This document shows positions 1 to 64,000 of a stretch of DNA of 64,000 nt, one piece after another. A model generated the notes under the pieces. It searched no databases. It was not told the origin of the DNA and saw nothing but the letters and a program-made list of their open reading frames with translations. The position numbers and the translations under genes were made by a program. The stretch's first letter is position 1, and each line of letters starts with the position of its first letter. This DNA comes from Botryllus schlosseri (lineage: Eukaryota): NCBI GenBank assembly GCA_051294905.1, contig CM119371.1:33978001-34042000 (forward strand), in the 5' to 3' direction.

Positions 1-1306
1 GCAAGGCGCGATTAACGAGAGATGAAATGAGGTTTAATTTACGCCGCTTCGGGCAGAATGAATCCCAACGAATGTAATGACCAGTGAAAGTAGGTTTTCT
101 GTACACCGACGTTAAAAACGTTTGTCCTGATCTCTCTACTAAGACTTCTAAAAAGGGAAGGGCAGCATCAGTTTCCTTTTCCACGGTAAATTGTAGAGCT
201 GGATGGAGACAATTCAATTTTTCGAAAAAAGTATTACACTCTCGCTCATTTTTAAAGGCAACAAAGGTGTCATCGACATATCTAAAATAGAGGAGAGGTT
301 TTGCGACGTTTTCAAACAATTTCTTTTCATGGTATCCCACGAATATATCGGCCAGACTAGGTCCCAACGGTGAACCCATCGAAATACCATTGCATTGACG
401 GAACATCGTGTCATTAAAGCTGAATTCAACGCTACTAGTAGCAGTTTGCAACAATTCAAGAAATATTTCACGCGGTAGTTTCGGAGGTTCAAGCGTGCCA
501 TCATAAAGCGCGTCTGCGCAGATTTCGAAAGTTTCCGACAATGGTACGTTAGTAAAAAGACTTTTCACATCAAATGAGCTGAGAAATACATTGGACGGAT
601 TTAATTTGGCGCGTTTTAATTCGTCTACAAACGTGAACGAGTCGCGAACGCAGTGGTGCGTATACAAGGATCGAACTGGCTCAATGACGGTGTTAAGCCA
701 TTTGGCTAAATTATGCTGTGCTGATCCACACATAGACAATATGGGGCGAAGAGGTACGTTATCTTTATGTGTTTTCGGTGAACCGTACATACGCGGCCGT
801 TGTGATCCCGTTGGGCGTAGAGACTCGTACAGATTTGAAGGAAGTACTCCATCCTTCTTCAGTTTGAGAAGGCGACGCTGCAGCTTCATTTCTAACTTGC
901 GCGTGTTATCGTTCATGTCGGCAGGACCCAGGTTGGTGAACTTTGACGAATCTTGAAGAATGGATTCCATTTTCATGTTGTAATCTGCCCGGTTCAAAAT
1001 CACAACTCCAGAACCTTTGTCAGGTTTTGTGATGCAAATATTTTCGTTTGAACGTAAGGATTTGATGGCTTTAAGACAATCCTTGTTCATCAGAAAATCA
1101 CCGGCGTCCACTGGGGTGCCACAATACGCATGTGCAAGATCACTGAGCTTAGCTTTCATCGCAGAAAAATATTCCGGAGATAATGGTCTATGGTGTTGTA
1201 GTTGACCAATTACTACCTCGAAATCGGCGAATATTTCTTTTCTCTTAACGTTGTTGGGAGGCAAACAAAAATCCAATCCATGAGACAATTCAAATTCTTC
1301 GATATC
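1..1306 (-). mobile_element. Penelope-like element (PLE) reverse transcriptase ORF, 5'-truncated, runs off the left window edge; left arm of an inverted duplication
   Basis: Minus-strand frame from 1306 reads DIEEFELSHGLDFCLPP...KPDKGSGVVILNRADY...MYGSPKTHK...FDVKSLFTNVP...MGSPLGP...YFRYVDD. Bases 1-1101 are the reverse complement of 1308-2408. Confidence 0.92.
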
Positions 1307-1405
1307 AGTGATTTTCTGATGAACAAGGATTGTCTTAAAGCCATCAAATCCTTACGTTGAAACGAAAAAATTTGCATCACAAAACCTGACAAAGGTTCTG
1401 GAGTT

Positions 1406-3124
1406 GTGATTTTGAACCGGGCAGATTACAACATGAAAATGGAATCCATTCTTCAAGATTCGTCAAAGTTCACCAACCTGGGTCCTGCCGACATGAACGA
1501 TAACACGCGCAAGTTAGAAATGAAGCTGCAGCGTCGCCTTCTCAAACTGAAGAAGGATGGAGTACTTCCTTCAAATCTGTACGAGTCTCTACGCCCAACG
1601 GGATCACAACGGCCGCGTATGTACGGTTCACCGAAAACAAATAAAGATAACGTACCTCTTCGCCCCATATTGTCTATGTGTGGATCAGCACAGCATAATT
1701 TAGCCAAATGGCTTAACACCGTCATTGAGCCAGTTCGATCCTTGTATACGCACCACTGCGTTCGCGACTCGTTCACGTTTGTAGACGAATTAAAACGCGC
1801 CAAATTAAATCCGTCCAATGTATTTCTCAGCTCATTTGATGTGAAAAGTCTTTTTACTAACGTACCATTGTCGGAAACTTTCGAAATCTGCGCAGACGCG
1901 CTTTATGATGGCACGCTTGAACCTCCGAAACTACCGCGTGAAATATTTCTTGAATTGTTGCAAACTGCTACTAGTAGCGTTGAATTCAGCTTTAATGACA
2001 CGATGTTCCGTCAATGCAATGGTATTTCGATGGGTTCACCGTTGGGACCTAGTCTGGCCGATATATTCGTGGGATACCATGAAAAGAAATTGTTTGAAAA
2101 CGTCGCAAAACCTCTCCTCTATTTTAGATATGTCGATGACACCTTTGTTGCCTTTAAAAATGAGCGAGAGTGTAATACTTTCTTCGAAAAATTGAATTGT
2201 CTCCATCCAGCTCTACAATTTACCGTGGAAAAGGAAACTGATGCTGCCCTTCCCTTTTTAGACGTCTTAGTAGAGAGATCAGGACAAACGTTTTTAACGT
2301 CGGTGTACAGAAAACCTACTTTCACTGGTCATTACATTCGTTGGGATTCATTCTGCCCGAAGCGGCGTAAATTAAACCTCATTTCATCTCTCGTTAATCG
2401 CGCCTTGCGCATCTGCTCACCGGAAAAACTGTCACGCGAATTGGATGATATCCACTTGATTCTCTCCAAAAATGGCTATACGAACCACAGATTAAAATGC
2501 TCCATCTCTAGGGTATTGAAAAAATCGGATACAGCTCCAAAATATGGCCCAGAAAAATGCCCGGCATTTTTACACCTACCTTGGCTAGGTAACGTGTCTA
2601 GCCGATTTGAAAAGCTTATTAAATCGGCTGTTCACCGTTGCTACTACAGCGTTAACACGCATGTAGTGTACACGACGAAACCCTTGTTACCCAACTCTCG
2701 AAAAGATGTACTTCCTGCCTTTGATGCAAGTAATGTTGTTGTTTACCAATACAAGTGCCACTGTGATAGTAGGTATGTAGGACGTACATCTCAAAGATTG
2801 TTTGAGCGTATTAAGCAGCATATCCCAAAATTGATTCGGTCAAAAACATGCGCAAATGATCGCACGGAGCTCGCACGTCAGTGCAAATTGGCTGCAAAAA
2901 CAGACTGATATGATGATTACCAAGCATATGCTTCGTCAATCGGTCAGCATCTGAGCGAAAACCTTGCCTGTGCACAGCACTATGATGACAATATGTTCAC
3001 TGTCATTGCGCGTGGTAGGTCTGTGTTTCATTTAAAAGTGTTGGAGTCTACTATTATTCAGTTGAGCAAACCTATTTTATGCAGACAGAAAGATTTCCTC
3101 TATAACCTACAAATTTCTCATTAG
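1406..3124 (+). pseudogene. PLE RT/GIY-YIG polyprotein interrupted by a premature TGA at 2906-2908
   Basis: 500-aa ORF in the track plus 71 further in-frame codons that complete the GIY-YIG domain. Confidence 0.85.
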
Positions 3125-3316
3125 TGCGTGTTGTTCCGTGCGTGTAACTGTTTATTTACAAATTGTTCTGCTACCATAGTACCGTATGTCCGTATACTTC
3201 GTAGTTTGTTATTGTTGCCATTGATACAATGCGAATTTCATGGTCTGTGATTTTGATTGTTGCGTCATACTTTGCCTTTTTGGTTTTGCTTTTAAATCTG
3301 TTTAAATCCCTTTAGT

Positions 3317-3361
3317 GTGCCGATAACTCTTGAAAAGAGGCACCCGAAAAGTCTTCGAGTT
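3317..3361 (+). ncRNA. Minimal type I hammerhead ribozyme, U3-A8 core variant, at the PLE 3' end
   Basis: Stem I AACTC 3325-3329 / GAGTT 3357-3361; core TTGAAAA; 1-bp stem II G3337-C3345; GAAA; stem III AAGTCTT; C17 at 3356. Loop GGCAC is complementary to upstream GTGCC 3317-3321. AATAAA follows. Confidence 0.75.
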
Positions 3362-3698
3362 TAATAAATATACTGCTACAATGGATGTTGTATTGAAAGC
3401 TATATTCAAATTTTGTACCACGAACCAGCTATTTGTGAAATTAGCACACATATTCTTTAGTGGATATTCTAACTTTGGTTGAAATAAGGTGTGAAATGGC
3501 TGAATATTTTGACGCTCACCGTGTTTCCCGGATTTTTGAAATATATTTTGGCACAAGTTTTGGGGTAAAATGTTTCAGTGAAATTTTTTAAAGGTGCTTT
3601 TTAGACAATCCAATTACTCCGAGATACAAACCTTAAAGTTTTTTTCAATAATAAGTAGGGTTCCTTTGAGGAGAAAAGTTTTTGTTCCGAAGAATTGT

Positions 3699-3857
3699 TG
3701 ATTGATTGATTGATTGTTGATATACAATGTTCTTTCCAATTCTCTACTAGTTGCTGACGATTACCCCTGACGAGTGTCAGCCGAAAATATTCGGGTTCAT
3801 TTCAATATGAATATACTATTTAATTGTATATTTAAGTTCTGTACCTCCAAGAAGCTC
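3699..3857 (+). mobile_element. Short (159 bp) hammerhead-carrying PLE-type insertion with 14-bp flanking direct repeat
   Basis: TTCCGAAGAATTGT at 3685-3698 and 3858-3871. The insert starts with (TGAT)n and contains the hammerhead at 3753-3796. Confidence 0.75.
3753..3796 (+). ncRNA. Minimal type I hammerhead ribozyme (canonical core)
   Basis: Stem I ACCC/GGGT; CTGACGA; G-tgtcagc-C; GAAA; palindromic stem III AATATT; UUC cleavage triplet ending 3792. Upstream GCTGACG pairs with loop TGTCAGC. Confidence 0.85.
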
Positions 3858-4484
3858 TTCCGAAGAATTGTAAAAAAATTGTGAATTTTTGACTTCGATG
3901 AATATAAATGGAGAGACCCTCTACTTATAAACAACAATAAACCATTTCAGTCCGTGAAGCATCCCACGATAGTTCAACCTTCAAATTTTCATGTTGATTG
4001 GACGATTTTTTGCCTAAAAAATGATTGGTAACTTTCAAGGTACGACAAAATTAAATTTCGAGAAAAAGCCAGTTCAATTTCGTAGCATGCAAAAGTCACA
4101 GTATTACTCTAAAAATTTAAAATTAACACAGTTTATAGTCTAAAAAGCGTCAAGGATGCCATGTATATTTCCTGCATTGTAGAGTTTTCTGCTTCTGATG
4201 GCCCCGTCCATTCTCACACAGTTCTGAATGAGGTTACTTCCATTCTCTGGTATCCCTTTTTCCATCATGATTTCCCACGGTTTGCAGTATACTCGCTTAT
4301 TAGTCGCCAATAATACGGTAAATGGCTCGAACAAATCCCGATGCCGTGTTTAGTTGCATGTCTTGTCAAACGCCATGACACACCGAATGACACTGTGATA
4401 AATGTGACACTTTAATCCAGCCTCTAACAGTCATCAATATCATATTTGATCGACAAAACAGTCACCAAACTGTCACTGAGGGTC

Positions 4485-4805
4485 CCAATATTGGCTAAGA
4501 AGGGTATCAATTTTTGCATTTGTCTGTTCTTGAGTCCGCCATCATCACTATGAGTAAACCTAGTCTATGCCAACAGAAATAATTTGTGTATCATTTGAAA
4601 ATCGCTAATTAACTTATTTTCTTTCGCTATCTCCGTGCCTGTGCTACAGTTCTCTCGTTTTTCGAGCTTCGTATATACTCTGTGTGACGTCATAGTCAGC
4701 AATAGTGATTGTTATTTGAAATAGTTATTTAAATGCTCGCATTATATTGCTGCCGGTATGCCAAATTATAGTGTCAGCTGAAAAGCTTCAGGAATAAATA
4801 TGAAT
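4485..4805 (+). mobile_element. Degenerate PLE 3' end (GIY-YIG C-terminus plus eroded hammerhead)
   Basis: Translates to HLSVLESAIITMSKPSLCQQK*FVYHLKIA, matching 3030-3120 and 8380-8475. 4755-4800 (ggtatgcc...gtgtcagctgaaaagcttcaggaataaa) matches 8611-8655 but the CTGATGA core is destroyed. Confidence 0.75.
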
Positions 4806-4814
4806 ATATTACTC

Positions 4815-4935
4815 AAAAGGCTAAAAGTGGGCCGTGCTACAAGTCGGCAGCTATGGAATGAAAATGATGAAAATTGACTTGGTGTAAATAAGCATTGTAC
4901 TCGACAAACACCATGGATACTAGAACCAACATCAA
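4815..4935 (+). mobile_element. 3' fragment of the tRNA-derived SINE seen at 10539-10824
   Basis: agtgggccgtgctacaagtcg...ggtgtaaat...cgacaaacacc is shared with 10700-10800. Confidence 0.7.
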
Positions 4936-5851
4936 CCAATATCATTGACCGATTCTTTCACGAATTTTGGAAAAATTTCGCGATGGCGCGATCGACCAGA
5001 TAAACCCACTAACTGAGGATAAGAAATGTTGTACGCTAGTAATGGTTGGAATATCGTGCTTTGGGATCTGTGGCCCCATAAGTTTAGTTTATAACCCTAT
5101 GGGGCCCAAGACCAACATTTAGTTGTTGGTGGCTGACCTGGGTGTATATTCACACCCGTTTATCAGGGGTGCTACACGGATGGGAATACACATTTTTCGC
5201 TAAAAGCGTAGTTCTACTTGAAAATTTTCAGATTTTTAGGCAAAATTGGACCAAGAATACTTACTTTTACTTATTTATTTAGTTGTAAATCGCTACATCC
5301 ATTTGTATTTCAGTACTATACGGTGATTTCGTTGACCGCGCCTATGATGAGGGCGCATCTCTGAAATTTTGTCTAAAATCAGTATTTGCTGCACTCTTCG
5401 ATGATGGGCCGATATAGCAGGAATTGGGTGCTATATGTTTCACTATTCATCGCACCATGATGAATAACACCTCATGCATAAACACAATCGGGTCATTGTA
5501 GAATGTACATGAATCGAACCAAGTCATGTGACGCGAGACTATAGGACGACCAAAACACATATTTCGTTGTAACTTCGAAGAATAATTAAGTCACCACATG
5601 ATTGGTATTTCATCTATCAGTCATGCTATCTGAAAATATGGCCCAAAACTGTTAGGTCTGAGTTATATTCCGACTTTATGAATGCGAGCCGTTTTATATC
5701 ACTCAATATGATTGCATTAGGTTTATCATCGACCGGTATTTCACTTTCATTATTCACCGCGGTATGATGACTAACGCTTTATTGTGAAGCAAAACCGAAA
5801 AGGTCTACATTTCTACATCATGTGAATAATTTCAGCTGATTCGGTTTCCAG

Positions 5852-6002
5852 GGAATCGAACACAGAGCGGACGTTGCACGCCTGCAAATCATGCTCGAAG
5901 TCGGCGGCATATATCTTGACACCGACATGATAATCTTGAAGTCGCTTGATCCGTTGTTGAACTACCCAATCGTGCTCGGTTCGGAGATACCTGGTGCCTT
6001 GG
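5852..6002 (+). CDS. GT32 glycosyltransferase paralog A, DxD-motif exon (upstream exons not seen in window)
   Basis: ttccag|GIEHRADVARLQIMLEVGGIYLDTDMIILKSLDPLLNYPIVLGSEIPGAL|gtaggt, phase 0 to 1. The GGIYLDxD motif is typical of A4GNT/A4GALT-type enzymes. Confidence 0.9.
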
Positions 6003-6505
6003 GTAGGTATATTTACATTATCTTGCGCCATGAAAAAAGTCCCCCTGAATTATTTTGTACACAGCCTTCTTTCGGTCATTCGTTTATTCACAAATTTTGC
6101 CGATTCAAAACTCCACGACACTGCGATAAAATGATATGCTAGAAAATTGCTGAAACGACATGGATTAGTCTTTCTACCAGACACCGACCCACTTTGGCCG
6201 AAATCAGAGATATCACACTGGATGAAAAGTAGCAGGAGATAACTGTTAAGAGACCGTTTACCATCAAACTTTATGCTTAGTTGACATCACCTCTCCTGCA
6301 TAGGAACGGACATAAATAAGTCTCACGGCACGGCGCTTCTCATCTTGTAGTAAACCGCCCTATACCATCGCTACGTCGATGACAAACTCGTGATTTTCGA
6401 TAATGATAGTTTCCTACATAATATAAACAAATTTCGCCCGACATTGCAACTCACGTCGGAAAAGGAAACTACCGGTGACGGTCACTTCCTTGCATCGGTT
6501 TATAT

Positions 6506-7679
6506 CAGTGGTTCCCAACCTTTTACCACCCACGTACCACTTCGAGGTTTGATGCAGTGCCCGCGTACCACCTACATAATTTACGCAAGCCGTAGTCGGT
6601 CAAAAATGTTTTCACCATCACCACGCCATAATCACGTATTTGACCTATGTGCGGTGCAATAACCAGGGCGATTTATTTATATAAAAATCGGAGGATTTGG
6701 ACCTATAAAAACTTAATTTTGACCAAATGTTTACCTCACGCAAATTAGGTGTTTTCGCATATAATGTTACAATTGAACTACTTATATTCATTTCTGGTTG
6801 GGACTGTCTGTCCTTACGAAGTTTTGCCTGAAAAAGCGTTTTTGACTTGAAAACTGACATATTTTGACATGATTTTATTTTAATTTTAAGGATATCTGGC
6901 CCAGTAGTTATACACCACGTATTATGGTAGAGTTAATCAAAGTTTGTTGTAGCACAACGAAATATTACTTTCCTATATTCCCGGGTAGAAAGTGTCTGCC
7001 CTTTATCAGTAGCTTGCCAAGAATAGAGAAATAAGACCGTTCAAAAGCAGTAGTTGCTGACTGACAACACTGAATTTGTGCGTACAATCTACACTGCTGG
7101 TGACACACTATGTTGCTTCATTCTGACAATGTTGTCATATGACAATTTTTCATCATGCGCTTCTCTATAAAAGAACCTTGCAATGCCCAATTAGTCTTGC
7201 TTCAGTTAGGATAGCGGTAAGTTGACCATAACACCATGTCAATTGTCAACCTATTGGTTTCGTTTGACAGTTTATGATCCACGATCAGCAGACAATAAGC
7301 CGTCTACAACGGTAGGCCTATAAAGTAGGCTACAAGCTGTAAAATATCAAAATCTAAGATACAAACGAAATGAAGGGGTCAAAAAGATGTTGACTTCGTA
7401 AACAATTTTGACAATCTTTTGATTTAACGCTTCAATTCTGTCAAAATAATCGACCTAGTGATAAAAATTTCTATTAAGCTAGGCATTATCAGCCCGGGTT
7501 GATGAGATGCATGGAATTGTCAAATAAATAGTCAAAAAGCTTCAAAAAATTCAAAATCAACCCCACCAGAAATAATAACTTCCTTCGGTCAAATAACAAA
7601 AACATAATCTACTCGCGTACCACCTGGGAGACCTTCGCGTACCACTAGTGGTACGCGTACCACAGGTTGGGAACCACTG
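6506..7679. mobile_element. Non-autonomous hAT (Charlie/Buster-type) element
   Basis: TIR CAGTGGTTCCCAACC...GGTTGGGAACCACTG; TSD GTTTATAT/GTTTATAG. Inverted relative at 60824-61924. Confidence 0.9.
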
Positions 7680-8592
7680 GTTTATAGAAAGCCTGTTCTC
7701 AGGTCAATACCTTCGATGAAGCTCTATTAATCCAAAAGGTCGCAAAATCATTTTGATCGGCACCTTGGTCCATCGGGCGCTGATGATAAACGGAATGCTG
7801 AACCTGAGTACATCTGCAAAATTTTCATTAACAACGGGTACCCAGAGTATATGTCATCAAGCGCACAATAATTGATAAGTTACGTCATTGGAACGATACT
7901 AAACCATAAGAAACTTCCGAAGAAGTTTCTTGCGAAAATGGGGATGAATACATCCATCTATCTTGGATCAGCCCGGTTTCATATAAATTTGATAAACCAC
8001 TAACGTCAGCTGTCCACCGTTGTTATCTAACGTTAAAAACCTATTTTGTGTTTAGCAATGTTTCCTGAAACCCGAAATGATGTTCTCCCGACTTCGCATC
8101 AAATTCTTGTAATTGATCAATTCAAGTGCCACTGTGATTGTCGGTACATGGGGAGAACTTCCAGCGGTGGCAGGAACGTAATAAAGTACACATTTCACTG
8201 TCTATCATATCGTTCATTTCCAAGTCGCGGCAAAATAATCCGCCTGTTCTCGAAGACAAGCAAGCCAACAGAGCCGCCGCTCAAAAGTCTTCCATCAGTA
8301 AACATTTGAAAAATTCCACGTGTGCTGCCAATTAGATAGAATGAGGACATGTTTTCTATATTGGGATAGGGTCGTGATTTATTCCATTTGTTTGTTCTTG
8401 ACTCCACCATCGTCCGTACGCGCCAACCTAGTCTATGCCAACGGAGGAAATTCCTGTATCATTTAAAAATCGCACACCAACATTATTGCGTCACACTTCG
8501 CCATTTGGTTTTCAATCTTACCATGTTCTTTATCCTTTATCGTGCTGGTTGCTCAGTAAAAGTATGAATTTACTGTTAATAGTTATTTTAAA

Positions 8593-8646
8593 GCTGACAT
8601 TACTGCTGAGGGTATGCCCTGATGAGTGTCAGCCGAAAAGCGTTGA
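8593..8646 (+). ncRNA. Eroded hammerhead ribozyme motif at the 3' end of the degenerate PLE
   Basis: CTGATGA-G-TGTCAGC-C-GAAA at 8619-8638, with GCTGACA 8593-8599 complementary to the loop. Cleavage site and stem I 3' strand are not intact. Confidence 0.6.
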
Positions 8647-8750
8647 GAATAAATATGATCAGGGCTGAGTGAATACATCCGTAAATTCCGAAGTATACTT
8701 CGTACAAGAAATGACTCCGGAATAAATATTCTCTCTTTTTCTTATTGCAG

Positions 8751-8832
8751 CAAACGGCATAATTATTGCATCAAGGGAATCCTGGTTCTTAAAGCGTTGG
8801 TATCAAGAATATAAGTTCTTCCGAGACAAGGA
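8751..8832 (+). CDS. GT32 paralog A internal exon
   Basis: ttgcag|ANGIIIASRESWFLKRWYQEYKFFRDKE|gtgagt, phase 1 to 2, compatible with both neighbouring exons. Confidence 0.88.
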
Positions 8833-9517
8833 GTGAGTTGAGCCTCGTTCAGAGACCTGAAAATTACTGCGTCACGCGTGTTCGATAAACATCGCCAAAC
8901 TCCACAGCAACCTCTTACACCATGGAATTGAATGATGATGCATGAAAATCCAGGCGTATCTGCATTGAACGTTGAAGAATACAATATTAGATGAGCTTGA
9001 ATTTAACACTACATCGATTTTTATTATCAGTACGGTTGCAATAGCAATGGATATGGTGCTTTTGTTGAGGTAGCCTGCGCATTCAAGAGAAGCAACAATA
9101 TATAATGCTACTTCTAATGTAGTGCGATGCTGGTCAAGTTCTTTTTATTCTGAGAATTCGGTGAAACTATAAGATAGGACAGCAAAAACAATAATCGCGT
9201 TTCGAGGAATCCCAAAAATACAATTCCATTCTTCAAGGTTAGATAGCACTATCCAGGCTTTCGCAGTTGAGCCAAATTTAATTCTTCCGCAATTCGACCA
9301 AACACAGCAAGTCGCTTTGACTGGCCAGACAGTACCCCGGATATTTCTGACCAATGGTAATAGATGAGGTCGATTATCATAACCAAAAAGCGATTCAGAC
9401 ATCCAAATTATAGAATTTCTTCTCCCCACTTTATAAGCCCCGCTGTCGTATCCAATTGTCACACGCTGTGACACCAATAACTGCTCTTTTTTAACGAACG
9501 CTCTCATTAAAACACAG

Positions 9518-9685
9518 ATGGGGCCTTCATTCTTGTTACGTACCTTGGGGATTGTCGAATCTATTTCCTGACCTCATCCACGTTGAGTGGGACACCTTGA
9601 TTCGTCCTAACTTTGATGAGCTCGCGCTGCTTTACCACGAAGTTTGGGATTGGAGCAAGAACTACGCTATCCACATTTATTCGAG
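9518..9685 (+). CDS. GT32 paralog A internal exon
   Basis: acacag|WGLHSCYVPWGLSNLFPDLIHVEWDTLIRPNFDELALLYHEVWDWSKNYAIHIYSR|gtatgc, phase 2 to 2. Paralogous to 37406-37573. Confidence 0.9.
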
Positions 9686-10038
9686 GTATGCGTGATATGT
9701 GACGTTTAATGTCGTTGATGAAGAGTGAAATGTCGACATAGGGTATCACTGCTTTACGCCAAGCTCAGCGCGTCACGAAGTGAGGATTTTTAAACGTCCC
9801 CATTAGACCTGGGTCGATCGCACATTCTCACCTAAAGGGTGGTATACGAAAACAGAATCTAACTAAAAATTACACGACGGTTATAAATCCTACGTGCGTG
9901 GGTACCTGCATACCTTCCAACGTTCAAGCAGAATATGGATTATAATGTTGTATTTGATTGCTATCGCGGCGTAAGTCTAAGGTATGCTGTGATTTCGTGT
10001 ACCCTCTTTCACAGTTGGTGGTACTAGGGTGTAAATAC

Positions 10039-11392
10039 TAGGGATGGTGTGAACCCCTGAAAGGTTCTGGTTCGTGTGAACGCGAACCTTTTCGAAAGGT
10101 TCTGTGTGAACGCGAGCGTGAACCTCATGACGTCACGTGACGTCATATTGCTAATTTGAACCCTTCATTTCAATTATGTAATTGCCTACATTATGTATAT
10201 GTATTGTACAATGTATGTACTGTACAGTGTACACGATACCTAGCGACGACTCGGGCCACATAATGGCACAGTGCTGAAGTAGGCTACATATTGACGTTTT
10301 AAACGTCGCCAAATGTATCAAATGAGGCAATCAAATGATATATTAATTCCATAAAATCAAGATCTTCCGTCGCTTTGCCAACAATTTCGACGAGGACTTG
10401 CCAGGGAATATAAGCTTACGCCTCAACGGTCTCGGCCAGACCGAACAATGTGTTCGGCGCCTGAGTATTGCTACATGGATATTGAGCAGAGTGTAAAACG
10501 GGTTTCTATACTTGCTACCGATATTACCACACTATCAATAGTGGCGAGATAGCGCAGTGGTATAATCCGCGGATGCAACACCACTGGGTGCGGGTTCGAG
10601 TCCGACCGAGGTCGACTTCCGAATCCGATACCTAAGTGTTGGAGGTTTACCTAGGCTCCTCCTTGCCATCTCATCCGCATCAGCGGTGTCTTACAAAAGC
10701 CTAGAGGTGGGCCGTGCTATAAATCGACAGATACGGAAAATAAGAAGAATATCGGCCTGGTGTAAATGACCATTGACCATAGTAGTCGACAAACACCGTG
10801 AATACCCCAAAACAAACAAACAAAACCACACTATCAAGTTATACAACAGTAGGCAACACCCCAATCGCACGGATTTGGGATTTGGTGTTCATGATACAGT
10901 TTACATATGAAATCACGATTGACCCCGTACGCCTGCTAGATTTTTACATCAGAAAATGATATCAATCTCATTGATTGGTTTAAAGTTTAATAAGCATCAT
11001 TCGCTGACTACATGCAGTGTATTTCGCTCTTGATGTTATGTGATTGCGGGTTAAGCTCACAGCAAAGAGTCACTAAATATTCACTGACGGAAAGCTGGAT
11101 ATTTCGAGCAAACTTTGCAACAACGGAAGTAAAATTTCTCAGATTGTCAAGGTACATATGCTCGTTTAGTCGATAGTCGATTGCTTATGCTGCCAGCGCC
11201 ATGCATAGAGTGGCCCGCAGTTGAAATGCAATAAATTTAAACCAAAGATGCTATAATGAAGGGAAAATTGCAATATATGAAAAAGGTTCACAGTGCAGAA
11301 CCTACCAAGGTTCTGTTGTGAACGCGAACCTCAAAATTTCCGAGGTTCACACACAGAACGCGAACGTGAACCACGCGTTCACACCATCCCTA
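10039..11392. mobile_element. Non-autonomous hAT (Ac-type, TAGGG termini) element containing a SINE
   Basis: TIR TAGGGATGGTGTGAAC...GTTCACACCATCCCTA; perfect TSD GTAAATAC; subterminal GAAC(G/C) repeats. Confidence 0.92.
10539..10824 (+). mobile_element. Full-length tRNA-derived SINE
   Basis: Pol III A box TAGCGCAGTGG and B box GGTTCGAGTCC; (CAAA)n tail; 13-bp TSD ACCACACTATCAA at 10526-10538 and 10825-10837; further copies in the window. Confidence 0.9.
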
Positions 11393-11612
11393 GTAAATAC
11401 ACATTTTTCTCGCTAAGAGCGTACGTGCGTGTTTGTTGTAAATTGTATCAATGCAGACTTTCATTAAAAGGTTGTAATTGTTTTAGAAGTGAGAAGCAAT
11501 GTTGAGTTCCTTATTTACCACTTCTGTTACTACAGAACAAATCGAAACTTTTAAGGTATTTAGCGTGGGTTTGAAAGCTGGTAATGTAAGATTTCCAAAC
11601 CCCATTGAGTAT

Positions 11613-11745
11613 GCGGTGTCGTATAAAATCCTAGAAGTGGGCCGTGTTACAAGTCGATAAATACGGAATCAATATAACGAATATCAGCTTGGTGTAAAAT
11701 GACTAATGTAGTCGCAAAACCATGAATATCAAACAAGCAAACAAG
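11613..11745 (+). mobile_element. 3' fragment of the same SINE
   Basis: gcggtgtc...cctagaagtgggccgtg...ggtgtaaaatgac...aaacaagcaaac matches 10683-10824. Confidence 0.7.
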
Positions 11746-11819
11746 TATGCGGTGCATGTCAAAATGAACCTACCAGTCCCAAATACTACTCCCGAAGAGC
11801 AAGGAAGCCGACCATAATA

Positions 11820-13438
11820 TTTTCCTTGACTCGACTTGAGTCATTTCGTGTATTGACTCGACTTGTACTGGAATCATTACGCAAGTCGACCAAGTTTTAT
11901 AACTCGACACCAGAGGTGGTCAGTAACGAAGTACTTCTACTTTATGGAAGTACTCAATTAGTTTTCCTCTACTTCTACTACGTAATATTTTGTGATCTAC
12001 TTACTTACTTTTCGAAAGATAGCCTGAGGAATTTCGGGGCTGTTTTCACGGAGTACCAACATTTAATATTCATAAAAGTAGTTATGAAGTGACAAATACA
12101 TTTTTACGAAAGTATCAGTGAATATAATTTAGGTAGCGGATTGCTTGGTTCCGTTCACACCGCATTGTCGCCCATATCAAATATTTCATCACAGTAAATA
12201 TGGCCCACCATAACGTTTTAAATTGTCGTTTCGCAATCTAGCAATTACCTATCATTACCTAGCAGCCCATGACGTGTCCTGCTAATCTGGGAAATCCGGC
12301 CTTTTTGAACGTGACACCTGTTTAGCAGATCAACTTTGAAGCTTTATGGACATGAAATGACATGAAATATATTTTCCGCTTTTTAGAAGTGGAATTTGTA
12401 TTTCACTTTCAATTCCTAGTATCATACTTTGAGTTCTAATTACTTTCAGTTCTTTTGTCCGCAGAACATATATGTTGAAGCATAAAACAAGTGTAGTAAT
12501 GCTTCCATTTTCCGAAAATATAGCTACACTACATATAAATTTTACGATCCACAATATTTGTTATTAAAGTATAATAATCGCGCAAAGTGTTGAAACCGTA
12601 TCCGATACAACTTATCCGTATTGCTCTTCGCCTGAACTTGCGGCCTTATAATATGGGGTAGGGTGCCATGCCATGATATTCTCTAAAACGAGGTATTCTA
12701 GTACACAAAGGGTTGGCATCGCATTTTCATATTATTACTATAATTTGCATCCCATATGATGCGAAAGACTGCTTATCCTGTCGATAATTGATACCTCCTG
12801 GGATGCATCAATACGAATCAAGCTCTCAGCACCTTCAGCATAGCTCAATCTGCAGCGTTTGACAGTCCATGTGAACGAATTAAGACTGTTTTCAAAACTA
12901 CTTACTTACTTTTACTTACTTGAGTAGATTTAAAGTCAGTCAATTCTACTTCTACTCCAAGTAGTTTTAGGTAGCTTATGGAAGAAGTACGTCTACTCGT
13001 ACTTGGGTGGATTTTTTCGTGACTACTTCTACTTCTACTTGAGTAGTTTCCTTGACTACTTTGACCACCTCTGCTCGACACACTTACTCAAGTCTCGTAT
13101 GTCAGGACCTATAATTGAAAATAGACCAGAAACTGTCTTTTATCTGTTTTAATACACGTGTTTAGGGTGAGAAAAAGAGTATATTATGAAGTCGAGGCCT
13201 TCGATAGCACCCAAGAGTTTAAGAAGTGAGTTGAAGTTCGATACTGAACAATGAACACTTTGGCTTGGACTCGGACTCGAGTCTTAATGCTACGACTCAG
13301 ACTCAAATCCGTTGCTTCATGACTTGAACTCGGAGTTGACTCGATCGTCAATAGAACATGATTCAACTTGACTCTAGTCAAAACTATAACAGTTAAATTG
13401 ACTTGTGACTCGTAACCTTGGTGACTTGGTTGCAACCC
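11820..13438 (-). mobile_element. GACTCGAGTC-rich non-autonomous DNA element interrupted by the 11911-13073 element
   Basis: Ends in GTGACTTGGTTGCAACCC, the reverse complement of the start of the 59365-59904 element; many GACTC/GAGTC repeats. Confidence 0.7.
11911..13073. mobile_element. Non-autonomous hAT element with CTACTT/AAGTA subterminal repeats
   Basis: TIR CAGAGGTGGTCA...TGACCACCTCTG; perfect TSD CTCGACAC; second copy at 27745-29031. Confidence 0.92.
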
Positions 13439-13505
13439 GGCAATTTTGACAAGTCGGAACTATATAGCTGGCGTGTCTGTCTTATATTTTATGGTGATTG
13501 GTCAG

Positions 13506-13641
13506 GTATCTGAAAAAATGGGACGGACAGGAGGAACGGCCGCTTCGAGAGTTCGCTGTACTCAATACGACTTACGGAGAGATCGCAAGACTGGTTTTAT
13601 GGGGAGACCCTAAACCTCGTAACGTGACGGAATGGCTTTGA
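13506..13641 (+). CDS. GT32 paralog A terminal coding exon
   Basis: ggtcag|YLKKWDGQEERPLREFAVLNTTYGEIARLVLWGDPKPRNVTEWL*, phase 2. Same length and stop position as 39557-39692. Confidence 0.88.
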
Positions 13642-14102
13642 AGGGCGTGTCGAGGGTGATCGAGGTAAAGTTATTTTCAGAGGTGCTCGAAGCTATCATT
13701 ATTGTTAGTCAAGTAAAGAAGGCCTAATGCTTTCCATTATATGTCGAAACCATACTTCGACTGGAAGTACAAAATATAGGTTTGAAACTGCTCAAGTAAG
13801 AAATTTCACATTATAAATGCGGTCGAGGGGTCCATACTTTTATCAGTTAAACGGACATGTCTACTTGAACTTGCGGGGTGTATCTTTGCGACTAACGCAA
13901 GATGATTGGTGACACTACAAATAGGCCCTATTTTCGAAAATGAATGGAACAGGGGCTAATCGGCCCAGTTTACCCACCAATTTACCTCATAAAAGCGATG
14001 CAGGCATACCCCTAACTTTTCTTTATACTTTACAAATTCCAAATTGTAAAGTGAGTGGTTTTCCTTAACAAATATTGAGGAAGTTGGAAGAAGAGCAAAT
14101 AG

Positions 14103-16143
14103 TAGGGTTGGTGTGTGTAAACGTGGGGTTCACGTTCGCGTTCTCTGTGTGAACCTCGGACATTTAGAGGTACACTTTCACAAACGTATCTTGTAAGGTT
14201 CTGCACAGGGATATCTAGTTCTAGATATCCCTGGTTCTGCACTGTAAACCTTTTTCATATACTACAATTCTTCACCTCATTATAACATCTTTGGTTAAAT
14301 TTCTTTGCATTTCAACTATGGGACCACTCTATGCATGGCGCTAGCAACATGAAAAAAATCAACATTAAACGACCATGCACCTTGCCAATCTAAAAAAGTG
14401 ACTTGCTTTGTTGCAAAAGTTGGCTCGAAATATTCAGCTTTCTGTTCGTCATTATTTAGTAATTCTCTGTTGTGAGATTGACCAGCAATCACACATCAAG
14501 AATGAAATAAACAACATGTAGATATCAGCGAATGATGCTTATTCAACCAATCAATGCAATTTCTATAAAGAATACATCGTTGATGGATTGTCCGACACTA
14601 GAACAACGCAGACAGATACTAAGAAACAGTGTACATCGAAAGAGAATACCATTCGACTTGGAAAACTTATTGACAGACACCAATATATTACAACACGGAA
14701 TCGACTTTGTAGCATCATCGGGACGCCGTATATAAATATTAACATTTGACTTCTGACTGAGAGTATCATGTACTGAATGTGCAAGTTAACTTGTGTTAGT
14801 GATGGAGTTAGTTGTCACGTGGTGCAAAAAACCACGCTGTTATAAGCATCATTACTTGATTTTATTATTAAATCATATTATTAATGTAAAAAATCTAGGA
14901 GGCGTACGGGATCCATCTTGATTTGATATGTTTATTGTATCATAAAACCCAAATCCGTGCGATTGGGGTGTTGCCTATGTAACTTGTTTTGGGTTAGTAT
15001 CGGTAGCAAGTATAGAAACCCGTTTACACTCATCTGCTCAATATCAATGTAGCAATATTCAGCCTTCGAATATATTGTCCGGTCAGATCTGGACCGTTAA
15101 GGCGTAAGCTTATATTCCCTTGCAAGTACTCGTCGAAATTGTTGGCAAAGCGACGGAAGATATTATTAGTATGGGATTATTGTAGCATTTGATTGCCCTA
15201 GTTCAGGGGTGGGCAAACGTTTGAGCTCGCGGGCCGCATTCAACATCTGAATCCATTCGCGGGCCGAACTGTATAAAATTTGGATTATAAACCCAAACGC
15301 AATATTGATTTGATGTATGTATTGATGTATGTATTGATGTATTGATGTATGTATTGATGATGTATTGATGATGTATTGATGATGTATTGATGATGTATTG
15401 ATGTATGTATTGATTGTATTTGATGATATAGTGAGGACATGGAGATGATATATATGCTTATTTAAAACAATCCAAACATTGCTTTGATGATATCGTACAG
15501 AAACAGTGGCGAGATTTCACAGGCTGGTCGACCTCAAAAACCAATTAGTCAAAACTATAGAGATGAAAGTCAGAGAAGAAATACAGAGCAATAATAATGA
15601 ATGAAATGCAGATCGCGCCGAGCGCGAAAATTTTTTTTCGGTTGAGCTCAGCTTCGCACCCTCTTCAGATGCTTTCACGTCCCCAAGGGAAGGAGGGGGG
15701 TGCGCCCCAGTTAGAGAACCACTGCCTTAGAATTATCATGGTGAAATATACCAAGAAAAAGTTTAATCAAGTCCCAGCATTAATTCGATTTTATCGTCCC
15801 ATCATTTTATCAATACTTTTAATAAGTTTCTTTAGACTCTCGCGGGCCGCACAGAACGGTGTCGAGGGCCGCATGCGGCCCGCAGGCCGTAGTTTGCCCA
15901 CCCATGCTCTAGTTGATACATTTGGTGATGTTTAAAAAGTCGGCATGTACTTCACCATTGTGGCATAATGTGGCATGAGTCGTCGCTAGGTATCTCGTAT
16001 GTCACTTCACTGAAATATAGGGTTGGAATTAGCAATATGACGTCACGTGACGTCATAGGTTCACGTTTGCGTTCACACAGAACCCTTCAAAAAGTTTCAT
16101 GTCCACGCGAACCTGAGCCCTTCAGGGGCTCACAAAATATCTA
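14103..16143. mobile_element. Older inverted copy of the 10039-11392 hAT element, with nested MITE
   Basis: Reverse-complement similarity along its length (e.g. 15101 ggcgtaagcttatattccc vs 10404-10422); eroded TIRs. Confidence 0.85.
15204..15906. mobile_element. hAT MITE (CAGGGGTGGGCAAAC termini) containing a (GATGTATT)-type microsatellite
   Basis: TIRs with GCGGGCCGC subterminal motifs; TSD CCCTAGTT/CTCTAGTT; repeat at about 15305-15425; relative at 46247-46938. Confidence 0.85.
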
Positions 16144-16369
16144 ATAAATAGTTTAAAGGCATTACCACTCGATCGCGCAGTGCAAAACCTACATAGTTGA
16201 ATACGCTGAAAAAGTAGAAGTGGCCTACTTCGTTATTGACCACCTCTGTTTATATTGTTATTAGATTCTATGACTAATAAAATGTTTCTTATTCAATCTA
16301 CAGCATGAAAACCCCGTGTGCTTACACGGTTATGTACGGTTGAGAAGAAGAGGAAAGGCTGCATTAAAT

Positions 16370-16568
16370 CACATATTGCGCTAAATCTCTCTCGTATTTC
16401 GAATATGAAATTTCACTCTTTGTGAGGTCATCAGGCGGAAATGATGTTACGTATTGCACTATATCTTTCTGGTGTTTTGAATATAAAATTTTACTCTCTG
16501 TGAGGTCATCAGACGGAAATGATGTACATATTGCACTATATCTCTCTCGTATTTTGAATATGAAATTG
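16370..16568 (+). repeat. Tandem repeat, unit about 78 bp, with a further unit at about 17810-17880 beyond an inserted element
   Basis: catattgc(g/a)cta...tcgtattttgaatatgaaatt...tgtgaggtcatcag recurs at about 16372, 16450, 16527 and 17813. Confidence 0.8.
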
Positions 16569-17787
16569 CAGACCTGTACAAACTATATTGGATTTTCAAA
16601 AAGCGCAACTAGAACTAGAACTAAAACTACTCACTTTTTGTATCTCGCAACTATAACTAAAACTAGAACGACTCATTTTCAAAATCCGAAACTAGAACTA
16701 GAGCTAGAACTACTCACTTTTCAAACCCCGCAACTAGAACTAGAACTAACGACCTTTAAAATTCTGCAACTAACTAAAACACAATTATAGTTAAATGTGC
16801 AATGTGGTGAATTTTTTTGCGACTTCCTGAAATTTAGGGGCTCCCCGAAGTGTTGCAGATTAGCGTTGATCACAACTGGACATTTTACGGCCCGCAGGCC
16901 AAATTATGACCGGGAATAGCTGCTTATAATTTTGAACTATTATACATTTGAATGCGTACTAAAACCATTGGCTGAATAAGTTGAACCGAAAATGGGTTTA
17001 CCTTTAAGGCTGTTTAGTGTTTATTCATGTAATGTGGACACGTAGCCTACGTTGGCCGTATGCACATACTTATAACATGGGTTAATTTAAGTCCGAATTC
17101 TGATATAGACACGCAGTCACTCAGCTGAGATGCGAGAAGAAGAATTTCGGAAAACCTGCCTGCGATTATAAATTTCTACACCGCAGAATATAGTGCCATA
17201 TTTGGCTTGGCCTGCCAATGTATTCCTTGCTTTTCATTCTCAGAAAAATAATTGCCAACCTCTGGCGTAGGGGTTCCCAAGTCCTTAGAAGTTAAGAACC
17301 GCACTGAACTAGATTTCATTCTCCTGGAAAACACAGCAATATAATTTTATCAGACATAGAATCGATACTTCAAAAGGATGGGGTTCCTAGTCTAGAATGG
17401 GAGAGATTTCGACCCAAATATCCAACCGCTGGCTACGTCACTGTTAGTTGTGATGGCTGTGATCTAGCAATGACTGCACATTGCACAAACCTCATTCAAC
17501 AGAACACCGGTATTTCGATTCACGCAAAATGACGACAAGTGCTTTCTAGTTGTTCGGCAACTAATAATATTTTTAAATGTACAAATATAACTAGAACTAA
17601 AAGTGTTGAATTTTCAAAATATCCAACTACAACTAGAACTACTCCCTTTTCAATATCCGCAACTAGAACTAGAACTACTCCATTGTCCAAATCCGCAACT
17701 AGAACTAGAACTAGAGCTATTCAAAAAACCGTTAGTTAGTTGACCATCAACTAGCTAAATTGGTGGTTCGTACATTGTACAAATCTA
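16569..17787. mobile_element. Non-autonomous DNA element with (AACTAG)n subterminal arrays
   Basis: Imperfect TIR CAGACCTGTACAA...TTGTACAAATCTA; AACTAGAACTAG arrays at 16605-16780 and 17555-17720; it interrupts the tandem repeat. Confidence 0.7.
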
Positions 17788-18719
17788 GTAATAAGGCGAT
17801 ATTTATGTTTCATATATTGCGCTATATTTCTCTCGTATTTTGAATACGAAATAGTTCTATTTGTGATGTCATAATGAGGAATACCTATTGCTGTTGGGTA
17901 GGGTCACCATATGTTCTGTTGGACAGACCACTATAATCATTCCTACTATAGCTGACGGTAATCCCTAGTAATTTGTAGCGCACGCTCCGCGCTCACGCGA
18001 GCCCCTGATTTCTTGAATGATTACCTTCAACGTGCGATCTTCATCTTCTAGTTACGAACTGCTTGCTGGCAGTCGACTTTTAGGATTCGTGCTACTATCA
18101 TCGTCGCTGATTTTAGATGTTTTAAATACAAGAAATATGCGAGCGTCTTGACTTGGTCGATTAGGAGTCCGCGGACCTTAGGGAACGCGCCAAGATCACC
18201 GCGCGCTATAGAGTGTCGAATAAATATCAATATATCATTCAGCTGTATGATGATGTTCTGTACTCTTATGCACTTATTGGCACATGCGTTGACGTTTTGT
18301 CAAAATCGTGCCTTATGTACTAGCTTGGCGAAGGTAACAATGGAGAATTTTTTAGTATCTCACTGCTGTATAAACTTCTAAATGATAAATTGATTCCACA
18401 ATGAGATATCTGCTTTTACTTTAATCGGCACATCAGTTGACAAAATGTCAACAACCAGAAACAATGGAAGCTTGGACTTGAAAGTCACTACGTAGTAAAA
18501 AGCCATGATCACAAAGTGAAAACCATAGTACCATGCGGAAATTTTCATGTGTATTCAGCGAATCACTATCTGAACAGGAGTTGCATTATCAGTACATATG
18601 CGTCGGAAGATAATGATTTCTAAGCAGTTGTGTTGAAAAAGTTTTCCTGAGATCTAACTATTGATTTTACAATATACTTGGCATGAGACGCTAGCTATTT
18701 TGAATGCAAAGGCCGTGTC

Positions 18720-19335
18720 TGTAATTATCCTTCAGATAGTACGTGAAACGAACAGAAACGCAAAGGACGTGAGACACGAATGTAAACTGATGCCTAATTC
18801 TGTACACAAAAACTTGACAATTTAAGAAGGTGAGGCAGGTCTAGCAATCATGATACGTGCTGGCTTGAACAGAGATAACTTCACTGATTTAGGTGGATAC
18901 TGGCCCTTAATAGTAGGCGACGCCCTTTTATAGAGTGCCTATGACACTGAATCGATTCCAATTTCTGCTATACGATGGATGCGTTTTGATAACTATCACA
19001 ATCGACCAGAAAGACAACGAAATGACAGGTTAGCTGCCATTCGAGAGGTATGTGAAGCATTCAATAATAATCTGCGCAATGTCTACATCCCTGAAGAAGC
19101 ATTGACTGTAGATGAACAGTTAGTCGGATGTCAAGGCCCTATCTACTTACCGTACAGCTTGCTCAATGCTCAGTCTTATGTAAACAAAATAAAAATTGTC
19201 AGGAGAAACTTAACTTCTTGCCGAAAAGTTGAGGCTCATCGATGCTACTACTTCAAGCAATTTCCATCGCACAGTTCAGGGTATCAAACGAGGAGGATGC
19301 TACAGGTGTGTAAAACATACTCGTTTTGCATGTGA
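18720..19335 (+). pseudogene. piggyBac (PGBD4-like) transposase remnant
   Basis: Frameshifted segments ETNRNA, GLAIMIRAG, MTLNRFQFLL and RFDN...RNDRLAAIREVCEAFNNNLRNVYIPEEALTVDEQLV. Most of the downstream catalytic domain is missing. Confidence 0.85.
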
Positions 19336-20098
19336 CACTTGCCTCCGACGGGTTTGACCAAGACACAGTAAATTTCAGAAGAACGAATATTGCTTGAAAT
19401 ACTGAAAAATTTGCTGCAGTGATCTGTTTCGTTGTACTTGTGTTTGAAATATACCTAGCAAAATATCGCTTATTGAGGTGTGCTTAATAATACTTTCAGA
19501 ACTACTTTCATTGCAGTAGAATTTATAAACTTGAGGACTGTTCGTGTTATCAAGAGTTAACATCACAATAAGCAACATATAGAAAGAGATTCAAGCAAAA
19601 CCCAAATTGGAAAATTATGACGTAGGCCTAACCATGAAAAAATGAACGCTAGGTAAAGTGAAGTGTGCCGGTAGTCATAACAAAGAGACAAGAGAAAATC
19701 AAATTATACATTACACAGACAATTTGCGGAAAAATGGAATATGTTATAATTGTATAGATTATAGAAACTCCTTCTGCTTCTTATTGCGCCATTAACTCTT
19801 GATAAGGGCCACACGAAATATCTCCGAGTTAATACATTCGACTACAATGAATTTAGTTCTGAAAGCAATAGTCAAGTTTAGTACGGCCAGTCACATATTT
19901 AAGGTATCTCTACATTTTATCTGAGAGCTATCAAGGTGACTAACATTTAAAAGCGGTATTTTGCTAATCACGCATCTCGGCCGAAGCCTAGTTCTCAAAT
20001 CTGAATTTGACGAATCCGGACCGGGATGGCGCTCATGCGCTTTCGGTTTCAAAATCCATGTTCTCCGTAACGCTGTTGTTGGTTTGGTCCAAAAGTGC

Positions 20099-20100
<2 letters not shown>

Positions 20101-20138
<38 letters not shown>

Positions 20139-20388
20139 AAGAGAGACGATATTATTTTTCGCCTGCACCATCGAGATGCTTTGACGACGGAGTTGCGATA
20201 CGGCCGTGAGGTCATCTAGTCTGGGCCCCCATTTTTTCTCCTCCATGCCATCCGTGATTGCGGATCGCCTGGCAGGATAGCTGCGGATACCAATTTTCGA
20301 GTCTTTGGTATGACCCAGCCTTGGATCGAACTCACGACCTACTGATCGAGAAGCCGGACGCATAATCATTACACTATCTCGCTCGGCC
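20101..20388 (-). mobile_element. tRNA-derived SINE with Meta-domain-like core and (CT)n tail
   Basis: Minus strand: A-box-like TAGTGTAATG, B box GAGTTCGATCC, then GGGTCATACCAAAGACTCGAAAATTGGTATCCGCAGCTATCCTGCCAGGCG resembling the MetaSINE core as I recall it. The tail is the GA run at 20101-20146. Confidence 0.75.
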
Positions 20389-21115
20389 CAAGGTATTTTA
20401 TATAATTAGGCCTACATATTCCGGAATCATATCGTAATTGAAAGAAAAAATGAAAATATTGACATTTTTCGTAGATTTTCGATTTGTTCAAGCTAAAACA
20501 GACCTCCTAATTATGATCAATGATCGTTTCCTAAGGTTTTATCAATATAAGATCCCCTAAAATAACAAATTCAATATGAGACCAGCGTCTTTGCATTGAA
20601 AAACACAAGGAAATGCCAGGTCGACAATTTGTCAACGTGTGTGCCGACTAAGTCACTTAAAATCACTGTGCTGATTTATACATTCTTACAAGGCTATATG
20701 AATTACGGAATATAGTGCTAAGAATACAACAACCATCAACAATCTGTGTAGTAGTCCAGACACCTCGCTTTTCAGGGCTCGCATTCGCCCTCTGGCGATC
20801 AAGTTTGAGCGACCTTTGATTTCGAAAAGTAGTCTGCAACTACCATCACTGTGTTTACATTGTACAATGTACAGTATAACTTTACACGTTAATCGAATAT
20901 GAAAGTTCAGTAACCCTACGGTGTACAAAATAGGTTGCCTTTGTGTTCCGGTTTTGTTGTTGTTATGAGTTCAGCCCGCACTATCAATGCCTTCAAAATT
21001 ACGTTTGAGATAATGCTCTTGTTTAAACCGAGTAGCCTACTCAACTCACTATATCTACCCGATTCCCTGAAACTCGACCTGCTAATTAGGGACACGAGCT
21101 TATGTAACCCTAGAT

Positions 21116-22583
21116 CAGTGGTTCCCAACCCTTTTGTCTTCATTTCCCACTTCAGAATTATTCCGAGCCTTCATTCCCAACCAGGACCGTAATAGCACTT
21201 CGTCAGCCCTCCCCCCCAAAAAAAAACGATGGTCTTGGGCCCCACACAGGGAAATAAATCCAAATTCGCCGCCAAGAACCCCCTCAGCCTCCCAGAGCTT
21301 GTACGCTTTTTTTCCCCGCTACTTATCAGCTACATTGGGTCTACTGTTCAGTGCGTCGCCTAATTTCGACGCGCGAAGCGCGAACAAGGTAAATAATTCA
21401 TGTTTGAGTCGGACAATATGATCGGGAATTGCATATATATTGCTATCAACATTTCATACCTCTCTGTTCACGTAATCAGATTTAACTGCAGAGCTGAATG
21501 AGGTGTGTTGAAAAGGTAGGACCCCTAAATAAGTATTAAACATCTTCGAGCGGACCCGTTGATATATTGACTTCCTTACATTATGCTATTTAGTGACCTC
21601 CTATATCTGCTGCGTAAAAAGATATGGAAATCGAGAAAACTAAAAGGCACACACGATTTCAAATTGGTATTGCTTTACTGGCAAATAATTTTTTCTGCGG
21701 GATGGCATTTGTCCTGTGGGGTTCAGATTGCCAGGACAGGAACATTCGGCGCCAGCCATTAGCCGCCTATGGACTATTAAACATATGCGTATGTATATAT
21801 ATCGAAGTTATCGGTCTCCACAAGGGCATTTCTTCTCGGCCAGGGTCTTCTCGCTGCTGATCGTTCTGCCATACTTCTCGGATTGGCATATTAGATGGCC
21901 TATAACTTTATATGTCTTGGCGCGTCGTGGCGCAGTAATGGCCGACGCCGAAGTCTCCATTCCTATAAATTCTACGTATTTTTGTTGGGGAAGGGTACCC
22001 AACAATCAAGATATTCGGCAATATTAAATCCCGCCAGCGCGAAAATATTTTGAAAAAGTGGCATAAATTTCCAAAAAATACTCTATAATTTATGTTAATT
22101 CACGTAATAATTTTTGGCCCCTTCGAGGTCCCCCCCCAATGGGGGTTTGGGGTGCGGCAGTTACGGTCCTGTTCCCCACTACCCAACACTATCGTCATCA
22201 CAGAGCAGCTATTTGCTGGTTTGACTACACATGACACACAACCACACCAGTACGCAAGGCAATCGCCTATAACTGCAACATAAAACGTATTGTGAACCGA
22301 TACCAGTAACGCTGAAAACTTCGCGAAAGCGTTATTTCACGTCAAATTAGTCATGCTGAAGGCGTTTGTGACGCCATCATTGGCCATCCAAAGTTAAAAA
22401 TGAGGTCCTGTGAACAACACGCATTATAATTATCGACACATACATTCCAGAGCAGTTAACTGGTAACGGTAATTACGTATGTGTCTCCGTGAATATGTAG
22501 AGTGTAGACTATCCTGTATTTAATTTTGAACAAATGCGTCTATTCCCACCAGTGGGAAATTCCCCACCGTTTGGGAACCACTG
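21116..22583. mobile_element. hAT Charlie/Buster-type MITE with nested element
   Basis: TIR CAGTGGTTCCCAA...TTGGGAACCACTG; perfect TSD CCCTAGAT. Confidence 0.9.
21182..22171. mobile_element. About 1-kb non-autonomous hAT-like element (CAGGACCGTAA termini)
   Basis: TIR CAGGACCGTAA...TTACGGTCCTG; TSD TTCCCAAC/TTCCCCAC; inverted relative at 49662-50617. Confidence 0.85.
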
Positions 22584-22619
22584 CCCTAGATAGTCGACAC
22601 CATTGAAATAGATATAATG

Positions 22620-23280
22620 CAGTGATTTCCAACCGCGGCTCCAATTGAAGTTTGAAAATCCCATAGAATTATTAAAAAATGAATTTGTAACAAAAAACTT
22701 GAATTCATATTAAATAATTACCCTTGCATGGCTTGGAGTCTGGAGTTTATAATTAAGGGTGGAGACCAATTCCTCTGTTGTCGAGCAGCGATTCCCTACT
22801 CAGCAACGATTTCGTTCTCACGCCAAATACTCACACTCAAATGCGTTCGGATCGGCACTCAAATTTAAGACAGCTCACCACCAGACTTAAGTGCAGGTGG
22901 TGTTACAACACATTTTCCAACGGTATCCGACCATCAAACCAATGAATGGATCAATTGATTCATACAACAGGCTTTACAGCAACCTTATTGATGCGTTCAA
23001 CCGCCGCAATGACGGAATAAATGCCACTTTTTGTCAAAATGGTCACAGTCAGAATCAAAAATCAATATTGCAATCGATTGACCGATGACCACCTCAAGCA
23101 GCCACTGCGTACTGCATTATCTGCAATTACGCTTCGCTTTGACACACTTCTTGAAGCTCAAAGCCAATGCCAAGTTGGACATTAAATTGATTTCATGCTT
23201 TATAATTTTTGTTATACCTCCAAACGTACTCTGAAATTTGAAATGCGGCTCCGACTCCGAAAAAAGGTTGGGAACCACTG
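22620..23280 (+). mobile_element. Internally deleted Charlie/Buster hAT with transposase C-terminal remnant
   Basis: TIR CAGTGATTTCCAACC...GGTTGGGAACCACTG; TSD ATATAATG/ATATTGTG; DHLKQPLRTALSAITLRFDTLLEAQSQCQVGH* at about 23087-23185. Confidence 0.75.
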
Positions 23281-23655
23281 ATATTGTGGATTGGTGCCTG
23301 CAGTGAAAATCTATTAGCTACACTTTAAACACCGTGGCTTTCCTGGGAAAATGGTTGCTCTCGAAACGATTTCCGCTTCAATTAGAGGTCACATCATGTT
23401 CGGAGCGCTGCGCCCCTCTTTAGATACGAGAACGGTGTTTTACTAATGTAACGAAATGGCCGGATGTATCGGGCAAATTTGGACAGCGGGGAAATTTTCA
23501 GCTGTTCCAAATTAGATTAGCATCATAGTTCCAGTTGTTTCCGAGTAATCGATTAGAATTCGATTGACTGTATTCACAAAAACTCGGAACTTCAAATAAA
23601 TCACGAATTAGAACGACCAGAAAAACCAAAAATAATATTAGAATTACAATTAGAG

Positions 23656-23987
23656 CAGTGGTTCCCAACCTGGGTGCACGCCCCCCTTGGGCGCGGGAGG
23701 GGGCGTGAGAGCATTTAAGGGGGCGCAAAGAAGCGTCAACTGAAGAAATTTTTCGCGCTCCGCGCGATTTACCTCCAATCCACGCGTGTTTCTGTATATA
23801 TAGACCGAATTTCATATTTCTAACTCTCTCATCAACAGTCATAACCTTCCATTCCATCAAACAATCTGTTGAGGTTGCTAGCATCCCGGTAGGATTTTGT
23901 GATATGAAGATAAGGGGGGGGGGGGGGGGCGAAATTTTTCACCATCATAAAGGGGGGCGTGTCTGAAAAAAAGGTTGGGAACCACTG
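23656..23987. mobile_element. hAT MITE inserted in an AATTAG-rich element (about 23475-24100)
   Basis: TIR CAGTGGTTCCCAACC...GGTTGGGAACCACTG; perfect TSD AATTAGAG. Confidence 0.9.
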
Positions 23988-25495
23988 AATTAGAGGATAG
24001 AAATATTCTACATATTAGAGTAGGATAATTAGATTACCGGCATTCCGCTCCAATTAGTTTAATTTGACAACTGAAATTATCTATAGTTGTCCACGTCTGC
24101 TACTAGGTCTCCTCATACCGACCGATGTCTGGGGTATATCTGTAACCAAAGGGGCACTACTAATTGGTAACTATCCGATTCGATCATGTTGCTCGTGTCG
24201 GTGACTGAATTGCATCGAGACAGCGCCCGGGGCGATTTAACTATAGCGCTGAAAAATTATCATTTTGCTAGCAACGCGAACAGTTTTGTAGCTGGAAATA
24301 ACCGGGTAACGACAAGACGCTTTCAATATACAGTACTCAGGACGTACTTCGCGGATTGGCTTTGTCGTGTATGTGGGATTTCAAGTCATACAATTCGAGT
24401 TTACAGCATATCGGTGCTTGTTGCAGTTTCGTAGAGTAAATAACATAGTTATACCTGCAAGAATACAATGGCATGGTGTATAACTCAAGTCATTGAGTTA
24501 GTACAGTCAGGTCCATATCCACCTCGGGTAATATCGTCCAAACCCCAGAGTAACATACTGAGCAGGCTATGAGCTATTGTGTAGTGTAGATTGTTGACTT
24601 CCGCAAATAATTTCCAATTTTCATGGTTCCATCATCCATTCTAAACTGTATATAGCAATATGATTCCAGGAGTATGCGATAACTCGCAATAGCATGTGTT
24701 GTCGCAGCTATGGTAATTCGACGAAGGATGGAACTCGGAACGAATCCAAAAAACGTTCCTTAGTGCTCAAACTCATTCTGCGGTAATATTGCTTAACGAT
24801 CGGCATTCAAAGGGAATGTGACTATGATGAATCCCATCATCACGAGTCTGGAATGACAGTACACTTCAGTCTTTGAGACCAATACGCACTCCATTGACGC
24901 CCGTGTCACCAACTTTCCAATATTTGTATCAAGAGAATATCGTTTCTCGAATGTGAATTGATCTACGAAGTCACTACCCGATGCACACATCGCACGGACA
25001 TTTTGCTACCTATCCATTGCCAATGTTACAGCAGGAATAGTGCTTCACTCTCTGTCGAGTTCTGTTCTCCAAATAAGCCCAGAGACAGTCTCAAAGCTGT
25101 ATTTAATCCCTTAGTAGTTATCTGTACAAATGTGGCCCAACAGCTTTTACATTTGCGATTCATAAACTGATCCCATTTACAAATTCGCTTTGTGCATGCA
25201 TGCACATTGCACAATTAACTCTATAAATAGCGACGTGATCAATACGTCAATCATCTTGTAAAAATGCAATGACTTGAATTATGACTATTACTTCGAAAAT
25301 TCGCTTTGACTGCGGTTGACTCGAGTCAGCACCTTCAAATATCGATTGACTTGATTAGACCCGAGTCAAAATGGACAATGACTCGATCTGACTTGCCACT
25401 GGAAGGCTCCCAACACATTCCCAAGTTTCGTTATAAATGATACTGAATAACTATTTTGTTCTATATTCCCAGGATTAAGTTATATAGGAATTGTC

Positions 25496-25659
25496 ATGTT
25501 TGAATTGCGAGCGAACACACTTTATAGGCAATTTTCATTCGCCTGCATTCTGACAGTGTTGATGTTATATTTACTGAGCTCACAATCCACAGAGCTTCCC
25601 AAGGACGTTTTGAACAGAAAATTGGGTACACGCCATTCGAAAGTCCAGAATATATCAAG
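25496..25659 (+). CDS. GT32 paralog B, probable first coding exon (signal anchor); donor position uncertain (25625 or 25659)
   Basis: Acceptor ttcccag at 25472; MFELRANTLYRQFSFACILTVLMLYLLSSQ... has a hydrophobic type II anchor. The next exon needs phase 1, which fits G|gtacac at 25625 rather than AG|gtaggc at 25659. Confidence 0.6.
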
Positions 25660-25987
25660 GTAGGCACACGTTTCTCTATAGGTTAGGTACACGCCCTTTG
25701 TTACAGTTTCCTAAAAGCGACACTTCTTCCAACAAAAACTGTAAGAATTTGTGGCCACTCAAGCGATAATCTGACGCTTAGATCAAGAAAGGATATCGTC
25801 ATCTAAGTGCTACGCAAGCACGATATATATTTAACCCCCAGTCAAAACCGTGTTAATCTATCCCGGATATCTGTTTACATTGAGACTGCGATCTAAATAT
25901 GAATCAAAACGTGTAAGAAACCCAACCGACGCGTTCAACCATGAAATTTAGGAGTTGAAAATGGTTGCTGCCAAACTATTTTCGCAG

Positions 25988-26382
25988 GTTCATGTCAATT
26001 TAAGATCGCATCATATTTCGAGCGCAGTACCCCTTTAATCCCAATCGTGAGATTAAAATCATTTGTTCGTTCAATGCGTAACTACACGTCATGGTTAAGG
26101 GAAAACGAAGATATCTCGAAGCAGCACGCTTCCAAAGTGCCGGTGGCTGAAGAGAGTTTAGTGTACATGAGCGCGAAATTATTTGATGACTTACGAGAAG
26201 CACGACGAGCTGGTGCGTCGACGCGGCTTGACCTCTACTCGGGTAGGATCCGGGTTAATGTTAGCGATACAAACCTGCTGACCCCGGCGGAGTATTTGAA
26301 GCGTAAAGCGGAGAGATTTAACAAGAAACACGCGAACCCTTGGCCAAAGAGTCACATAAAGCCGACTCTGACTCCGTTTACG
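25988..26382 (+). CDS. GT32 paralog B stem-region exon
   Basis: tcgcag| open frame ...LVYMSAKLFDDLREARRAG...EYLKRKAERFNKKHANPWPKSHIKPTLTPFT|gtaatc. Clearly homologous to 60072-60351. Confidence 0.8.
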
Positions 26383-26782
26383 GTAATCCCTTCTATTGTT
26401 TGTTTGAAGTATTCATGGTGTTCTTCGGCTGCTGGGGCCTCTAGGGATGTTAAAAAAACATTCTTTTTCCGAATCTTGCGGATTCGGTGATTAAATCGTT
26501 AGGTTGCCTTGGAAAACGACGCACTACAAATGTGAATTCATTCCAGCCAGTAATCGCGAATATCTTACAGGTTGAAAATTTTGAAATTACTAACAAACGC
26601 AAATCTTTTTTTCATGGTGGATTCAGTCAACCTCAGAAAATTGTTGAACTGTCTTCAAAAACGATGCAAAAAAATTGACACAATTCCAACCTGTAGAAGC
26701 GGAGTTATTTGATATTTTCGATGATAATTCTTGGATTATCGACCGATCAAAGATAATCCAACATGCCGACTTGTATCTCGGT

Positions 26783-27186
26783 TCGGCTTGCATTTAAAAC
26801 AAACGGTGTTTTAAAACACTTTGTTCAAAACATGTTTTAAATGGTGCTTTCAGCAAAAGCCTTTAAAAATATTGTTTTTTCAAGTTGTAAAATTGTGCCA
26901 TAATTGTGTAAATACTTCCAAAAAACATGTTGCATAAGCCTACGGACAATTACCACCCGATATAGCCGACGTATATCGACATGGGATTGTTGGAACCCTC
27001 AAAATAGTCGGTTCAACGTCAATGGTACAGAGCTATATTTAGCATATATTTTTGTTTGTCAATGTCAATTAACTATTACATCGCAATTCAATATTCGTGA
27101 CATCATGTCTTAAAAATGTTTAAATCAGGGCCTTGTTTTAAACATGTTTGTTTTAAATTGATTTTTTTCTTCTAAATGCAACCCTA
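26783..27186. mobile_element. MITE with TTTTAAAAC/AAACATGTTT repeats, inserted into a SINE
   Basis: Imperfect TIR ggcttgcatttaaaa...ttctaaatgcaaaccc; it splits the SINE sequence gccgacttgt|agcacggcccac. Confidence 0.6.
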
Positions 27187-27364
27187 AGCACGGCCCACTT
27201 CTAGGCATTTGTGAAACATCGCTTCCACGGATGATATGGCGTGGAAGAGCCTAGATAAACCTCTAACACTTACGGAGGATTTCTGGAGTCGATATCGGTC
27301 GGAGTCGAACCCGCGACCCATTGGTGTTGCAGCTGTGTATCATACCGCTACGCTATGTCGCCAC
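27187..27364 (-). mobile_element. 5' part of the tRNA-derived SINE
   Basis: Reverse complement of 10540-10718, including the A and B boxes. Confidence 0.85.
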
Positions 27365-27744
27365 CTCTTTTATAATATTAGTGTGATACGGGCATAGAGT
27401 TGGTCAAAGTAATGAGCTTCGCCATACTTCTGGTGATTATTGTTTCTTCCCAATTCCATGATTATTTCCGTTCATTATACGCACTCGTGTATTATCTCTC
27501 GGCCGGGTGCTTTTGTGCATCGCGTTTAGTGTGTTTAGGTAGAAGTAAAGCGCTAACGTCCCGTTCAATTTGATGCAGAAGTAGTAATTTAGTAATTTCC
27601 TGCGTTGTAGTAAAGTCTCAAGGTTCCGAGTCACAATTCAAATTTACTTTCATATTTTTAACGCCAGTCAAGTCCAGCGGTTCTTTTCATTTTGGCACCG
27701 AGTCAAATACGAATGAAAGTCCAGGGAGCAATGGATCACGTACG

Positions 27745-29031
27745 CAGAGGTGGTCAGTAACGAAGTACTTCTACTTTTTGGAAGTACTCAAGTAGTTTTC
27801 CTCTACTTGTGGTACTTACTCAAGTAGATCTGATTTTCTCTACTTCTACTTCTACTTCATAAAATTTTGTGATCTACTTACTTACTTTTCGCAATTTTCA
27901 GTTTGTCAAGTAGAAGTAGTATAATCCCCCAATACGAAAGATAGCCTGAGGAATTTCGGGGCTGTTTTCATGGAGTACCAACATTTAATATTCGTGAAAG
28001 TCGAGTAAAGCCCAGAAATTTTGTTGCGCTTCGCGCATAGTAGTAATGGACTGACAAATATGTCTTCAAGAAAGTATCAGTGAATAATATTTAGGTACCG
28101 GATTGCTTGATTCCTCTCACACCGCATTGTCGCCCATATCAAATATTTCATCACAGTAAATATGACCCACCATAGCGTTTGAAACTACCGTTTCGCAATC
28201 TAGCAATTACCTATCATATCGTAATCTAGCAGGCCATTACGTGTCTTGCTAATATGGAAAATCCAGCTTTTTTTTAACGTTACACCTATTTTAGCAGATC
28301 ACCTTTGAAGCTTTATGGACAAAAGACTTGGAGTATGATTTCCACTTTTAGAAGTGGTATTTGTATTTCACTTTCAATTGCGAGTATCATACTTTGAGTA
28401 GTAATTACTTTCAGTTATTTTGTCTACAGGACATACATGTTGAAGCACAAAAGATAGTGTAATAATGCCTCTATTTTCCGAAAATAAAGCTACACTAATA
28501 AATATAACTTATAAGATCCACAATATTTGTTATTAACGTATACTAATCGCGCAAAGTGATGAAACCATATCCGATACAACTTCTACGTATTGCTCTTCGC
28601 CTAAACTTGGCGCCTTATAATATGGGGTAGGGCGGCATGCCATGATATTCTCTAAAAACGGGGTATTCTAGTAAACAAATGGTTAGTATCGCACTTTCAT
28701 ATTAATACTATAATTTGCATCCCATGATGCGAATCAATGTTTATTCAGTCGAATATTGATACCTCCTGGTATGCATCAATGCGAATCAAGCTCTCTGCAC
28801 CTGCCGCATAGCTCAATTCGCAGCTTTTGACTGTCCATGCGAACGAATTAAGACTGTTTTCAAAACTACTTACTTACTTGAGTAGATTTAAAGTCGGCCA
28901 ATTCTACTTCTACTTCAAGTAGTTTTAGGTGGCTCATTGAAGAAGTACTTCTACTCGTACTTGAGTAGATTTATTCGTCGCTACTTCTACTTCTACTTGA
29001 GTAGCTTTCTTGGCTACTTTGACCACCTCTG
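27745..29031. mobile_element. Second copy of the CAGAGGTGGTCA hAT element, nested in a GACTCGAGTC-rich element (about 27615-29280)
   Basis: Collinear with 11911-13073 and has the same TIRs; TSD not clean. Confidence 0.9.
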
Positions 29032-29882
29032 CGTACTAGTCATATTAGTGTTGAGACTCGAGTCCTAGTCCAAGTCCAAGTCATAGAGTTTACTTTTTAT
29101 TATTGAAATCGAGACAGGTTCAACTCACTTCTTTGAAACTCTTTGGTGATATCGAAGGCCTCGTATGCATAATCTACTAATATTTCTCAGTCACACGGAT
29201 AAAATAAGGTTCTTGACTCGAGTACAAGTTGAGTTCCCACTAAAATTGACTCAAGTCGAGTCGCGTCAATCTCCATTCTTAAAAAAGTCAACGATAAATT
29301 GGTACTTGAGGCTGATAGCCGTAGATAATAGGATATGTAAGGTATTCAAGTACCAAAGTATGCTCCAATAAGCACATCGGTTCAGTTACGAAATCGCATG
29401 GTATATCTTCGCGACCAAGGCAAATTGACCAATCACGCCACAGATACGTGATATTTTCGAAATAACGTTCGGTTATCGCGATACAGGGGCTGCCTCGTCA
29501 TGACTAGAACCCAACCAATGCCAGCCAGATTGGTGAGCCGACACCAATGTAACGGATAACCCAGGCAAATTCAGCCGATATTATGAAAATATGACAAATA
29601 GCTCAAGTCACATTACCGAATCTCCAGAGCATTTATATCAGTGGTTCTCAACGTGGGCGATATCTCTCCCCCTCCCCGGTGGGCGATTTTGAGGAACAGA
29701 GGGGGATGGATAACAAAGGGGCTGTTTAGGTGCGAAAACGTGCTAGAAAGCTAGAACGCTCCACCAGATATATTTAACAACACCACCAACAACATGTTGT
29801 GGAATCATAATAATTGCCGATATTTTTTACATTTGATAACCGATATTTCTTTCAAACTGTGACATTGACTCGATATTATCAG

Positions 29883-30397
29883 TAGGGCTGGGCAAAATGA
29901 TTCGAGTACTCGAATCTGAATCGAGTAGTAATTTTAATGATTCGAGTCGAGTAGTAAAAGACGATTTTTTCGAGTACTGAAATTATACGGTCCTCGCAAC
30001 TGAAAGTTAATTTACTGACGAGAATTATAGTTTTGATACTGTTTTCCACTGAGGAAGTCGTGAAACCTTGATTGGCCGTGTTTCAGCATACCAGGCACAG
30101 TACAAAGCTACGAACGTTACTGGAAATAGCACATTTCCGAAGTCATTATCATCCAAAAAAATTGTTAAGAAGTGCAATGAAATCGGTATGGTCGAAAAAA
30201 TACCAAAGCATCTTTAATGTGATGGATAACAGGCATTACGTTCTTTGTGGTGGCAAAAAAGGTTCATATTTGGACTTCGACATAGTACATCCTGTTGTGA
30301 CGTCATAATGAGTGATGCTCGATTACTCGACTCGACTCGAAGCATATTACGTGATTCAGAATCGAATCACTCAGGTACTCGATTTTGCCCAGCCCTA
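29883..30397. mobile_element. hAT (Ac-type) MITE
   Basis: TIR TAGGGCTGGGCAAAAT...ATTTTGCCCAGCCCTA; perfect TSD ATTATCAG. Confidence 0.92.
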
Positions 30398-30860
30398 ATT
30401 ATCAGCAAACCGATTATTGTTCGGGTTCTAGCCATGGCATATTCACCTAAGTGTAGATAGTGTACCCTACTGAGAAGGTGAGGTGGATGTAGTTTAAAAC
30501 ATCATCACCTCAGAAAGAAGTACAAGTAAGCAGCAAAAACATTCCACCACATGATCGGACCTGGTTAATAAAAATTTATCCACTTTCGTAACAATTAAGA
30601 ATGTCTCATATTTTCAAACTGTATTGGTACGTCACACTCAACCATATATCGATAGGTTTTAGAATAAAGACAGCACACATTTTTAGTGGTAAGTTATTAT
30701 TCTGGTTTCAAATTACATTGGGATAGTTTCCTTTGAAACTATATTGATGACTGTAGTTGTTAACCACCCGGAGCCGTATACCCGAATCATTGCTCGCGCC
30801 AGTTAAATCGCAACTCTGACTTCGTCAGCTCATTCATGTGTAACGTTTGGCATATCGCAG

Positions 30861-30998
30861 CGCCCGCCGGCCAAGCTTGGTCAGATCCTATCCCTCATCA
30901 ACGAAATTGATATGGAGCTGCAGCCAGAAGAGATTAGAAAAAATCTCTTGCTTGAAGATATGAGGAGATATGAACTGGAAGATGATGACATCATGGAG
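30861..30998 (+). CDS. GT32 paralog B exon
   Basis: tcgcag|RPPAKLGQILSLINEIDMELQPEEIRKNLLLEDMRRYELEDDDIME|gtttgt, phase 0 to 0. Homologous to 62055-62189. Confidence 0.8.
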
Positions 30999-31079
30999 GT
31001 TTGTCGCTGAGTCGAGTCAATTTTATGATATATACATAAAGTTATTATTACCAGAGTAATAGAACCGGTTGTTATTTAG

Positions 31080-31186
31080 ATACCAGAAGTACAAGCGGAA
31101 TTGACCAAGCTTACAACTTCGATACCAAACATTGTTCACTACATATGGTTCAACTGCCGCAAATTCAAATTCCACCATTTCCTCAG
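31080..31186 (+). CDS. GT32 paralog B exon (start of catalytic domain), GC donor
   Basis: atttag|IPEVQAELTKLTTSIPNIVHYIWFNCRKFKFHHFLS|gcaagc. IPxIVHYIW is the typical GT32 N-terminal motif; phase 2 matches the next exon. Confidence 0.85.
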
Positions 31187-31641
31187 GCAAGCTCTATTAA
31201 TTATTATGATTCCTCTCGAATCCAAATTGAGTCATTGTGCGATCAGGCTTGATACCTTTTCGTGGTGCTAGCTACAATTCACAATGTTGAATTGATGCGA
31301 CAGTATCACTATCCTGACTGTTGCCAAATTTGGTTTACCATAAAACGTTGGTGTTTTCGGTTCGGGCACAGGTAGCCTATATCAGCTGTAGCGTAACAAT
31401 CCCGCTCTCAAGGCTCAGCGTTTTCCGGTCATTGGATACAAATCTTCTGATAATATGCTTTTTGTGTGCGCACAAATTCCCGGGTCGATATCAACATCGA
31501 ATTCGTCATGGGAGCAGACGACCGGAGCTTGGTCGCACTTACACGTGAGTGATGTTCAGAACCGGCCACTCATGTAGCCTACTCTATGCATTTATGGGCA
31601 CGGGAAGGCTGTTATAAGTGCGTATGTAGATATAGGCTACT

Positions 31642-34551
31642 TAGGGTTGTTCAGAATTGACCGACTTTCAAAAAGTCCAGGTTTTCAGTCCGATTCCCAT
31701 GCCTTATACCTTAAAAACATATTCTTGCTACTTTTTTTTGAAACTCGTCCCCTGCATCCGTGTGCACATTGAGCTGGAAGAATAGCAGCTGAAAATAGTG
31801 GATTCCTCTAAAATCTGAGTGTAACGATTTTACCTAGCTTAGTTAAAATGACATATAACATGGATTTATGCAGCTGTTGCGGTTTGGAGTGCTACAAAAC
31901 CCCACTGTATAAGGCATTCCTAGTTCAGGATATCATTTCCATGCCCCGCACTGCCTTAGAACTGCTCAAAACTACCTAAAACTGATAGTCATTTTGTTGG
32001 ATCACATATCCTACACCCCTGAAACCTACCTGGCACTGTTCATCAATTTCCTGGATCCCCATGTGCAAGAATACAATTGTAAATATAACATCCACTCACA
32101 GCCACATAATAAACATCACACGAAACGAAAAAATAAGGCAATGAAAGAGATCAACTTGGCAAAATATTACATAAATCAGGCGGATGAAATGGTTGCTTTC
32201 CAGAAATCTGCATATCTGTTACGGAGATCTTCCACAGCTTGTAGGAGGCTCGCTCGCTGTTTTTTGTCATCCGTTATGAACGCAGCATAGTCGGTACTTA
32301 ATTTTACCATACGCTCTGCTGCATCATTAACTACTTCAACAGTATTCACAAATTCTTGAGCAGTCACGAAATACGGATCAGTATGCCATTCCGAAACTGG
32401 AAGACTCAACCAATCATGTTCCACAATCCACATGTATAGCATCAAATAGAAACCACGATTCTGGCCCAATCAAATCGACCATACTCATTGACTCAGAGAC
32501 AGAGTCAGAGATCAGACTGAGATGCATACCTCTGCGAAATTGTTCAGGGATTGGCATTTTCAGCAATTTAGCAGCCATCGCTTCCTTCAGTTTGTCAGGA
32601 ATCTTTGGATTAGCCGAGAACATGGTAAATACCACCATTTCCTTAGTTAGATACCAATGATGTTTTCGCAATTTCTTGTATGCCACATCAGCAACAGTGA
32701 GATCGCATAGTGAAAAGTTTTCCATGTCATGAAGGAATTTGAAATCATTCCAAGGTGCGTCACATGCAATACCAGTTTTCAACCAAGCTGGAACATAAAA
32801 CAAAGCAATGAATGTATTGATTCGTTCCAACTTTTCAATGAACTCTTCAGAATAGTCCATTTGCTCACTCCACATGAACATTTTTTTTTACAGTACAGGA
32901 CTTGACTCATCCACCTAGCGCTATGAGTAGCACCAGGCTTGCGAAAACGATGATCAACATATTTGTCATCCAAAATCGCCAAGGTGCCTGTTGCACATTC
33001 TCTGTAGTCAACTCTTATCAAGACTTCTTTCTGCTTTCCATCATTGGGTTTCATCAGTGGACTTATTTCTTGCTTTGCTTCATCAGCTTTCATCGCCAAC
33101 CAGCTGCCTTCAATAAACTTCAGCGTTTTATAGCTTCTTGATTTATCAATATGTTTCCACTTCGTCTTGAAGGTATTAAAATCCGTGTTTTCAGGGCCTG
33201 TGGTTGTCGATCCAAACAAACACTTCCAAACCTCTCGAATGACCAGTTCTTAAATATGATGGCGACAGGCATTGATTCGGGCAGGCATTGATATTCGAAT
33301 GTATTGACATGAACATTGTTCATGTGGAGTGAGCAAATGGACTATTCTGAAGACTTCATTGAAAAATTGGAACGAATCAATACATTCATTGCTTTGTTTT
33401 ATGTTCCAGCTTGGTTGAAAACTGGTATTGCATGTGACGCACCTTGGAGTGATCTCAAATTCCTTCATGACATGAAAAACTTTCCATTATGCGATCTCCC
33501 TGTTGCTGATGTGGCATACAAGAAATTGCGAAAACATCAATGGTAACCAACTGAGGAAATGGTGGTATTTACCATGTTCTCGGCTAATCCAAAGATTCCT
33601 GACAAACTGAAGGAAGCGATGGCTGCTAAATTGCTGAAAATGCCAATCCCCGAACAATTTCGCAGAGGTATGCCTCTCAGTCTGATCCCTGACTCTGAGT
33701 CAATGAGTATGGTCGATTTGATTGGGCCATGCAGAATCGTGGTTTCTATTTGATGCTATACATGTGGAACATGATTGGTTGAGTCTTCCAGTTTCGGAAT
33801 GGCATACTGATCCGGATTTCGTGACTGCTCAAGAATTTGTGAATACTGTTGAAGTAGTTAATGATGCAGCAGAGCGTATGGTAAAATTAAATACCGACTA
33901 TGCTGCGTTCATAATGGATGACAAAAAACAGCGAGCGAGCCTCCTACAAGCTGTGGAAGATCACCGGAACAGATATGCAGATTTCTCGAAAGCAACCATT
34001 TCATCCACCTGATTTATGTAATATTTTGCCAAGTTGATCTCTTTCATTGCCTAATTTTTTTCGTTTTATGTGATGTTTATTATGTGGCTGTGAGTGGATG
34101 TTACATTTACAGTTGTATTCTTTCACATGGGGATCCAGGAAATTGATGAACAGTGCCGGGTAGGTTTCAGGGGTGTAGGACATGTGGTCCAACAAAATGT
34201 CTATCAGTTTTAGGGAGTTTTGAGCAGTTCTAAGGCAGTGTGGGACATGGAAATGATATCCTGAACCAGGAATGCCTTATATAGTGTGGTTTTGTAGCAC
34301 TCCAAACCGCAACAGCTGCATAAATCCATGTTATATGTCACTTTAACTAAGCTAGGTAAAATCGTGACACTCAGATTTTAGGGGAATCCCCTATTTTCAG
34401 CTGCTATTCTTCCAGCTCAATGTGCACACGGATGCAGGGGACGAGTTACATAAAAAAAAGTAGCCAGAATATGTTTTTAAGGTATATAAGGCATGGGAAT
34501 CGGACGGAAAACCTGGACTTTTTGAAAGTCAGTCAATTCTGAAGAACCCTA
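31642..34551. mobile_element. Palindromic hATm-like transposon derivative: two outward-facing 3' halves of a defective transposase gene
   Basis: Arms 31642-32880 and 33317-34551 are inverted copies ending in TAGGGTT(G/C)TTCAG. Translations ACRHHI, PGATHSARWM, LFYVPAWL, HHWYL and VVNDAAERMVKL match hATm-type transposases as I recall them. Frameshifts and stops in both arms. Confidence 0.85.
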
Positions 34552-35005
34552 ATATACATGTATAAAATAGATGTTTAACGAAATCTGCACATCAGCAGCT
34601 TCTGGTAGGAAATTTCAACGGGTACAACGAGTCAAATGCGCAATCTCTATGTAGGTATATGACCCTAAGAGGCGTAGCGGATTCTTTTCACGTGTACCGT
34701 ACCACCTTTCTTTGTCTTCCTGTATTCCTGATATACATATTCGTAAGAAGTGGTGAATGCGACTCGTTCTACCCGTTGACCCGAGTGTGAAAGCAAATCT
34801 TGTACCATAAAGTTTACTTTGCCTCATTCGCACCATACGTTATGGCGGAAAACATCGAAATGCACGATTTCCGATTACACTGAAATGATTCGCGAACGTG
34901 AGATGGTGATTATGGTCATCGAACAACGTGGTTTTCAACTACGAGATTCCACTCGTGTCTTTTGCATTGCCATGTTATGGAAATGATCGGACTCTGCCTT
35001 GGGAG

Positions 35006-35253
35006 CAGGGGCGTAGTAGCCGCTTGGCCGTTCTGGCTCTGCGCCAGGGACGGCAGACTGCAAGGTGCGGCAAAATGTCAGCTGGTGACCTTTTTTCTAG
35101 TCAACACTACAGAATTACTGAAAATCTGGGTAATACGGGACTTAAGGCGTGGTGATGACTATATTTAGTCAACACAAGATTTCCAGTGAATATAAATTTG
35201 AGCGACATTTTCAACGAAAGCCAGTGGCGGCAGCATATGCTCCTACGCCACTG
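35006..35253. mobile_element. Small hAT-like MITE
   Basis: TIR CAGGGGCGTAG...CTACGCCACTG; TSD CTTGGGAG/CTTGGGGG. Confidence 0.75.
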
Positions 35254-35791
35254 CTTGGGGGTAGGCTACTTCAAGTGAACCGGTGGGACGCGGACAAAGA
35301 TTCGTCTCGTAAGAACTGACCGAAGCGATTCATTCCTAATTCTGCACTCACCATTAAAATTAAATGGATGCTATATTCCACTCGTTCCCAATGTGGGTGG
35401 TGATAGCCCCGGGTGGGCGATTTCAAGGGCGGAAATACTAAAGGTGCCGACTGGGGGAGGGGTGTTAGAACGTCAACTAGTGAGATAATTTATTTAACAC
35501 GGCCAAACAATGCCCGTGAAGACGGCATATGATGCAAAAAAAGGTCAACACGACGGGAACTGTTTTTCCAAGCATCTGCTCGTAATAGTTGCCCTTTTAG
35601 TCAATAAACCACGATTAGAGTTTTACGGGGGAATAATTTCTCCGTACCTATATCCTCTTTTTTGAATCTGTAAATGTGGGTGGTAGGGGGCGAAATTTTG
35701 TGTCGATCTGGATTAACGGTTCGATGTGTTGAAAAAGGCTGGAAACTACTGGTATATTCTAAACTTTGATTTATCCCATTGCTATCTCCAG

Positions 35792-35954
35792 TTTCGAAAG
35801 TGTACTCGACATACAGAAACCTGTATTGATACTGGTACATGCCGACTGTCCACCTAACGGCTCATATTTCGAAAAGATTTCTCAGCTAGCCGGACCCAAG
35901 CTGAGAATAGTAAGACGATCACAACCAACGGACGTTTGGGGAATCAAAGTTCAG
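35792..35954 (+). CDS. GT32 paralog B exon
   Basis: ctccag|FESVLDIQKPVLILVHADCPPNGSYFEKISQLAGPKLRIVRRSQPTDVWGIKVQ|gtaagg, phase 2 to 0. Confidence 0.88.
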
Positions 35955-36360
35955 GTAAGGTAACCTTCACTTGAACCTGCCTCTACCGTATAGTCACCAC
36001 AGTTCCAATCAAGCCATAATTTTGAGATGCATAACGTAGATCTCGATATACCCACATGGTCGATCATATACCGGGGCCAATTGATATAAGAAAATCGTTT
36101 TTGCGTATATTTGGCACCTGTCAAACTCTGGAAACATAGGCCACCATATCGGAAGAACTGCCTGCTTCACAAAAATTCTCAATCAATTTGGTTTATCCTT
36201 CAATCAAGTTTCTTCAAGTTCAGATCCGCGTTGCGATAAAGCGTGCAGGCGCGTATCTATTAACAGCTGCATCTTCCAGCTTCTGGTATATGGTATATTA
36301 GTGCATGCAAAAGGAAATCGCCATACAAAGGCCTAAATCTTGAAAAAACTTGTTTTCCAG

Positions 36361-36511
36361 GGTATTGAACACAGAGCGGACGTAGCTCGCTTGCAAATCT
36401 TGCTCGAAGTCGGTGGCATATATCTTGACAGTGACATAATAGTCTTGAAGTCACTGGATCCGTTGATGAACTACCAACTGGTACTCGGGTCGGAGAGACC
36501 TGATGCGCTGG
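36361..36511 (+). CDS. GT32 paralog B, DxD-motif exon
   Basis: ttccag|GIEHRADVARLQILLEVGGIYLDSDIIVLKSLDPLMNYQLVLGSERPDAL|gtaggt. Same length as 5852-6002. Confidence 0.9.
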
Positions 36512-37405
36512 GTAGGTATCTACATTAGCCGTGCATCACTAGGTCGATTTCTTTCGATTCCTATTATTCTACGCTTGCCCGTCGCAAAGCAAAGGCATAG
36601 GCGTAGTCTCAGTACGATTTCACGCTGACTCGAAGTTACATCACAATAAACACAAAAATCCCTAGCTTGCGGTGCATGCAAACGCGAGATTGCGTCTCTA
36701 CTACTTCCGCTCTGCGACATTGTGAGTGCAATTGGTCGGACTCTGTTTGGCAACGATCGCCAATCATTAATGCAAGCTGCTCCCAGTTCGGCAGCCCTTC
36801 AGCGGTATCGCAATTATTGTTGGTGTCACGGACTCCGTACCACACCACACAGCAGCATAGTCAATAATTGAAAGCCCGTGACAGGGTAATGAAATCGAAG
36901 AAGGGGGAATCCCTGTTACCGGCCGAATTCTTTATTGACAAAAACGAGTTATGGTCACTTGATTTATGGCTGCTTGTGTGGTATTTGGTTTTTGCATGAT
37001 ACCGCCAAGTTAATATCGAAATTTTTGCACAGTAGATAACAATAAGGAAGCAGAACAACAAGTTGAACTTGTTTAGAATCCTTTGAAAGGTGATTAATAA
37101 TAATTTTTATTAAAAGCGCATTCTTACTACTTTTCCTGTTTTATCGAAGTGACGGAATAGCGTGCGGTTTGGAATCAAATGACATTAATAAATAAATAAA
37201 TACCACGTACGGTGGGCCCTACTCAAATAATTTGCGACCAATCATAATAGTGAGTCGAGGATACCAGCGAAAGCAGATTCACGTTCAAATTCTAGAATTC
37301 TCGCCCTTAACTTTAATAAATTGACGGTCCACCAAAAATTGTTATAGGTCACGATTCCAATTACTACACCTTTTTAACGGACGCTCTCATTGCAAAAAAC
37401 AACAG

Positions 37406-37573
37406 ATGGAGCCTTCATTCTTGCTACGTTCCTTGGGGATTGTCGAAGCTGTTTCCCGACCTCATCCACATTGAGTGGGACACCTTCATTCGTCCTAACG
37501 CACAAGAGCTCGACCTACTTTATCACAAAGTCTGGGACTGGACCAATAACTATGTCATACACCTTTATTCGAG
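37406..37573 (+). CDS. GT32 paralog B exon (out of phase with the preceding visible exon)
   Basis: caacag|WSLHSCYVPWGLSKLFPDLIHIEWDTFIRPNAQELDLLYHKVWDWTNNYVIHLYSR|gtatgt. Paralog of 9518-9685. Confidence 0.85.
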
Positions 37574-37662
37574 GTATGTGTGATATGCGATCTCTTTTAG
37601 TTTCCCAAGAGGATTTATGTCATTGATAGACGTTAAAATCTCGGTAGGCCTATAGTGATCAT

Positions 37663-38997
37663 TAGAGCCCGACCGATTATCGGCTTGCCGATAATATCGA
37701 GTCGATATCAAGCTTGGAAAGAAATATCGGTATCGGCCATTGAAGGTAAAAAAATATCGGCCATTTTCGTGACGTCACAACACGGTGGCAGGGAGTCCGA
37801 GAAGTCGCTGGAAGACGTGACGACGGTAAATTATAAAAATAAATGGCCAAGCTGCATATAGTACATACTGCATACAGGGCAGTAGGCGTGCCTTGCCTAC
37901 CTGAGAAATATTATAGATAACTAACCACTGTTATGCCCCACTGACTTCGTGGGATTCAAATATTCAGATCACTCGCGGGCGGCACCAGTCAAATGATTCC
38001 AAAATATTACTAACTCTTCACTCAATATATGCACTTTTTCGCATTCTCAGAATTGGGTGTCAATGTCAGCGATTTTCTCCTGACGATGACTACAATCACA
38101 ACTCCGCTGTCGGGTGGTTATAATGTGGCCTATGAATATACTCAAAATTTGCCATCTTGAAGGAATATTTATTAGTAGTATTTCTTACTAGAAATTCGAG
38201 AAATGTGTTGGATAAAATCACGCAATTTTCAACATATAGCCTACTCAGAATTTCTTCGCGGGCCGAATGAAATCATTTGGCGGGTCGTATGTCTGACACC
38301 CCTGATGTAGCTATACTGTTACTGACATATTTTATTAGCAGTTCTACGTGTGTGTGAGTGATACAACGCATTTTTGCATGTATATTTACCTTTAAATTCG
38401 TTATTTGATTCAAGATTAATGACCAATTAATCTCTTTAACACAGCTAATAAAAGATAATGAATTTGAATGATCACTCATACTTCGAAAATTCAATTTGAC
38501 TTGAATTGTGACTTGACTCGTGACTTGACTTGACTTGACTCGAGTCACCTCCAAAAAACGAGTGACTTGACTTGACTCGAGTCACCTTTGAAAATCGATT
38601 GACTTGACTTGACTCGAGTCAAAATGTGCAATGACTCGAGATGACTCGTGACTCGAAGGTAGGGACTTGATCCCAACACTGCTATATACATCATTTATGG
38701 AGTACCACAGAAGTTCACTCCTTGGAGAAAGGGCCGAGAAATTGTGCTTCGTGAACTGTAATCTGCAATTCCTGGATTGGTGCTTTTGATATATTTTTAT
38801 AGCCCCTAGCTAGATCATTTATTTCATGTTCAAGCATATCAATGGCTGTAAAGTTGTTGAAATAAATGCTCTGAGGTGTTAAATATGGGCTTTGAGCTAG
38901 ATTCCATATCGGCTGAATATATCAGGGTTATCGGTGGTGGTACTGGATATCGGTCTTATCGGTATCGGCTCAGAAATCCATTATCGGTCGGGCTCTA
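37663..38997. mobile_element. hAT (Ac-type) non-autonomous element with TATCGG repeats and nested fragments
   Basis: TIR TAGAGCCCGACCGAT...ATCGGTCGGGCTCTA; perfect TSD GTGATCAT; internal GACTT/GACTCGAGTC array at 38495-38680. Confidence 0.9.
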
Positions 38998-39556
38998 GTG
39001 ATCATCGGCAAGCTCACAACGCGGGAATTTCCATGTGTCTCGAAACCAGAGGCGGTTGCACACTGAAAATACCTGGACAAAGACAAGCGTATTCACCAAT
39101 ACTTGACCATAGCGTATGGATACACCTATACTTTCTGGCACCAAATTATGCTTTCACACATTCCTATGGGTGAAAATAGCAAGGCAGCCCACCCCACCAC
39201 TATCTTCATGTAGCTATATCCCATGCAGGTAGTAGATACTTTTCTAACAACTTTTAGCGTAGCCACCCAACAACGATTTCCTACTAAAATTACAGAATGT
39301 ATGACATTATAGAGCTTTACTTCAGTAGCAATGCTTATACTTCTTTGACCGCCTCTGTTTCTACTCCTGAATTTACAATCTAAGGACATATAGAGTGACT
39401 ATGAAATCTGTAGAGGTCTAAAAGCTCAATCCCAGTCTGGGGATAGTAGAATTTAGCTTAAGTAGTGCTACTCTTAGTGAGCAAGGTGCCGGACAGATTT
39501 TGAGAGATCGGAACTATAACTTATGCTTCTAATTCTGGGTTCTATTTTATAATCAG

Positions 39557-39692
39557 GTATCTAAAGGCAATGGATGGGCGGGAAGAGCGCCGGCTTCGGG
39601 AGTTCGCCGTACTCAATACGACTTATGGCGAGATCGTCCGACTGGTGGTATGGGGTGACCCTAAACCTCGCGATGTCACGGAATGGCTTTGA
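39557..39692 (+). CDS. GT32 paralog B terminal coding exon
   Basis: aatcag|YLKAMDGREERRLREFAVLNTTYGEIVRLVVWGDPKPRDVTEWL*. Downstream about 330 bp also resembles 13642-13930. Confidence 0.85.
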
Positions 39693-40084
39693 CGGGTGCC
39701 TCGCGGGTGATCGATGTAGAGTTATTTTCAGAGGTTTTCAATGCAGTCATATAGTCTGTACTCTACTCAAGTAGTACCAGAAGCAACGTCGTGCATTTCT
39801 ACTTGCGTAAAAGTTGAGGTACTGTTTTTCGAGATATGTGGAAACTCCTTTAAGGGGAAGTACAAAATGAAGGCCTGAAGAGTACTGAAGTAGGAAGTTT
39901 AACGCGCAGATTTGGTCTACCACTCTAGAGCTTGCGTACTTTTAGCAGTTAATCGTAGGTGACTATTTTTTCGAAATTTTGGCGGTTTTAATCTTTGCAA
40001 CTAACTCAAAATGATTAATGGCATAACATTGGTGCAAAAATACCCCTTAACCCCTTTCTACATTACGAATTACATAGTGTGGAA

Positions 40085-42848
40085 CAGGGGTCACCAACCC
40101 AGGTAGCCCGCAAGGACCAGATTAATAGACCGCGAGCCTGTTCTAAAAATAGATAGAATTTCGTCATTTACCAATATTCGTCAGACCAATGATCCTTTGA
40201 AATATATAGATGGATTGATTTAGCTATTCTTGTTTAAATCACACTAACATGTAGCCCAGTGGTTCCCCACCTTTTTCGTCTTGTGCCCCCTTGGCCGAAA
40301 TTTGAGCCAGAATTCCCCCATCCCCCTAGGAGAAACCTGCCCGATGATTAAAAAAGGTAATTTTTACCGCGCAAACACCTGTTGACTGAAGAATAAGACG
40401 AGTGGTACTGAGTGTTTGTTTCGAACAGGGCTGCAACAACACTTTGTAGACCTACAAAAACAATGGTTTTGGTCCCAATCAAACATATTCTGGAAGGCTT
40501 GACTCAAAAGACCCCGACACCTTCATTTGTGTTTTCAGCTAACCATGCACCAATCGCTAGTATACTTGTTGTGAAAAATCAGTTTGCATAAATTTACTGG
40601 TCTCGTGATTTTTTTCTCATGTTTGCGTATGCATTTGGCCAATAATATTGGTACTTTCATATACAGAAGAATTCACCAGACTCGAGTCACCATTTTCTGA
40701 TCGACCTAACCCGAATCATTTTCTCGAAATATGGAAACGACTCGACTCGAGACAATCTGTGTATTGACTCGACTCGAACCGAGCCATATGACTTGAGACT
40801 ATAATACGGCCCCATTTCATTGTAATTTTAAAGAACAGTAAAGTGACTACTCTATTGGAATTTCGTCGATTGGTTCTGGTACTAGAACATTCGACAAGAA
40901 ACTGCTCGAAGTGAGGAAAATTAGTAGGCTATGTTATAAATTCAAATCATTCAATATCACCAAACAGAGTTATAAAAGGCGGGTTTAACAAGACTTCAAC
41001 TGAAAACTGAGCAGTCAACAGAATGACTTGGACTACGACTCGAGTCATAATACAATGACTCGGACTCGACCCTGACTTGGACCCGAACTTGACTCGAGTA
41101 AAAACTATGAAAGTGAGATTGACATGTGACTCAGAGCTTCGTGACTTGGTCACAGCCCTGATATATAACATACGCGTGATCAAATTTACTGCTGCAGCTC
41201 ATTGAAATTTGGGACAACCATTACGTTTCGGCAACATTGAACCAAGTTTAACATGTCTTTTTTCGATCGCATAGCTGTTCACTAAAAATAAAGCAAGGTT
41301 AGCGATCTCTTTGACTTGAATCGATGACGTTGGAATATTTTGTCACTATCTGAAAATGTTGACTTGAAAATATAAGATAAATACTTTCACCAGAGGCCTT
41401 GTTGTGATAGATTCGGCACATTTGCTCGCTTAGGATATATTTGATTGAGAGCCCGTCGCTGGCCCACAAAATTGTCTTGCGAGCTGCAGCACATCTGAAC
41501 TATAGTTTAAAAAAAGGCGGATTTGTATGTGAAAAAGAGATTTCAAATAGCATCTGAACAATACTTCCAGCAAAAAAAACATAAGGAGCATACGTTCGGA
41601 TATAACTGGTTGACTACATGACAGTTCGGACATGAACAATTTGGGAAGTCCGCGTCAATTCGAAAGTGTAATTCCTCCCAAAAAATTGCAAAATTCCCCC
41701 AAGGGGGCAATTCCTCCCCGGCTGGGCACCACAGATGTAGCCTAACTTACAAATGACAATATCATATATAAAAACTCAAAATGATGATATCAAATATCCT
41801 CAATTACAATTAGTAATATACCAACATGTAATAGAATCACAAGATATCGAAGTTGTAGGATACGGCGCACCACTTATACAGGCGACATAACAGAATGCCA
41901 TCCACGGTCTTCTTGAAATGGTGGCGGGTTCCGCTATGGTAGCTCGACGTCAAGGACAATGCCAAAGTAGTAAACAACTAACATACTTGCAATATATGTA
42001 TGCTAATTACGTATTGCATCGTTTGACACAATTTTTTTCTCTTACACACAACTCAGTACCATGTTTCTGACTTTTTATAGCCCCACAGAAGTTCGTTTTT
42101 TCACCCTATGGGGGGATAAGATCAACGTTTTTGGGGGGTTTTGGTGAGGTGCTGTTACGGTCCTGGTTGCTGCTGCCCCGTATAATGAAATCTGTCATGT
42201 CTGGATGCTGAACAGTTGGAGATTGAAATTGAAACACTGCAAATAACCTCCACCTCAAAGCCCAGCAGCAAACTTTTGATGCCTTGTTGACACGGAAAAG
42301 TACAGTGGTTCATGAGCAGAAGCTATGAAGGTTGCAAGCATGTTTGGTTCAACTTATAGTTGTGAATCCGCCTATTCGGACATGAGCGACATAAAAAATA
42401 AACACGCCTCATTATTGTACATCTAAAACATTTACTCAGGGTTGCAGTGTCAAGTTACATACCAGAGTACAGCGCACCAGTTGACAGCATGCAATGTCAG
42501 GCTTTCCACTGACTCATATTGAAACAGATAACATGATGCCCGGTCTAAAGTGTGACATGTTTTATTCTACAATTTGAGTTGACTGTCGTTGCATAATTTA
42601 TACAAACATGGTGCGAAGTAGCTCATGATTTCCTAAAATATCCTAATGGCTGGCTAGTTGATATGAGATGTTTTGATTTAAAAGACTCTCTTAGAAGTCT
42701 TATCACAATGTGATTCATGCCTAGTGCTATGAATATCAAAGCGGCAATTCAGTCTGGCACGGGTAAACGGTGAGCGTAAATTGTAGCCCGTCGCCTCAAT
42801 CAGTACCCAAGAAGTAGCTCGTGGTTGCGAAAGGGTTGGTGACCCCTA
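40085..42848 (+). mobile_element. Charlie/Buster hAT deletion derivative with transposase dimerisation-domain remnant and nested elements
   Basis: TIR CAGGGGTCACCAACCC...GGGTTGGTGACCCCT; TSD GTGTGGAA/GTGTAAAA; ASMFGSTYSCESAYSDMSDIKNK and HLLRVAVSSYIPEY...QCQAFH* at about 42330-42512. Confidence 0.85.
40257..41734. mobile_element. hAT MITE nested in the 40085-42848 element and itself containing a GACTCGAGTC element (about 40670-41160)
   Basis: Eroded TIR CAGTGGTTCCCCACC...GGCTGGGCACCACAG; perfect TSD ATGTAGCC. Confidence 0.8.
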
Positions 42849-43742
42849 GTGTAAAATGTATATAGTTTTGCCTAAAAACTCTTGAGTAGACGACGTGGAA
42901 AAAGTCCAAAGGCATGATAACTCCTGTTAGTTGTGCTAGTATATGCAAAACCTCTTTGGGTACTGTGAAAAAATAGTAATTCGTCTCTGACCAGTTATTT
43001 GTTACTTGATTCGATGACTAATCAAATATACTCTTGATTTTAACAGCTTGAAGACGCTGAACGGCTGTACGGTTTTATACGCTAAGCAGCAGACGAAAGC
43101 GGTATTCCAAGCGAGTGGGAGTGCGTCATTTTCACAAGAAGAATTTAGTAATGCCAAACGTTGGTCAAGGTTTTTCCGTTGTGATGTTTCATGCGAAATT
43201 TCAACGTAAATGACACTTGCATATCAACGCAATCAATCCTATTCAATCTTCAATCCGTCAATCACGTCTTTGAGTATACCATTTTAAAATTGCACATTGA
43301 TTTGTTGTATTCGTGTCTAAGCAATATATATCTTTGATTTTGCATTTGAAACGTTACTTTGTGTGACATGGTAATCAAAAATGCCAAAAGTTATTAAAAA
43401 AAATCCTGAATATACGAATTGCTACTGACAGGAACCCCGATGACCGTAAACTAGAAAATGTTCTTTAGTCGTCCGCTTCATCAGGTTCTGTACTCCTAAT
43501 TGTCTCTCAATGCTCATACATACCTATTTAAAATTAGATCTTGGGATTTACGATGTCGCGTATGCAAACTGATTAATGCCGTTGTAGGAATGTTACATAT
43601 AGGTAAACAGTGACTGCTAAATTTACTATTACGGTGAACTCCCACGCCAATCTGCGATCCTTCGGCGAACGCAAATTCGCTGATCCACATAAACAGGAAT
43701 CTACAGTATTACACACGTCACCATAATGCCGAGGCACTAAAG

Positions 43743-44860
43743 CAGTGGTTCTCAACGTGGGCGATATCACCTCCAAAGGTGGTGATTTTAAGAAACAAGT
43801 GGGCGAAAATCCTCAAGGGAGCGACTGGGCGTCGAAGAACGTCCAGTAGAACGTCCACTACCACGGTAAATGCACGTGAAGACGGCTTACTCTGCTGATA
43901 ACCCGACAAAGAGGTCAACTCAATGGAAACTAGACTCGGAAACCTGTTTTTGAGCGCCTTCCACAGTGATTCTCAAACTGAGAGCCGCAACAGATTCTCA
44001 GGTGCGCAGCGAATATTTTTGTAATTTATTTAAATCAAGGCACGCAGGCAAGCACAGGCGAAAAAGGCACTCTAACCGCTTCATATCTGACAAAACGCAC
44101 ATGGGGACAATACAATGGAACCAATCACGACATTGCCGATGAGTAGGTTAATTGTCACGTTATATAATTGGGCTGCTATGTGTCGACGATTCGTTTCAAG
44201 CTCCTTTTGAAAAGCATCTCCTCAACATAAAATTACCCCGTAAATCCGGGGTACAGTGCCTGGACTTCAACTTTCATTGCGATACCGAGATATCCTAGTT
44301 TTTATAACGCTGTTTCCACAATTCTTTTTGTCTCATTTGTATCCTGGCCTATATCATGATAGGCGCAAAAGCGATCCGAGTCGCATTGTCATTTGAATCT
44401 CCACGAATATGTGAACATGCTATGGTTTATTTGTTTTGAATGATGGTAGAAGCTGTGCTCGAGAGAGACTGCGCTTGATATTGCCGACGAAATACGGGTA
44501 TGTCGTCGTCAACAATCCAATGTAACTTCGTTTCAGTCGCATGTATGTTCGTATAAATGAGCATAGGGATCGCATTACCACGTGAATATTTTTTGAAAAG
44601 AACATTTTTTTATAAGTGTTCTGCGGGCGTTGAATAATTTTTCAAGTGTACCGCAAGCATAAAATGTCGGAACCACTGACCTACCACCTCGGAAAATGGC
44701 ATTTATAGTAAATTCACCATAATTTAGGTGAATAAATCTTCCGTTCATGTGTCCTCTTTTTTCGGATACGTAAATATGGGGGGGGGTGTGGAGGGGGGGG
44801 CGAAAATTTGCGAAAAGATAGATGAGGGGGTGATGAGTCGAAAAAGGTTGGGAACCACTG
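43743..44860. mobile_element. hAT MITE with nested MITE (43964-44678)
   Basis: TIR CAGTGGTTCTCAAC...GTTGGGAACCACTG, TSD CACTAAAG/CACTAAAT. Inner element CAGTGATTCTCAAAC...GGAACCACTG, TSD GCCTTCCA/ACCTACCA. Confidence 0.8.
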
Positions 44861-46246
44861 CACTAAATGAACTGCGCATCAGCAGCAGTGTTATGGGAAC
44901 CAAATAGATTGCAAGTACATTGTATATTAAGGCTATAATGAGTATTTACTGTACATCAGTGTGACTTTTTACTTTATGAGTCAGTTGTGAGTCTTGATCT
45001 CCGTCGTACGCTAGAAGCTTTGTCGTCGGACCCCTGGGGTTCGTTTGAGAACCGGTTAAGAACTGCTGGTCCAAAATGTTGTCAAGTAGCCTAAGTATGA
45101 TCGAACCGGTGTCTATACTTACGTAATTGCACCTACACGAGCAGATGCGTTTTTCTCTAAAATGCAAAATGACTAGGGTTACCATCTGTCCTACTTGGTG
45201 GATTTCTCCTCCGAAATCGAAAATATCCTCCGAGGACGCCTAAATGACCTCCTTTCCATATTTGACAGCTAGGCTAATGAACAGGATGAACTAAAAATCG
45301 ACATAGATGACGCGAAATACGCAACATGGACGTTCGAGCAGGTCATTCGGCAGTCGAGTCAGAGTGATGACCATATTTTAGTCAACACCGCGGAAGAGTC
45401 GGTAAAAAGTTGGTGATTCGGGGGTCGAGTCAATGTGATGACATTTTAGTCAACACAACAAGATTTCCAGTCAATATATCAAAATCATCTGCTTTCAATT
45501 TCGGTAAACTAACTCTTATGATTTGATAAAAGTGTCAAACGTACTTGAGTACGTATACTGCAAGTAGGCAAAATCTACTCTGGTACTCCGTGAAAGTATA
45601 AATTCTTCGTTACTGACCACCTATGCATAGTGAGATTCCCGGGGCCCAGTTCAAACGGTGCATGTGTATGACAGGAAAAGTGTATAGCAGTCGTGGTCTG
45701 TAGTGGTGAATCCGAACCCCACCCGGGTCGGAACAAAGACTCCCTGGTAAAAATGGTGGGAACTCGATAACCTTGCGCTGCCATCGCATCTCTATCGTCA
45801 GAGCGCTCAAAACACTCTTCTTCTCTGTTAGCACGGAATTCCCCAGTGCTGAGATAGTTATCCGATTTTTGTGATTATACCAATCGTACGCTGGATAGAG
45901 CCACGCCACAGCCTTTGTCGTACGCCTTGGTGGATCTTGAAAATCTCTTTTGAAAATACGTAAGAAATGCAAGGCTTCAACGTGGAAAGTGCATCGCAAC
46001 AGCCTAATATGAAATGTTGAATTGGAAATGAGCTAAGAGATCTTCGAGATAGAATTTCAAAAGGACGGTGTGGTGAATTCCAATCCCAACCTTTCCCGCG
46101 TAGGTTACGTCACTGAACCCTACGTACCACCACAACAGTCAGCATTCGACTATACCGATCGCGTATAATTCCCTGCAGTCAATGACGGCCAAGATTGGCG
46201 TTCGGTTATGTTGACCTACGCAGAAACCTTGAGGCAGGCTTCAAAG

Positions 46247-46938
46247 CAGAGGTAGGCAAGCTTTTTAGCTCGCAGGCCGCATTCAACATCTAAATGCATT
46301 CGCGGGACTCACTATAAGTAAATAGAGATCATTATTCACCAAACCCAATATTTTTATTTAAATATATAGTGACCGAGGAAATATTGAGATAATATAAATG
46401 AATATTTAAAACTGCCTAAATATACGCGTCAGAAATTTTTACAAGATCTTATAAGCTTGACGTCCTCAATAAGCAATTTGTCGAAATTAGCGATGAAAGT
46501 GGCTTGTGCCGATTCTTGCAACAGGATCGAAAATTGAATCTGTGGGCACGGGGAACGTCCCTCCTGGCCGCACGAATCGGTTTTTCCAACCACAGCACTA
46601 ATTTTAATACACTTGCTGGAGGTTCCAATCCAAAATCACGCTCATGAACGGGATTAAGTGATTTCTCTTTGACTTTCTGCGATGTTTAGCAAGTAAAATC
46701 TTCAAAAAATGCGTTGGCCCAGAGGTTAACCTATTATGGTAGCAACGAAAATAAAAAATAAACTTCATAGTAACACAATACTTAGCATTGTCACGGTGAA
46801 ATAGATTAAGAAAAAAGTTTAGTCAAGTGTCCGCAGTAATTAATTTTAAGTAGGCATTTATTCAATATTTATCTTGAGGGTTTCGGGGGCTGCACAAAAC
46901 GGTGTTACGGGCCGTGGGCCGACGTTTGCCCACCCCTG
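46247..46938. mobile_element. hAT MITE related to 15204-15906
   Basis: Start cagaggtaggcaagc...gcaggccgcattcaacatct; end tttgcccacccctg; TSD CTTCAAAG/CTTTAGAG. Confidence 0.8.
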
Positions 46939-47651
46939 CTTTAGAGCGAGCCCCAGCTGAAAGCCCCCGAGTTGACAGAATAGCCTACATCAACCATATT
47001 ACCAATATGAGTAATTATAGTCCAACCAAACGCCTCGCTTTTCTGGGGCTACTTGAAAATCTCGGTTCGTAGTCGATATCTGGTCACTAAGTGCTTAAGA
47101 CCGAATGAAACTGTAGTGTCGACAAGTAGTCGGTAACTCACTGTGTGGTTAAATTTGGTGCGATACCGAAAAGCAATGAGGAGAAAGTCAAATTATCAGC
47201 CAAGGAAAATAATAGGTTCATGAGATTCTGCTGGAGCCAGAGAAGAATTTCAGCAAGTGGATCAGGAATAGCAAATGCAAAAGTATTTTCATCCCAATTG
47301 GAATCTTACCAAATGTATCACAGCGGGAAACAACAAGAAGAGTCCTATCCTATTCCAATTAAGGACCGAAAACTGCAAACTCAATTATAATTTCCACTAA
47401 TCGCAATGTCACCGAAATGGATCATGTGTGGATTGCCACGTGCCCGAGATGGTGGCACATTTCATACTTCAATCATGTAGGAAGTTTACGATTGACATCG
47501 GCGACACTCGCAGAAACGTACATAATATCAATGTCCTAATATAATGTCAATGTAAATTGTACTTTCTGTAGCTCCCATATCAGCCGGCAACACCAGTAAC
47601 AGAATTCGTGATGTTATCTGGCAGAGAATATATCATCAAGATAGTCTATGT

Positions 47652-48072
47652 CAGGGGTCGCCAACTCAAGCCGGATCGCGGGCCACTTTTCAATTTTGGC
47701 ATGGGCCGCGGGCCGCACTTTTTACAACTTTACAATACAAGCCTTGTAGTATACTAAATACAATTTAGTGTATGATTAGAAACGTGTCTGTGGGTGAGTT
47801 TTAAATGTATCATGTTTACCATTGTTTGAGTTACGATGGGGAATAATAATCATTTTTTGGTAATTAACCGTCACTTTTCTCTTGCCTAATACGAATACAT
47901 CCACCGACCACTGAGCAGCATGTATTGACAGTGTAATTGACTGCTTTCAATGTAGTACAGCAATTATTACGCCACGGATTATAGGTAAAACATTTGACTC
48001 GGCCCGCCAACGTATTTTCTGCTTCAAATTTGGCCCGCCGGAAAGCATAATTGCCCAGAATGGCCACCCCTA
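47652..48072. mobile_element. hAT MITE-like segment, possibly composite
   Basis: CAGGGGTCGCCAA...TGGCCACCCCT with GCGGGCC motifs; no TSD seen. Confidence 0.55.
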
Positions 48073-49494
48073 TGGTACAGCGGATTGGAATTCGAAGTGT
48101 GCAACAGCGCTTTTAATGATGCGCAAAATGAGCTGATCACCTAAAGACATGGCTTAGTGGTCCATTTTCAAAATAATGTCAGCACGGTGCTATAGATGCC
48201 ATCAAAATTACCCTTGTAATGATGCACTTGTTCAGCCTAATGTACTTGTACGTAAGTCACCATTTCCTACCCGAGGGTCAGAAACTCGACCTGCTAATTA
48301 GGAATGCGAGCTGATGTCGCTCTATACGCGTTAACCATTTCCCGTCAATAACGTGTTGGTAACCACTCACACAAGGAATGTAAGAGCGCTCGCGCCTGGT
48401 AACAACCAAGGAAGCCATGTTTTTTTTAAATCATACTCAAGCCCTCACGCCATGGCATGCAGTGATGATGAAGGACCGGAAATTACGAATGGAGATTTGT
48501 GAAATTCGGAATTGGATTCATTCAATGTCGTATCGTCCTAACGTTTATTCATAAATTTGAACATGATTCCAACCGAATTATGGTCAAATCAGAGAAACAA
48601 TATTACGTGAATGTGATGAGATGAATGAGTCGGATCTATAGGTCTGCTCCAACCAACTGCTGGTTTAGGTAAATGCGTGTCGAAAGAGGCGCCACAAACT
48701 ATGGAACGCAGTCTAAAAGATCATATTGCTTTTGTCGGTGTCTGAAATGCAGCAAGACAACGCCCCAGGCGATCTATCGGAAGCGCAGATTGATTTTCGT
48801 TTTGTGATGGACGGGAAAAGCTTTTTATTGTAGCTAGAAATAACCGGGTCGCAACAAAACGCTTTCGATATGCTGTGCTCAAAGACGTGCTTCGCGGATT
48901 AGCGTCGCCATGTGGTAAAAGCTGTATTACTTCAGGTTATATAGTTCGCAGTTTCCTAGTACCTGCTGCATAGTTCTACCGCAATAACATATGGAGATAG
49001 TGTAGATATGGTTGTCGTAGTGCAGGTCGGTCCATATTGACCTTGAGTTATGATTATATCATCGGTACGTTCAGGAGAATATACTGAGCTGGCTATGAAC
49101 TATTATATAACGTAAATCGTTGACTACCGTAAATGATTTTCCATTTCCATGGTTCTATTCTCCATTCTCACTTATATAGTATAACATTTTGATTCCAGGA
49201 ATGTATGGTAATTTCAAATACCATGTGCCATCATTGCCATCACTGGACTATAGCTATATTACTCCTGTAAACACAAGTTTCAATGACGGAAGAAACTGGT
49301 GTATGTTATACTCAGGCGTATAGAATGTGTTCTGTTTGTGGGCAGCGGAACAGAAATGTGAATGCATATTTTTGTCGCACGTACGAGGAGCAACTACTGA
49401 CTTTATCGGCTTGATCTATAATCGCTATGATCATTACTAGAAATACGCTCAAATCTCGCTTTGTGCGTCGGAAACAAACCGCTACTGCATAGGA

Positions 49495-50845
49495 CAGTGG
49501 TTCCCAATGTGGGCGATATCGCCCCCCAGGGGGCGATTTGGCGGTCTAGGGGGGCGAAAATAACGAAAGGGGCGATAGGGGGGCGAAAACGGACGAAGGG
49601 GGCGATAGGGGGCGAAAACAACAAAGGGGGCGATGGCGCGGTAAAACGGCTATATTGGAGTCAGGACCGTAACTGCCGCACCCCAAACCCCAATTGGGGG
49701 CCGAACTCAAAAGGGGCCCAAAATTATTTCGTGAATTAACATAAATTATGGAGTAATTTTTTAGGAATTCCTGCAACTTTTTCAGAAATTTCTCGCGCTG
49801 CGCGCGATTTCATACTGTCATGTATCTTCATTTTGTCGTACTATCGATTTTCGATAGTCGTACCCTTCCCCAACAACAAAATACGCATGGTTTATGGAAA
49901 TGGAGACTTCGGCGTCGGCCATTACTGCGCCACGACGCATCAATACATACGAAGTTATAGGTCATGTAACACGAGACTCCAAGAATTGTGCCAGAACGAT
50001 CAGCAGCGAGAAGACCTTGGCTGACCGAAAACTTGATATATATACATATATGTTTAATTGTCCATAGGCGCCTCAATGGCTGGCGTCGAATGTTCCCATT
50101 TTTACGAGCTGAACCCATCAGGACAAATGAACCCCGCAGGGAAAAAATTATATGTCACTTAAGAAATACCAATTTGAAACAATGTGTGTCTTTCAGTTTG
50201 GTACATTTTGGCGATTTCCATATCTTTTGACATAGCAGATATAGGTGGTCACGAAATAGCATCATGTAACGAATTCAATATAACAACGGGTCCGCCCGAA
50301 GATGTTTAATTATTATTTAGGGGTCCCACCTTTTCCAAGACACCACACTCAGCTCTACCGGTAAATCTGATTACGTGAGCAGAGAGAGGATAAAAATTGA
50401 TAGCAATATATATGCAATTCCTGACCATATTGACCGATTCAAACAGGAATTAAACGGTGACCCACCAAATAGTACATGAAATAGGTATAGCTGATATGTA
50501 ACGGCAAAAAGTCAACTGCTGGTTGAGGCGGGTCTGAGGTTTGGTTTATTTATCACCCTATTGGGGCCCATGACCAACGTGTTTTTAGGGGACTGACGAA
50601 GTGCTGTTACGGTCCTGATGGGAGTCAAGTTGGAGGAGTGACCTTTTTTTAGTCAACTTACGAAAATTTAGCTGTAAAAGTGTAATTTCGAGGTCGAACC
50701 GAAAAGTTGACCTTTTTTCTCATTAGTCAACTCGCCGGTGACCCCAGTTTGTGTACCCATTTTTCGGTTCCCAATATGTGGGGGTCGATGATCGGTGTGG
50801 AGCTTCAAAAGGGGGCGATGAGACGAAAAAGGTTGGGAACCACTG
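49495..50845. mobile_element. hAT MITE (GGGGGCGA subterminal repeats) with nested CAGGACCGTAA element 49662-50617
   Basis: Outer TIR CAGTGGTTCCCAA, perfect TSD GCATAGGA; inner TSD ATTGGAGT/ATGGGAGT. Confidence 0.9.
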
Positions 50846-52816
50846 GCATAGGATTTCATTTCGCGTATGAGGTACGGTCTATTTCACAAGATTCAGTCAA
50901 ATGATTTGATATTCCCAAGAGGTCCGAAATCTGGCAAAATGAAATAAAAACCGAAAAAAGTACTTATATTATTCTTTATTTACACTAAAACTGGTAAATA
51001 CAAAGATAATTCGGCGAGCAAATCTGACCCTAAGGAAAATATCGAGATTGAAGCAAACTTTGGAAATTTCAGTAATCAAGTCAAATTGTTATTCCTATGC
51101 AATACACGAAGAAGTGAGATTACAGAATCGCGATGGATAAAGAATTGGCAAGGGTTGCAGAGGTAGAGATGATGGAAGATGAAGAGTCGAAATTACACGG
51201 ATATCATGCTGTGATTTGCGAGTTTAAGTGTCCAATAGATTAAAACAGTGAGTAGAGTGGTCCTTATCGCGCTAAAGGCCACGGACAGGGATAAGTTAAC
51301 ACTAGAGGACATTCATAATATATCAATATCACGAAAATAACACACCAAATGTAGGCTATATATAAACTGCATGAGTATTTTTATAAAATAATTCTTCCCA
51401 TCGATCTAACTTCTAACATATTCTACTACATGTTGCAATATTTGTGGTTCGTGGACAAATTCTTCCGCTGGTGATATTGTGAACATCGTAAGCTTTGCTA
51501 TCAAGGGCAGTTCAATGTCTATCATGGCCTATTCAGCATATGGGCTGCAGTCTGCACCGGTTGACCTTTCTTGCGTTCATTTCCTAAACACGACAATCGT
51601 ACAGAAATACTAGCCGTGTTCTGTTTACACATCAGGTATCATAATGATGTGATCGATTTATAGCCCGTGTTATTTTTGTGATTATCCAGTAAACAGCCGA
51701 GGCATACAAATCCTCACAGGAATTTTCATCTCTACGAACTCACGAGATTACTTATTCTCCCGGAAATCATATGCAATTCTCTTCGGTGCAGCAATGCTGG
51801 CCACACTCGATCCTATTTCATTTAATGACCGGGAAATGATGATTGCAAATTATGTTGATACCAAGCTCGGCCTGAAGCTAAGTTACGAACAACAATTCAC
51901 TGTCGCGGATGACCCACAAAGTAGCAGATGCTGCTGCTAGCTTGTTTATATTTATCTCTGCAAAAGTGCGGTAAGCAACGTTTGGAATGAATCAGTCCCA
52001 TATCGCATTACCTTAAACTCCGTATAATGGACGGCTTTATTCTTAGTGGCTTTCGATTGACGTTATGGTGTCGCGACAGGAATTCCTGCCTTGGAATACA
52101 ACCGCAGGAACAGACCTCTAATTACAAAATGCAAATTCCAATGCCAGTGATTGCTTGTTTTCTAGAATAAGATCACATTCCGGTGATCTTATTGTTTTTG
52201 CGAAAGTAGCTATTAATCTTGAAAAACGGCTTGACGACTTCGAATACGTCCCGTCACATCACCTCTTTGCGATTATGAGCGCAGGACCGTGGCTAGGATT
52301 AGACATTTATGGGAGTCCGAAGGATTTCTCAGCAATAACTGATGCAATGTGAGGATAAACTATCCTAATGAGAAGGCAAGAACTGAATTGGTATATGCCG
52401 CGATTTGTGAATATAGCAATGCGGATGCTGCCAGTGGGAATTTTCGCATGGCTTATTCGTTGCATGGTATAGTCTGTGATTGGTATTTCTGACGAGTCGC
52501 AACTTCGATTCTAAGTGAAATCTGGAAAAGTGTGAAGATATAAATAATGCTAGTATGTTACCAAGATGGTTATTATCATGGCTGCAGCCGATTACGAGTC
52601 TAGTATTAATAACGCAGTGTAGTCGAGTAATCGAGTACCGCCTATGACACCCTAAAAAATCGCTGGAAAGTGCAAAATTGAATCTTTCAACCGGCCACAA
52701 GGAAAATAATGCCGGTTACAAGGTCATGATAAATTATACTGTACTTCTTGACAACAGCCAACCGAAGTTTCAAGTCTCCCACAGTGAGGTGAACTTATCG
52801 AAACGATATTTTACAT

Positions 52817-54320
52817 CAGGGGTGTCAAACTCAAACTGCGTCGCGGGCCGATTCAAGCCTTCAAATCATTCGCGGGCCAGACCGACCCACTGATTCCCAA
52901 ATGTTACCTCGGGATCTTGCTTTTCACTAGATTGAAAGCATGTATACATAGTAATACACGGATCATAGGGTTTTAAACAGGGCCGGCCAACCCGTGGCCC
53001 GCGGACCACATCTGGCCCGCGAGAAGGTTTTCAGTGGCCCGCGAGGTAATTTCCGAAATTTCTAATATCATCAAAAATGGATTGCACAGATTGTAAACTT
53101 GCAAGGCCAACCAAAAATTTGATTAGTCTGGCCGCAACATTTGAGATGTGATGACTGAAATATAAGTTCCGAAGCATTGACAGATCCATCAGCCATTCAG
53201 ATATTGGTAGATATACACTACAATAAAGCAGAATAAGTTGCGATAAATTTATCAAAGTTCAAATTTTTCTACAAGCTTAGCGCAATATGTTGTCACTCGA
53301 TTTCTTGTTTTTAATATTGTTGATCTTTTGCTAAAATGGAAGAAGACCTAAGGTATCAGATTGAGTCTAACTATATTCGCGATTACGAGACAAAGTGTCG
53401 TTCAACATATGCGACTTCGCGTTAGCGCTCGCAGTAAGACAGCTCTCGATATCGATATGTCCATGCGCCGAATAGTCCAGTCCTCGCAAACTTAGCCCAG
53501 CGATATACAGCAGGTCCATAACATAGTCAAGTGACAATATTATTGACCTATGAACTTCAGAAAATTTTCGCGCTTCGCGCGGATGATTGCCCGCGCAAAT
53601 GTTCGTCAATCGAATGTGGCCCTTTGGCTAAAAAGGTTGACCAGCCCTGGTTTTAAAAGTAGCAAGTTGCAATACCTTTAATCGCGAACAATTGAGTTGG
53701 CAAAAATACGATGATTGCATGGTTGAATACAGTTAAGAACCGCTAAAACAGTGGCGGTAACGACGATGTAAGTTGGCATATCCTATGCTCCCTATGATTT
53801 AGTCCTAATCTGGCGTTAGCCCGGCATATGCGGTTGTCACGAATCAAGACATTTAATTGAAAACGCAGACATTGGAATTTGGTTTAATCCGCGATTCCGG
53901 GTTCTCTCGTGTCTGGAGATATTTTGGGTCGAAAGTCATACAGCAGTGCGACCATAGATATTTCTATTATATATTTGTGCAACTAATATATTTCCCATGT
54001 AGACTGCATATAACGGTTCCGCATTGGCGGTTTCGCTTCTGTGAATAACTACTTTTTGGTCCATATTTGTATAAAACTCTGAACGTAGTCTGCACTTTTT
54101 GCCTTCTTGAAATTCCGTCGGTTTCACCAACTTGTTACTAGTGGAAACTAGAGTCAAACACAGAACGCTAGTCGGGTGGTTACAATGGGTCTTATGAACA
54201 TTAAAGTTTCTCAACATTTTTTACAAATGTGCCGGAAAATATAAGAATCTTACAATCTACTCAGAATTGCTTCGCGGGCCGGATGAAATCCTCTGACGGG
54301 CCGTATGTTTTACACCCCTG
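52817..54320. mobile_element. hAT MITE with nested MITE 52978-53649
   Basis: Outer CAGGGGTGTCAAAC...TTTACACCCCTG, TSD TTTTACAT. Inner CAGGGCCGGCCAACC...GGTTGACCAGCCCTG, TSD GTTTTAAA. Confidence 0.9.
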
Positions 54321-54348
54321 TTTTACATAGATAAAACAGCACCAAGTG

Positions 54349-54919
54349 CAGAGGCGGGAAAAATACGGCTCCCGGGCCGGATCCGTGCACGACGGGATTT
54401 TGAGCGGAGAGTTCGTACCCTGAAAGTGAAATTCTAATCTGAAAATATTGCAGAATTTTATGCGTCACAGAATGAATCCAAGTTTGCCAACCTGAGAAAG
54501 ATGGTCGTGAATACTTGCTCTGTTCGAGTCTATATGCATTTGCGAGCAAACATTTATGACCGTGTGCATTAATAATTAGGCAAGGCTGCGTTACAATATA
54601 TCTGATGCTCACGTGAAGTGTTTTCTAAAGGGTTCATATACATCCGACATGCATTCAGGGTTCCAAAAACTTGTTGACAACTTTGATCGGGCACAGATGT
54701 CTGATTGACCTTAACAGCTATTGAAGTACATTAGGTTATTAAATTCATAATACTGTTTTTGTTTCTATGCTTTAAACTTAAGGTTTAAACTAAATACGAT
54801 CTATTCCACGTATATAGGTGGATAGATACGCGATTAATGTATCGATTCTGTCATCCGTCCCGACAATTACTTCATTTACCCATATCAGGCCCGCAGCCCG
54901 AAGAAGTTGACCGCCCCTG
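54349..54919. mobile_element. Degenerate hAT MITE
   Basis: CAGAGGCGGG...CCGCCCCTG; TSD ACCAAGTG/GCCTAGTG. Confidence 0.6.
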
Positions 54920-55969
54920 GCCTAGTGTAAAAAGCTAATATTTTCGTTACTCGAAAGAATTTAATTTCACTATAGTTGACTCAAACCATTATAATTGACA
55001 CTCGACGCGGATTCAAGTCCTCGAATAGTTGTGCTCAGCCCCGGGGCTGGCTAGTAGAAGGTTTCATGCTCCCTACCAGCATTACAGTCGCCCTCTCTAA
55101 ATATTAATTCAAGTGCTTCTGACGACATGAAACCATATAGCAACCCGTCTTGCTCGTAATTAAATTCTTCAAGATGAAATGGAGCACCTGACTCTCAATC
55201 GCCCGGGGCATGGTTCATGTCTTCGGGGACATGCCTCCAGGTGTCTCGAGTCGAGTCTACAGCGGTACACGTATTAATATACCTGGAAAACGTTTGTTCA
55301 TGTGCATTCAGCATATGTAGTACGCAAATGAAGAGTGCGGAGATAATTCTTGTCAATAAGCGCATTAGTATGTATGGAGACTTTGTACGTGTTGCTTTGT
55401 TTGGTGTGCATCGCAATGATAGTCAGAGCAGTGCATTTGTTTCTTTTCCAAGTATCCTGGAACACCAGATGTTAATCTGGCCAACCATCCGCAAACTTTT
55501 ATAACTAGATGCGTGGATATGCAATCTTACGCTAGTTTTTCCAATCCTATAACCGCGCAGACACGATAGGTAGATCCTCCTTACTGCTGTTGAGGCAATC
55601 GATCGTATAATGTCGCGGGTGAATCTATTTTCGACTCATTGCCTATTGCAACGTGTTTAGAAGGTTACCACGTTGTTTGTGATGTCAATAAAATGAAGTT
55701 TCGTGAGGCGACTTGATAACAGTTATTATTTATTGCTGTTTGTCGTAGAATTCGGTATGTACTTGACTATGGTATATAGCTTATTTTCCAGACATCTCGT
55801 ATCATATTTGTATATGTCGGGAAAATATTCGTACTTACGGCGGATCAGGCGGGCCAGATGTCCATCGCTAAACTTCGACGATTTTAAAGCTATTCTATAC
55901 AATGCTGAGTGTTTGAAAAATACTTCCCCAAAATGATAACTGGCACACCCCACATTGAGTGCGCTCCTT

Positions 55970-56145
55970 TATTTGTGGTATTCACGGTGTTTGGCAACTA
56001 TAATGGTCATTTACAATTGGCCGATTCTTTTTGTTTTGATTCCGTCGCTGCCGACTTGTAGCACGGCCCACTTCCAGGCTTTTTTAAGACACCGCTTACA
56101 CGGATGAGATGACGAGGAGGAGCCTACTTAAACCTCCGACACTTG
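55970..56145 (-). mobile_element. tRNA-derived SINE body (5'-truncated)
   Basis: Reverse complement of about 10635-10810 (gtagcacggcccac, aagacaccgct, aaacctccgacactt). Confidence 0.8.
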
Positions 56146-56322
56146 TGAGGACTCCGAGCGATAAAAATGTTTTAATATTTAGGACAACTCACAGGAAATG
56201 AAGTTTTGCGGTTAATTGTGGTCACATTGGAATCCGTAAATTTAGAAATATTTACTGAAGAAAATGTAAACAAACAATATTTTATATCTTTATATGTGCG
56301 CATTTCAGACCTGCATAAAGTC

Positions 56323-56551
56323 ATGCGCATAAGGCTTATAAAAGCCCATTTGACGCAAATCACGCTATGCGGTGGTGTGATATATATGGTAATATTCCTT
56401 ATGAGCAGAAGCAAAGGTCAGGAACCATCTATAGCGAAAAGATACGCGGCAGATGTACGAAAATTTGAAAGCCAAGGACAGACTAAACAACGATCGAAAG
56501 GATTAACATTCGAGAAGTTTCGAAGTGAGAATGAAGCCACCGGAACATCGG
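56323..56551 (+). CDS. GT32 paralog C first coding exon (signal anchor)
   Basis: Acceptor tttcag at 56308; MRIRLIKAHLTQITLCGGVIYMVIFLMSRS...ATGTS|gtaagg, phase 1. Confidence 0.78.
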
Positions 56552-56692
56552 GTAAGGGAGAGTTCTATTCGTTAATTAATGGTGCATTACATGAGACAAA
56601 CCTTAAGTTGCAAAATAAGTGACATTGATATGACTATGAGGTCACCTAGCATAATACACTAGCAACATCTATACATATTTCTGCATTTTTAG

Positions 56693-57721
56693 ACTTTGGA
56701 AACGGGAAAGATGAAAAGATGATTGGCGACATATCATCCCAATTCGGACACAATCAGATATTTGCTGATAACAAAAAACCAAGGACGATAGAAGCGATGA
56801 AGACGTTAATGCAGAACCTCAAAGGAGTTTCCACTAATAATGATAAGAACATACCTGTTGCGCTGAGACAGCTTCTATCCAGGGCACTTCGACAACCAAC
56901 CAGTTCAGATACTCAAACATCTTCTTCACTGTATTCCGACTTTGATGGTGACTCGAATAAAATTCTGACGATGTTGCTCAATGCCTTTCCAACGTTGAAA
57001 GGGAACATTCCAGCACAAGACATCATAATGCAAAAACTCATGGCGTCCAGTCCAAAACTACTGGATACCTTGAAACTGTTGCGAAAGAGAAGCAAAGTAC
57101 CTAAAAATCTTCAAGATACGCCATCTGAAGATCTCATCAGGCTTTTGGACAATCACCACAAGGCAAGCGAGTCTCAGAACAACTTTCACCAGACAGCTAC
57201 AGGTACGTACGATACTGACTCCAATACTGTTACAAAGGCTAGGAACAGTCAAAATATCAACAGTGACGTAATACAGCCGTTGATACAATCGACCGAGCCG
57301 TCAACCACAGACATCGAAACGACTAAAGACACACCCAACAGTTATTTAAATTCAGACCTTGATAGCGGGAATATATCTGAACTGCAATCAAAAGATTTTG
57401 AATTATATGAACGAGGAGGTATAAACGTACACGAGTTGATAATGTTCAGAAATTTACTGAAGAATGGCATCACACTGCAAGAGATCAAAGAAAAATATCA
57501 TTTAGATTCGCCACAAATCGTGGGTTGGAATCTTTCCAGTGGCAATGTCGGCGGTAAAGATAAATCCAATGATTTAATTTACCATGCAATCGATGACGAT
57601 CAATCCAATCCAGACATGGATGTGAATCTGTCTAAAGAGAAACTTTCAAGAAATATGGACACTTTGAATTTCCCAGATGATCGGTCCATACCGGAAGGCG
57701 GGGAAGTTAGAAAGAGTTATG
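56693..57721 (+). CDS. GT32 paralog C large S/T/N/D-rich stem exon
   Basis: ttttag| 1029-nt open frame (ORF 56719-57747) ending TATG|gtagga, phase 1 to 1. Confidence 0.8.
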
Positions 57722-58389
57722 GTAGGATATATACCAGAATAAAATGATCAGGATTTCATTCTGATGTATTTCTAGCGAAATTCCAGAAGGTTAGGGGTTA
57801 TTGTGGTGCCGATTGTTGACACATTCTAATTGGTATCTTGTGACCACGACAATATGCTTTTATCGCTTAACAGGTGTCACAAAAGACTGCGATTGAACAT
57901 CTTTAGGCCTTAAAACACGAAGGTTCGAATCACAGCCAATTCGAATTGAATTACTACTTTCATATATTTTCAGCTGAAATAAAATGCCCGTGTCTTAAAT
58001 GAGCGCGGACAATACACACATTATTGCAATAATTGTATATTTTAAGTTAACGCAACGTATGTCATTGCCCTATATGCCTGAATGCACTGCTGCTACAGGT
58101 TTACCCGGACTTTAAGGCAAGGTAACAGGGCTGCTCGGAAGTGTCAAAATCCCTTTGAAAAATGAGGAATCACAAAATTGGCTTTCGCGCCATATCATCA
58201 TTCCTGTTGAATCGATACGAATCATTTTATTCTATTATCGAAACACCAGATGCGATCCGAAAAGCCGCATTCCAATATGGCGACATCAAAATAACTTGAA
58301 TCTATTTTAAATCGGTGACTCAAATTGCCTGCTCGTACCTGCGATATTCTTGTAAACCCGCGAAAGAATAGTTAAGACATGTCATTAAC

Positions 58390-58787
58390 TAGGGTTACCA
58401 TACATCCTCTTTTAAGAAGATTGTCCTCTTTTTTGACTTTTTTGAAAGCGTCCTCGGAGAACGCCGTTCTGTCCTCTTTTTGGAGAATATTGGTCAAATT
58501 CGCGGCCAAATTCGACTGATATGTCGTAAATCAGCCCCAAAGTACGCTCCGGTGGGTATTTGGGTATTTTGGGAGCTGAGCAGGAAAGTTGACCTTTTTT
58601 TTAGTCAATCACCTGATAAAATGAAAGTAAAGCTGTATTTTGGGCACTGACCGAGAATTTTGACCTTTTTTTTTAGTCAACCGACCACGATGTGGGAAAA
58701 AAATTTACATATTTTCAGGATTTTCCTCCAGTTTTGAAATTTTGAAAAAGTGTCCTCTTTTCAGATTTCCAAAATATGGTAGCCCTA
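58390..58787. mobile_element. hAT-like MITE (TAGGGTTACCATA termini)
   Basis: TIR TAGGGTTACCATA...TATGGTAGCCCTA; TGTCCTCTTTT subterminal repeats. Confidence 0.8.
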
Positions 58788-58838
58788 CGTTAACCCGATC
58801 GATTCGAGTTGGCTCTTTAATATGTTTACTTGTTTCAG

Positions 58839-58902
58839 CCCTAAAAGTTAACAGCGAAAACAAACGCAGAGATGTAACTGGAGAAGAAATTATGAAATCG
58901 AA
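58839..58902 (+). CDS. GT32 paralog C small exon
   Basis: tttcag|ALKVNSENKRRDVTGEEIMKS|gtaagt, phase 1 to 2, exactly bridging the flanking exons. Confidence 0.7.
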
Positions 58903-59364
58903 GTAAGTTTCATCAATTAAACTTCGAATCAATGATGTTACTACATACGATGGTGGCAGCCTTTTTTGATTGTTACGAAGAATCGTGTGCTTTCCAAAGG
59001 TAGATAGTTATTATACTTCAACTGTTAATTAACTGTTGTAAGGCAAAATTGCACACATTTTACACTTTGGATTCTCGATTTTGCAATCAAAGTTTCAGGA
59101 TTTGAAAAATGTGTTCCCTCCCTTCCCCGAGTGTGTTTGTGTGCGAGGAAGGGCAGTGCCCCACCAGCCATGAACTTCATCGCACGTCACTGAACAATTT
59201 ATAGTGTTATTACTTGTTTTGCATTAGTCGCGAAGATGCATCGTGCAATTACGATAGACCTTCGATCTCTTACTAAAAGTACGCAACGTATCGACTAAAT
59301 CTGCATGTTGACACAACCTATGCTGGAACACTTCTTCATACCCTCATTTTCTATTACATATTGA

Positions 59365-59904
59365 CTGGGTTGTAACCAAGTCACAAGGCTCCGAGTCACA
59401 ATTCAATCTCACTTTTATAGTTTTGACCGAAGTCAAGTCGAGTCATTTTCAATTCACCACCGAATCAAGTCCGAGTCTAAGTCAGGGAGCCAAGGGTCAA
59501 GTCCGAGTCATGGTATTATGACTCGAGTCCGACTTCAAGTCTTTGTGTTGACTGCTTAGTTCCCAATTAAAGTCTTGTTAAATCCCCTTTTTATAACTCT
59601 GTTAGGTTCCATGGAATGTTTCGCCTTTATAATATACTAGGATTCCTCACTTTTAGCAGTTTTTGATCGCATTTACAAGTACCAGATACCAATAGACGAA
59701 AGTTGTGTTGTTACTTTACTATTCTTCGGAATTACGATGAAATGTCGGCCTCGGCCGACTGAGTCTCGAGTCATATGACTTGGTTCGCGTCATGCGCAAT
59801 GACTCGAGACCAAGTTGAGTCAATACACAGATTGACTAGATTCGAGTCAAGTTGAGTCATCAGATAATCTTGACGCGATTCGGACTCGAGCCATTACAAC
59901 CCTG
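59365..59904 (+). mobile_element. Uninterrupted GACTCGAGTC-rich MITE
   Basis: TIR CTGGGTTGTAA...TTACAACCCTG; degenerate TSD CATATTGA/CCTCTTGA; relatives at 11.8-13.4, 27.6-29.3 and 40.7-41.2 kb. Confidence 0.8.
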
Positions 59905-60071
59905 CCTCTTGAAGTAGTTTTGACGGGTATTTCAAATCTATATTTATATTTATAATCGAAGAGAAATTTACAGTGCAGGCTAGCGTCTACTTCTATCTGA
60001 GTTACAGACTATGACTAATATGACCACCTCGTATGTTTTCACGGCTAATCCCGGGTTAATATGTATTCAAG

Positions 60072-60351
60072 TCCTGGCTCTTCTACTGGAAAAGACTTCC
60101 TTTACATGAGCTCTCAAGAGTACGACGGGTTGATTGAGGCGCGACGAGAAGGCGTCACGAGGATACCGGATCTTGACTTCAGCAAGATTTGGATAGCAGT
60201 CGTGGAGAGCGACCCGACTGGCATGGTTGAGAACGTCACTAAACTTCTGAACGTCGAGCAATACCGAAAATGGAAAGCGGAGAGATTTATCAAGACGTTT
60301 GCGAATCCAGCTCCGAAGAGTATGATAAGTCCAACTTTGATGCCTTACGGG
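60072..60351 (+). CDS. GT32 paralog C stem exon
   Basis: ttcaag|PGSSTGKDFLYMSSQEYDGLIEARREG...QYRKWKAERFIKTFANPAPKSMISPTLMPYG|gtaagt. Homologous to 25988-26382; acceptor inferred from phase and upstream in-frame stops. Confidence 0.8.
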
Positions 60352-60823
60352 GTAAGTTCAGAGGTGAGGGAAGAATAGTCAACAACGTTACTTAAGTATA
60401 CGTTGAAGTAGTCTAATACCGATTATTTCTACTCAATTACGAATAGCACTAGCGCTAACCACGATATTTTAAAAGTGCTCCAAGTAGAATCAGGGAGCGG
60501 GAGGTCTGAAATGATGTAGTTTGAATATGTAGGTTTGTTTGAAGCGTGGCACACTTCTGTAGTCAGTCGCACGTGGCAGCTTTCAAAATTGAAATATGCA
60601 TTATCGCACCTAACCCGGAATGACTGGTGACAATACAAAATAGATGCACATTTCCAATATATATTCATTTCACTTTGTCATGGGCTATTTCGAACGTTCA
60701 TCATGCCGATTTAAAGAATGCAAATCTTTGACAAACTACGCTCTAGTTTACAAAATGTATTGTTACTAGTAAATAGTGTCACTTCAAATGCGTTGAGTAT
60801 ATAAAAGTGGAAATATTCTAAAA

Positions 60824-61924
60824 CAGTGGTTCCCAACCTGTGGTACGCGTACCACTAGTGGTACGCGAGGGTCTTCCAGGTGGTACGCGAGTACATTCTG
60901 TTTTTTTTTTCGACCGAAGGAAGTTATTACTTCAGTTGGGTTGATTTTGAATTTTTTGATTTTTTTGACTAGTGGTGAAAAAACATTTCCATGCATCTCA
61001 TCAACCCGAGCTGATAATGCCTAGTTTAATAGAATTTGTTATTACTAGGGCGATTTTGGTTTATAAAATTGAGCGTTTAGTCATAAAGTTGTCAATTGTT
61101 TACAAAGTCAAAATTTTTTGGACCCCTCCATTTCGTTTGTATCGTAGTTTTGATATTTTCCAGCTTGTAGCCCACTTTATAGGCCTACCATTGTAGGCGG
61201 GCCATTGTCTGCTCATCGTGGATCATAAACTGTTAAACGAAACAAATAGGTTGACAATTGATATGGTGTTGTGCTCAACGTACCGCGATATCCCAACTGA
61301 AGCAAGACTGCTTGACATTGCATGGTTATTTTATCAAGAAGCGCACGATGAAAAATTGTGATGCATGACAACATTGACAGTATGAAGCAACATTTTGTGT
61401 CGCCAGGAGTGAACGCACAGCTTCAGTGTTGCCAGCCAACAACTACTGCTGTTAAATGGTATTTCTCCATTCTAGGCAAGCAATTTAGTAAGGACAAACA
61501 CTTTCTACCCGAGAATGTAAGAAAATATACTACGTGGTGTAACTACTGGGCCAGATATCGTCAAAATAACGTTTTTTCATGTCAAAATTTGTCAGTGTTT
61601 AGGTCAAAAACGCTTTTTCGTAAGGACAGACAGTCCCACTCCCTACCAGAAATGAATATAACATTATGTGCGAAAACACCTAATTTGCGTATATGATGTC
61701 AAAAATTGGTCAAAATCAGGTTTTTTAGGTCAAAATCCTCCGATTTTTATGTAAAAAATCGCCATAGTTATTACACCTCACATAGCCTAAATACGTGAGT
61801 ATGATGTCATAAACGGTGAAAACATTTTGACCGCCTACGGCGTGCGTAAATTATATAGGTGGTACGCGAGCACCGCATAAAACCTCGAAGTGGTACGTGG
61901 TTGGAAAAAGGTTGGGAACCACTG
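60824..61924. mobile_element. hAT Charlie/Buster-type element, inverted relative of 6506-7679
   Basis: TIR CAGTGGTTCCCAACC; perfect TSD TTCTAAAA; GGTACGCGTACCACTAGTGGTACGCG palindrome shared with 7637-7662. Confidence 0.92.
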
Positions 61925-62054
61925 TTCTAAAACGATATCCACTTTGGTAAGCATAAGCAGTACATGTAGCCTACGTAAATCCCCGGAAACTCCAGAAGAA
62001 TCTCCTTACCAAACAGATTAGTTAGTGGTCGTTAAGTCATTATTTCATTGGCAG

Positions 62055-62189
62055 GATTACATCGCGCGACCGAACCCGTTGTCTGTCATAACGGATGTCA
62101 CCATGACTGTGCAGCATGCAGAGATACAGAAGGCATTGATCGAAGATAAGAAAAGAAGGCTTGCGTTGGGAGACGACGACCTCCTTCAG
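62055..62189 (+). CDS. GT32 paralog C exon (gene presumably continues beyond the window)
   Basis: tggcag|DYIARPNPLSVITDVTMTVQHAEIQKALIEDKKRRLALGDDDLLQ|gttggt. Homologous to 30861-30998. Confidence 0.8.
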
Positions 62190-62530
62190 GTTGGTATGTG
62201 CATATTTGTGAGTGTATTTAGGGTGGGTGATGAAGAAAAAGGTTATTGGCAGATGCAATCACTACGGGGATAGGCACGACATTATAGTAACACTTGGTTT
62301 CCAGTATAATCAGTCGCCTGAGACACTGCTATACATCCGAATTAGATGCTGTGCAATAGTTGATGTGATATTCACCCCGGATGATTGTTAGAGATGGCAA
62401 CTAATAAATGGAAAATAAACATATTTGGGATGTCTCTTTCTCAGTTTGTTACGAAATTCTTCCACGTCGTGGCGTATATTGACAATGACGATGTGAATTG
62501 GAAGCGTGGCTCAATGTGTACACTGTACAG

Positions 62531-63187
62531 CAGTGGTCGGGAACCTTTTGTGTCCGAAGAGCCATATTGGCCCTATTTTTGCCATCTTAACTCCCAAAGA
62601 GCCATACATGCCAATCAACTGTTTTGTCACAATTTAAAATTCCTGACGTCATATTAGCACTAATTCGAGCTCACTACATGCGATTCCCCGTGTGCGCCAT
62701 TTTCTCTGTAAAAACTGGTATTTATTGTTCGAAAATAATGCTCAAAACGAGAGGTAAGGCACTGACGCGTCAAGCCTCACCATGGATAACGCAATTCATC
62801 GTAAGTAGCTCAGAATTTATTACAACTGATGGCAATCGAATGTGACTGTCATACTGATTCCGAAAATCTATATATTCAAGATTTCCAGTCGGGTAAATAG
62901 AATTCGCGAGTGATATCAGCTGCAGGCGTGACAATTACAGTAACTTAAATTTGATGATTTTGAAAAGAGGGGGTCATATCCCCTAAACCTAAAGATAACA
63001 TTCTCTTTACCTCTCAAAGACATCTTTATACTGCCACGAGAATAATTATTTTGGCCGTGGTGAAAATTTACCAACAAGTCGCTACAATATTGATCAATTC
63101 CGTACAAAAATAAATATTTGGTAAATAGTCATATCTTATACCAAAAGAGCCATATTTGGCTCGCGTGCCATAGGTTCCCCACCACTG
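62531..63187. mobile_element. hAT MITE
   Basis: TIR CAGTGGTCGGGAACC...GGTTCCCCACCACTG; perfect TSD CTGTACAG; GAGCCA subterminal motifs. Confidence 0.9.
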
Positions 63188-63264
63188 CTGTACAGGATGA
63201 ACGAAATACTTCAAAAAAGTTTCGTTAAAAAGTATACATATCCGGTAACATGAATAATATGCTA

Positions 63265-63720
63265 TCCGGTGGTTCTTAAACTTTTTTAGACACGTCCCCC
63301 TTTATGAAAGTGAACACCTCCTCTTTATCGTCATATTACAAAACGCAACTAGAATGCTAGCAATCCCAACGGATACTTATATGATATGGAAGGTTATAAC
63401 TGTTGATGAGTGAGTTCTCAAATATAAAATTAGAACAATACACAGAGCAAAAACAATGAAATTGAGGTAAATCGCACGGCACGCAAAAAAAAATTGTTAG
63501 TTGACGGCAGCTTCGAGCACCCTAGCAGACTTGGACAACTAGAAAATTGTCCACTTTTCCAAATTAGATTAGAATTAGAATTAGAGCTACACAGTTTTTT
63601 CCCGATTAGATCAGAATTAAAATTAGAATTACTGAATTCGCAAAAACTTGGAAATTGAATGAAATTGTGAATGAGAAATAAATACAGCAACAATGAAGTT
63701 CAGTTCATAACAAATTAACA
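63265..63720. repeat. Fragments of two MITE families also seen at 23475-24100
   Basis: 63265-63500 resembles the reverse complement of 23745-23987; 63527-63700 resembles the AATTAG-rich 23480-23650. Confidence 0.6.
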
Positions 63721-64000
63721 GTGCATTCCCATAAACATGAGAACAGTTAATGTCTGTACACCAAGCTTGGCTAGTTTTGTACTACGTAAGGGATCAATAA
63801 CACGCGGGCCACATGCGGTCGGCGATCTGATTTGTGATTTTGGAACAAAAACGAGAAAGTAAAGAATTTCGAAATGCTGAAATTGATTTCAATTTCCAAT
63901 TATTGTAGTTGTTTTAAAATTAGCTGTTCATCTGGGCTCAGCAACACTATTCCTCACTAACTGAAACGGTTTCGGCGATGGCAGCAGCATTCCATCGATG

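Follow-up and report, generated by a model that had tools for sequence, protein, structure and literature searches.

On the plus strand near the start of the window, the whole 64-kb stretch of Botryllus schlosseri DNA that was analysed, two short hammerhead motifs (HH1 and HH2) follow each other closely. The locus raises the question whether both belong to a single unit or mark the ends of two separate elements, and what takes the place of helix II in each of them. The reading favoured here, with a probability of roughly 80%, is that HH1 and HH2 are the 3′-tail hammerheads of two Penelope-like families, which became neighbours through a 159-nt insertion about 265 nt past the end of the first element, that pairing of loop II replaces helix II, and that each motif is predicted to cut only as a dimer of like with like.

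Layout of the two motifs

HH1 (3317..3361, plus strand) is a type I hammerhead motif with a U3-A8 core, a 7-nt loop II, a 5-bp pseudoknot and the stem III AAGUCUU. Its 5′ part consists of GTGCC (3317–21), GAT, the stem I strand AACTC (3325–29), the core TTGAAAA (3330–36) and G3337, and its 3′ part of the loop AGGCACC (3338–44), C3345, GAAA (3346–49), the stem III region AAGTCTT (3349–55), C3356 and GAGTT (3357–61). HH2 (3753..3796, plus strand), of the same type and with a loop II of the same length, has a C3-G8 core, a 7-bp pseudoknot and the stem III AAUAUU; it reads GCTGACG (3753–59), ATT, ACCC (3763–66), CTGACGA (3767–73) and G3774, followed by TGTCAGC (3775–81), C3782, GAAA, AATATT (3786–91), C3792 and GGGT (3793–96). 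Both contain the type I core CUGANGA...GAAA...UH with a 3-8 pair, in canonical form in HH2 and as the U3-A8 variant in HH1, which is a known variant of PLE hammerheads (PMC4209133). In each, a single G10.1-C11.1 pair represents helix II, with no extra nucleotide after A9, and stem III is minimal and palindromic. Stem I is open-ended, pairs across the predicted cut site (5 bp in HH1, 4 bp in HH2) and covaries across families.

Direct reading and a descriptor scan of both strands bear out the initial annotation, which had described two minimal hammerheads of this layout with U3-A8 and C3-G8 cores, and its assignment to Penelope-type type I hammerheads with palindromic stem III holds as well. The distance between the predicted cut sites, after C3356 and after C3792, came to the same 436 nt when recomputed. 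The claim of covariation in every helix stands for stem I and the pseudoknot and needs qualifying for the stem III regions, which are palindromes of different length without column-by-column covariation. A loose descriptor run over both strands of the 64 kb returned five candidates, three of them with a palindromic stem III region, and the G-N7-C layout was confined to HH1 and HH2. The full descriptor (core, G-N7-C, stem I of at least 4 pairs, pseudoknot of at least 5), devised after the motifs had been seen, matched twice in the window and never in 150 simulated 64-kb sequences searched on both strands. Judged by their letters, HH1 and HH2 are real motifs and no chance occurrence. Rfam gave no match at gathering score anywhere in the window and no hammerhead family at E≤10 within 3250–3900, most likely because its models expect longer stems II and III.

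Two probable element ends separated by unique DNA

The HH1 core begins 206 nt past the stop codon of a 5′-truncated Penelope-like ORF (1308..3124, plus strand; in-frame TGA at 2906–2908, TAG at 3122–3124) that combines a reverse transcriptase (Pfam RVT_1, E 5.7e-11) with a GIY-YIG-type C-terminus, read from the translation by its VVY...YVGRT motif. The homologues P0004 and P0113 match PF01541, which we take to be the GIY-YIG family. A single ORF of RT followed by a C-terminal GIY-YIG endonuclease corresponds to the EN+ architecture of the Penelope/Poseidon type, and an inverted 5′-truncated copy as well as a 3′ tail, both traits of EN+ PLEs, are present. No Zn-finger-like linker was seen by eye in the translation, which, following the description in PMC8557442, disfavours Neptune and Nematis. 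The protein search yielded 4104 relatives among 8000 scored candidates, the homologues being up to 900 aa long and, apart from one near-identical match, 47–63% identical; in viral contigs no relative was found.

Upstream lies an inverted copy of the ORF with a longer 5′ part (1..1351, minus strand; 450 aa), which continues beyond the window edge. Positions 1–1101 mirror 1308–2408 with 99.5% identity over 1101 nt, so that this inverted 5′ copy forms a near-perfect 1101-nt inverted repeat (1–1307 / 1308–2408) around a 206-nt spacer, and the near-identity of the arms points to a young insertion. Inverted, truncated copies with a tail have been described for PLEs (PMC8557442, PMC11167929). The 3′ untranslated tail of the first element, part of its pLTR, extends over 3125..3434 (plus strand) as judged from contig depth and contig ends, family copies stopping at about 3424–3434. 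The position of HH1 in the 3′ pLTR of a PLE is therefore read directly from the ORF upstream and the contig ends. A decayed tail of the HH1 family (19780..19894, plus strand; paralogue match E 3e-11) is found further along, and just upstream of it part of the first element's tail recurs in inverted orientation (19486–19626, minus strand).

HH2 resides in a 159-nt insert (3699..3857, plus strand) that starts with a TTGA microsatellite and most likely represents the 3′ tail of a second, far more abundant Penelope-like family. The insert is bordered by the left (3685..3698) and right (3858..3871) copies of a 14-nt target-site duplication (TTCCGAAGAATTGT), both on the plus strand. Among the 11 direct repeats of 14 nt that lie 100–300 nt apart in the window, the pair flanking HH2 is the only one outside tandem arrays. 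Tandem arrays at 16371–16772, 17589–17713 and 38526–38621 consist of 36–42-nt and 78-nt units, AACTAG-rich and TGACT-rich, and are likely parts of other repeats. Further afield the window holds a 1.2-kb inverted repeat pair of 94.5% identity (31641–32880 / 33317–34552), long dispersed repeats (12013–13074 / 27935–29032 and 6494–7684 / 60819–61936) and a 365-aa open frame on the minus strand (56650–57747) with no Pfam match at E≤0.01.

An empty site corresponding to the HH2 insert is represented by contig 14 of sample X6 (953 nt; depth 80.5, equal to that of the flanking contig 15), in which 3430–3684 is joined directly to 3858–4231, with one repeat copy and without the 159 nt; the filled site is present in contigs 6 and 7 of sample X1. 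A single contig from one sample, among the 16 rows listed of about 64,700, provides the empty site, and a precise deletion between the repeats could be its alternative origin. The first 324 nt of the same contig find no placement on 2901–3429, which suggests that the X6 haplotype lacks the first element too.

Contigs of the HH2 family end at 3815, 3820, 3852 and 3860 on the 3′ side, with fixed ends about 40 nt apart (3820 and 3860) in addition to inverted and go-back joints, in agreement with the tail and the inversions known from PLEs (PMC8557442, PMC11167929). That HH2 lies in the 3′ pLTR of a PLE is deduced from sister copies and from a tail motif. Endonuclease-linked copies show no alignment to the 50 nt that precede HH2, so no protein-coding parent of the exact HH2 family was seen. 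Two decayed Penelope 3′ ends with HH2-like motifs lie nearby on the plus strand, one at 4499..4822 (endonuclease C-terminal remnant 4499–4606, E 5e-7; broken motif 4747–4822, E 0.034), the other at 8340..8660 (endonuclease remnant 8340–8477, E 2e-9; motif at about 8601–8650, E 0.0018, with a loop II identical to that of HH2). A weak HH2-tail remnant was noted at 18215–18266 (E 0.19), and further decayed Penelope RT fragments were located by tblastn at 6363–6536 and 7696–8056, 7696–8660 being probably a single old element. The first 20 kb of the window contain at least five such tails, so that two adjacent intact ones would need no special cause.

The flanks of HH1 and HH2 are alike only over the 44-nt motif itself (73%). 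A tail motif, TATATT-AA-TT-TGTAC, is common to HH1 (3401–3419), HH2 (3827–3845) and a related metagenome family, L202 (351–369); it lies 35–45 nt beyond the predicted cut and, in both window families, some 15 nt short of the outer 3′ end. This motif is a candidate reverse-transcription start signal.

Between the two tails lies single-copy flanking DNA (3435..3684, plus strand) that is part of neither element. In two DNA runs the summed contig depth reached 1.1e5 and 9.6e5 over HH1 and 1.8e6 and 8.0e6 over HH2, as against 14–51 (X1) and 86–517 (X6) in the spacer bins 3451–3700; since such depth is no copy number, it is taken to show no more than that two repeated families flank unique DNA. In the DNA contigs HH2 exceeds HH1 by a factor of 8–16, and the ratio of RNA read depth is higher still. 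Coverage of both motifs is heavy in two raw RNA runs, of which 6% and 3% were read. Of the reads placed from the bulk run, 86% continue into unlike sequence and hence stem from other copies. Single-cell reads (X21) over 3100–3400, the Penelope tail, show a strand bias of about 8:1, and most of them (354/413) carry G3351T in stem III, so that one particular copy elsewhere is likely transcribed.

The initial annotation had suggested that cleavage at both sites would jointly release a 436-nt RNA which could circularise, as expected of one element or cassette with two ribozymes. Both motifs are indeed intact and on the same strand, their spacing falls within the circle sizes given for animal retrozymes (PMC7229834), and the 5′ stem I strand of HH1 can pair with the 3′ strand of HH2 (−2.6 kcal/mol). 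However, the reciprocal stem I (+0.9 kcal/mol) and a mixed stem III (+2.0 kcal/mol) are unfavourable, HH2 sits in a separable insert with its own 14-nt duplication and an empty-site contig, and both motifs are high-copy around a single-copy spacer. Moreover, related elements carry one motif per end: at the loci listed no second full motif occurs within 900 nt of an element end, and the second core-pattern match present at two related loci has stem I in neither case. No RNA reads fall on 3501–3700 in the two partly read runs (6% and 3%; animals of unrecorded genotype), no RNA end pile-up occurs in these runs at C3356 or C3792, the libraries being of a kind that shows ends poorly, and no joint among those listed (15 rows; 187 others; 101 X21 rows at a microsatellite left out) has RNA support. 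Because genotypes are unrecorded and such libraries detect circles and cyclic-phosphate ends poorly, the RNA data weigh lightly against a circle and say nothing on cleavage. Taken with the separable insert and the depth pattern, they leave the 436-nt circle unsupported, and it is regarded as extremely improbable.

Animal non-LTR retrozymes (PMC7229834; Li 2026) resemble the locus in their type I hammerhead, short repeat, long target duplication and PLE kinship. They are described as tandem copies of a single unit with canonical hammerheads and circles, whereas HH1 and HH2 belong to two unlike elements around unique DNA, with no tandem repeat of one unit carrying the same hammerhead. Alternatively, HH2 would belong to a short non-autonomous element, of the kind of a solo pLTR or a monomeric retrozyme, that relies on proteins of Penelope elements, and not to the truncated tail of a coding element. 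The excess of HH2 over HH1 in DNA and RNA depth and the upstream 50 nt unlike endonuclease-linked copies fit such an element, as do the long duplications known for animal retrozymes (PMC7229834) and the derivation of retrozymes from pLTRs proposed in a preprint (10.64898/2026.07.22.740005). It is considered unlikely, given that a fixed 3′ end is better backed than a 5′ end (364 loose ends in X1 at 3860 versus 129 at 3748), that the sister motifs in the window come after ORF remnants, and that the locus contains no tandem array.

Predicted pairing of loop II with the upstream strand

Elements related to the Penelope-like ORF were collected with an alignment of 31 homologues and the C-terminal stretch from the window, which retrieved at least 79 metagenome loci. 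Among the loci listed, 50 ORF ends were mapped, 43 of them with at least 300 nt downstream, and a core with a 7-nt loop II is present in 34 of these 43, in 30 cases at 122–194 nt past the ORF end; most belong to one redundant family, and about three families are independent (the L002 type, L030 and L033/34). When motifs were picked by stem I alone, the pseudoknot comprised 7 bp in 18, 5 bp in three and 3 bp in two of 23 distinct motifs, 21 of which belong to one family. In the L002 family, the commonest relative, position 17 is U and the core pair is U3-G8, or C3-G8 in a minority of copies (L045, L058). The same metagenome loci also contain min-HHR-like motifs of the ordinary kind, whose helix II has 6 bp (L009, minus strand; L055, plus strand).

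A scan with a pattern that left loop II unspecified gave 126 viral and prokaryote matches, the prokaryote part comprising 121 of an estimated 260. Stem I of at least 4 pairs was present in three of these core-only matches, a pseudoknot of at least 5 pairs in 17 and both in two; none of the five viral matches has stem I. Both full motifs are Penelope tails in one MAG contig, beside Penelope endonuclease sequence, and constitute a fourth outside family, L202; the contig is likely host contamination. This contig (contig 3 of the bacterial MAG G001, 34% GC; L202, L203, L206–L208) carries three Penelope tail copies with an inverted fragment and an intact pseudoknotted hammerhead, and is likely animal DNA binned as bacterial.

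Across one representative each of six families (HH1, HH2, L002, L030, L033 and L202), 39 of 42 pseudoknot pairs are kept. Because MAFFT placed the variable linker wrongly, a script scored the pairs at a given register, which for L030, L033 and L202 is the best of seven offsets. Only two of 720 strand permutations reach 39 pairs (mean 26.2), the second of which swaps families with the same 5′ strand. Changes on both sides are found in four of the seven columns (columns 2–5), column 6 is invariably C-G, and in column 7 a constant G faces U or A. The pairs are contiguous over 6–7 positions in five families and over five in HH1, with duplex energies of −8.1 to −9.6 kcal/mol; the linker between pseudoknot strand and stem I measures 3–5 nt, and the core pair, C3-G8, U3-A8 or U3-G8, is always able to form. 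Some copies have a short helix IV of 2–3 pairs around the pseudoknot strand, but the six families do not share it, and it was therefore rejected.

The proposal that the upstream strand and loop II pair as a selected structure thus gains support from compensatory change in four further families. Since six families are few and related, this covariation is taken as support, without a formal significance test. A coincidental pairing, or a functionless alternative fold, would have to be reconciled with the two-sided changes in four columns and with the contiguous runs of 6–7 pairs, given that 6 or more pairs appear in only five of 124 non-Penelope matches granted the same offset freedom. In its favour, 17 of the 126 core matches reach five pairs at some offset, which equals the full count of HH1, and L002 and L030 can form an ordinary stem II of 2–3 bp instead; overall, coincidence appears highly unlikely. 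On the strength of the sequences, it is likely that a pseudoknot of 5–7 bp between loop II and the strand upstream of stem I replaces helix II.

Relation to known hammerheads and predicted dimer cleavage

The initial annotation had taken it as established that minimal hammerheads of PLEs possess a very short stem II. This is wrong as stated, since the min-HHRs of metazoan PLEs described by Cervera and De la Peña (PMC4209133) combine a larger-than-usual helix II with a minimal helix III: in Fig. S3 of that paper, helix II has 3 or more pairs in 56/56 motifs, most of them with an extra nucleotide after A9. HH1 and HH2 share with these min-HHRs the type I topology, the position in the 3′ pLTR, the short stem I, the palindromic minimal stem III, G10.1-C11.1, the U3-A8 variant and the occurrence of many solo truncated copies. 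They differ in that helix II is reduced to one pair, the extra nucleotide between A9 and G10.1 is missing and a covarying pseudoknot is present, while no tertiary contact was found in the min-HHRs, according to the available part of PMC4209133.

Among hammerheads in general, a base-paired contact that aligns stems I and II occurs in about 40% of representatives, and a tested example with a one-pair stem II became inactive once its pseudoknot was broken (Perreault 2011, PMC3088659). The ribozyme tested there is of type II and comes from a metagenome, the stem-length analysis excluded repetitive type I motifs, and the available account of short-stem-II pseudoknotted hammerheads in PMC3088659 draws no link to PLEs. 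A close structural counterpart is the PK hammerhead PDB 8YDC (Zhan 2024, PMC11300833), where a pseudoknot on a single G10.1-C11.1 pair replaces helix II, just as loop II pairs upstream of this one pair in all six families. The G of column 7, opposite U or A, resembles the G:A cap at the same end of the 8YDC PK helix. The 8YDC fold differs in its loop of 6 nt, its helix IV of 5 bp, its A-rich triplex linker and its long helix III. In the motifs described here the loop measures 7 nt and the linker 3–5 nt, stem III is too short to form within a monomer, and neither an A-rich triplex linker nor a conserved flanking stem such as helix IV is found in the six families.

In the literature search, with Lünse 2017 and Arkhipova 2017 outside the comparison, no paper on a pseudoknotted one-pair-stem-II hammerhead in PLEs was found. 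Lünse, Weinberg and Breaker reportedly described in 2017 PLE-associated dimeric hammerheads with a diminished palindromic stem III, for which dimer cleavage was predicted; matched by description only, that set may already contain the pseudoknotted form. The available parts of PMC5737381, PMC10085705, PMC6155905 and PMC7936874 give no description of it, and a motif search in one file of the Craig 2021 supplement returned no hammerhead. Pseudoknotted one-pair stems II and dimeric Penelope hammerheads are each known separately, and their combination is absent from the 56 motifs of PMC4209133.

Stem III cannot close in a monomer, and monomer folding with a program that omits pseudoknots gave no hammerhead (z −0.58 and −0.92). 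In the predicted monomer fold, the core CUGAC of HH2 can pair with its own loop II (3767–3781). The upstream strand of HH2 has the same letters as this core, so that pairing of the pseudoknot strand with loop II could release the core from such an inactive hairpin; this core/loop II complementarity is absent in HH1 and the L002 family.

A double-hammerhead route between identical pLTR copies has been described (PMC6765202). In the reading preferred here, a tandem pLTR-ORF-pLTR transcript would bring together two identical motifs that pair through their palindromic stem III. The pseudoknot helix would stack on G10.1-C11.1 alongside stem I, tethered by the 3–5-nt linker as in the solved PK hammerhead, and cleavage after C17 would free a unit-length element RNA. 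The stem III duplexes are weak in both like pairs (−1.5 kcal/mol for HH1-HH1, −0.2 kcal/mol for HH2-HH2) and unfavourable in the mixed one, and because just one stem I can form between HH1 and HH2, a mixed dimer is predicted to cut at most one site. At this locus an identical partner in cis is missing for HH1 as well as for HH2, which makes both of them likely passengers. Genomic copies end 23–78 nt past the predicted cut with the whole motif uncut, and the copied templates are thus likely uncut RNA.

The same uncut copies fit a different role, in which the pseudoknot is real and the motif acts mainly as a signal for protein binding or folding, protein-assisted or non-cleaving, with cutting dispensable for transposition. 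An anole PLE hammerhead was reported to cut only with protein and to be dispensable for insertion in vitro (PMC11167929), min-HHRs are poor cleavers (PMC4209133), and U3-G8 together with U17 is found in L002, the commonest relative. In contrast, the catalytic core is kept in six of six families with positions 3 and 8 always pairable, and pseudoknots confer high-speed cleavage on other hammerheads with a one-pair stem II (PMC3088659). Such a signal role is judged rather unlikely.

Implications for Penelope-like elements

Tentatively, and with the balance somewhat against it, a whole Penelope clade may carry a so far undescribed hammerhead subtype of about 44 nt: a PK hammerhead without helix IV, in which a 7-bp pseudoknot provides the tertiary contact and a palindromic stem III makes cutting dependent on dimers. 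HH1 and HH2 expose a blind spot of ribozyme searches. As Rfam misses them, and descriptors that require helix II would do so too, some elements regarded as hammerhead-less may carry the subtype. The HH2 insert, present in some haplotypes and absent from others, is simply a marker of an element that was active recently. The known Penelope hammerheads are poor cleavers in vitro and have no tertiary contacts, and a pseudoknotted one would be a clean test of the role of the ribozyme; if the proposed structure is true, the pseudoknot would supply the tertiary contact missing from other PLE hammerheads and turn the motif into a fast, dimer-gated switch.
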